This document shows, in pieces, positions 1 to 32,000 of a DNA stretch of 32,000 nt. The notes beneath the pieces were generated by a model. That model saw only the letters and a program-made list of their open reading frames with translations, searched no databases and had not been told where the DNA came from. How positions within the stretch are numbered: position 1 is the stretch's first letter; every line of letters begins with the position of its first letter. Location of the stretch: the NCBI GenBank assembly GCA_016699955.1, contig CP064993.1:1-32000 (forward strand). Reading direction: 5' to 3'. The position numbers and the translations under genes are program-made. This DNA is from Candidatus Saccharimonadota bacterium (GTDB lineage Bacteria; Patescibacteriota; Saccharimonadia; Saccharimonadales; UBA4665).

Positions 1-633
1 GCACTAGCCGAAAAGAGGAAGCGACCAATCTTGGCAGTAATGCCAGCGGCCATCTTGACCTTCTGCATGCTACCGGCTTTACCTAGCTCGTTTTTCCAAA
101 ATAGCTTCAGGTCTTCATCTTCAAGGTTCTTGATCGCGTCTTTTGCGAACTTGCCGTCGTTTAGCAGGCGGAAGATCGTAAAGAGGGTAGGATTTTCAAG
201 CGTCAACGCTGTTTGCGTCGCATTACGCAAAATGTATTCGATACGATGCCCGCCGCTATCGTCTTCGGAAAATATCTTGCGCATGACAGAAACAACTGAC
301 TCGGTGACGCGGTCTTTCGCGGAGCAAATCATTTCCATAACCCCTCTGGTAATTCCAGCAGGTTGACGCCAATAGGGTGGTCTAAATCATCAGGATTGAG
401 ATAAATGAGGTCTTTTTTACGCTCCTTTGGAACGTACTCGAGCAACTCTTCCGCAGGTCGCCATGCGGATCAATAACCGCCAAACCTTTTGCCATTTTGG
501 ATGTCTTGAATCAGTTGATACTTCAGCAGGGTAGGCTTGCCACTACCCGTGCCACCAATCACGAACATATGACGCTCGCGTTCGGATTCGGTAAGACCTA
601 TAGGCGTTTCACTGCCGTGATGCGCAATGACGC
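1..633 (-). pseudogene. P-loop ATPase part of a type IV secretion coupling-protein-like gene (TraD/VirD4/TraG-like); multiply frameshifted; C-terminus runs off the window
   Basis: Reverse-strand translation gives four successive pieces, each in a different frame: (1) ERHMFVIGGTGSGKPTLLKYQLIQDIQNGK (Walker A); (2) AVIDPHGDL; (3) AEELLEYVPKERKKDLIYLNPDDLDHPIGVNLLELPEG; (4) DRVTESVVSVMRKIF..HRIEYILRNATQTALTLENPTLFTIFRLL..LKLFWKNE. Frame shifts lie near 634-640, 478-487, 452-456 and 340-350. The listed + ORFs 31..366 and 497..742 are antisense shadows. Confidence 0.7.
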
Positions 634-1647
634 CTATAACAACGTCAAGTTTGGATTGCCATGCAGGCTGATTGGCGCGGGCAATACACGACTATGCGTA
701 CGTACCATGCCTTCCGTTCGAATCAGACCCTGGGGGAAATGAAAGATCGACGCAAGTTCGCCTGCGCTGAGTACCGATGGGGTACAGGGTAAAACAGAGC
801 CTAAACGATGACTAAAAAGCATGGCGGAATACTTGTTGCTTTGAGCTGCCAATGGGTGTCTGGAGTACTGTATATTTTGGAAACCTGGGGAGTTCAGTGT
901 TTCCAGCGATGCGGCAAAATCATTAAGGAGTGTTGCTGTCCGTTCGGAAGAGTATGCACTGAATCTCATATCGGTTAGAAATAACGGCTGTGATAACTTT
1001 AAAATTCCGTCAACTTTTGCATGCCCTCTCTTGAGGATTTGGTTATAAATACGCGATGCCTTTCTGGATGAATACTGTCGGAGAATAAGCTGCAGTGCTA
1101 CTTCTTCGTCATCTTTGAGCTGAGTCATTGAACCTGCTATAAAAGCAATCGGGTCGGTCTCTGTTAGATCCTCTTGTGGTTTTAAGGGATAGGCAAAACT
1201 CCTCGTTTGCTTCAAACCCATAGTGACCGCGCCCGGCCTTAGCGGTGGTGCGGTGTCGAAATATTTGAATTTGAGCTCGGGCATATAAGATGCGAAATGT
1301 TTTTGGATACTCGGTAGATCGTCTTTGTCTGCAACGGCACGGTAGCGGATGCCGTTCTTTTTATCCCCGACGATCTCAAATGAAACTGGACTTTTGCTTT
1401 TAAAGTTCATCTGCAGGACGGCAAAGAGGTTTTTCGTATTGAGTGGCTGGGTATGGGGTTGTTTAGGGGGAGTTATTTCAAGCACACCAATAGTTCTTAT
1501 AGCCCGAAGCATCCATAAATTCCTGATAATAGCGAGAAGCGGGCTAAGTATGAGACGCCATGCCCAATAGGCTATAAATGCCATCAAAAGTGAGTTGACA
1601 ACATATTCTGCTGGATTATCGCCAAACAATTGCAGGAATCTGTCCAT
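634..1647 (-). CDS. N-terminal fragment (TM helices + linker domain) of the same coupling-protein-like gene
   Basis: 337-aa ORF with a hydrophobic N-terminus (LLMAFIAYWAWRLILSPLLAII). It ends at a TAG directly upstream of the Walker A segment, which continues in another frame. Confidence 0.65.
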   Translation of the reverse strand: MDRFLQLFGDNPAEYVVNSLLMAFIAYWAWRLILSPLLAIIRNLWMLRAIRTIGVLEITPPKQPHTQPLNTKNLFAVLQMNFKSKSPVSFEIVGDKKNGIRYRAVADKDDLPSIQKHFASYMPELKFKYFDTAPPLRPGAVTMGLKQTRSFAYPLKPQEDLTETDPIAFIAGSMTQLKDDEEVALQLILRQYSSRKASRIYNQILKRGHAKVDGILKLSQPLFLTDMRFSAYSSERTATLLNDFAASLETLNSPGFQNIQYSRHPLAAQSNKYSAMLFSHRLGSVLPCTPSVLSAGELASIFHFPQGLIRTEGMVRTHSRVLPAPISLHGNPNLTLL

Positions 1648-1765
1648 TACTTAAACAGTAACAGATGTAATACAGGGGTGCAATACGGTTAATTTGTGCC
1701 ACGTTTTATTTGCGGGGCTGTTGGACTACGCTAAAAGAGTAGGTCAACTAAGTGATAGGAGGCAT

Positions 1766-1918
1766 ATGAGTGAGGTAAACCAATCGAACAAGAAAAAAGG
1801 TATCGGGCCGCCAAAAACGCTGTCATTATCTACCCAAGAACGGATAGAGCTTTTGGCAAACGTCATTTTGGATAAGATTTTGGCCGAAATGAATCCGGCA
1901 AGTGGTGCAAAGGGCTAA
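1766..1918 (+). CDS. small hypothetical protein (50 aa) coupled to the recombinase gene
   Basis: ATG at 1766 is preceded by AGGAGG (1757-1762), although the spacer is short. The TAA stop at 1916-1918 lies 1 nt before the recombinase ATG at 1920. There is no recognisable motif. Confidence 0.4.
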   Translation: MSEVNQSNKKKGIGPPKTLSLSTQERIELLANVILDKILAEMNPASGAKG

Positions 1919-1919
1919 T

Positions 1920-2978
1920 ATGGAATACGAGCCACATATTCAAAATGCCGTCGCTGCAATACGCGTGTCCACGACCAAGCAAGGGACGCAGGGCGATTCG
2001 CCAGAAGCACAAAAGGAACAGATAGAGCGGTATGCCCAAAGCCGCGGGATATGCATCAAAAAGCTGTTTTTATTTCTTGAATCGGCATCGAAGGAGCAGC
2101 AGCCTATGCAGGAAGCGATTGATTACTGTAAAAATCCAAAACACAAGATTGACCTGTTTATAGTGAAGTCGATAGATAGATTCACGCGTGGTGGCTCATA
2201 CTCATATAGTCAGCTTAAAATGCAGCTCGATAATGCAAATGTTCACCTGACTGATATCCATGGAATTATAGGCGCGCAAAAAGTGAATACGCTTGAACAC
2301 TTAGGCCTCAGCTACAAATGGAGCGTGTATGATCCGACGAAAAATTCAGAGATATTAGAGGCAGAGCGCGCGAGTGACGAAAAGCGAGATATCATGACGC
2401 GCATGATAGGTTCTCAGATTCGCTATGCGCGCTTAGGCTACTGGGTTCGGCGTGCACCGCTTGGATATAAAAATGTTCATGTCGAAACGATCAATGGCAA
2501 TCGATCTGTTTTGGAGCCGCATCCGCAACAAAGCCAATGGATTATCAAGATGTTCGAGTTGCGCTGCAGGGGGACGCTCGACGATGACTCAATTGTGCGC
2601 GAAATAAATAAGCTTGGTTTTCATACGCCCGTTAAATTTGTGCGCCATGAACATGACAAGACACGAATTATTGCCAAAAAGGGCGGCAGGCCTCTCAAAA
2701 TTAAGACTCTTCATGCATATCTTGCTAACCCTGTATATGCTGGCATCAATGCTGAGCGTTGGCTCATGGGCAAAGCGGTTAGATGTAGGTTTGATGGTCT
2801 TGTTTCCATTGAGATGTTCAATCAAGCAAACCGCGGACGCATAACTATCGTGGAGGAGGGAGACGAAGTTCGAATCGTAGAGAATAAAATGGAAACGCGA
2901 GTACCAAAACAAAGTTTAACCCGATGTACCCATATAAACGCGTGGTGGCATGCCCGACATGTGGTGCTTTGTTGTTAG
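1920..2978 (+). CDS. large serine recombinase, N-terminal fragment (resolvase catalytic + recombinase domains), frameshifted
   Basis: AAIRVSTTKQ catalytic-Ser motif, SIDRFTR, and recombinase-domain-like LGYK/YLANPVYAG. The C-terminal ~20 aa of this ORF are out-of-frame junk. Confidence 0.85.
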   Translation: MEYEPHIQNAVAAIRVSTTKQGTQGDSPEAQKEQIERYAQSRGICIKKLFLFLESASKEQQPMQEAIDYCKNPKHKIDLFIVKSIDRFTRGGSYSYSQLKMQLDNANVHLTDIHGIIGAQKVNTLEHLGLSYKWSVYDPTKNSEILEAERASDEKRDIMTRMIGSQIRYARLGYWVRRAPLGYKNVHVETINGNRSVLEPHPQQSQWIIKMFELRCRGTLDDDSIVREINKLGFHTPVKFVRHEHDKTRIIAKKGGRPLKIKTLHAYLANPVYAGINAERWLMGKAVRCRFDGLVSIEMFNQANRGRITIVEEGDEVRIVENKMETRVPKQSLTRCTHINAWWHARHVVLCC

Positions 2979-3607
2979 GGAGTGCAGCGAGGGGACATAC
3001 GGGAATAAGGTATCCTGCTTATCACTGTGATAGGCGGCGGAGCACGACAATGGATTATAAATACCATTATTTTCGGGAACGGAAAGAAAAGTTTGATGCA
3101 ACAATCGAGAAGTTTATCAAACGTATAGAGATAAAGCCAAAATACGAAAAGCAGATTATAACTACCGTGCTAAAACTATGGGAAAAGCGACAGGCTGAAT
3201 CACGGCGCGATATTCAGGCGGTTACTTTGAAAATTGACGAATTGAAGTTGCAAGCAGAGATGGTTGCGGAGAAGATAAAATTTTTAAGCTCTGAGGTCAC
3301 GATCAAATATTTAGAGGAGGATCTGTTGCGTATAGAGGCGCAGATAAAGAGCTACGATGAGTCGCGAGCTGGTAAGAATACCCAAGATGACCTAAGCCGA
3401 GAAGTCATAATTAAAAGCATAAAGAAACATATCAGACGACCCGATATGATCATACTGCGTCAGTCGGATCCCGTGCAGCAAGCAAACTTTTTTGGGCTAC
3501 TGTTCGATAGGGTGCCAAAATATAACGAGCTGGTTGACGTGCTGGAAGATGAAACGCTTGATATAGGGCTGAATCAACTGTTCGAGATACGAAAAAACAA
3601 CAGATGA
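2924..3607 (+). CDS. large serine recombinase, C-terminal fragment (zinc ribbon + coiled coil)
   Basis: CPTCG..(x)..YHCD zinc-ribbon pattern followed by a long heptad-like region. This frame is open from 2888 and overlaps the previous ORF, so a single shift lies within 2888-2935 (A-runs in ccaaaacaaag). Confidence 0.85.
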   Translation: MYPYKRVVACPTCGALLLGSAARGHTGIRYPAYHCDRRRSTTMDYKYHYFRERKEKFDATIEKFIKRIEIKPKYEKQIITTVLKLWEKRQAESRRDIQAVTLKIDELKLQAEMVAEKIKFLSSEVTIKYLEEDLLRIEAQIKSYDESRAGKNTQDDLSREVIIKSIKKHIRRPDMIILRQSDPVQQANFFGLLFDRVPKYNELVDVLEDETLDIGLNQLFEIRKNNR

Positions 3608-3659
3608 ATTCAAACAAATACAAGCGATATCATGAACCATTAATTACGCAAGTCAAATA

Positions 3660-3668
3660 TGGTATCAT
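3660..3668 (+). promoter_or_regulatory. candidate extended -10 (TGgTATCAT) 6 nt upstream of the XRE start codon
   Basis: tggtatcat at 3660-3668 and GTG at 3675. No SD sequence lies between them. Confidence 0.3.
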
Positions 3669-3674
3669 TATCTT

Positions 3675-3890
3675 GTGAGTGACACTGATTTCTTAGAACA
3701 AATTTCCGCTAATCTATTGAAAATACGCAAACAGCAGCGCTACACTCAGCGTGAGCTTGCTAAGCTAGCAGGCTTGAACTCGAACTACTACGCAAAAGTT
3801 GAACGCGGCGAGGGCATGCCATCTATTAAGACCATCCATAAACTTGCCAAAGCCCTAAAGGTCACCGCGACCGACATCGTCGGGTTCTAG
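3675..3890 (+). CDS. XRE-family helix-turn-helix transcriptional regulator
   Basis: YTQRELAKLAGLNSNYYAKVERGEGMPSIKTIHKLAKAL is a canonical Cro/C1-type HTH. Confidence 0.9.
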   Translation: MSDTDFLEQISANLLKIRKQQRYTQRELAKLAGLNSNYYAKVERGEGMPSIKTIHKLAKALKVTATDIVGF

Positions 3891-4031
3891 ATCAGCATCA
3901 ACACTTTCTGAGTAATGATATTGGTTGCTGGGATGGCCATGAAAATAACTGCACTAGTCTTTGTTTAGTTGGCCTGTGATGACCGTGCAATGAATCTATT
4001 AATCCCGGACGAAAGATAAGATAATCGAGAT

Positions 4032-5261
4032 ATGAACCCTAAATCAGAATACATACACCCAAACCTCCTTCTTGAATCATCTTACAAGGACTTACTAAAG
4101 CAATTTGATGACTACGGCCATATGATTGCCTGGGCTCGGGAAGAGAAACAGATTGAACTTGAGGATCTTATACGTCAGGACTGCGTATTTGTAGTTGGAG
4201 AGCCGGGACAGGGCAAATCACGGCTTGTACGAGAGCTTGCTGTTTTTGCCCAAACAAACGGCTATGGGACCTCAGTGGTTAGACTTAATAAGTTGGGTCG
4301 AGACCAATCTATCGAAGATGCACTTAGCGCTTCAGAAGAGCAAGTTAATTTTGATGTCTCAGCTAAGACAAATATGCTGGTATGTTTAGATGCTCTTGAT
4401 GAAGTTACTTCAAGCAAGTTTCCAGATACAGTGCAGCAGATTCGTCAGTATCTTGCTACCCACCCGGGGCATAAGGTAGTTATAACTTCGAGAATTCACT
4501 TTACCAAATATGAGGAAAGTCTTGCTCCTATTAATGCGTCATATGCTCTATTGATGCCAGTTGACCGCCAGGCACAGATAAAGTTACTGAAGCAATACGG
4601 ACTCACGGATCCGCAGATTGACGAGGCGTTTCTAAAGCTAAAACAGCAAGATAAAGAGACTGTTTTACAGACACCCCGATACTTAGAGTATTTCGCCCAA
4701 TGGTATGTGCAGCATGGTATTGGCAAAAAGGCTCTGAGCAGGTCCGACATCTTTGACCATTTTGTGAATCAGGCCTTGGGCGAAGAAGATAAAAAGGTCG
4801 ACAAGCGAATAGCTGCCCTTCGTAGGCGAACGCTCGAAAAACTAGCCTTGGTTATGGAGATTGCTCAAACAAATGCAATTAGCCAAGACGATATGATTAC
4901 CTTTATTGAAGATTACAAATCCGAAGCCAAACTGCTTTTACTAGGCAGTACTGATGACCTGGATACGATCTACAATCATGGACTTTTAAAGGACGACGGA
5001 GAAAAAATTGCGTTTGATAACGCCGAACTACAAGAGTATCTAGCGGCCTCAACGATTAACCGTATGGATGATCCTGGTCGTGCGGCGTTTCAACTGGCAA
5101 TAGATAAGGTCCAGCGTGCAATTCATCCAAGCTGGTACAGCGCACTTTCGTTCCTGCTCGAGATGCAGCCTGGACTACTTGTGGGTATCATCAATCTCGA
5201 AAAAGGCCACTCCAGAAAATCCAGAGCGACCACAGGACCCAGAAACTCACAAATTAATTAG
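4032..5261 (+). CDS. NACHT/STAND P-loop NTPase (NTPase + winged-helix module)
   Basis: Walker A GEPGQGKS, Walker B LVCLDALDEV, ITSR, LQTPRYLEYF, and FDNAELQEYLAA. The last ~20 aa look out of frame. Confidence 0.85.
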   Translation: MNPKSEYIHPNLLLESSYKDLLKQFDDYGHMIAWAREEKQIELEDLIRQDCVFVVGEPGQGKSRLVRELAVFAQTNGYGTSVVRLNKLGRDQSIEDALSASEEQVNFDVSAKTNMLVCLDALDEVTSSKFPDTVQQIRQYLATHPGHKVVITSRIHFTKYEESLAPINASYALLMPVDRQAQIKLLKQYGLTDPQIDEAFLKLKQQDKETVLQTPRYLEYFAQWYVQHGIGKKALSRSDIFDHFVNQALGEEDKKVDKRIAALRRRTLEKLALVMEIAQTNAISQDDMITFIEDYKSEAKLLLLGSTDDLDTIYNHGLLKDDGEKIAFDNAELQEYLAASTINRMDDPGRAAFQLAIDKVQRAIHPSWYSALSFLLEMQPGLLVGIINLEKGHSRKSRATTGPRNSQIN

Positions 5262-5677
5262 TGGGGGTAAGCTCTGAACTAATCACTGCTGAAGTAAGAG
5301 AAGCTATTTTCATCCAGGTCCTCAGTTATTATCTTGAGAACGACATATATATCAGGTTTGAGGTTTCAACGCGATTAGCATTTTATTCTAGCCCTGGTAC
5401 CGATGCCTACTTAAAAAAATGCGCTGAACAGCTTGAAAAGTCCAAATCATACGCAAATCTTGTAAATATTGCTCAAGTCGTCGGCAGCCTCAAGCGAATC
5501 AATCGCTTAAATGATGAAAATTACTGGAAGGAAAAATTACAAGCTTGGGCCTTACTTGATGGCGAGGATGATTTCACTACCGTTCTAAAGCGTCAGGCTG
5601 TGCACGCGCTCGAATTCTTTAACGACGAGGCTCTAATAGACGAATTGAAATCCTTACACTCCCACAAAATGAACTAG
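5261..5677 (+). CDS. alpha-repeat fragment, probable continuation of the STAND protein
   Basis: The GTG overlaps the upstream TAG. The sequence is all-alpha and HEAT-like (e.g. VLKRQAVHALEFFNDEALIDELKSL). There is no SD. Confidence 0.55.
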   Translation: MGVSSELITAEVREAIFIQVLSYYLENDIYIRFEVSTRLAFYSSPGTDAYLKKCAEQLEKSKSYANLVNIAQVVGSLKRINRLNDENYWKEKLQAWALLDGEDDFTTVLKRQAVHALEFFNDEALIDELKSLHSHKMN

Positions 5678-5697
5678 TAAGACGTGCTTACGAGGGG

Positions 5698-6036
5698 ATG
5701 TGCGATGCAATTAATGCAAATAACCCCCAATCGGTGAACACATTCGTAGAAGGGGTTAAGCACGATTCAATCGAAGCTCGAATGTACTTGTTAAATGTTA
5801 CCTCAAAAGATGGCTTGCTAGCATTATTGAGCGCAATAGCAACGGACGAAGTGTTTCTCCATGAATTGATTGAGCACGACAGCACATTTAGGAAGGATGA
5901 TAATAAGTTCTTCAGAAACACAGATAAGAAAATGGATGCCGAGCTGCTGGAGAAGTGTAAAAAGTCATTCATAAAGTCTTCGACATTGACCATGGATACT
6001 ATGTTGATCGTTCCAGCTTTATTGATCAGCTTGTAG
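5698..6036 (+). CDS. alpha-repeat fragment, probable continuation of the STAND protein
   Basis: The frame is open from 5638 and reads PQNELVRRAYEGMCDAINANNPQ immediately after ..LKSLHS of the previous frame. Confidence 0.5.
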   Translation: MCDAINANNPQSVNTFVEGVKHDSIEARMYLLNVTSKDGLLALLSAIATDEVFLHELIEHDSTFRKDDNKFFRNTDKKMDAELLEKCKKSFIKSSTLTMDTMLIVPALLISL

Positions 6037-6143
6037 AGCTCATTGCTAAGCATGACGCTAACTACTTTACAGAGCTAATTAACTGGGCGCTTGAGAGTGA
6101 CGAAATACCCAGAATTTTTGATCTTCAGCTTCATCTGTCAAAG

Positions 6144-7517
6144 ATGATGAGGAAATCAGACACCAAGCTTCTCAATGAACATATCAACGACCACCAAGAT
6201 ATTAAGGGCCATCTGCTCCGTATAGCAACAATTCTCGATGACCCTGCTTCGCCCAACCCAGATGCTAAGGAGATCATCAGCGAACTTAGAGAACTCCAGC
6301 GCGAGTTATTCAAGGAATATGATGAAGCAGTCCGAAAAATGTCCTTAAGGGGTCAGCGCGACAGAACTCAAGAAGAATTCGATAAAATGATGCAGCTCGT
6401 GATAGAGCATGGCCATATTAATGCACTGAATAAAGCGCTGGAAATGTTCAACAAAGAAGATAACAATGAACGTTTCGGTAAGAATGCTGATAAGTACCTA
6501 TGGTCTCACTGCAAGAAGATCATACTCGACCCGCTTGACCCCGCAACCGCTACACTGACAATCCACGAGAAGAAGCCAGATGGGTCCCAGCCTTTTACAA
6601 TCAGTAACTACATATGGGCCTACGGTGAGATAGCTAAATTCGCACGCAAGACCGGCAAAGACATTTCAAGCTACCGAAAAAAATTTGTAGCACTGCTGGC
6701 CTTCACTTACAACGAAGATACCGATGCTTGCCTTGACTTACTTGGCACTCTTTCTAGCGAGGAATCAAAGATACTGATTGATACATTCAAAAATCTGTCT
6801 TCTGATCGAGCACGTTTTCACCCTTCCAACTTTATAGACGCCGTTAAGCGCTTCCATCTAACCGAAGCCGTGGACATCCTTGACACTTTTGTGGATCAAG
6901 AAGAGTTCGAGATATATGTAAGACGAGATGCTCTCGAGTTGTCAGAAAACCTAAAACCTAACAAGGAACGACTTAGTGAGCTCGTGAAGAAGCATAGTGA
7001 TGAGAATAAGGAGTATTCACTAAAACGCACTGCAAATGGGTTGCTTATTACAAAGCATGATGATCCCGAGGCCATTAAGTGGCTCATGCAGAAAATTAAA
7101 GACTCTGCAGCAGAATTCGTAGAAAAGACTGGCGTACATAACGTGGGGGCGTTAGAACACGAACTACACGATGGGGAGATTGCGAAGCCACTACGGGAAT
7201 TATCGGATGCAAGGTACATAGATGATTATCTAGACTTACTGGATTTTTCCTTCCAGCTCTTTGCCAAAGGCGATAAATGGCATAACTATACATACTACAT
7301 TTGGAAGATTGTTACCGGCTATTTTGATCAGCTTAAGAATGGCCTAAAGTTTGAGCCACTAATGAAGCTTGAGAAATGGGTATCTGAACACCCCAAGCTA
7401 CCGGGCATCAATTACTTTAAGGACAAGATGGTCGAACTACGGCGATCATACACCGTAGCTATTGATCGCCCCAAAATATTAACGCAGCAATTAAGCTTGC
7501 AGAAAAGTACGAACTGA
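6144..7517 (+). CDS. alpha-helical repeat (sensor-like) fragment of the STAND protein
   Basis: 457-aa ORF. Its frame is open back to ~5970 (VFDIDHGYYVDRSSFIDQLVELIAKHDANYF..), overlapping the previous ORF. There is no enzymatic motif. Confidence 0.6.
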   Translation: MMRKSDTKLLNEHINDHQDIKGHLLRIATILDDPASPNPDAKEIISELRELQRELFKEYDEAVRKMSLRGQRDRTQEEFDKMMQLVIEHGHINALNKALEMFNKEDNNERFGKNADKYLWSHCKKIILDPLDPATATLTIHEKKPDGSQPFTISNYIWAYGEIAKFARKTGKDISSYRKKFVALLAFTYNEDTDACLDLLGTLSSEESKILIDTFKNLSSDRARFHPSNFIDAVKRFHLTEAVDILDTFVDQEEFEIYVRRDALELSENLKPNKERLSELVKKHSDENKEYSLKRTANGLLITKHDDPEAIKWLMQKIKDSAAEFVEKTGVHNVGALEHELHDGEIAKPLRELSDARYIDDYLDLLDFSFQLFAKGDKWHNYTYYIWKIVTGYFDQLKNGLKFEPLMKLEKWVSEHPKLPGINYFKDKMVELRRSYTVAIDRPKILTQQLSLQKSTN

Positions 7518-7557
7518 AGACGGTGCGGCTATATCTTCGGTAGAACAGCTTAAGTCT

Positions 7558-8085
7558 GTGCTCGAGAGAATTATTTGTGAAGAACTAATACCATGGATTG
7601 AAACAGACGCGCGTAAGATCATGAATGAAGCTCATGCTCAAAAATTAATAAAGGTACAGCTTGAAGCGAGTTTGCTTAAGAATGGATTTAATCCAAGTCA
7701 GTTACAGGTCTGCCACATAATTCGCGAAGCTCAGGAGCTTGACGATACAAGAACGGATTTCTTAATTTACCATGGTTTTATTGGGCCGGTTATCATTGAG
7801 CTCAAGCTCTTCTCAAATAAAGACCTGCACGCCAAAGACCTAACTACTAAGAAATCTTACGAAAGACTTAAGAACTATATGCGTCAGTATAAGACCGACC
7901 ACGCAATCCTACTTGCATTAGACAACGAGATTGCACTAGAAAGAGATGATTTATATAAAAGACGCACAGAGAAAATAGCCGATGCTTACACAACAATCTC
8001 GGGTGTTAGCGTGCACTCTGCACGACTATTTGATCGTGTCGAGAAGACTAAAAAGCCTAAACAAAAGAAGAAGAAGAAGAAATGA
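7558..8085 (+). CDS. PD-(D/E)xK-like nuclease domain fragment with a poly-Lys tail
   Basis: TDFLIYHG..GPVIIELKL fits the D...(D/E)xK core. The frame is open from 7495. The C-terminal KKPKQKKKKKK is encoded by (AAG)n. Confidence 0.5.
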   Translation: MLERIICEELIPWIETDARKIMNEAHAQKLIKVQLEASLLKNGFNPSQLQVCHIIREAQELDDTRTDFLIYHGFIGPVIIELKLFSNKDLHAKDLTTKKSYERLKNYMRQYKTDHAILLALDNEIALERDDLYKRRTEKIADAYTTISGVSVHSARLFDRVEKTKKPKQKKKKKK

Positions 8086-8552
8086 CCGAAGTTGAAGTCA
8101 AGGATCTTATAAAAGACTGGCACAGAAATAAGGCCAAGAATGAAAGAGACCCTTTCTTTCGTTTCTTGTGTCACTGGATTTGCTTTAATGCGTGGCTTGA
8201 TTATCAGTCGAAGAAAAGTACAGACCGGGCAATGCTCAATTGGCTTAAACTTCAAACACAAGACACATCGGATATTATGGCTTCATATGAGGCGATGAAA
8301 CTAACTACTGTTGGTAACCAGAACCTTCAATCACTAATAACAATGTGCCCAATCCTAGATAGTAAAGGCCGCGGCGATATTTCAATCAGAGACATCAATG
8401 ATCGTGACAATATTATTGAAGCCATTTACAAGATTAGGTGCAATTTGTTCCACGGTAATAAAAGATCAAGCAGTACCAGAGATACAAAACTAGTCACCTG
8501 TGCTAATCAAATAATGACAGAGTGGATTGATGATCTTATCAATACCTGGTGA
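8082..8552 (+). CDS. HEPN-domain protein (putative RNase)
   Basis: Rx4H motif in YKIRCNLFHGNK near the C-terminus. The protein is all-alpha. The ATG overlaps the upstream stop (ATGA). Confidence 0.6.
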   Translation: MTEVEVKDLIKDWHRNKAKNERDPFFRFLCHWICFNAWLDYQSKKSTDRAMLNWLKLQTQDTSDIMASYEAMKLTTVGNQNLQSLITMCPILDSKGRGDISIRDINDRDNIIEAIYKIRCNLFHGNKRSSSTRDTKLVTCANQIMTEWIDDLINTW

Positions 8553-8568
8553 TTACTAATAACGGCTA

Positions 8569-8778
8569 TTATTTTCCGGTTTGATCAGTCTTGAACGATT
8601 CCATTTCTTTGTGGAGTAAATCTTCGTCGATTCGTCCTAGCTCTCGGTACATGAGCTTCATTTTAATGAGCATTTGTCGTGCATAAACGGGGTTCGCGTT
8701 TTCAGGATCATTTTTCTCAAGGTCGCGAACCATTACGGCAATTTCTTCATCGGTTGGTATGTAGCCAGTCATATTCAC
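8569..8778 (-). CDS. small hypothetical protein (69 aa), coupled to the Mrr-like nuclease gene
   Basis: 4-nt ATGA overlap with the upstream gene. The product is an acidic helical protein. Confidence 0.55.
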   Translation of the reverse strand: MNMTGYIPTDEEIAVMVRDLEKNDPENANPVYARQMLIKMKLMYRELGRIDEDLLHKEMESFKTDQTGK

Positions 8779-9335
8779 AGTATAACACCTCTAATATTTC
8801 CGTTATTGTTTACCCAAAATGCCAGACTCTTTCTGTCGATCAACGCGCACTCATTCCCGGCAGCAAGCTTCTGTGCGGTCGTGCTGTAGGTGCTGTTGGT
8901 TACTACCATCGCACGATCGCAGCCATACAATTTCAATCCAGTTACGACTTGGCGTACTGCGCTAGCTTTAACTAGTCCCGAGTAATGCTTGACTTGCACA
9001 CCCCAGCGTAAGCCATCCTTCTCTGCGATGATATCCACCCCCATGTCATATTTTTCCGTAAGCGAAACATTACGATAGCCGTTATTTCTCATGAGTATTG
9101 CGACATATTGCTCAAATTCAAAACTATTCATACTGTCTATACTCCTGAGCCCCATGATTCGTCGATATGCAAAATACCTCCAGCCTATTCGCAATACAAG
9201 AGCGCAGCCTAATAACGCCAACGCAATAAACGCGATGTGTTCGAGTACCGCCCGGTGTGTCCATGCAGCAGCACCGACAAGGACGACGATGACAAAAGTT
9301 ACATCAGTACCTTGAGTCCGTGTGTGCCGTGACAT
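8775..9335 (-). CDS. membrane-anchored Mrr-type restriction endonuclease domain protein
   Basis: Two N-terminal TM helices, then FEFEQYVAILM..GVDIIAEKDG..WGVQVKHYSG..AVRQV (Mrr_cat D-x-QxK pattern). GAGGAGG lies 9 nt upstream of the ATG at 9335, so the listed ORF start at 9389 is probably too long. Confidence 0.8.
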   Translation of the reverse strand: MSRHTRTQGTDVTFVIVVLVGAAAWTHRAVLEHIAFIALALLGCALVLRIGWRYFAYRRIMGLRSIDSMNSFEFEQYVAILMRNNGYRNVSLTEKYDMGVDIIAEKDGLRWGVQVKHYSGLVKASAVRQVVTGLKLYGCDRAMVVTNSTYSTTAQKLAAGNECALIDRKSLAFWVNNNGNIRGVIL

Positions 9336-9493
9336 ATCAAACATCCTCCTCAGGAATAAGTCTTGGAAGCCTGCATCAAATCGCTCCAATTCTTGCCAAA
9401 AGGTGTTCCAGTTTTCCCCGAGAGGTCACCAGTATTTTAACAGATGAGATTTTAAACAATTCCGCTAGCCATATGGGAGTACATGGAACACTA

Positions 9494-9522
9494 TTGACAT
9501 AATTATATACTTTTGATATCAT
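9494..9522 (+). promoter_or_regulatory. sigma70-like promoter TTGACA-17-TATCAT for the TA operon
   Basis: TTGACA at 9494-9499 and TATCAT at 9517-9522. The ATG at 9529 lies only 6 nt downstream, which suggests a leaderless transcript. Confidence 0.5.
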
Positions 9523-9528
9523 CGTACT

Positions 9529-9816
9529 ATGAGTAATACAACACTTCATATACCGATGGATAAGACCGTCCGAGATGTTTTGGAGACCAAGGCTAAACGG
9601 CTCGGCTTTGATTCTGCGCAGGCATATATTCGCGTATGGGCAAAGGCTGAGGCAGAGGACAGAAGCATCGACTATGGTATCGATGATTGGGGAAGGCCGA
9701 GTCCTACGGCCGCTAAAAGACTGAATAAAACAACGAGTGAGGCTCTGCGTGGGAAGAATATCTCCAAACCTTTTTTGACTGCACAGGATGCTCTTGATCA
9801 TCTCGAGTCCCTATGA
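9529..9816 (+). CDS. type II antitoxin (RelB/DinJ/RHH-like)
   Basis: 95 aa, 4-nt overlap with the downstream RelE-like toxin, and an N-terminal beta-strand/helix pattern (TLHIPMDKTVRDVLETKAKRLG). Confidence 0.7.
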   Translation: MSNTTLHIPMDKTVRDVLETKAKRLGFDSAQAYIRVWAKAEAEDRSIDYGIDDWGRPSPTAAKRLNKTTSEALRGKNISKPFLTAQDALDHLESL

Positions 9817-10079
9817 GGCCAGTAATTTTTCATCGTAATTTTGAAAAACACTATAAACAGCGTATAAAGCCACAGCAAAAACTGTCCGAGCAGTTCAGAG
9901 AACGCTACAAGCTCTTTCTTGCAGGTGAACGAGGCAAACCGCTCGATGACCACGCACTTAGCGGAAGCCTTCAGGGAAGACGTGCCTTTTCTATCACCGG
10001 CGATGTCAGAGTAATTTATATTGAACAGGCAGATAAAATCATTTTTCTTGATATCGGAACTCACAGTCAGGTTTATTGA
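9813..10079 (+). CDS. type II toxin, RelE/YafQ-family mRNA interferase
   Basis: HALSGSLQGRRAFSITGDVRVIYIEQADKIIFLDIGTHSQVY matches the RelE/YafQ C-terminal signature. Confidence 0.85.
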   Translation: MRPVIFHRNFEKHYKQRIKPQQKLSEQFRERYKLFLAGERGKPLDDHALSGSLQGRRAFSITGDVRVIYIEQADKIIFLDIGTHSQVY

Positions 10080-10202
10080 GAAGCATATCGGGTTATAGTC
10101 CGTCTTAAACACGGTCAGCTTTCCAAGCCAACGTTAAGTTGTTTAAGTTTTTCATCTAAAGCAAGTAAGTCATCGTAGATAAGTTTCCATCCCTGGTCAA
10201 CC

Positions 10203-10259
10203 GAGAACAACCAATAAAATTGCCTCAGCATCGCTGGGGCTATTTTATTGGTTGTTCTC
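10203..10259. repeat. long perfect hairpin (18 bp outer + 8 bp inner stem, 3-nt loop)
   Basis: gagaacaaccaataaaat (10203-10220) is the exact reverse complement of attttattggttgttctc (10242-10259). The inner stem is gcctcagc/gctggggc with one G-U pair. Confidence 0.85.
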
Positions 10260-10383
10260 AGGAGCCGGACTTCGATTGCGAACGAGCGAACGCGAGTGGC
10301 AATGGGGTTCTCTAATCCCCGTCCGCCAACGGGCGGACTAATGGGCGGATTATACCTTAGTATTCTCCGTGAGGCCACCGGAC
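10220..10383 (+). repeat. 164-bp direct repeat, copy A
   Basis: Aligns by eye to 14186-14349 with 3 substitutions and 2 single-nt indels. Contains the GC hairpin gtccgcc-aacg-ggcggac (10321-10338). Confidence 0.9.
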
Positions 10384-11574
10384 TTGTCTGGGCGGCTGTT
10401 TACCGGCTCTTGCAAGCGTTGCCAGAGTTTGGCACTTTGGGCCCTTGCTGTATGGTTCGCTGGGATACAGTCGGAGATCATGGTAGAGCTTGGCAATGTG
10501 TTCGTACCACTGCACAACATAGGACCGCTGTGCTGACGGTAGGTTAGCATTGTAGCGCAGATCTTGTCGTGCGGTACAGATGCACTCAGCAGAGCTGCTG
10601 TTGACCAGGTAACGCTGGGTTCGGTAGACACTGTAGCGATCAGTGACTCGGATACCCGCGAAGGGTTGGTCGGTGTCTTGCCAAACAATGCTTTGGCATG
10701 CGGCGCGCCACGGCTGGCGGTGAGAGTGTAACAAACCTTCGGGCTATTTGGCATCCGCTAGTATCAGGCGTAGCCACCAGCTGCTTGCTAAATGGCCATG
10801 GAGTTTCATCTGCATGGCCAGTGGGGGCTGCTCGTATGTCTGCAGTGGGCTGGGCGTAAGCCGGTAACCACGTCTGGTGTTTATGCTGGCGTATGGCGGC
10901 GATCTCACCGCCGGATACCACCAAGCTGTAGAGTGAAAGATGCAGCTGTACCACCCGTACGTAACTCATACCCACCACACTAACAAGGTGTACTACCAAC
11001 AAACGGACATTGGGGCCAAGCGTGACCGCTTGTCCGCCTAAATCTTGACCACTGGTAGCTTTGCCACACGCGAGGCAGACGCCTCGCTCAATGGTGTACT
11101 TGGTAGCCAGTTTTGCGTAGTAGTCAGGCCTTAACGCGGGTAGCGGTATATCTTCAACGAAGCGCTCATGCACGGTGATATTTACTGGGTTAAAACTACC
11201 GCCACAAGTACAGGTGGTAGGCAGTGGTACGGCCACCTCCGAAGTTATACTCTGGACCGGTGGTACAGGCCGACGGTAAGAGCTAGCCGTACGTGGCTGT
11301 TTGGCGGGGCGGTCAGACACCTTGGAGTCAATAGGCGTACCGCACGTTGGCGGACGTCGTTTTCTGCCGAATACCCTGGTCTGAAGCTCCGCGATCTGGA
11401 TGGCCTGATTCTTGTTCTGCTCAAGTGCTTGGTTGAGTAATTGGCGGAGCTCTTTGTTCTCAGCTTTCAATTCTGCGATCAGTTTGCGATCATGCGCATG
11501 CAGCTTCCGGAGGTTCCGGAGTTATACCATGCGTGCTGCAACTTCCTTGTCACTAAGTTTTTTACCGTAGGGCA
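10384..11574 (-). pseudogene. IS66-family transposase (TnpC-like), frameshifted and 3'-truncated
   Basis: Four consecutive pieces: (1) MPYGKKLSDKEVAARMV; (2) after a shift, LRKLHAHDRKLIAELKAENKELRQ (leucine zipper), a CxCG zinc-finger region and HADETPW; (3) after another shift near 10735, FAGIRVTDRYSVY; (4) a CWAH-like motif. The frame then runs into repeat copy A, and the C-terminal ~100+ aa are missing. Confidence 0.75.
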
Positions 11575-11656
11575 TCTTTTTGTTTTATATGTCCTAAGCT
11601 AAAGCCTAGCCCGAACGCCGTGATGAGGCAAGGGGTAGTGAGCGGTTACGAAGACG

Positions 11657-12711
11657 TATTAACCTCCCATACATCTTGCACACTTTCATCACCTCACTAA
11701 AGTAGAAAGGAGTGAAAGTGAGATACCGCAAGATGACAGAGAAACAATTGCTCGTGTATGGAGCACGGATTCGTTTAGGGTGGTTTCGTAAAGCCGAAGA
11801 ACTCGGGAATGTTGCGGCAGCCTGCCGGTTCTACGGCATTCCTCGACGAACATATTACTACTGGCATAGTCGCTGGGTGAGTCAGGGCAAAGCCCTGACG
11901 AGCCTGTACGATATGCCTCGTACGCCAAAGAGCCACACTAATGACGCCGATGACGAGGTAGTGAGTCTCGTCGTGCAGCTTCGCCTTGGTCTTGGTTACG
12001 GCGAAAATGCTCTTGCGCATGTCCTCAGGCGGGATTACGGCGTCGCCACATCTGTGCACGGTGTCCACAACATCCTGAGCCGAGCAAAGTTACTAGAAGA
12101 GCGCAAAAAGAAGGTACGCAAAACCCGCCAGCTCAGTGACCGTGAGTATTACCCGGGCGAAGTCGGACAGATGGATGTCAAACATTGGAAGCGCAAAGGC
12201 TACCAGTATGACATCGTCGACTGTGCTACGAGGATAAAATACAAACGGATCTATCCTGGATGCGACCCTGCGACAACGGTAGATTTTCTTGAGCATGCGG
12301 TCAGGTTCTTTGACCCAGCTTTCAGGTTCAAAGGGATTCAGACCGACAATGGCACAGAGTTCACCTACGACCATTTGCCGCAAGTGAGACCGGAAACAGA
12401 GTGCCCGACTGTCCGGTGGCTCAGAGAACATGGGATTGAGCACCTCCGCATCCCGCCGTCATCGCCACATCTCAACGGTCGAGTCGAGCGACCGCACGGA
12501 GTAGACAAGGATAGATACAAACGGCTAACAACGAATTCGCACACACTTGTCGAATTAAGAGAGTTTTGTAACGAAGATTGTCTCGACTACAACTTTTACC
12601 GACCGCATAGTATGCTAGACATGATGACACCGATTGAATACCTGCAAAGCTTGAAGGGTTACGAGCAGGCGACGGTGGATACTAGTGTGCTAGATGTTCG
12701 GTAGGTGGACC
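11657..12711 (+). mobile_element. IS481-family insertion sequence (~1055 bp) with imperfect terminal IRs and a 15-bp target-site duplication
   Basis: gcggttacgaagacg occurs at 11642-11656 and 12712-12726. With those boundaries the ends align without gaps (19/28, core ACATCTnGCACACT). Confidence 0.7.
11712..12704 (+). CDS. IS481-family DDE transposase (rve integrase core)
   Basis: N-terminal HTH (CRFYGIPRRTYYYW). DDE landmarks are MDVKHW, IQTDNGTEF and NGRVERPHG. The start could instead be GTG 11718 or ATG 11733. Confidence 0.85.
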   Translation: MKVRYRKMTEKQLLVYGARIRLGWFRKAEELGNVAAACRFYGIPRRTYYYWHSRWVSQGKALTSLYDMPRTPKSHTNDADDEVVSLVVQLRLGLGYGENALAHVLRRDYGVATSVHGVHNILSRAKLLEERKKKVRKTRQLSDREYYPGEVGQMDVKHWKRKGYQYDIVDCATRIKYKRIYPGCDPATTVDFLEHAVRFFDPAFRFKGIQTDNGTEFTYDHLPQVRPETECPTVRWLREHGIEHLRIPPSSPHLNGRVERPHGVDKDRYKRLTTNSHTLVELREFCNEDCLDYNFYRPHSMLDMMTPIEYLQSLKGYEQATVDTSVLDVR

Positions 12712-12749
12712 GCGGTTACGAAGACGGCTATTGACTATAACGTACGAAT

Positions 12750-14072
12750 GTGCTACAATACTCACTTATGATAGACCCCAACCACGAAGCTTTATCGAGT
12801 CCACAACCATGGGGCGGTACTACTGACCCTGCAGTACACGACCCGAGTAATTTCCGATATCTTGTACATGCCGTCAACCCATCCGCTCGATTGAACGCTC
12901 TGATTATAGCTTCGTATGATACGACGGCCGGCGTCACGTATGACCCTAGCTGGGGTGACCAGAAGATTAGTATGTACGACCAGCCTGAGCGTGCTGCCGA
13001 CAGAGTTTCCCTTAGTACCTCGCTCATAGACACAGAACATACCGGTACTTGGGGTGAAGCTGGACTCATACTAGAAGCTCCTGAACCTAACGTTATACTG
13101 ACTTCAGACACTGACGTCGGAGCACGCAATAACAACCTTGATGCTTTACTCAAGCAAGCTGATAATCACGGCGTTATGGATGCTGACAGTCTTTTGGCAC
13201 AAACGTACCCTTCGAGCTATAACGAGGTAGTAGTTGTTGCAAAACGTGACGAACAGCCGGTCAACGTTAAGGGTTTTTTCTACAAGGTTACACAGTCTGG
13301 GAAGCCTTACAACCCACAGCTGGCACTGCGTATGCAGTCACATGCTGAACGTCTCGGGTTACCGGTTGTGCCAATAGTAGAAAAAGGTTTGTATGCAGAC
13401 GATAAGGTCGAAGAGTGGGATGGTAAAATTGCTGTACACCACGGTGGGAACCGGGTACTTCTTACGGGTTTTGAACCACAATCGCAATTTCGTGTATATG
13501 ACGAACGACAGAGGGCTCGGTTCGCTACACCGGAAGATATTGACGGAGCACTGAGCTTCGCTACACAGACAGGTAAGCTCGAGTTAACGGAAGCACAATT
13601 AATAGCCGAAGCTTACCGAACCGCCGACAAGAAACGTCAGACGCCTGCTGTAGAGTTCGACGAGGACGGTACGGTTAAAGGTATTGCATACATTACCGGA
13701 TACGGCGATGCTGAGACAAAAGTTTCACTCGGCAAGAGGGGTCACAGCTACCGCACCAACTTAAAGCGACAATCTGAAAAAATTCAGGAAGTACTGTTAA
13801 GCATGGGAGGTCCAGGGATGATAGGTTTTGACAGTGATAATGATTACCAGCCGATATCTCCGTTTGAAGCCAGCAGCATGGTAGAGCAGGCGTGTGCAGG
13901 ACTTGACGATGAACATGCCGACCAAGTACGTCAATGGTACCAGAAGCATCGTGGCGTTACTGAACAGCAGTGGCAGCATCACCAATCATCTAGAAAGTTG
14001 CTAGGCTCATACGGTATGCAGGACTCCGATTACAATTTCGACAAGGAATATCCACGAGCTCGACAACACTAA
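12750..14072 (+). CDS. hypothetical protein (about 434-440 aa), no recognisable motif
   Basis: Long uninterrupted ORF in the GC-richer segment, starting 40-60 nt from the IS end (alternative ATG at 12768). No signal peptide or TM helix is evident. Confidence 0.6.
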   Translation: MLQYSLMIDPNHEALSSPQPWGGTTDPAVHDPSNFRYLVHAVNPSARLNALIIASYDTTAGVTYDPSWGDQKISMYDQPERAADRVSLSTSLIDTEHTGTWGEAGLILEAPEPNVILTSDTDVGARNNNLDALLKQADNHGVMDADSLLAQTYPSSYNEVVVVAKRDEQPVNVKGFFYKVTQSGKPYNPQLALRMQSHAERLGLPVVPIVEKGLYADDKVEEWDGKIAVHHGGNRVLLTGFEPQSQFRVYDERQRARFATPEDIDGALSFATQTGKLELTEAQLIAEAYRTADKKRQTPAVEFDEDGTVKGIAYITGYGDAETKVSLGKRGHSYRTNLKRQSEKIQEVLLSMGGPGMIGFDSDNDYQPISPFEASSMVEQACAGLDDEHADQVRQWYQKHRGVTEQQWQHHQSSRKLLGSYGMQDSDYNFDKEYPRARQH

Positions 14073-14179
14073 CGACACCTTCCGGACCTTCGATATAAGA
14101 ATAAGCGGCGATGGTACCTAGAAAGCGGGTTTATACGGGGGTATAGACTAAATTCATATACTGCCAGGCTGTTTATTTA

Positions 14180-14309
14180 AAAAACTTGCCTCAGCATCGC
14201 TGGGGCTATTTTATTGGTTGTTCTCAGGAGCCGGACTTCGATTGCGAACGAGCGAACGCGAGTGGCAATGGGGTTCGCTAATCCCCCGTCCGCCAACGGG
14301 CCGACTAAT
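14180..14309 (-). ncRNA. candidate ~130-nt small RNA encoded within repeat copy B
   Basis: On the minus strand: GTGACC-18-TATAAT (14345-14316), then a structured region, then the hairpin GCCCCAGC-GAU-GCUGAGGC followed by AAGUUUUUU. No family is recognised. Confidence 0.25.
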
Positions 14310-14349
14310 GGGCGGATTATACCTTAGTATTCTCCGTGAGGTCACCGAC
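14186..14349 (+). repeat. 164-bp direct repeat, copy B
   Basis: See copy A. This copy lacks the outer 18-bp inverted arm and instead has an A6 run (14179-14184) next to the 8-bp hairpin. Confidence 0.9.
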
Positions 14350-14401
14350 ATGAGACTCATCAAACTTAGATGGGTCTTTTTTGTTTGTTATGATAGTTGT
14401 A

Positions 14402-15805
14402 ATGGACAATAAAAAACATATTCAATCAGTCGAACTGGTAGCAGATAAGGTGAAGAGTTTTTACGAAAATAAAAAACCATTTCGTATATTTCATGGATCG
14501 ACAAATTCGACGAGAACTTTAACATTTAAAAGAGATGAGCTGCTAGATGTTAGCATGCTGAACTGTAATATATCTATTGATACCAAAGCCCAGACGGCCA
14601 TTGTTGAACCGAATGTGCCCATGGATAAGTTACTAGCGGCAACGCTGTATCTAGGACTACTGCCTCCGGTTATAACAGAATTTCCCGGTATAACTGTTGG
14701 TGGTGGTATTCAAGGGGGTGCAGGAGAGAGCAGCTCCTTTAAGAGAGGCTTCTTCAGTCAAAATATTAATTGGTGCGAAATGATTCTTGCGGATGGAACG
14801 GTCATAAAATCTTCTTCGGAAGAGAATAGCGATCTTTTTTATGGTTCAGCTGGATCGATGGGAACTCTGGGTGTCATTACAGCAGTAGAGATACGGTTAG
14901 TGCCGGCGAAGAAATACGTGCAGCTCACATATATACCTGTAAATAGTTTTGAATCTGCAAATCAGACAATGCTAGAGCAGTCGAACCAAGATATAGATTT
15001 TTTGGATGGTATAATGTTCGGCTCTGATTCGGGATTAATAATAATTGGCCAGCTTACTGATGGAGTGTACGGAAAGGTTCAACGTTTTAGTCGCGCCCAT
15101 GATCAATGGTTTTATTTGCATGCTGAAGTGATCAATAGCCAGGGAAAAGAATACTCGGAGACGGTGCCCTTAACTGACTACCTATTTCGTTATGACAGAG
15201 GAGCATTTTGGGTAGGTCGATTCGCATTTGAACGATTTAAAGTACCCTACAATCGGTTTACGAGATATTTGCTTAATCCAATCTTGCATACACGAAAACT
15301 TTATCAAGCATTACAAGAAAGTGGAGCATCACAAGAACACATCGTACAAGATTTATCATTGCCATACGATCAAGCTGTTCCATTTCTTCGCTATATACAT
15401 GATGAATTGAATATATACCCACTATGGCTTTGCCCCATAAAGCCTGCGCCCAAGTCACCATTTCTTTGTAACTCGCTGCCGACAAATTTAGTAATTAATG
15501 TCGGAGTATGGGGACCACGAACACCTAATTACGACCAGTTCGTGAGTGCAAATAGGTCAATAGAGCTGAAATTAGCTGAGCTACAAGGAAAAAAATGGCT
15601 TTACGCCCATACCTACTATAATGAGGCTGAATTTTGGAACATATATGACAAAAACTGGTACGACAAGTTGCGGACGAAATACCGGGCAACGACATTACCC
15701 GACATTTATACTAAAACAAAAGTACGTGAGCGGGTAGAAGTCGACGCGAAACGTGGCTTATTCAAAACTATATTCGGCAGAGCTAAACTGCGAATTGTAG
15801 ACTAA
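14402..15805 (+). CDS. FAD-binding oxidoreductase, DHCR24/DIMINUTO/DWF1-like (delta24-sterol-reductase family)
   Basis: VEPNVPM..ITVGGGIQGGAGESSSFKRGFF..ILADGTV..ENSDLFYGSAGSMGTLGVITAVEIRLVPAKKYVQL, IVQDLSLP..IYPLWLCPI and a C-terminal ..YNEAEFWNIYDKNWYDKLRTKY all parallel the human DHCR24 sequence as I recall it. No N-terminal TM anchor. Alternative starts at 14381 and 14390. Confidence 0.85.
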   Translation: MDNKKHIQSVELVADKVKSFYENKKPFRIFHGSTNSTRTLTFKRDELLDVSMLNCNISIDTKAQTAIVEPNVPMDKLLAATLYLGLLPPVITEFPGITVGGGIQGGAGESSSFKRGFFSQNINWCEMILADGTVIKSSSEENSDLFYGSAGSMGTLGVITAVEIRLVPAKKYVQLTYIPVNSFESANQTMLEQSNQDIDFLDGIMFGSDSGLIIIGQLTDGVYGKVQRFSRAHDQWFYLHAEVINSQGKEYSETVPLTDYLFRYDRGAFWVGRFAFERFKVPYNRFTRYLLNPILHTRKLYQALQESGASQEHIVQDLSLPYDQAVPFLRYIHDELNIYPLWLCPIKPAPKSPFLCNSLPTNLVINVGVWGPRTPNYDQFVSANRSIELKLAELQGKKWLYAHTYYNEAEFWNIYDKNWYDKLRTKYRATTLPDIYTKTKVRERVEVDAKRGLFKTIFGRAKLRIVD

Positions 15806-15825
15806 CCACACGCCGGCACAGTCAA

Positions 15826-16020
15826 CTAACATGGAACAAACGTAAACCGTAAGAAAGTTAACGGGTCATGGAATAGCTCTGGTTGGTTTGTTCTAGCCAT
15901 CCATTCACGGCAGAGATCTTCTAGCTGATGGGTCAGGATCCTTTGCCCATAGAGTTTTCGCATGTGGGGCTTAGCAACACTCCAGATGCGCTCGGCACTG
16001 TTAGTGTTGGCATAAGCTAG
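15826..16020 (-). pseudogene. C-terminal remnant of a DDE transposase (IS1595-like?)
   Basis: Minus-strand frame reads LAYANTNSAERIWSVAKPHMRKLYGQRILTHQLEDLCREWMARTNQ, resembling the hTNtiEgfWs.lKr...G.yh..s.khL..Yl.Ef.fR.N tail. It has no start and is bounded by a stop. Confidence 0.35.
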
Positions 16021-16111
16021 TCATGAGTTTTCTGACAGTTTGGTGACAAACCAGTTGCATCCACCGTGTTTTTGAGAGGATTACTGTCAGATAATCTGTT
16101 AAAATCATGGC

Positions 16112-16762
16112 ATGAATGTAAACCGCCAAGCTAAAGTAGTGCTGTGTTACGGCGACAGTAATACTTGGGGTCAGAATGACGATAATAATTTCGCTAGTAG
16201 GTATGCCAGTAATGTTAGGTGGACTGGTAAGCTCCAAGAACTGCTTGGTGACGGGTACTACATTATAGAAGAGGGCTTGGGTGGCAGAACAACCAATCTA
16301 GATCGTTACAACCCTGCTAAGCAGTCACAAAACGGTTTATCCTATTTCAAGTCATGTATTATCAGTCACTCTCCTTTGGACATGGTTGTCATTATGCTTG
16401 GTACTAATGACCTGAAATCACGGTACGAACGTCCTGCCCGTGAGATTGCTGACACGCTGAAATTGTTTGTCGATGAAGTTTACGCTAACAATTCGAATGC
16501 TGTAATTCTGTTGGTGGCACCTATATTTGTTGACGACACAGCACCTAAGTTTACTGAGTATTATGCCGGCACATACGATAAGGTATCCGCCGAAAAATCT
16601 AGACAGCTTGGTAATGAAATCAAGCGACTAGCCGACGAAACGAATTCATTGTTCTTCGACGCAGCCACGGTTTCTAAGCCTGGCAAAGATGGCATCCATT
16701 TAGACGAACAATCACACTCACTATTGGCACAATCACTAGCTGAGATCATAAAGAATGAGTAG
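16112..16762 (+). CDS. SGNH/GDSL-family hydrolase (esterase/lipase-like)
   Basis: Block I CYGDSNTWG, block II GLGGRTT, block III MLGTNDL, block V DGIHLD. Confidence 0.9.
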   Translation: MNVNRQAKVVLCYGDSNTWGQNDDNNFASRYASNVRWTGKLQELLGDGYYIIEEGLGGRTTNLDRYNPAKQSQNGLSYFKSCIISHSPLDMVVIMLGTNDLKSRYERPAREIADTLKLFVDEVYANNSNAVILLVAPIFVDDTAPKFTEYYAGTYDKVSAEKSRQLGNEIKRLADETNSLFFDAATVSKPGKDGIHLDEQSHSLLAQSLAEIIKNE

Positions 16763-17705
16763 CTGGTGGCAATTAGGAGAGGAAAGTGGCCAGTTTGGTA
16801 CTAATCGGGCACTTTATCAATCAGACCACCTCCGTGGTATAACCGCAGCATTAATATCGGCTGTTGCTAGCGCTGCATATATAGTTATAAACAAATATGT
16901 GTACCTACACTATGCGGTTAAACCAGCGCAGTACGTACCAATTTTTATGATTGCAACGGGCTTTTATGGCCTTCTTAACGTAGTTTTTCACATATGGAAA
17001 CAACGTGGCACTCACCAGAAGTACAAAAAGGGTCCATCCCTATTCGTCTACGCTGTCATCATTTCAGCTGGGCTTGGGCTAGTAGTTGTAGGTCAATATT
17101 TCACGAGCGCCGTTAACTCTAGCATTATTTTCCCGGCGATTATTGTTTGGACAGCGATTTTCTCGTGGGTGCTTCTAAGAGAGCGTTTCACTCGCTCTCA
17201 AATCATATGGTGTGTCGTCTTGTTCGTGGGTCTTTACATAGCGATTGTCGGTTTTCGTAGCTTGACGTTACATATTGGTGACCTAATCGTACTCGTCGGA
17301 ACTGCTTTCGTTGGCTTTTCTAATGCCTACTCGCGACCATTGATAGCCCGCGTTGGATCTGTGGTCGCCACAAACGCACGCGTTATCGTTGGTGCATTGA
17401 TGGCAATACTAATTGCATTGTTTACACTACGAGATGTAAGTATTAATAGTGGAGTTGTAATTTGGGCATTGGCAGCCGGTTTTTGTCTATACATCGGCGC
17501 GAGATCTTTTGCCCTGGCTACTCATTTAATCGATGCTAACCATACCTCCGTAATCAACAACATGCAGATAATCTTTGTGGGTGTTCTAAGTGTTTCTGTA
17601 CTTGGGGAAGACTATTCAGTTGAAAAACTAATCGGTTCTCTCATTGTTCTAACTAGCATCATTTTCATTGCACACGCCCGAAGCCGGAAAACTGCTACCA
17701 AGTAG
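16755..17705 (+). CDS. EamA/DMT-superfamily transporter
   Basis: About 10 predicted TM helices in two halves, a length typical for the family, and an 8-nt overlap with the upstream gene. Confidence 0.75.
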   Translation: MSSWWQLGEESGQFGTNRALYQSDHLRGITAALISAVASAAYIVINKYVYLHYAVKPAQYVPIFMIATGFYGLLNVVFHIWKQRGTHQKYKKGPSLFVYAVIISAGLGLVVVGQYFTSAVNSSIIFPAIIVWTAIFSWVLLRERFTRSQIIWCVVLFVGLYIAIVGFRSLTLHIGDLIVLVGTAFVGFSNAYSRPLIARVGSVVATNARVIVGALMAILIALFTLRDVSINSGVVIWALAAGFCLYIGARSFALATHLIDANHTSVINNMQIIFVGVLSVSVLGEDYSVEKLIGSLIVLTSIIFIAHARSRKTATK

Positions 17706-17776
17706 CTCAACCACGCTTCAGAACCAACACAAGTTTCTATGTTTGGCGCGATACTGGCGCTACAGACAATCATGAT

Positions 17777-17807
17777 AAAAATCCCGCCTACTAGTGGCGG
17801 GATTTTT
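17777..17807. terminator. bidirectional Rho-independent terminator
   Basis: aaaa-atcccgcc-tactagt-ggcgggat-tttt, lying between convergent genes. Confidence 0.8.
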
Positions 17808-17906
17808 ACATAAGTCTAGAGCGGTCAGTCACTACAACCCTGAACAATACTTATCCGTAAATATAGCACACTTTGCTTGAAAATGCTAGTTGTTATCCGA
17901 GGCGGA

Positions 17907-19787
17907 TTAGAATTGTCGGCGACGGCGCATACTGAAACGGCGCTTTGTTTGTGGCGCAAATGGTGTTGCAGCGAGCGGATCCGGCGACTCAAATGGCTCG
18001 GCAAGTGGCAACGGTGATGCCCCAAAATCAGCTGCAAGGTATGCCCGCTTGTGGCGGCGGAAAAGCAAATGACGGTACCATAGGAACCCACCGACTAATG
18101 CAGCCGAAGCCAAGGCAATGACATTGCCTGCGCCCGTTTCGGGCAGCGTTGCGGCTGGTGCAACACAGCGAACATCGTCTGCTGGTAGGCTTGCGTCGTA
18201 CTGGCATGGGTTGCAGCGAATATCGCCAACCGGAATGCCCGGCTTGCACTCAGGTACGGCTGGTTTAGATGGCTCAACTTTGGCGTAACAGTTAAAGCCT
18301 GACGCCTTCTCGACGCCAAACACATCAAAGTAGAGGGTTGCATGGGCGCTATACGTTCCTTGAGTTGGATACGTGTAGTCGGTAGTGATAGTACTGCTCC
18401 CCGCCGTAGCATTAACGCTGCGACTTTGCCCATCGCCAAAGACAAACAGTGCACGTTTTAGTACTGCGCCGTTGGCGGTTTTTGACTCTGCGGTAAACCG
18501 ATAGCCCATGGTTTGTCCGGAGAGCAGAGGGCCAGTTAGCCGCGAACATTCATAGACGGGCATAGGGTTCGTCACTACAGCAGTATCGCAGTCATCGTCT
18601 TTTGTCGGCTCGCCTGGGTTCACTTCTGGGGCACTGACACAGGCAGTGTTTGTTATGGCTTTGTCTGAGTAGGTCGTTACTTTTGCCGTTATTTTCAGGG
18701 TAACACTCGCATCTTTGGCAAGGCTTGGAATGGTATGTGTATAACTTTTGCCGTCAGCGGCTACTTTGCCGGTATCTGCTTTTACAAACACGACACCAGC
18801 TGGAGCTTTATCTGTCACGACAACACTAGTGAGTGCCTGTGAACCGGTGTTTTTAATAAGCAGACTATAGATAAATTCTTCGCCTACCTTTACTTCCTTG
18901 GTTTCAGCATCATTGACCTTTTTCTCTATGGAGACAGCTGGGACATCGACCCGAATGGGTAGCTGGCAGGTTTGACTGGTCGAAGTAATGCTCGTCCCGC
19001 CCGGAGCGCTGGCGGTAATAGTTAATTTTGCTGTATAAGTGCCTACTTTGTCGTAAGTGTGCTCAACTGCTTCAGTTGGATTTGTTTTGGTCACTGGCGC
19101 AGAACCATCGCCAAAGTCGTACACATATTTTGTTATTTGTGCGAGACCTGTTGCTCCTGCAGAAGCCGTAAAACGGTAAGTATTGGCCTTGCCGGCAACA
19201 GGTGATCTATTGAGCGCATTACATGTCGCGCCAGATGCAACTTTATCGCCTAAAACCGGATTTCCACAAACATTCATAACTGTAAACTGTGGGGTGCCGT
19301 TGCCGTCAAAGAGAACCTTAACCGCAAAGCTTTCTCTGCCACTAGCCCACCGCTGAGAAGGAGTTCCCGTGTAGTACGTCTTGCCTCCGATGCCGATTGC
19401 CGAAGAATTATTAAAATTAGACCGACCCATAGTTTTACTGTTTGTCATGACTGTTTGACCGTTCACGACTACTCTGCCGTCCCTGTAGACTGTCCCGTCC
19501 TTGGCGCTGCCGACAAATCTGGTATAATCTGCGCTACTAAGCCCAGAATACTGAAAGATTGCTTGCAGGTCTGTATGCCCAAGCCCATCACGATTCGCAC
19601 GTGTAACATCTATAAAATTCTGACTAGAGGTGAAGCCGCAGTGCATAATTGCATTTGTATCACAGTCCCCTGCGTTGACTTTCGGCGCGACAACCCCAAA
19701 GACCGCAACGAGCGAAATTATTCCAGACAAAAAAACTAGCTTTGCTCTTGAAGTTTCAAGTCGTATTTTTGTATTAAATGACTTCAT
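17907..19787 (-). CDS. sortase-anchored surface protein (N-terminal conserved domain, PKD-like and DUF11-like repeats, LPETG signal, long basic tail)
   Basis: Signal peptide (LVFLSGIISLVAVFGVVAPKVNA), FGDGS..HTY..GTYTA PKD motifs, DUF11-like VVVTDKAPAGVVFV, and LPETGAG + TM helix + a ~55-aa tail. Confidence 0.85.
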   Translation of the reverse strand: MKSFNTKIRLETSRAKLVFLSGIISLVAVFGVVAPKVNAGDCDTNAIMHCGFTSSQNFIDVTRANRDGLGHTDLQAIFQYSGLSSADYTRFVGSAKDGTVYRDGRVVVNGQTVMTNSKTMGRSNFNNSSAIGIGGKTYYTGTPSQRWASGRESFAVKVLFDGNGTPQFTVMNVCGNPVLGDKVASGATCNALNRSPVAGKANTYRFTASAGATGLAQITKYVYDFGDGSAPVTKTNPTEAVEHTYDKVGTYTAKLTITASAPGGTSITSTSQTCQLPIRVDVPAVSIEKKVNDAETKEVKVGEEFIYSLLIKNTGSQALTSVVVTDKAPAGVVFVKADTGKVAADGKSYTHTIPSLAKDASVTLKITAKVTTYSDKAITNTACVSAPEVNPGEPTKDDDCDTAVVTNPMPVYECSRLTGPLLSGQTMGYRFTAESKTANGAVLKRALFVFGDGQSRSVNATAGSSTITTDYTYPTQGTYSAHATLYFDVFGVEKASGFNCYAKVEPSKPAVPECKPGIPVGDIRCNPCQYDASLPADDVRCVAPAATLPETGAGNVIALASAALVGGFLWYRHLLFRRHKRAYLAADFGASPLPLAEPFESPDPLAATPFAPQTKRRFSMRRRRQF

Positions 19788-19882
19788 AATGTTTTTTTGC
19801 CTTCTTTCTTGTAGAGTATAACCGTATTATTACATACGATTTATAGATGTACAACCCCACAGCGTGTAGACCGGTTTTAAGC

Positions 19883-19919
19883 AAAACCCCGCATCTCTTT
19901 GACAGAGAGCGGGGTTTTT
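19883..19919 (-). terminator. Rho-independent terminator downstream of the duplicated surface-protein gene
   Basis: ccccgc(a)tctct-ttgac-agagagcgggg, flanked by A4/T5 runs. Confidence 0.7.
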
Positions 19920-19959
19920 GGAGTGAGCGGTCAGTCTTGCTCGTTTGTCTTGAGAAGTT

Positions 19960-21114
19960 CTAACTTTCTCGGGAAAGTTTGCGGCTCAAGAACAACCGAT
20001 AGCCCACAGCGCTCAGGACACTTACGAATCCAAACAGTCCTATGACACTACCGGCACCCGTGTCAGGAAGAACCTGTGGTGTTGTAGGTGTGGTTGGGGT
20101 AGTCGGAGTAGTTGGGGTTGTAAATGTTACTGATTTTACGCAGTCTGCGTTATCTGCTGCGTACTTATCTTCGCCGTTGACATCGAACAGAAGCTTTACG
20201 CTCACACTAAACGTTCCGTCAGTTCCGTAGGTATGGGTCAAAGTAGTTTTGTCTGTTTCAAATGGTATGACATTTTGGCTACCATCACCCCATACGAGCG
20301 TCGTGTTTTTGTACGTCGCACCGTCTTTGGCAGTGTACTTAACTACCGCATTAACCGTACGATTTTCGTTGTTTGGTGTCAGTTTTAGGTCGTCACAGCT
20401 GTAGACTGGTATCACTACTGGGGGAGTTTTTACGGTGACAGTTGCATCATCGCAATCATCTTGGTCTTGACCTGGCTGATTAGGTACTTCTGTAGCATTG
20501 ACGCAAGCCGTGTTGTTTAGCGTGCCTTCAGTGTACTTAGTAACTTTTGCTGTCAAAGTGAAGCTCATGCTTTCACCTATTTTTAGGCTGGGGATGACGT
20601 AGTTCCAGGTGTTGCTGGTAATTGTTCCGACACCATTGGCGCTGACGAGTTGAATATTGGTATTTGAGGCAGGCGTATCGGTAACGGCGACGTTCTTCAA
20701 GTCTACTTCACCGTCGTTGGTAACTTTGATCTGGTAATTGTAGTTCTTTCCAACTTCAACTTCTACTGTTTCTTTACCTTCAACCTTTTTGTCTATCTTG
20801 ACGCTTGGCGTCTTTTGGACTGGAGGAGGTGTAAAGGTAACTGTCTTACTACAAGCAACGTTCGCTGCAGGAGCTTTGTCTGTACCGTTGACCGTAAACA
20901 ACATGTTTGCTTGTACAGTGTAAGTGCCAGCGGCGGCATAGGTGTGATTACCGGTTGTACCTGTTATGACATTTTGGCTACCATCACCCCATACGAGCGT
21001 CGTGTTTTTGTACGTCGCACCGTCTTTGGCAGTGTACTTAACTACCGCATTAACCGTACGATTTTCGTTGTTTGGTGTCAGTTTTAGGTCGTCACAGCTG
21101 TAGACTGGTATCAC
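19960..21114 (-). CDS. C-terminal fragment of a sortase-anchored PKD/DUF11 surface protein (LPDTG signal)
   Basis: Begins inside a repeat unit with no signal peptide. Ends with a (PTT)n linker, LPDTGAG, a TM helix and RKLSRES. Confidence 0.8.
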   Translation of the reverse strand: MIPVYSCDDLKLTPNNENRTVNAVVKYTAKDGATYKNTTLVWGDGSQNVITGTTGNHTYAAAGTYTVQANMLFTVNGTDKAPAANVACSKTVTFTPPPVQKTPSVKIDKKVEGKETVEVEVGKNYNYQIKVTNDGEVDLKNVAVTDTPASNTNIQLVSANGVGTITSNTWNYVIPSLKIGESMSFTLTAKVTKYTEGTLNNTACVNATEVPNQPGQDQDDCDDATVTVKTPPVVIPVYSCDDLKLTPNNENRTVNAVVKYTAKDGATYKNTTLVWGDGSQNVIPFETDKTTLTHTYGTDGTFSVSVKLLFDVNGEDKYAADNADCVKSVTFTTPTTPTTPTTPTTPQVLPDTGAGSVIGLFGFVSVLSAVGYRLFLSRKLSRES

Positions 21115-21789
21115 TACTGGGGAGTTTTTACGGTGACAGTTGCATCATCGCAATCATCTTGGTCTTGACCTGACTGATTAGGTACTTCTGTAGCATTGAC
21201 GCAAGCCGTGTTGTTTAGCGTGCCTTCAGTGTACTTAGTAACTTTTGCTGTCAAAGTGAAGCTCATGCTTTCACCTATTTTTAGGCTGGGGATGACGTAG
21301 TTCCAGGTGTTGCTGGTAATTGTTCCGACACCATTGGCGCTGACGAGTTGAATATTGGTATTTGAGGCAGGCGTATCGGTAACGGCGACGTTCTTCAAGT
21401 CTACTTCACCGTCGTTGGTAACTTTGATCTGGTAATTGTAGTTCTTTCCAACTTCAACTTCTACTGTTTCTTTACCTTCAACCTTTTTGTCTATCTTGAC
21501 GCTTGGCGTCTTTTGGACTGGAGGAGGTGTAAAGGTAACTGTCTTACTACAAGCAACGTTCGCTGCAGGAGCTTTGTCTGTACCGTTGACCGTAAACAAC
21601 ATGTTTGCTTGTACAGTGTAAGTGCCAGCGGCGGCATAGGTGTGATTACCGGTTGTACCTGTTATGACATTTTGGCTACCATCACCCCATACGAGCGTCG
21701 TGTTTTTGTACGTCGCACCGTCTTTGGCAGTGTACTTAACTACCGCATTAACCGTACGATTTTCGTTGTTTGGTGTCAGTTTTAGGTCG
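20266..21789 (-). repeat. tandem duplication, 2.18 copies of a 699-bp (233-codon) PKD+DUF11 unit
   Basis: The ORF track shows identical 90-aa shadow ORFs at 20815..21087 and 21513..21785 (offset 698). The protein segments are identical except P/S (NQPGQ vs NQSGQ). One copy junction has G4 (21119-21122) instead of G5 (20420-20424). Confidence 0.9.
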
Positions 21790-22340
21790 TCACATGTCAG
21801 TACCGGAACAACAACCGTGTTCTGTGCTTTTACGGGATTACCACATGACTTAATGACTGCTCCAACAAAACGTCCTTGAGCATCAAGCCACACAAAGGCA
21901 GATATTTGGGTGCTTGCAAAACTTACACTCGGTGGTCTCTGATAAAAGGTTTTGCCTCCAGCTTGGATGGTTGTACTACCCGGCATGTATTGTCGACCGA
22001 CAGTTACAGCATTATTTGCCACAACCTTGCCGTCAACGAGAACTTTGCCGTCCTTTGTAACGTACCCCGATTTGGCACTTGCTGCGCCGTTAACCATACT
22101 ACTTGTGATGCCGAAATAGTCATACAGCGACGGAATGTCGCCGGTATACTTAGCTTTCAGTGTTGCGGCATCGTAAGCACCACAATACATGACGGCATTA
22201 GCATCACAGTCAGCCGCACTTGAGCTTCGAGAATCAACGTACAAATTAGTTGCACTATATAATACAGCCATAAATAAGACGACAGCAGATACTGTAAGTA
22301 CCTTCTTAAATCGTTTCCCAGTGCCCTTGAAATTGAACAT
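21114..22340 (-). CDS. N-terminal fragment of the same surface protein (signal peptide, conserved N-domain, PKD + DUF11)
   Basis: Signal/TM LTVSAVVLFMAVLYSA and an N-domain paralogous to the 626-aa protein. Terminates at ..TVKTPQ* where the sister repeat reads ..TVKTPPVVIPVYSCDD. RBS is aagggaga. Confidence 0.8.
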   Translation of the reverse strand: MFNFKGTGKRFKKVLTVSAVVLFMAVLYSATNLYVDSRSSSAADCDANAVMYCGAYDAATLKAKYTGDIPSLYDYFGITSSMVNGAASAKSGYVTKDGKVLVDGKVVANNAVTVGRQYMPGSTTIQAGGKTFYQRPPSVSFASTQISAFVWLDAQGRFVGAVIKSCGNPVKAQNTVVVPVLTCDDLKLTPNNENRTVNAVVKYTAKDGATYKNTTLVWGDGSQNVITGTTGNHTYAAAGTYTVQANMLFTVNGTDKAPAANVACSKTVTFTPPPVQKTPSVKIDKKVEGKETVEVEVGKNYNYQIKVTNDGEVDLKNVAVTDTPASNTNIQLVSANGVGTITSNTWNYVIPSLKIGESMSFTLTAKVTKYTEGTLNNTACVNATEVPNQSGQDQDDCDDATVTVKTPQ

Positions 22341-22412
22341 AGTCTTCTCCCTTTTCTCACAACTTATACATTTTTATCGCAGAGATCGAAGGTGATCTGT
22401 GCCCTGACCTTG

Positions 22413-22441
22413 ATATTACTATGTTTTGGTTTTTTTGTCAA
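22413..22441 (-). promoter_or_regulatory. sigma70-like promoter TTGACA-17-TAATAT (proximal) for the surface-protein gene
   Basis: Minus strand: -35 at 22441-22436 and -10 at 22418-22413, about 70 nt upstream of the ATG at 22340. Confidence 0.5.
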
Positions 22442-22491
22442 GTGTATTGTTTACTGACACTTGCTTTGTCATGCATTTTCGTTTTGTATTG

Positions 22492-22520
22492 ATTGTAGTA
22501 GCGTATTTGGTTTTTGTCAA
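22492..22520 (-). promoter_or_regulatory. second sigma70-like promoter TTGACA-17-TACAAT (distal)
   Basis: Minus strand: -35 at 22520-22515 and -10 at 22497-22492. It shares the tttttgtcaa context with the proximal one. Confidence 0.45.
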
Positions 22521-22769
22521 TAATGTTTAACTATAAGCGTTTTGGTCGAAATCCGATAGGCCTCGGATCAAGCACTCACTGCGTATGCCACGCCCGCTAG
22601 ACTTTTCAGTCAACCGGTGTACTTTAATAGAAACCCTATGCCCCAGGTTTTCCGAAGTCAAAAGCAATCTTGATTCAGTTTTCCAGTCGATGTTCTTTTC
22701 GCCGCGAATAACCCGTGCTCGGCGCTTAGACCGAGCCCTATCAACGAAGCACTACTAGCCATACGCCGT

Positions 22770-24929
22770 TCAAATACTGCTTGGTTTGCTAAAGCGGAAG
22801 CCAAAGGTGCTGCCTTTGCCTTCTTGGCTCTCAAAAATTACACTGCCACCCTGAGCAACAATCACTTTTTTGGCCATGTACAAGCCCAGCCCTGTGCCGT
22901 CCGGCCTCATACGGCGAGCATTATCTGCCCGATAAAACTTGGTGAAAAGGTGCCTATGTTGCTCCCGCGGAACGCCTATGCCATTGTCTTTTATTCGCAG
23001 CTCAACAGCTGTGAGCGTCTCGATCAAGGCAACCTCTATGTGGCCCTTTTCGGGCGTGTAATATATAGCATTGTCTAAAAAGTTCATCACCACCTGATGC
23101 ATCTTGCCCTCGTCCAGCGGCAGCAGTACGAATGTCTTTGGCGCAGAATAAGTAATATGTACATTTTTTGCTTTGGCAGTTTCATTCAGCTGCTCAACTT
23201 CTTGGTCAACGACTACACGCAGGTCAGTTGGCGCAGCGTCTATGACAAACTTACCGGTGTTTAGGCGGGACAGGTTCAATAAGTCGGCGATAAGGTTCAC
23301 CATCCGTTGACTGCTCATGAACGACTGTTTGAGTAACTGCTCCTGCTGTGGCTTCAGTGGGCCCGCATCGCCCTCCAGCACCATACTAAGGTAACCCTTG
23401 ATGCTTGTCAGCGGCGTCCGCAACTGGTGAGATGCCATAGATATAAACTCATCCTTGGTCTCATCTAGTTTCTTGAGTCGCTCATTGGCTGCGCTATACT
23501 TCCGTGTCTGCTCCTCAACCCGTGCCTGAAGCGTTTTGTTAAATTCCTGAATTTCCTCAAAATGCAATGCGTTTTGGATGGCAATCACGAGGGTATTGGC
23601 AGCCGCACTCATAACCTGGATGTCTTGCTGGTCATACGGCTTTCCACTCTTACGTGAGCCAAAAAGAATATACCCCAAAAGATCCTGTTTAGTACGCCCT
23701 ACCGCCACCAACCTCGCCGCCGCCGCAATGTCATAAGACCCATGGCTTTCATTGCTAAGATAAAAACCTTCGGGAATTGTCGCGACAATAACATTGTCTT
23801 GTTTATGCTCAAAAGCCCGCCTGATCATGTTGGCATCAATATTTGTATTGTCACCTGATGATCTATTGACCAAATGCATCTTACCACTCTCAAGATCTTT
23901 GAGAACAAAATCACATTGTTCTGGCTTGAGTGCTTTACTGAGTACCTCTGCACTTGAGTCAAGTAAATCCCTCAAGTTGATTTTCGAAACTAGTGTTTTA
24001 TTTAGTTCGCTCAATATCAATGCCGGATCATAAGAATCTCGAAAGAAAATCCGGTTGGAGATTCTGTTAAACCATAGCATCAAGCGAGAATAATTTGTCG
24101 CACCGATTGTACCAATGGCCACGGCAAAAATAAATTGCCACCAGGAAAAGTTGATGTCAAGAATAACCACCATAACAAAAATAAGTGGGGCTACATATAG
24201 AATTGCTAGTACTAACATAGTCAAAGAGTAAGCGGCTGCGCGCACGGCAAATGCACGAATATCAAAAAGATTATGGCGCACCATTGCATAGCCGACCATG
24301 ATAACAAAAAAAGCAGAATAAACAGGCGTTAAAGCAATGAATCTCAAGTCACCCTCAGCGGCTGGTAAATACATACTTGTTATCGGGGCTAGAAAAAGTA
24401 CAGGTAAAAAACCGATGAGAAGGTATAGCGACTGTGCTCGTATATGAGGTTTGTGATTACGCCTGAAGCCATCACTTAATTCCCGGGTGATTAGATAAAC
24501 AAAATAACCCACCAGGACACCGTATAGGCTCATCCCCCAACCAAATCTTAAAATCTGCCGCGGCCCTTCGTTGATGAAGCCGCCAATCACAAACGGCGTC
24601 AGGCTGAACACTACGGCAATAATACCTATTCCAATTCTAAGCGGCTGCAGATTATTTTTTTCAGGGATTTTGACCAAACCCACGATCAAGAAGTACGTAC
24701 TCATTATCGCTGTTGCAGTACATGCCATAACAAGGCGCGCATATACAATCTTTTGCTCTCCTTCGGCACCCGTCGAAAGAAAGTTGAACAAACCTAGCAA
24801 AACGTAAGCAAGAGAAGTAAACAGATATACTTTATCTGTTTTTTGTCGAGAATTTTTCACCCATACCACCAAGCCGGTCAACACACTCAATAATATACTA
24901 ATCACAGCAATTATTAAGGCGGCACTCAT
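22770..24929 (-). CDS. sensor histidine kinase with a multi-pass membrane N-terminal domain
   Basis: About 290 aa of consecutive TM helices, a central sensor-like domain, the HisKA H-box SHQLRTPLTSIKGY, and HATPase_c N/G boxes (NFLDNAIYYT, DNGIGV, GTGLGL). Confidence 0.9.
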   Translation of the reverse strand: MSAALIIAVISILLSVLTGLVVWVKNSRQKTDKVYLFTSLAYVLLGLFNFLSTGAEGEQKIVYARLVMACTATAIMSTYFLIVGLVKIPEKNNLQPLRIGIGIIAVVFSLTPFVIGGFINEGPRQILRFGWGMSLYGVLVGYFVYLITRELSDGFRRNHKPHIRAQSLYLLIGFLPVLFLAPITSMYLPAAEGDLRFIALTPVYSAFFVIMVGYAMVRHNLFDIRAFAVRAAAYSLTMLVLAILYVAPLIFVMVVILDINFSWWQFIFAVAIGTIGATNYSRLMLWFNRISNRIFFRDSYDPALILSELNKTLVSKINLRDLLDSSAEVLSKALKPEQCDFVLKDLESGKMHLVNRSSGDNTNIDANMIRRAFEHKQDNVIVATIPEGFYLSNESHGSYDIAAAARLVAVGRTKQDLLGYILFGSRKSGKPYDQQDIQVMSAAANTLVIAIQNALHFEEIQEFNKTLQARVEEQTRKYSAANERLKKLDETKDEFISMASHQLRTPLTSIKGYLSMVLEGDAGPLKPQQEQLLKQSFMSSQRMVNLIADLLNLSRLNTGKFVIDAAPTDLRVVVDQEVEQLNETAKAKNVHITYSAPKTFVLLPLDEGKMHQVVMNFLDNAIYYTPEKGHIEVALIETLTAVELRIKDNGIGVPREQHRHLFTKFYRADNARRMRPDGTGLGLYMAKKVIVAQGGSVIFESQEGKGSTFGFRFSKPSSI

Positions 24930-25005
24930 TGGTTTTAGTATAACTGAATAGTCATTAAAGCATAGGCTGAATTGTATTTATCAGCTCAAATACATCTTGA
25001 GTAAG

Positions 25006-26247
25006 CTAACCGTTTGACTGATTAGCACGCCTCCTAGACTCCGCGTAAGACTTTACTGCCAGTGCAGTTCTTATCCAGGTTAATAAGTTATGCTCTGGAC
25101 CCAGATTAAAAGTATCACGGGGGTTGTCGTAATATCTGCCCGTTGGCAAGTCGTGCCCAAGAAGAATCTCTGCTGCTGCAAACTCAACGTCGGCACCACC
25201 CCTTGTAGCTGTCGCGCCTTTTTGAGGCATCCCTCCTAAGTGTGCGTCGCGGCTCATAACCGATTGCATCATGCGAACGGATAGGTTTGTAGCACCGGTA
25301 TGCGCCAACATCAAACTTTCTTTTTCAGCTTCAGAAATAGGGAATTCGCTTATACGGATTGTGTCGGCGCGCGATATTCTTCCCATGAACGGTAATTTAC
25401 GTTTCTTATCACGTAAATCGTGACGCTCCACGTCTATCATTGATTTGTCATGCAAGTCAGCGGGCATAATCAAAGGTATTCTTCTGCGCTCTGCAAAAAG
25501 CCTTAATAAGGCTTTAGCAGACATATCATCGACTGCCTCGACAATAATATCGACGCCTGCTTTGAGGAGCACTCTCTCGTCCCCCGCGTGGAATCCATCC
25601 GGCAAGTGAGTCTGTTTAATCCATGGATCAACCTCACTAATATGACGAGCGAGGATAGCTACCTTACTTGCACCGACATCTCGAACCGTTCCGTCAATAC
25701 GATTCAAGTTTGAGCTATCTAGCGTGTCACCGTCACCGATAACATAATGATTTCCTATACCCGATTGGACCATACTCCTGGCAGCCTTGCTGCCAACACT
25801 AAGCCCGATACAAGCAATCGTTTTTTCACGAAGTGTTCGCTGTTGATCGCGCGTCCGTAGATCTCTGTCACGATAATTTCTCACCCCCCTGTGGTCCTCT
25901 TCGTCCAAATATAAAACTATTTCCCCAGACCAAGGGAAGAAAACATACGACCCAAACGTTTGTCCTTGCTCTATGACACTCTGATGAAACTCACGCCGCA
26001 TATCTTGGTTTTTTTTGTCTGCAGGGTATAGATAAGTAAACAAATCATTTGCTAGCGGTTCTGTTTGGGCTCGAAAACCAGTGACTTTCCCAGCACGCAA
26101 CAGCGCCTCAAAGCGGATCTCTTCAACTGGAGAATCCAGTTTGAATATCTGTGGAGGCTGCCAATCATCTGGATCTTTTCTGACCGTATCCAGATGCCGA
26201 AATGCCTCACATAAATTGCTTGCTTCGAACGCAGGACTGCTGCTCAT
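25006..26247 (-). CDS. ThiF/E1-like adenylyltransferase, MoeY/Rv1355c-like N-terminal architecture (no nitroreductase domain)
   Basis: YVFFPWSGEIV..NYRDRDL..IACIGLSVGSKAARSMVQSGIG..VIGDGDTLDSSNLNRI (Rossmann fold plus the NLNR motif) and DVERHD. These match my recollection of Rv1355c-family proteins. Confidence 0.7.
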   Translation of the reverse strand: MSSSPAFEASNLCEAFRHLDTVRKDPDDWQPPQIFKLDSPVEEIRFEALLRAGKVTGFRAQTEPLANDLFTYLYPADKKNQDMRREFHQSVIEQGQTFGSYVFFPWSGEIVLYLDEEDHRGVRNYRDRDLRTRDQQRTLREKTIACIGLSVGSKAARSMVQSGIGNHYVIGDGDTLDSSNLNRIDGTVRDVGASKVAILARHISEVDPWIKQTHLPDGFHAGDERVLLKAGVDIIVEAVDDMSAKALLRLFAERRRIPLIMPADLHDKSMIDVERHDLRDKKRKLPFMGRISRADTIRISEFPISEAEKESLMLAHTGATNLSVRMMQSVMSRDAHLGGMPQKGATATRGGADVEFAAAEILLGHDLPTGRYYDNPRDTFNLGPEHNLLTWIRTALAVKSYAESRRRANQSNG

Positions 26248-27170
26248 GAACTTAATTCTCGGGATCGTGATGATAGTAACATAGACCCAAATAGTGCTCT
26301 GGCTGCCACCTGCTCTTCTGAAAGATGACCTGCCGGTAATGAATCACTAAAGAACAGGAAGCCACCAATATAACGTTGTCTTGTTTTTACATCGGGGGCA
26401 GTACTTACGGCAGCCAACAAGTTTGATACAAAAGCATCAGGTCGAATGAGCACTGGCAATAATGTTGTTTGTCGTCGATACGGGTTCTCTTCCAGCACAA
26501 CCGGAGTACCGATTACTTCAAGATTATTTGGTGAAAGCTGTGGAGTCAACGCATCATGTGCTTCTTTAACCATGCTGCAATACAGTAGCATTTCTTTTCC
26601 GACCGTATAACCTAAAACTTTTCTAATCACTTCAGCTACGCCTGTAGTCTGGCGGTCTTTGGATGCATTTTTGTCTTTCTCATGCGCAGCTCTCGACTTT
26701 GCTAAAGCACCCATCTCCATCAAAGGCTTACCGGATTGAATATGCTTACGCATAACTAACAGTTGTTCTGGTGGCAAGCCACTTTTTATCAAACCGAACG
26801 TTGGCATTTTCTTAGGGTCTGCGACGTCGACTAGCCGCGCGCCAGCCGTATCGAATGAATCCGTCAAACTGCGAGCAGCAAAATGTATTATGCCAGTCTT
26901 AAGATGCCCAGATTTATCAATGTGTGGTAACAGAAAATTATCGGGAGATTCGGCAGCTGGCTTAGCAAGCCCCGTCTCAAGATAGCCCTCGAACATCGTT
27001 CTTCTTGCCAGATCGATTACTGGTTTGCTCCCGCGCTCTGCCGGTCTTGCCATCCAGTGAGCATACATATCAGGAAAAAATAAATTGCCCTGGCGCCCTT
27101 CTAGCTGCAAACTAATACCGAGTGCATTCCCTGGCGTATCCCCTGATGTATTTGGATCCTTTAACTTCAT
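26244..27170 (-). CDS. uncharacterised protein (308 aa), translationally coupled to the ThiF-like gene
   Basis: ATGA overlap with the downstream gene and a single Cys. It has a weak resemblance to LuxI/FeeM-type GNAT-fold acyltransferases (..MEMGALAK.., ..LEVIGTPVV..), which is unverified. Confidence 0.5.
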   Translation of the reverse strand: MKLKDPNTSGDTPGNALGISLQLEGRQGNLFFPDMYAHWMARPAERGSKPVIDLARRTMFEGYLETGLAKPAAESPDNFLLPHIDKSGHLKTGIIHFAARSLTDSFDTAGARLVDVADPKKMPTFGLIKSGLPPEQLLVMRKHIQSGKPLMEMGALAKSRAAHEKDKNASKDRQTTGVAEVIRKVLGYTVGKEMLLYCSMVKEAHDALTPQLSPNNLEVIGTPVVLEENPYRRQTTLLPVLIRPDAFVSNLLAAVSTAPDVKTRQRYIGGFLFFSDSLPAGHLSEEQVAARALFGSMLLSSRSRELSS

Positions 27171-27498
27171 TATGTTATTATTAATAGCATACTTTTAGTA
27201 CTTTGTCTATTAGTTTGTGTGGCTATAAACAAACCAATACCTCCGCTGTTCGGATTAAAAAACCACATTCGGCGCCACTACAGCACCTCCGTGATATGTC
27301 TAAAAAGTACCTTACTAGCCAAATGTTTAATATTTGAGACGGGGACAGGGGAGATACAAAGTTACCCAGTGGCTATCCTGATGAGCTAGGCTTCCTTAGC
27401 CTACAGTTTGGTTTTGTACTGCCATAAGCCAAGTTACATAACGGCGTAGAATCAGGGGTTATGTTTCGAGCTTGAAGGGAATGTTGTATACTACGCTT

Positions 27499-27867
27499 AT
27501 GACGAGAATAGCCATCATAGAAGACGATCAGGCTATTAGTATGATGTACCGGATAAAGTTTGAGGCCGAAGGTTTCACTGTTGAAACAGCAGCCAACGGT
27601 AGACTCGGACTAGAGCTGGCTGAAAAGATGAAGCCAGACATCATCCTTCTCGACCTCATGATGCCCGAGATGAATGGCGAAGAAATGCTCACAAAACTAC
27701 GCAAAACAAGCTGGGGTAAGGACATCAAAGTCGTGATACTGACCAACTCTGGTGAGGAGCAAGCACCTCCCGAACTAAAAGCGCTTGGCATTTGCCGCTA
27801 CATTGTCAAAGCAGAAATGACCCCCCGTCAGGTTGCCGAAATGGTCAAAACCGTCCTCGCCGCCTAA
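27499..27867 (+). CDS. single-domain CheY-like response regulator (receiver only)
   Basis: RIAIIEDD, DIILLDLMMPEMNG and VVILTN..K are the receiver D-D-D-T-K landmarks. There is no output domain. The ORF is open from 27472, and ATG 27499 gives the canonical short N-terminus. Confidence 0.85.
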   Translation: MTRIAIIEDDQAISMMYRIKFEAEGFTVETAANGRLGLELAEKMKPDIILLDLMMPEMNGEEMLTKLRKTSWGKDIKVVILTNSGEEQAPPELKALGICRYIVKAEMTPRQVAEMVKTVLAA

Positions 27868-27881
27868 GCACCCACCCGAGT

Positions 27882-27972
27882 ATGTGAAAGGTTAGACCTC
27901 GCACATAAAAATCTCAATGGTCTAAGATGTGCATGTGTGCAAAAAGTATGTGCGAGGTCTAACCTTTCACAT
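27882..27972. repeat. REPIN-like doublet: two 26-bp REP arms in inverted orientation with a 39-nt spacer
   Basis: atgtgaaaggttagacctcgcacata (27882-27907) is the exact reverse complement of 27947-27972. Confidence 0.9.
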
Positions 27973-28605
27973 TTCGTCACGGGTGACATCGTTTGCGAGT
28001 TGCCACTTTAGATCCTCAAGCTCACGCTGCTGATCCACATATTCTGCTACGAACGACAGATACTCCTGCCTATCTCCAAACAGGTCGAGTACCCTGTCAC
28101 TACGAAGCCACTTTGGTTCCTCACCCTTGGCGTAATACTTGTAGCTCGAGTACGGCCAGACAGCGTATGCGTCTGGATTTAGATGAATATAGCGCGAAAT
28201 ATGGTACAAATATGCATCACTGGTTATTCGCGAGGCTTTATATGGCCCCTGAAAAAGCGATCCGACGCGATTATATTTTTCATTAAAGTACATCACATAA
28301 CCTGTACTCACGCGGCGCATAAGTTTTTCTACGCCGCTTTCGGTCATTTGATACACAAGCAAATGAAAATGATTCGGCATCAGGCAGTATGCTAAAAGCG
28401 CAACTTCACTTTCAAGCGAAGGAAAACGGTGTCTATTATTTTTATTGGCATCCCGCCTGTCGTTGGCAAGATATTTTTTTAGTAACCCCAGGAAAACGGT
28501 GTAATCTTGGTCGTCAGAAAAAATAATTCTTTTTTCAACGCCCCTATTATATACATGATAGTACGCTCCCGTCTCAAACTCTCGCACAACATTTCTACTA
28601 GGCAT
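27967..28605 (-). CDS. REP-associated tyrosine transposase (RAYT; IS200/IS605-like HUH Y1 transposase)
   Basis: YHVYNRG, HUH motif MPNHFHLLV, and the catalytic-Tyr region YLYHISRYIHLNP. The likely start is MPSRNVV at 28605, because the listed 28641 start runs through a REP arm. Both CDS ends abut REP arms. Confidence 0.85.
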   Translation of the reverse strand: MPSRNVVREFETGAYYHVYNRGVEKRIIFSDDQDYTVFLGLLKKYLANDRRDANKNNRHRFPSLESEVALLAYCLMPNHFHLLVYQMTESGVEKLMRRVSTGYVMYFNEKYNRVGSLFQGPYKASRITSDAYLYHISRYIHLNPDAYAVWPYSSYKYYAKGEEPKWLRSDRVLDLFGDRQEYLSFVAEYVDQQRELEDLKWQLANDVTRDEM

Positions 28606-28697
28606 ATGTGAAAGGTTAGACCTCGCACATACATTTTGCAAGCATGAACATCTTAGAACATTGGGGATATTTATGTGCGAGGTCTAACCTTTCACAT
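28606..28697. repeat. REPIN-like doublet, inverted copy of 27882-27972
   Basis: The same 26-bp arms occur at 28606-28631 and 28672-28697. The 40-nt spacer resembles the reverse complement of the other doublet's spacer (acATTTTGCAagCATGaACATCTTAGAaCATTG.. vs acTTTTTGCAcaCATGcACATCTTAGAcCATTG..). Confidence 0.9.
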
Positions 28698-28721
28698 TAG
28701 AAAACGGGGTAGAATGGAGGG

Positions 28722-30044
28722 ATGAAGGTAGCGATTATTGGGTACGCGACTGAAGGCGAAGTCAGTTACAAATATTTTTTGAAGCGTGGCCACAACGTCA
28801 CTATATGTGATGTCAATCCAAGCGTTGATACTCCTACAGGTGCACAGACACAGCTGGGAGAAAACTATTTGGACGACCTTGGTAGGTTTGACTGCATAGT
28901 TCGTAGCGCCGGCATACATCCCAGCTTAATTTTTGAGAAAAATCCTGGCGTCGAGGCCAAAGTTACAACTGCTGTCGATCAGTTTCTTTCGGACTGTCCG
29001 ACAAAAAATGTCATCGGTATAACGGGTACTAAAGGCAAAGGAACCACCAGCACATTGACCGCAAAAATTCTCGAAGCAGCGGGACAGACCGTTTGGTTAG
29101 GCGGTAACATTGGTCGTTCGCCACTGGAGTTCATTGATAATGTGCAGCCCAACGACTGGGTCGTGCTGGAGCTCAGTAGCTTTCAGCTTTCCGACATCAC
29201 CCACTCGCCACACATTGCCGCTTGCCTCATGGTTGTACCAGAGCACCTCGACTGGCACACTGACGTGGCTGACTATGTTAAAGCAAAATCACGCTTGTTT
29301 GCCCAGCAAGATAGCGACGATGTTGCAATTTATTACGCCGAGAATGAGGCATCCAAAGAGATAGCGGCTACCGGCGCAGGGCAAAAAGTGTCCTACTACG
29401 CCCATCCCGGGGCTTGGGTTAATGGCAACATGATTACTATTGACGGGCAAGATATCTGCACGACAGATAAACTAAAGCTCCTCGGGGAACATAACTGGCA
29501 GAACGTCTGCGCCGCCACAACAACCGTTTGGCATGCTTTATCGCCAGAGTTACCAGACGAAATCAACAGAGTAAATACCGCAATCCGCGGTGTACTGACG
29601 ACATTTTCCGGCCTTGAGCATCGTTTAGAGTTTGTACGCGAGTTTGCCGGCGTTAGATACTACGATGATAGCTTTGGAACTACCCCAGAAACCGCAATTG
29701 TCGCAGTGCAGGCATTTAAGCAACCGAAGATTATCATCCTGGGCGGCTCTGATAAGGGAGCGCCGTATGACGAACTAGCGCGTGCCGTTTCAGTGGGCAA
29801 CGTCAAAATGGCTCTGCTCATTGGTGACCAAGCCACTCGCATTCAGGCGGCGCTGGAAAAGGTCGGGTTCCATGCATTTATGCCCGGTGGCAGTTCCATG
29901 ACTGAAATTATTACTAACGCTAAGGGCGCGGCACAAACGGGTGATGTCGTATTGCTTTCAACTGGATGCGCCAGTTTTGGCATGTTTCAAAACTATAAGG
30001 ACCGGGGCAATCAGTTTAAGCAAGCCGTGCAATCACTCGCTTAA
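28722..30044 (+). CDS. murD: UDP-N-acetylmuramoyl-L-alanine--D-glutamate ligase
   Basis: N-terminal Rossmann fold VAIIGYATEG, the Mur ligase P-loop GITGTKGKGTTS, and a typical length and C-terminal domain. Confidence 0.9.
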   Translation: MKVAIIGYATEGEVSYKYFLKRGHNVTICDVNPSVDTPTGAQTQLGENYLDDLGRFDCIVRSAGIHPSLIFEKNPGVEAKVTTAVDQFLSDCPTKNVIGITGTKGKGTTSTLTAKILEAAGQTVWLGGNIGRSPLEFIDNVQPNDWVVLELSSFQLSDITHSPHIAACLMVVPEHLDWHTDVADYVKAKSRLFAQQDSDDVAIYYAENEASKEIAATGAGQKVSYYAHPGAWVNGNMITIDGQDICTTDKLKLLGEHNWQNVCAATTTVWHALSPELPDEINRVNTAIRGVLTTFSGLEHRLEFVREFAGVRYYDDSFGTTPETAIVAVQAFKQPKIIILGGSDKGAPYDELARAVSVGNVKMALLIGDQATRIQAALEKVGFHAFMPGGSSMTEIITNAKGAAQTGDVVLLSTGCASFGMFQNYKDRGNQFKQAVQSLA

Positions 30045-30666
30045 GCTCGGCAACAATAGCCGTCTCTGGTTGCATAACATCAGCTTGTAAACTGGCTATC
30101 TCTTGTATTTGGTCTTCAATCCAGTGGTAATGCGTACAACCCAGTACTATTACATCGGCGCCCGCCTCAATCACGGGCTCTATTACCTGCCGCAAGGTGG
30201 CTTCGTTTATCTCATTGTGCTCAATAAGCCATGACCAATTAGCGCAATCCGGTTCCAAAACTTTAACGTCGGCGGCATACAGTCGCTTCAACTCCGCATA
30301 GCGCGAGCTCGCCAAAGTTGTGGGCGTTGCGCACACCGCTATAATCCCTGTTTTTGTCTGCTCGGCAGCAGGTCTAACCATTGGCTCGGCAGCAACCAGC
30401 GGTACCGAAAAATACCCCCGCAAGCGGCCAATAAGCGTCGTGCTCACAGTATTACAGGCAATCACGACTACTTGACAGCCCTCATCCACCAGCGACTGAA
30501 CAATCGGTATGGCAAAACTGAAAATTTCGTCGGGAGCTTTTGTGGCATAGGGGAAATGCTCGGGCGTGTCATGACGGAATACGACTTCGTGTCCAGGCAG
30601 TGCCCGGTCTATGGCTTGTGCCACGCTGAGACCGCCAATACCAGAATCAAATACACCGATCTTCAT
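30016..30666 (-). CDS. murI: glutamate racemase (short form, 216 aa)
   Basis: IGVFDSGIGGLSV, catalytic Cys motifs VIACNT and LGCTHY. Its 3' end overlaps the murD 3' end by 29 nt. Confidence 0.85.
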   Translation of the reverse strand: MKIGVFDSGIGGLSVAQAIDRALPGHEVVFRHDTPEHFPYATKAPDEIFSFAIPIVQSLVDEGCQVVVIACNTVSTTLIGRLRGYFSVPLVAAEPMVRPAAEQTKTGIIAVCATPTTLASSRYAELKRLYAADVKVLEPDCANWSWLIEHNEINEATLRQVIEPVIEAGADVIVLGCTHYHWIEDQIQEIASLQADVMQPETAIVAELKRVIARLA

Positions 30667-30735
30667 ACTACTTCTTCACGCTGAGCTTATCGGTGCTTTG
30701 TAACGGCTTAATAAGGTGTGGAAAGGCGTGAGGAT

Positions 30736-31569
30736 TCATTTGTCATTCTGTGCGGAGGTCAAGGCCCCTCCTTGGTTTTGTGCAGCGCGAATAGTGTTTT
30801 CGAATAGTGCAGAAATGGTCAGTGGGCCGACACCGCCTTTGGTAGGCGTAATAGTCAGATCATCACGTTCGTAAACATCGGGGTCGAGATCACCAACGGT
30901 TTTGCCCTTTTCACCAGCCACACCAGCATCTACCACCACCGCACCTTGTTTAATCATAGCTGAGGTTATGAGACCAGCTCGACCGGTAGCCGTGATGATG
31001 ACATCTGCCTCGAGAAGTAATTCTTCTGTGTTTGGCGTTTGACTATGTATGAGAACAAAATTGTAGCCACTTTCGGTGAACATTTTAATTAACGGCGCAC
31101 CGACCAGCTTGCCTCGACCGACAAGTGCAATCCGCGATTTCTCAAGGTTTACGTTGTACCCCGCCAGCAGCCACAAGATAGCCATGGGTGTGGCTGGCGT
31201 AAACGGCGCATGTTCACCTAGGCCATCAACGTCTTTTTCGGGAGCGATTGCATTGACTACCTCATCAGTCTGCGTTGCGTCGGCTAGCGGCAGCTGCACA
31301 ATTATGCCATGGACGCTCGCGTCGGCATTTAGCGTTTCTAGCAACTGAGTTACCTTGCCCTGATCAACAAAATGTACATCAACTGCTGCGCCAATATCTT
31401 CGCCGTATCGTTTTTTCATCCCCATGTAGGTTAGGCTTGGGCCATGTTCGAGCGTGTAGACGATGGCCAGCTTTGGCTGCACGCCGTTTGACTGCTTCAA
31501 GCGCCGCACATCTTTTGCCTGCCGCTCTTTGATAAACCCTGCCAGTTCACTACCGTTTAGTACTTTCAT
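30736..31569 (-). CDS. folD: bifunctional methylenetetrahydrofolate dehydrogenase/cyclohydrolase
   Basis: MKVLNGSELAGFIKERQ.., PKLAIV, YMGMKKRYGEDIG, VQLPL, DVDG, ALVGRGKLVGAPL and PTKGGVGPLT. The true start is likely ATG 31569, because the N-terminal 56 aa of the listed ORF are junk-like. Confidence 0.9.
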   Translation of the reverse strand: MKVLNGSELAGFIKERQAKDVRRLKQSNGVQPKLAIVYTLEHGPSLTYMGMKKRYGEDIGAAVDVHFVDQGKVTQLLETLNADASVHGIIVQLPLADATQTDEVVNAIAPEKDVDGLGEHAPFTPATPMAILWLLAGYNVNLEKSRIALVGRGKLVGAPLIKMFTESGYNFVLIHSQTPNTEELLLEADVIITATGRAGLITSAMIKQGAVVVDAGVAGEKGKTVGDLDPDVYERDDLTITPTKGGVGPLTISALFENTIRAAQNQGGALTSAQNDK

Positions 31570-31662
31570 CGCACTTATTGTATCAGTGTTTGATAAAAAT
31601 ACTTGTTGTCGAGGATACATCGCGGTATAGTCGAATAGTACCAAGTAAAAACCGGAGGACAA

Positions 31663-32000
31663 ATGGCGAACGAACAAACTACTGTAACAGAGACAGTACC
31701 AGGCACATGGCCGGGAGCATTTGGGCTGTACAAACACAGTAAGCTAGCCATGAAAACAAACATAGGCACTTACCTTTGGCTGATTGTGCTTACTTTGCTC
31801 ATATCAATTGTAATAAATTCATTTACACCAGAGAAAAATGCCGACGGCACAATGTCTATGACAGGATCGTACGTACTACTGCAAGCTCTTTCACTGCTTA
31901 TTGCCGTCGTTATAAGCACCGCTACAACGGTGGTTGAGCTACGCAATGTTGGACGCACAAAAATTTCGCTGAGCGAATCATTTGACATGGCCAGACCCTA
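31663..32000 (+). CDS. partial membrane protein (5' part; runs off the window), not in the ORF track
   Basis: GGAGG at 31654-31658, ATG at 31663, and no stop through 32000. It reads MANEQTTVTETVPGTWPGAFGLYKHSKLAMKTNIGTYLWLIVLTLLISIVINSF.. with TM helices. The minus-strand ORFs listed here look spurious. Confidence 0.6.
   Translation, partial: MANEQTTVTETVPGTWPGAFGLYKHSKLAMKTNIGTYLWLIVLTLLISIVINSFTPEKNADGTMSMTGSYVLLQALSLLIAVVISTATTVVELRNVGRTKISLSESFDMARP

Follow-up and report, generated by a model that had tools for sequence, protein, structure and literature searches.

The window, i.e., the whole stretch of 32,000 nt that was analysed, contains a STAND NTPase gene interrupted by frameshifts, which is preceded by genes for a recombinase and a small DNA-binding protein and overlaps a short gene at its 3′ end:

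1902..3607, + strand: large serine recombinase with a Resolvase domain and one frameshift at the A run at ~2905-2915
3675..3890, + strand: upstream XRE-family HTH gene, 71 aa, a possible regulator (Pfam HTH_3, 2e-15)
4032..8085, + strand: gene for a STAND/NACHT NTPase with HEAT-like solenoid and predicted C-terminal PD-(D/E)xK nuclease, ~1351 codons after repair
8082..8552, + strand: intact 156-aa gene for an all-alpha protein, start overlapping the STAND stop (ATGA), invariant RCNLFHG at 8436-8456
8569..9389, - strand: 69-aa gene and Mrr_cat restriction-endonuclease gene (204 aa; Mrr_cat 1e-25, NA-iREase1 3e-8)

The five same-strand ORFs at 4032-5261, 5261-5677, 5698-6036, 6144-7517 and 7558-8085 are pieces of a single broken gene. 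The original prediction had read them as a single chain of ~1350 aa and suggested searching relatives for an intact orthologue; seven intact single-ORF relatives of 1349-1358 aa were found, with identities of 93, 82, 74, 72, 63, 56 and 45%, besides 76 remoter family members spread over genomes from many phyla. Because these intact proteins match 99-100% of the length of the repaired 1351-aa conceptual chain (E = 0, identity at most 93%), the one-chain reading is supported far beyond chance. The frames indeed remain open across the junctions, as had been described, and after repair of six indels the terminal stop is the sole stop, with no internal nonsense codon. That the five ORFs are separate genes, which is how a mechanical ORF caller would treat them, has practically no probability: although each piece offers a possible ATG or GTG start, this reading is refuted by the collinear coverage of all pieces in the seven intact relatives and dozens of remoter ones, and by a window-specific 1-bp indel at every ORF boundary.

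Compared with four intact relatives (L001, L002, L079 and L082), against which indels were called window-specific, the STAND gene carries precisely six indels of 1 bp, each within or next to a short homopolymer run:

5200, + strand: +1 insertion (A5 in the window, A4 in L002, the closest intact relative)
5263, + strand: +1 insertion in a G5 run (window-specific against the four intact relatives)
5665..5666, + strand: -1 deletion beside an A4 run (against the same four)
5961..5962, + strand: -1 deletion within or next to an A run (against the same four)
7472..7473, + strand: -1 deletion (A4 in the window, A5 in L002)
7503..7504, + strand: -1 deletion (A4 in the window, A5 in L002 and L091)

The gene had been correctly recognized as frameshifted, and the two shifts proposed within 7470-7560 are the -1 events at 7472/3 and 7503/4, but the number of events is six rather than four or five junctions. 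What had been described as a GTG at 5261 overlapping the upstream TAG is in fact a pair of +1 insertions separated by 63 nt, between which the true frame is read. Further changes in the window are in frame: -3 at 4503, which is window-specific and removes a conserved Phe (HFF to HF), and +6 at 8065. Indels among the intact relatives themselves are all multiples of 3. The nearest relative, L091, is an independent short-read contig with 97% identity across an alignment of 1.3 kb and ~99% over 7485-8600; it carries an intact A5 at 7503, the one indel site that it covers.

The motifs quoted in the original prediction (GEPGQGKS, LVCLDALDEV, ITSR, FDNAELQEYLAA, TDFLIY, IELKL and RCNLFHG) were all located in the window. 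Within the STAND gene, the following elements were mapped:

4197..4220, + strand: Walker A/P-loop GEPGQGKS (E57, G59, G61 and K62 invariant in 20 family members)
4377..4406, + strand: Walker B with acidic extension, LVCLDALDEV, a NACHT-like D-A-L-D-E (D120, L122, D123, E124 and V125 invariant)
4482-4493, + strand: ITSR motif, present in the window
5013..5048, + strand: winged-helix signature FDNAELQEYLAA (F329 invariant in the family alignment)
5530..5860 (approximate), + strand: HEAT-like repeats, ~residues 500-610 of the intact protein (profile and Pfam matches)
5900..7520 (approximate), + strand: all-alpha solenoid, the presumed sensor (AF2 and Foldseek)
7624..8040, + strand: predicted PD-(D/E)xK-like nuclease domain (invariant residues, AF2 topology, sub-threshold Pfam matches)
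7624-7641, + strand: candidate catalytic E in NEAHAQ, invariant
7723-7734, + strand: candidate catalytic E in REAQ, invariant
7753-7770, + strand: candidate catalytic D in TDFLIY, invariant
7795-7809, + strand: candidate catalytic ExK in IELKL, invariant

A NACHT-type P-loop NTPase with Walker A and B, sensor arginine and winged-helix motif begins ~45 residues from the N terminus; with Walker A from residue 57, there is no N-terminal effector, as had been proposed. The family alignment shows N331, E333, Q335, E336, Y337, A339 and A340 to be nearly invariant, and we take FDNAELQEYLAA to be the NLR-type FxHxxxQE[FY]LAA motif with Asn replacing His. Together with the invariant motifs, matches to Pfam NACHT at E<=1e-3 in 12 of 20 family members support the proposed NACHT-STAND assignment; NPHP3_N matched 11 and nSTAND3 10 of the 20. 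P0007 scored 30.7 bits and P0015 32.4 bits, above the NACHT gathering score of 26.7 bits, whereas the window's own NTPase fragment stays below it (23.0 bits).

The NTPase is followed by ~750 residues of HEAT-like alpha-solenoid. The alpha-repeats that had been proposed here are borne out by Pfam HEAT_2 in 8/20 members, by a match of the family profile to alphaRep structures (E=4e-9) and by the AF2 model of P0001 residues 621-1350 (pLDDT 88.8), which consists of helices only up to ~residue 1165 and in Foldseek resembled importin-beta, AP-2 and other HEAT/ARM solenoids. The chain is predicted to end in a PD-(D/E)xK-type domain with a family-invariant E...D...ExK signature, in agreement with the original prediction: E1201, E1234, D1244, E1258 and K1260 are shared without exception by 43 sequences and by 19 isolated domains, and the AF2 topology is alpha-beta-beta-beta-alpha-beta-alpha-beta, with the core alpha-beta-beta-beta-alpha-beta. 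The Pfam search of this domain gave nothing above threshold (best PDDEXK_3, E=0.002 in one member), but the sub-threshold matches were concordant (PDDEXK_3, REase-ARP, Tox-REase-9, VRR_NUC, McrBC and PDDEXK_4). Foldseek found no significant match for the domain (Ecl18kI, E=0.08), and a PDB sequence search with it found none.

The 156-aa gene shares with the STAND gene a 4-nt ATGA stop/start overlap at 8082-8085. This coupling, as originally noted, is real and kept in five loci (the window, L001, L002, L079 and L082), but it is confined to a close subclade with a STAND identity of at least 72%; the gene is absent at the STAND relatives of 56% and 45% identity and at 76 distant loci. Because it is missing from most of the family, the partner is dispensable for the core function of the STAND system and no core part of it. 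L002 has an intact STAND gene but a small gene with TGG changed to TGA at an invariant Trp, while the window shows the reverse; therefore neither gene strictly needs the other. The 156-aa family is portable, and type I R-M and GmrSD-type operons also carry members at their 3′ ends: relatives were found in an R-M operon, after HsdS, after a GmrSD/Macro cluster and alone. In the AF2 model (pLDDT 93.4, all-alpha, with a helical insert after helix 2), the Rx4H site lies where the penultimate helix passes into the loop that leads to the last helix, the position at which the HEPN motif was placed by Anantharaman et al. 2013 (PMC3710099). Where a polar residue usually follows the Arg, Cys is found here.

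The upstream recombinase marks the island as mobile. Both of its halves match a single 567-aa ORF that adjoins a STAND family member in L038, and Resolvase genes adjoin the STAND gene in L001, L002, L080 and L038. The window also carries Mrr, a YafQ-type toxin and IS elements, and a family member on an Arcobacter plasmid has a dGTPase, DUF3800 and an AAA ATPase among its neighbours. The STAND gene travels on serine-recombinase islands amid other defence and toxin genes. An XRE regulator had been predicted upstream; the XRE gene is there, with PADLOC control-protein and CapH-like matches, but is conserved only in the closest locus, L002. Homologues of the 69-aa and Mrr_cat neighbours occur only in the two closest loci, L002 and L091, and these genes are candidate module members at most.

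As given, the window STAND gene cannot yield a full-length protein because of its six 1-bp homopolymer indels. Window-specific substitutions (22 synonymous and 15 non-synonymous, vs 21 and 14 in the intact sister L002) reveal no relaxed selection; normal purifying selection on the gene has lasted essentially to this day, and the breaks are therefore either sequencing errors or a very recent inactivation. The recombinase and STAND genes, the two large genes of the island, together have 7 frameshifts among 90 homopolymer runs, vs 0 frameshifts among 272 runs elsewhere (18.6 kb of other large ORFs). We slightly favour consensus errors restricted to the island, while selection on real mutations could also give such a restriction. 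It is quite possible that all seven frameshifts are real homopolymer slippage of very recent date, e.g., in a mismatch-repair-deficient lineage, that selection kept the remaining chromosome intact, and that the module is a fresh pseudogene. The indels affect only dispensable island genes, the other 18.6 kb being open with full-length domain matches; both +1 and -1 events are present, the Phe at 4503 was lost in frame, and the exact 457-aa fragment is without record elsewhere. At an estimated indel:substitution ratio of ~1:10, six indels arising under a normal mutation spectrum should have brought tens of extra substitutions, yet there is neither an excess of these nor a nonsense codon. Moreover, every one of the seven events is 1 bp long and in or adjoining a short homopolymer, the classic signature of consensus error, and the intact run in L091 points the same way.

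The 156-aa protein is most likely an accessory, putatively HEPN-like RNase effector or back-up. The HEPN assignment of the original prediction is backed by the invariant Rx4H motif and its topological position, but none of the profile and fold tests reached significance: Foldseek of the model gave E>=1.7 against PDB and E>=0.47 against BFVD, Pfam gave MauJ (PF17419) as best match of the family (1.3e-4, below cut-off) and HEPN_Apea at 0.073, and hhalign against the pEK499_p136 HEPN alignment gave a probability of 0.6%. Such results would suit a regulator, inhibitor or immunity-like partner of the C-terminal nuclease or of other defence enzymes, or an independent, stacked small defence or toxin gene, as would the family's occurrence behind unrelated defence operons and alone, its absence from most STAND loci, and the damage to either gene beside an intact other. 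We regard this as rather unlikely, since R119, H124 and G125 (R-x4-H-G) are absolutely invariant in 63 distant relatives down to ~25% identity, which argues for catalysis rather than mere binding, the location equals that of the HEPN active site, and the ATGA overlap has persisted across loci diverged to 72% identity. For the STAND family itself, a role as DNA-processing or addiction factor travelling with serine recombinases, rather than as anti-phage sensor, appears improbable. Large serine recombinases are repeatedly adjacent, some members (P0011 and P0012) have an N-terminal excisionase/MerR-type HTH, and no PADLOC model matched; however, the adjacent recombinases are not homologous between loci, which speaks for cargo and not for machinery, many of the 76 loci surveyed for same-strand partners have none adjacent, with varying partners in others, and immune receptors canonically combine a STAND NTPase with large repeats and a nuclease (Kibby et al.; Lee et al. 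2026).

Overall, the best explanation is that 4032-8085 is one gene for a single-chain, bacterial NLR-like (STAND, NACHT-type) protein of ~1350 aa, probably with an immune role. Defence, oligomerisation and cleavage would follow by analogy with Avs and bNACHT: the solenoid may bind a ligand that is derived from the phage or altered by infection, the NTPase would then oligomerise in a nucleotide-dependent manner and so gather the C-terminal nuclease domains, and these could cut DNA and so abort the infection. In the close subclade, the 156-aa protein would most likely act as HEPN-like RNase effector or back-up, comparable to PrrC in EcoprrI-type R-M loci.

Among known systems, the STAND family appears to be a variant of bNACHT/Avs-type defence proteins with a C-terminal effector. 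To call the layout unusual, as the original prediction did, goes too far: Kibby et al. (bioRxiv 10.1101/2022.07.19.500537, supplementary discussion) noted a minority of bacterial NACHT proteins with the effector at the extreme C terminus, after the repeats. That the combination is not a named system still stands, as the PADLOC search of the window matched no Avs or NLR-like model to the STAND gene. With bNACHT proteins the family shares the NACHT-type NTPase (Walker A, D-x-x-D-E Walker B, sensor Arg and QE[FY]LAA winged-helix motif), a large C-terminal repeat region and an REase-fold effector; homology to any tested bNACHT was seen in the NTPase at most, and Asn in place of the winged-helix His, the lack of any N-terminal domain and, in the close subclade, the coupled small Rx4H gene set it apart. 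Avs/AVAST proteins (Avs1-21; Lee et al., Nature 2026, PMC13581612, who distinguished 589 STAND clades) likewise combine in one chain a STAND NTPase, a large alpha-helical repeat sensor and a nuclease effector, with ligand-induced oligomerisation activating the effector as the expected logic, but their effector is N-terminal and their sensor C-terminal, whereas the order here is NTPase, sensor, effector. The E...D...ExK signature on an alpha-beta-beta-beta-alpha-beta core resembles PD-(D/E)xK effectors such as the Mrr/Cap4-like domains of Avs and bNACHT25, from which the domain differs by its C-terminal position and by the lack of an above-threshold match to any Pfam REase family. The 156-aa family differs from PrrC/RloC-type anticodon nucleases in having no ABC-ATPase domain and a Cys after the Arg, and from HEPN families in having no significant similarity to Pfam HEPN or pEK499_p136, its best sub-threshold Pfam similarity being to MauJ, a family of unknown function. 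It resembles PrrC/RloC and other R-M-embedded HEPN genes in its Rx4H at the HEPN position and in its neighbours: like at least 16 HEPN clades (Anantharaman et al. 2013), it lies within R-M operons or directly after them, and it also occurs beside a Macro gene.

By sequence comparison, the five same-strand ORFs at 4032-8085 (+) are established as pieces of one disrupted gene. The original prediction had described six ORFs here, including the 156-aa gene that follows, and had proposed that the first five encode a single chain of ~1350 aa whose frames stay open across the junctions. All six ORFs and all cited motifs were located in the window, and three-frame translation showed that coherent sequence resumes in another frame at each boundary. 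The joined 1351-aa sequence aligns over 99-100% of its length with intact single proteins, the kind of orthologue that had been suggested as a check. Seven of these (P0001-P0007, 1349-1358 aa) were recovered by protein search, with identities to the joined chain of 93, 82, 74, 72, 63, 56 and 45%, and ~50 further relatives of ~1300-1400 aa share 21-32% identity with it. Because intact proteins span the whole joined chain, a reading as five separate genes is refuted; the predicted reconstruction was largely right, and for annotation five "hypothetical" ORFs become one disrupted gene.

To call the indels, the window was aligned to L002 (88% nucleotide identity), the contig that carries P0001, and then jointly to four intact relatives. 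All indels among these four are multiples of three. Six 1-bp indels in the STAND gene, each in or beside an A or G run, are private to the window:

5200, + strand: +1 indel in an A5 run
5263, + strand: +1 indel in a G5 run
5665/6, + strand: -1 indel
5961/2, + strand: -1 indel
7472/3, + strand: -1 indel
7503/4, + strand: -1 indel

Once the six indels are removed, an open frame of 1351 codons without internal stops results. Two in-frame changes are likewise found in the window: a -3 at 4503, by which one Phe of a conserved HFF is lost, and a +6 in an AAG repeat at 8065. The latter belongs to an AAG/AAA repeat (8040-8085) that codes for the Lys-rich tail at the C terminus of the STAND protein; compared with the four intact relatives and the near-identical contig L091, the repeat is 6 nt longer in the window. 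This coding repeat of variable length lies immediately upstream of the ATGA overlap with the next gene.

Several origins of these frameshifts were weighed. Using three outgroups to polarize substitutions between the window and L002, we counted 22 synonymous and 15 non-synonymous changes specific to the window's STAND gene, and 21 and 14, respectively, in its intact sister; replacements at positions where the other four sequences agree numbered 12 in the window vs 11 in L002. As these counts are symmetric, the repaired frame gives no sign of relaxed selection, nor does it contain nonsense codons, and an old, decaying fossil is ruled out. Sequencing error spread uniformly over the window is ruled out by its intact remainder: the recombinase and STAND genes together contain 90 homopolymer runs and seven 1-bp events, and no such event fell among the 272 runs in the other large ORFs (18.6 kb), whose domain matches are full-length. 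The restriction of the indels to the recombinase and STAND genes, with the rest of the window clean, speaks for slippage mutations that arose in a burst very recently and were tolerated only in dispensable genes. The missing traces of relaxed selection and of nonsense codons point instead to a local consensus error, in an island with low coverage or strain variation, as does the independent short-read contig L091, which is ~99% identical over 7485-8600 and keeps the A5 at 7503 intact. We lean slightly towards the local consensus error and consider the recent burst somewhat less probable. In either case, the local cluster of homopolymer indels should be flagged in the annotation.

The NTPase domain was assessed in family alignments of 20 (A1) and 43 (A3) sequences. 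The Walker A motif (GxxGxGK[ST]) is present as GEPGQGKS at 4197-4220, with E57, G59, G61 and K62 invariant in the 20 members; the Walker B motif with its acidic pair (D-[GA]-h-D-E) appears as LVCLDALDEV, with D120, L122, D123 and E124 invariant; and the sensor-1 Arg after the third core strand lies in ITSR (4482-4493; R154, likewise invariant in the 20). In STAND and NACHT NTPases, the winged helix carries the motif FxHxxxQE[FY]hAA, whose His contacts ADP. The corresponding signature FDNAELQEYLAA is conserved, the family form being FxNxExQEYLAA, and a nearly invariant Asn (N331) occupies the His position. Pfam NACHT (PF05729; gathering cut-off 26.7 bits) scored 23.0 bits for the window fragment and 24.3 bits for P0001, and exceeded the cut-off in P0007 (30.7 bits) and in the further family member P0015 (32.4 bits). 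Among the 20 members, 12 matched NACHT (E<=1e-3), 11 NPHP3_N and 10 nSTAND3. Judged from its sequence, the protein bears the hallmarks of NACHT-type STAND NTPases except for the His-to-Asn exchange in the winged helix. Only ~45 residues precede the NTPase domain and the P-loop begins at residue 57, therefore there is no N-terminal effector. Two more distant members (P0011 and P0012, ~30% identity) have an additional N-terminal excisionase/MerR-type HTH domain (HTH_17) ahead of the NTPase.

Behind the NTPase, residues ~500-610 match designed HEAT-like alphaRep structures (family profile, E=4e-9), and Pfam HEAT_2 was found in 8 of the 20 family members. An AlphaFold2 model of P0001 residues 621-1350 (pLDDT 88.8) consists of an unbroken alpha-solenoid up to about residue 1165, for which Foldseek returned the solenoids of importin-beta and of the AP-2/AP-3 adaptors with probabilities up to 1.0. 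By profile as well as by fold, this region is of the HEAT/ARM type. The last ~150 residues of the model adopt the order alpha-beta-beta-beta-alpha-beta-alpha-beta, with secondary structure elements, in sub-sequence numbering, at H581-598, E609-613, E625-629, E632-641, H656-667 and E673-679. Five residues (E1201, E1234, D1244, E1258 and K1260) are invariant in the 43 sequences and in 19 isolated domains, and in the model they lie on helix 1, where strand 1 ends, where strand 2 begins, and on strand 3. In the sub-sequence numbering, D624 fits the Asp at the start of strand 2, and E638 and K640 fit the ExK on strand 3. The alignment provides the candidate catalytic residues and the AlphaFold2 model the alpha-beta-beta-beta-alpha-beta core of a PD-(D/E)xK nuclease, and the modelled placement of the five invariant residues is the PD-(D/E)xK arrangement. 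The isolated C-terminal domains gave sub-threshold, concordant matches to seven Pfam families of the REase fold (PDDEXK_3, REase-ARP, Tox-REase-9, VRR_NUC, McrBC, SfsA and PDDEXK_4; best E=0.002). A Foldseek search with the 730-residue model was dominated by the solenoid and listed Ecl18kI at E=0.08; searches of PDB sequences returned no match for the C-terminal domain. The assignment as a C-terminal PD-(D/E)xK nuclease is well supported, if not proven.

The window holds an intact copy of the 156-aa gene (8082-8552, +), which starts at an ATG that shares bases with the stop of the STAND gene (ATGA). The product of this 156-aa gene had been predicted to be a HEPN protein. The AlphaFold2 model (pLDDT 93.4) is all-alpha, and 63 members with identities down to ~25% all retain R119 and H124 of the Rx4-6H motif as well as G125. 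In the model, R119-F123 close the helix 108-123, H124-G125 open the loop leading to the last helix (132-155), and three short helices (48-87) are inserted between helix 24-43 and helix 108-123. The active site of HEPN domains has been described as lying where core helix 3 ends and the loop towards helix 4 begins, helices 2 and 3 being separated by an insert (Anantharaman et al., PMC3710099), and the model puts the Rx4H motif at this position. The residue right after the Arg is not polar (N/D/H): in R-C-N-L-F-H, Cys stands at +1 and Asn at +2. Searches with Pfam, PADLOC, hhalign, Foldseek and against PDB yielded no significant profile or structure match to any known HEPN family. Pfam HEPN_Apea was found in 3 of 21 family members (best E=0.073), the best Pfam similarity was to MauJ (PF17419, E=1.3e-4, below the cut-off), and PADLOC DzbB scored 8e-4. 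Foldseek hits to the model stayed at E>=1.7 in PDB and E>=0.47 in BFVD, and the PDB profile search returned nothing. The pEK499_p136 HEPN family was considered because its described contexts (R-M, Macro) fit; a comparison with a purpose-built 42-sequence alignment detected no relation (hhalign probability 0.6%). The motif and its position thus stand from the HEPN call, but since all similarity tests were negative or below threshold, "HEPN-like" is a reasonable hypothesis and not a finding.

The proposed co-occurrence of the two genes holds for close loci and fails in more distant family members. The ATGA overlap recurs in the contigs L001, L002, L079 and L082, whose STAND proteins share 72-93% identity with the repaired chain. 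At the locus with 56% identity, an unrelated 223-aa gene abuts in place of the 156-aa gene, and no downstream partner accompanies the STAND gene with 45% identity. Among 76 distant genome loci, no clear 156-aa homologue was found downstream, with one weak match ~1.8 kb downstream in L015 (E=4e-6), and the 156-aa profile matched none of the neighbours in L005, L007 and L083 (hhalign). The genes downstream of the distant loci are heterogeneous (TM proteins, trypsin-like peptidase, radical SAM), with weak HEPN/AbiU2 matches in two of them. R[NDH]xxxH occurred in 3 of 56 downstream ORFs, not above the 4.1% background, which gives no support to "STAND plus HEPN" as a general rule. Straight after the STAND orthologues of L083 (4494-5165) and L084 (4459-5130), the 223-aa protein has no Pfam match and contains the canonical HEPN-style ELIRNGIAH; it may have taken the place of the 156-aa partner without being homologous to it. 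In L002 (7191-7664), the 156-aa gene carries a TGG to TGA change at codon 54, an invariant Trp, beside an intact STAND gene (93% identical), the reverse of the window with its broken STAND gene and intact small gene. This TGA may be a sequence error, as the coverage of the contig is only 1.4x.

The 156-aa family itself extends well beyond this module. It comprises 26 close members without a Pfam domain and, by profile search, ~1,410 cluster representatives belonging to no Pfam family; the gene was also found standing alone. Members in other operons include:

L085, 7001-7486: family member inside a type I R-M operon
L092, 6001-6474: family member after a GmrSD/DUF2779/Macro gene cluster
L095, 2151-2615: family member directly after hsdS

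Different defence operons carry Rx4H proteins as a portable accessory; the family is found in both R-M and GmrSD-type operons and is a candidate modular accessory effector.

The module lies within an island at ~1.9-12.7 kb of the window, flanked by ordinary chromosomal genes (histidine kinase, FolD, Mur-ligase family gene). Its further features are:

1902-3607, + strand: large serine recombinase, one gene split by a frameshift in an A run at ~2905-2915 into ORFs of 358 and 227 aa
8569-8778, - strand: 69-aa gene, 4-nt overlap with the 204-aa gene
8775-9389, - strand: 204-aa Mrr-type endonuclease gene with N-terminal hydrophobic segments and an Mrr_cat domain
9529-10079, + strand: toxin-antitoxin pair, a 95-aa gene (no Pfam match) and, after a 4-nt overlap, an 88-aa YafQ/ParE-family toxin
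10640-11470, - strand: IS66-like transposase fragment, with further short ORFs below in other frames (region 10350-12704)
11712-12704: IS481-family transposase, apparently complete, marking the right edge of the island

Both recombinase halves match one 567-aa ORF that adjoins a STAND family member in L038. The window's recombinase has no homology to those adjoining the nearest STAND relatives (in L001 and L002), although the window and L002 have the left flank gene at 634-1647 in common. The XRE-type HTH gene of the island is shared with L002 only. The 69-aa and Mrr genes, convergent with the STAND and 156-aa genes, are conserved in L002 and L091 only; the 204-aa protein also matches "NACHT-associated inactive REase 1". 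STAND relatives elsewhere likewise adjoin non-homologous serine recombinases, and the neighbours of a STAND gene on an Arcobacter plasmid include dGTPase, DUF3800 and AAA-ATPase genes, which fits the STAND gene being cargo of mobile defence islands. Elsewhere in the window, three consecutive ORFs on the - strand (17907-19787, 19960-21114 and 21114-22340) encode DUF11, PKD and isopeptide-type repeats, of which the latter two abut at 21114 and may belong to a single surface-protein gene interrupted by a frameshift or stop. No tRNA was found in the window and no nucleotide match to it in E. coli genomes, phages or plasmids; a promoter/terminator scan, with fewer sites than in shuffled sequence, was uninformative.

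If the protein works as Avs and bNACHT proteins do, its solenoid would sense a phage or infection signal, the NTPase would drive oligomerisation, and the clustered C-terminal PD-(D/E)xK domains would then cut DNA. For HEPN genes embedded in R-M loci, the PrrC paradigm has been proposed (PMC3710099); on this model, the Rx4H protein would most simply act as an accessory RNase-type effector or back-up, and a regulatory or inhibitory role is a possible alternative. A more far-reaching idea, which we regard as rather unlikely, is that the Rx4H proteins are new, highly divergent HEPN-like RNases, a portable second line (effector or guard) behind unrelated first-line systems (C-terminal-nuclease NLRs, type I R-M and GmrSD-type), and that in the STAND subclade the NLR-like protein physically controls its partner. 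If true, this would be a two-effector (DNase and RNase) bacterial NLR with its effector end at the C terminus. The window's copy is either broken or wrongly sequenced; the intact orthologues P0001-P0007 now identified are testable.

Bacterial STAND/NLR-like receptors form a large branch of anti-phage immunity that has been explored only in part; of the 589 STAND clades distinguished in a 2026 survey, 198 are defence-associated (Lee et al., PMC13581612). The family described here occurs in Patescibacteria (candidate phyla radiation), Bacteroidota, Nitrospirota, Planctomycetota and on plasmids of Campylobacterota, and its annotations go no further than hypothetical or "NACHT domain-containing". 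Part of it seems to be curated already, judging from precomputed matches of the recent Pfam entry PF28130 in distant members. No Avs or NLR-like HMM in PADLOC-DB 2.0 matched, the best hits being unrelated P-loop models (PtuA, 2e-4). Avs proteins, which oligomerise when a phage protein activates them, combine an N-terminal effector, a central STAND NTPase and a C-terminal sensor, whereas here the effector is C-terminal. Some bacterial NACHT proteins do carry an effector at the extreme C terminus after the repeats, and it has been argued that the curved repeat region brings it back to the usual spatial position (Kibby et al., bioRxiv 10.1101/2022.07.19.500537). The kind of system is known, and our findings contradict nothing in its current understanding. 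On its predicted domain order, the STAND protein fits best among the bacterial NLR-like defence proteins, as a new, putative variant whose effector is C-terminal and one subclade of which pairs with a member of the undescribed Rx4H family; the STAND family offers a clean and widespread case of the inverted layout, with the nuclease far C-terminal and no N-terminal domain.

Follow-up and report, generated by a model that had tools for sequence, protein, structure and literature searches.

The locus lies in a window of 32,000 nucleotides (the whole stretch of Saccharibacteria DNA that was analysed) and is built around two overlapping genes on the minus strand, the first encoding a 308-aa protein, called here the partner, and the second a 413-aa ThiF-like protein. 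The gene of a large sensor histidine kinase follows the pair in the same orientation and a CheY-like receiver is encoded divergently on its other side, giving the following arrangement:

27472-27867, plus strand: CheY-like receiver-only regulator, likely start ATG at 27499 (PF00072, E=8.8e-22)
27171-27471: divergent intergenic region between the partner and receiver genes, presumably with both promoters inside
26244-27170, minus strand: partner ORF, 308 aa, predicted FeeM/LuxI-type GNAT acyltransferase of an uncurated family
25006-26247, minus strand: ThiF-like ORF, 413 aa (PF00899, E=2.7e-16; NF005901, E=1.4e-54)
24930-25005, minus strand: spacer of 76 nt between the ThiF-like and kinase genes, probably within one transcript
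22770-24929, minus strand: sensor histidine kinase, 719 aa, 7TM-type, with GAF-like, HisKA and HATPase_c domains

This layout agrees with an earlier, sequence-only reading of the same DNA, which had described an ATGA overlap at 26244-26247, a co-oriented kinase gene 76 nt downstream of the pair and an orphan receiver running divergently from 27499. The partner gene's TGA stop and the ATG that starts the ThiF-like gene do share that ATGA (in the context ...tcATGAgc...), the spacer has the length given, and the receiver has no output domain. Within the 76-nt spacer no terminator-like site was found, and the pair and the 7TM-type kinase are probably co-transcribed.

Conservation of the two genes in about 30 loci, with amino acid identities as low as roughly 20-35%, identifies them as real genes rather than chance ORFs. 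Their association, which the earlier reading had proposed to check across related genomes, proved to be general: every one of the 28 loci with a partner gene has the ThiF gene next to it, and natural partner-ThiF fusions occur in both orders, in about 12 representative clusters and, at the level of loci, in L022 and L024. The hosts of the pair are Saccharibacteria plus a few Actinomycetes, and in the Actinomycetes, as well as in L006, it occurs without the kinase. In two loci (L012 and L017) the gene of an MFS transporter lies between those of the partner and the ThiF protein, as would fit a small molecule that is exported. Saccharibacteria usually have Actinomycetes as their hosts, and the identity of the window ThiF protein to the Actinomycetes copies (39-41%) is as high as to many Saccharibacteria copies, which together hint at gene exchange between epibiont and host. 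Retention of such a "secondary metabolite" cassette across the order, in ultra-small Saccharibacteria genomes, implies an important function.

The ThiF-like protein and its GNAT-like partner

The closest characterised relative of the ThiF-like protein is Rv1355c, which a 2025 study characterised as TrzS. This enzyme joins an ATP-dependent cyclase of the ThiF type to a flavin oxidase (FDO); together with the upstream N-acyltransferase TrzA (Rv1356c) it makes N-acyl oxazolones (N-acyl tryptazolone), and it occurs in Mycobacterium tuberculosis, M. smegmatis and Rhodococcus jostii (PMC12856293). The best NCBIfam match of the 413-aa protein is indeed NF005901, the "Rv1355c family", at 185.6 bits, a score below the curated cut-off of this equivalog model (476 bits). 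The match covers model positions 42-334 of 722 only, from which it follows that the nitroreductase half is absent; both the family assignment and the missing half had been anticipated by the sequence-only reading. In tblastn comparisons, residues 82-371 are 33% identical to annotated Rv1355c-family proteins, with the alignment spanning residues ~45-327 of these 708-aa proteins. GLSVG, D172, D174, N180, N182, R183, K195 and D240 are invariant in the ThiF family, the ATP-binding residues whose absence had been named beforehand as counter-evidence being among them, and no Cys is invariant. The motifs that can be aligned with the Rv1355c family comprise GLSVG, DxD, LSNLNR, K and IDVER, and the segment VEAV-D240-DMSAKALLR of the window protein aligns with VEEC-D-SLDIKALVR of the Rv1355c family. 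D240 is the equivalent of TrzS D217 (primer encoding VEECDSLD), and the D217A substitution in TrzS abolished cyclisation (PMC12856293).

The AF2 model of the ThiF-like protein (pLDDT 83) places an N-terminal extension before the Rossmann core, with residues 76-130 of this extension common to the Rv1355c model. Its top Foldseek matches are AclA, ThiF, MoeB, MccB, PaaA and TcdA; for the first of these (PDB 9egb), which is the top structural match, no describing paper was found. By sequence, the solved structure closest to the Rossmann core is TcdA (E=7e-19), with MccB and PaaA at ~1e-6. These alignments mark the 413-aa protein as a putative ATP-dependent cyclase that is homologous to TrzS/Rv1355c over the cyclase half and lacks the FDO domain.

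The 308-aa partner has no match at E<=1 in Pfam, NCBIfam or PADLOC, including the FeeM and Autoind_synth families (PF21926 and PF00765), so that it still matches nothing nameable, as the earlier reading had it, and no well-known unrelated family was hit either. Word-indexed searches returned 5 and 13 proteins with uninformative names, and cluster look-up gave "hypothetical protein" only. An exhaustive profile search recovered 143 representative clusters, which define an uncurated N-acyltransferase-like family that is unannotated in current databases. A PDB sequence search with a 105-member profile of this family returned noise only (E ~1), and 3 of the 105 members matched PF21926 (FeeM), at a best E of 0.012. 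The AF2 model of the partner, of medium confidence (pLDDT 73, pTM 0.75), has a three-layer alpha/beta/alpha GNAT fold that is closest to FeeM and the AHL synthases. Its top Foldseek matches in the PDB, found among generic GNATs, are FeeM (2g0b, E=3e-5), EsaI (5.5e-4) and LasI (5.9e-3), at probabilities of ~1.0 and modest TM scores on the target (0.41-0.55), which gives substance to what had been a weak impression of a LuxI/FeeM-like GNAT. Conserved R...Y, D, R and E positions of the partner are also ordered like what we take to be the conserved residues of the LuxI family. Profile-profile comparison by hhalign was marginal with a weakly FeeM-like protein in the same position in L025 (E=0.0026, 11.6% probability) and gave no signal between the family profile and a GNAT-like N-terminal region from Kitasatospora. 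In three plasmid loci with Rv1355c-family genes (L031-L033) the partner HMM found no match, and in two of these (L031 and L033), where nothing matched even at E<=10, a TrzA-like neighbour was not recognisable. Judged from its modelled fold, the partner is predicted to be an N-acyl amino acid synthase-like acyltransferase of the FeeM/LuxI-type.

Most likely the product of the pair is a small molecule derived from an N-acyl amino acid and made by the mycobacterial "oxazolone" route. By homology with the TrzS cyclase, the ThiF-like enzyme would adenylate the carboxylate of an N-acyl amino acid at the expense of ATP; the amide oxygen would then attack and close the 5(4H)-oxazolone ring, and the end product would be an N-acyl oxazolone that is saturated, electrophilic and prone to hydrolysis, or the compound to which it hydrolyses. 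A saturated N-acyl oxazolone or an N-acyl amino acid is the likely product, and this product is possibly a signal. Of the two kinds of product proposed earlier, a small molecule or a modified peptide, the small molecule is much the better reading in view of the characterisation of Rv1355c and Rv1356c as TrzS and TrzA (PMC12856293), which also makes it less novel. We consider it moderately probable that the locus as a whole is a cassette of the oxazolone-synthetase kind (OxzAB/TyzACB/TrzAS) without a desaturase, probably co-transcribed with a 7TM-type kinase that perhaps senses the product. Saccharibacteria are not known to synthesise fatty acids, and the supply of an acyl donor therefore counts against the oxazolone reading.

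The sensor kinase and its possible ligand

The window kinase has ~7-8 hydrophobic helices within residues 1-260, followed by a weak GAF match and by HisKA and HATPase_c domains (Pfam). It has no match to PF16927 (HisKA_7TM) at E<=1, and its ortholog in L004 weakly matched this family in precomputed annotation. A sensor embedded wholly in the membrane would suit a hydrophobic ligand, and the product of the pair may be that ligand. As the weakest step of the proposed scheme, we infer, purely, that the kinase would sense the hydrophobic product, as in a synthase-receptor pair, or would otherwise couple its production to a phosphorelay. In its fullest form, which we regard as rather unlikely, the operon would be a self-contained signal synthase-receptor module, in which the labile oxazolone or a hydrolysis product is sensed by the 7TM kinase and the CheY-like receiver is phosphorylated. 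If true, oxazolones would gain their first physiological role, as signals between cells or between epibiont and host, and the operon would be the first dedicated system of the autoinducer type to be described from the Candidate Phyla Radiation.

It is possible, though doubtful, that the cassette is as described above and that the kinase does not sense its product, in which case the two-component system would answer another cue or be an inherited neighbour, and the product would be a lipid of the envelope, an antimicrobial or a molecule for interaction with the host. The entire FolD-(MurI-MurD)-RR-pair-HK stretch is syntenic within Saccharibacteria, with receiver orthologs in every locus, sometimes as two tandem copies, so that the kinase linkage in this group may be a single ancestral arrangement rather than the outcome of repeated selection. 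The occurrence of the pair without a kinase in Actinomycetes and L006 points the same way, as do the published oxazolone clusters, which have no dedicated receptor and in which addition of the compounds gave no phenotype. Simple inheritance is countered by the tightness of the linkage: the gap between the ThiF and kinase genes is 31-84 nt in 17 of the 20 Saccharibacteria loci measured, such short spacers persist to ~33% ThiF identity, and the kinase, whose sensor region is conserved in all orthologs, follows the pair even where the two genes are swapped in order or fused. The fit of an all-membrane sensor to a hydrophobic ligand would also speak for sensing.

A further argument against a merely inherited neighbour comes from four Paceibacterota loci (L026-L029), in which the same sensor family is placed beside a different ThiF-cyclase cassette. 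Here a homologous 7TM kinase follows a split Rv1355c cassette (ThiF plus FDO), and a gene nearby encodes a PilB-type pilus ATPase with a fused receiver, which under the signal-module reading would belong to the relay. The Saccharibacteria sensor-region profile matches the sensor regions of these kinases at E ~1e-30, and the kinase of L027, the sole member of the four scanned against Pfam, matches PF16927 at 35.7 bits (cut-off 28.6). A probable oxazolone-type pathway occurs in ultra-small Saccharibacteria genomes, where it apparently shares an operon with a sensor kinase of a membrane-embedded family that recurs beside the split cassette and the receiver-PilB ATPase of Paceibacterota, which makes the signalling hypothesis concretely testable; the kinase in the operon hints at what such molecules are for.

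The missing oxidase and the predicted fate of the substrate

Searches with four FDO queries (phmmer, HMM and tblastn) found no FDO in the 32-kb window or in any partner-plus-ThiF locus, and in all of ~28 loci the pair has none within ~6 kb; those of L026-L029 are picked up by the same searches, at 1e-12 to 1e-21. The natural partner-ThiF fusions, at 640-713 aa, leave no room for an FDO. With this oxidase neither fused nor adjacent, a saturated rather than a conjugated end product is expected, and there is precedent for a free saturated product in that the cyclised, non-oxidised intermediate accumulates with TrzS R540A or under O2 limitation. What is new here is a conserved, oxidase-free version of the oxazolone pathway, which predicts a chemically different and more reactive product. 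The window also encodes, at 14381-15805 and more than 7 kb distant, a FAD_binding_4 oxidase of an unrelated family.

An ordinary and complete oxazolone pathway, with its desaturase encoded elsewhere and a conjugated N-acyl oxazolone or dehydro-amino acid as product, as for TyzACB, appears improbable. The FDO search in the window covered 32 kb of a 1.2-Mb contig, and the TyzACB oxidase is a separate protein in a pathway whose step order is not obligate; yet in the published systems the FDO is either fused or directly adjacent, and an enzyme that is readily detected beside the other ThiF type is missing around the pair in locus after locus and is never included in the natural fusions.

Oxazolones of the saturated 5(4H) type acylate nucleophiles well and are easily racemised. 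With this chemistry the pair could also be a racemising activation system or an ATP-dependent ligase of acyl-aminoacyl groups, by which the N-acyl amino acid, activated as adenylate or oxazolone, is passed to another nucleophile, for example the amine of a lipid, a cell-wall precursor or a protein, in place of the release of a free heterocycle, and the ready hydrolysis and alcoholysis of TrzS products and the general capacity of ThiF-like enzymes to pass an adenylate to varied nucleophiles (review PMC12596934) are in line with such a transfer. No candidate for an acceptor-specific enzyme is conserved beside the pair, however, and the closest characterised homolog, TrzS, cyclises; we hold a ligase of this type to be quite improbable.

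Modification of a peptide, the other half of the earlier proposal, has fared worse. In such a RiPP-type pathway, a short ribosomally made peptide would be modified at its C-terminus by the ThiF protein, in the manner of MccB and PaaA, and would be acylated or protected by the partner with its GNAT-like fold. The structural matches do include MccB and PaaA, and the N-terminal extension before the Rossmann core would fit, but residues 76-130 of that extension are common to the Rv1355c model, the substrate of TrzS is a small molecule, and the similarity to Rv1355c (1e-54) lies far above that to MccB and PaaA (~1e-6). The leader at 27171-27470, in which a conserved precursor ORF had been suggested, contains only unconserved small ORFs, with no Rfam match, no excess folding energy (z-score -0.99) and no remnant of a second receiver gene. 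A conserved small ORF is lacking in the relatives as well, and most of them have no room for one, with gaps of 3-192 nt between the receiver and partner genes and of 31-84 nt between the ThiF and kinase genes. A precursor peptide is accordingly disfavoured, and we regard it as very improbable.

Least credible of all is the non-canonical E1-type conjugation that had been offered as an alternative, with the ThiF protein activating a ubiquitin-like protein and the partner as transfer factor (Cap2, Bil, 6A-MBL): PADLOC E1-E2 (Cap2-like) models do match the Rossmann core, up to E=2.9e-16, but these matches are confined to residues ~126-280, the ThiF family has neither an invariant catalytic Cys nor a CxxC zinc motif, no locus holds a Ubl, E2 or JAB gene, and the partner model has a GNAT rather than an E2 fold.

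Comparison with known systems

N-acyl oxazolones were discovered between 2021 and 2025, and their discoverers call the physiological role unresolved and a signal function a hypothesis. For the signal-module reading of the oxidase-free cassette, a functional analogy would be offered by LuxM/LuxN and CqsA/CqsS of Vibrio, in which the synthase of an acyl-derived hydrophobic signal is encoded beside a kinase with a transmembrane-bundle sensor; the analogy would be one of function only, as neither the window synthase nor the sensor domain of the window kinase is homologous to theirs. FeeM, EsaI and LasI, as GNAT-fold N-acyl amino acid or AHL synthases, are the best structural matches of the partner model, from which they differ in that the partner is ~100 residues longer, carries a C-terminal helical extension and has no significant sequence match to them. 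In TcdA (tRNA t6A to ct6A dehydratase), a ThiF-type enzyme closes a ring by ATP-dependent dehydration without an oxidase, which gives precedent for an FDO-less cyclase. TcdA differs from the window ThiF protein in acting on a tRNA nucleoside, in working without a partner acyltransferase and in having no counterpart to the N- and C-terminal regions of that protein.

Closer to the window pair are TyzACB (Rv2336-Rv2338c), OxzAB of Pseudoalteromonas rubra and the NasY+ThiF+nitroreductase clusters of Planctomycetota (PMC10404671; bioRxiv 10.1101/2020.06.11.147165; PMC12479983), which share with it the logic of a NAS and a ThiF cyclase and in which the closest structures to TyzA are FeeM, also the top match of the partner, and AHL synthase. 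Associations with methyltransferases recur as well, in a fusion (P0119) and in L012. All of these published systems have a nitroreductase/FDO, fused or adjacent, whereas the window pair has none.

The nearest counterpart is TrzAS, with which the locus shares an N-acyltransferase gene (for the partner, a predicted one) directly upstream of a ThiF-like cyclase gene in the same orientation, and a cyclase of the Rv1355c sequence family with the catalytic Asp and every ATP motif intact; the M. tuberculosis locus is likewise flanked by signalling genes, in that case for c-di-GMP turnover. The two systems differ in that TrzS is a cyclase-FDO fusion of ~710-720 aa whereas the window ThiF protein lacks the FDO, and in that no curated family shows recognisable sequence similarity to that of the partner. 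They differ also in host and setting, the window pair belonging to Saccharibacteria (CPR), lying in an operon with a 7TM kinase and being expected to yield a saturated product.

The ThiF-like protein and its partner

Four genes form the locus, and their coordinates match exactly the layout proposed from sequence alone, an overlapping pair, a 76-nt ThiF-kinase spacer, a kinase and a divergent receiver:

26244-27170, minus strand: partner protein, 308 aa (ORF call), predicted to resemble FeeM/LuxI-type N-acyl amino acid synthases
25006-26247, minus strand: ThiF protein, 413 aa (Pfam ThiF, E=2.7e-16)
22770-24929, minus strand: histidine kinase, 719 aa (Pfam HisKA, HATPase_c and a weak GAF)
27472-27867, plus strand: receiver, 131 aa, ATG at 27499 (Pfam Response_reg), divergent from the pair

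The pair overlaps in the sequence tcATGAgc. The window's proteins lie on a 1.21-Mb contig, and their named close relatives are all Candidatus Saccharibacteria. At 1900-13000 the window also holds a mobile/defence-like island of shifted GC (0.41 to 0.52), with several further ORFs lacking a Pfam match and the following recognizable genes:

1902-2978: serine resolvase
4032-5261: STAND/AAA NTPase
8775-9389: Mrr-type restriction endonuclease
11712-12704: rve integrase

The top NCBIfam match of the ThiF protein is NF005901, 'Rv1355c family' (E=1.4e-54, 185.6 bits), with runner-up ThiF models at E ~1e-15; the score falls below the 476-bit cut-off because the alignment is confined to model positions 42-334 of 722. 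MAFFT likewise places the protein opposite residues ~45-327 of 708-aa Rv1355c-family proteins, and tblastn against plasmids finds it 33% identical to annotated 'Rv1355c family protein' genes of Mycolicibacterium and Rhodococcus. Among 14 aligned homologs (31-57% identity), GLSVG, D172, D174, N180, N182, R183, K195 and D240 are invariant, and neither an invariant cysteine nor a CxxC motif is present, a pattern that points to adenylation without thioester formation. Its AF2 model is good (pLDDT 83), with AclA (9egb), ThiF, MoeB, MccB, PaaA and TcdA as best PDB structural matches, and TcdA as the nearest solved structure by sequence (E=7e-19). The top match, 9egb, is a 2025 structure from Tenacibaculum discolor entitled 'AclA in complex with substrate', for which our literature search found no publication; the AclA substrate could inform the role of the window's ThiF clade. 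ThiF genes of Actinomycetes (L012, L014, L017, L021 and L025, including Nocardioides malaquae) are 38-41% identical to the window copy, equally close or closer than most Saccharibacteria copies in the same scan (33-40%), which suggests horizontal exchange between the two groups.

The partner has no match in Pfam, NCBIfam or PADLOC. A word-indexed search of 5.8 billion proteins returned only five family members; with a profile built from these, exhaustive HMMER searching recovered 143 representative clusters, of which 98 scored below 1e-10. Among 105 members, FeeM (PF21926) is the sole Pfam family to be matched repeatedly (three members, best E=0.012), and the family profile found nothing in a PDB sequence search. 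In hhalign it aligned in the expected motif register (E=0.0026, 11.6% probability) with an L025 protein that is weakly FeeM-like and whose gene precedes a related ThiF gene; the link to FeeM at sequence level is marginal.

Both genes travel together. Every distinct locus reached via the partner has an adjacent ThiF gene, and 17 of 22 reference-genome loci reached via ThiF carry a partner gene or fusion, the other five being L025, with its weakly FeeM-like gene instead, and L026-L029, with a different cassette. About a dozen representative clusters (640-713 aa) are natural fusions, either partner-ThiF (P0021, P0027, P0065, P0079, P0093, P0099, P0110) or ThiF-partner (P0144, P0151), and two Saccharibacteria genomes (L022, L024) encode them. 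Most loci have the order partner-ThiF, and L034-L036 have ThiF-partner; in L011 the partner is present as two tandem paralogs, an MFS transporter gene separates the pair in the Actinomycetes MAG loci L012 and L017, and P0119 fuses a methyltransferase to the partner. Fusions, adjacency and variants fit a small-molecule pathway in which an acyl group and an amino acid are joined, cyclised and exported. The three plasmid loci examined gave no match to the partner HMM. One plasmid locus, L032 (Kitasatospora sp. NBC_00070, 4233-7117), encodes a 616-aa protein annotated 'ThiF family adenylyltransferase', in which a weakly GNAT-like N-terminal 266 aa is fused to a window-type ThiF; its gene overlaps a downstream KAS III gene near a LuxR-type regulator gene, and the locus probably represents a further N-acyl amino acid/oxazolone-type cluster yet to be characterised.

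Linkage to a membrane kinase

All orthologs of the kinase share a sensor of ~7-9 membrane helices with short loops. In 23 of 23 distinct Saccharibacteria loci having both genes, one or more receivers diverge from partner and ThiF, followed by the kinase. Of the 20 loci in which the gap between ThiF and kinase was measured, 17 have one of 31-84 nt. Since a wider FolD-(MurI-MurD)-receiver-pair-kinase stretch is syntenic among these genomes, the linkage within Saccharibacteria counts as roughly one evolutionary event, and the pair occurs without the kinase in Actinomycetes and L006. Two observations speak in favour of the linkage: the kinase stays directly downstream where the pair is swapped or fused, and in L026-L029 (Paceibacterota and Saccharibacteria MAGs) a different cassette precedes a kinase with a homologous sensor (sensor profile E ~1e-30; the L027 kinase exceeds the threshold for PF16927 HisKA_7TM). 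That cassette (example, L027:2706-11831) comprises, in order:

aromatic amino acid lyase (PF00221, 1e-158)
PaaK-like ligase (TIGR02155, ~1e-12)
ThiF of a split Rv1355c (model positions 12-341, 1e-96)
separate flavin-dependent oxidase of the split Rv1355c (model positions 375-712, 7e-42)
HisKA_7TM kinase
receiver
receiver fused to a T2SSE/PilB-type ATPase

This cluster is apparently undescribed and could connect an aryl-acyl oxazolone-type product with the control of type IV pili.

Directly downstream of the window's kinase (19960-22340, minus strand) lie two PKD/DUF11 surface-protein ORFs, the 384-aa one beginning at the stop codon of the 408-aa one. They contain a ~698-nt tandem module in three copies (repeats at 20263-20720, 20962-21418 and 21660-21827), with one 300-nt stretch 100% identical between copies; the arrangement could reflect recent duplication, a gene that is split or phase-variable, or an error of assembly. 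In many relatives, too, the kinase is flanked by similar genes for CLIPPER/PKD surface proteins. An IS200-like ORF (27967-28641, minus strand; Y1_Tnp, E=8e-9) separates the receiver gene from murD, near where relatives with the murI-murD insert carry a second tandem receiver gene; the window retains the ortholog of the murD-proximal receiver only.

Absence of a linked oxidase

Four queries, the oxidase half of each of two Rv1355c-family proteins plus the separate nitroreductases encoded in L026 and L027, returned no flavin-dependent oxidase (phmmer, HMM, tblastn) in the 32-kb window or within ~6 kb on each side of any partner-ThiF locus; the same queries recovered the L026-L029 oxidases at 1e-12 to 1e-21. 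As the natural fusions are also too short to hold such a domain, the oxidase-less state is a stable architecture of the partner-ThiF clade, not a local deletion. An oxidase may be encoded unlinked, elsewhere in the genome. At 14381-17705 (plus strand) the window encodes an FAD_binding_4 oxidase of an unrelated family (weakly DprE1-/lactone oxidase-like), a GDSL lipase/acylhydrolase and an overlapping EamA-family transporter; the lipase and exporter could in principle serve acyl supply or product export, and these two genes are not conserved beside the cassette in relatives.

A putative oxazolone pathway and its known counterparts

Rv1355c is now known as TrzS, following its characterisation in December 2025; with TrzA (Rv1356c), an acyl-CoA:tryptophan N-acyltransferase encoded directly upstream, it makes N-acyl tryptazolones (PMC12856293). 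The D217A substitution abolishes cyclisation (PMC12856293), and its mutagenic primer encodes VEECDSLD, which aligns with VEAVD240DMS of the window's ThiF. TrzS releases a cyclised, non-oxidised intermediate under limited O2 or with the R540A oxidase variant (PMC12856293).

By its fold and context, the partner would N-acylate an amino acid; ThiF, judging from the characterised homolog, would adenylate the carboxylate and close a 5(4H)-oxazolone. Since no oxidase is linked, the pathway would end at a saturated oxazolone, itself labile, or at the product of its hydrolysis or transfer. In the weakest step, the product might be sensed by the probably co-transcribed 7TM kinase or be otherwise coupled to the phosphorelay; the most far-reaching reading, a signal synthase-receptor module, has a fairly low probability.

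The sequence-only reading had also considered a modified peptide. At 300 nt, the window's leader exceeds that of every other locus (3-192 nt), and we reject a precursor peptide there, as the small ORFs are unconserved, no remnant of a second receiver is present, and the leader has neither an Rfam match nor excess structure (z=-0.99). Its other suggestion, E1-type conjugation, fails for want of a catalytic cysteine and of any Ubl, E2 or JAB gene at the loci, PADLOC E1-E2 matches to ThiF being confined to the Rossmann core. Its main reading, of which small-molecule production by ThiF and partner beside a sensor was one form, gains support in that form from Rv1355c/TrzS homology, fusions and adjacency.

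The oxazolone synthetases TyzACB (PMC10404671) and OxzAB (bioRxiv 10.1101/2020.06.11.147165) and the Planctomycetota NasY/ThiF/nitroreductase clusters (PMC12479983) share a common logic with TrzAS. Compared with TrzAS, TyzACB and OxzAB, the window's pair would be a cassette of a predicted amino acid N-acyltransferase and a ThiF-type cyclase without a linked oxidase, kinase-linked and in CPR bacteria; we class it as a variant of the oxazolone type rather than a categorically new system.
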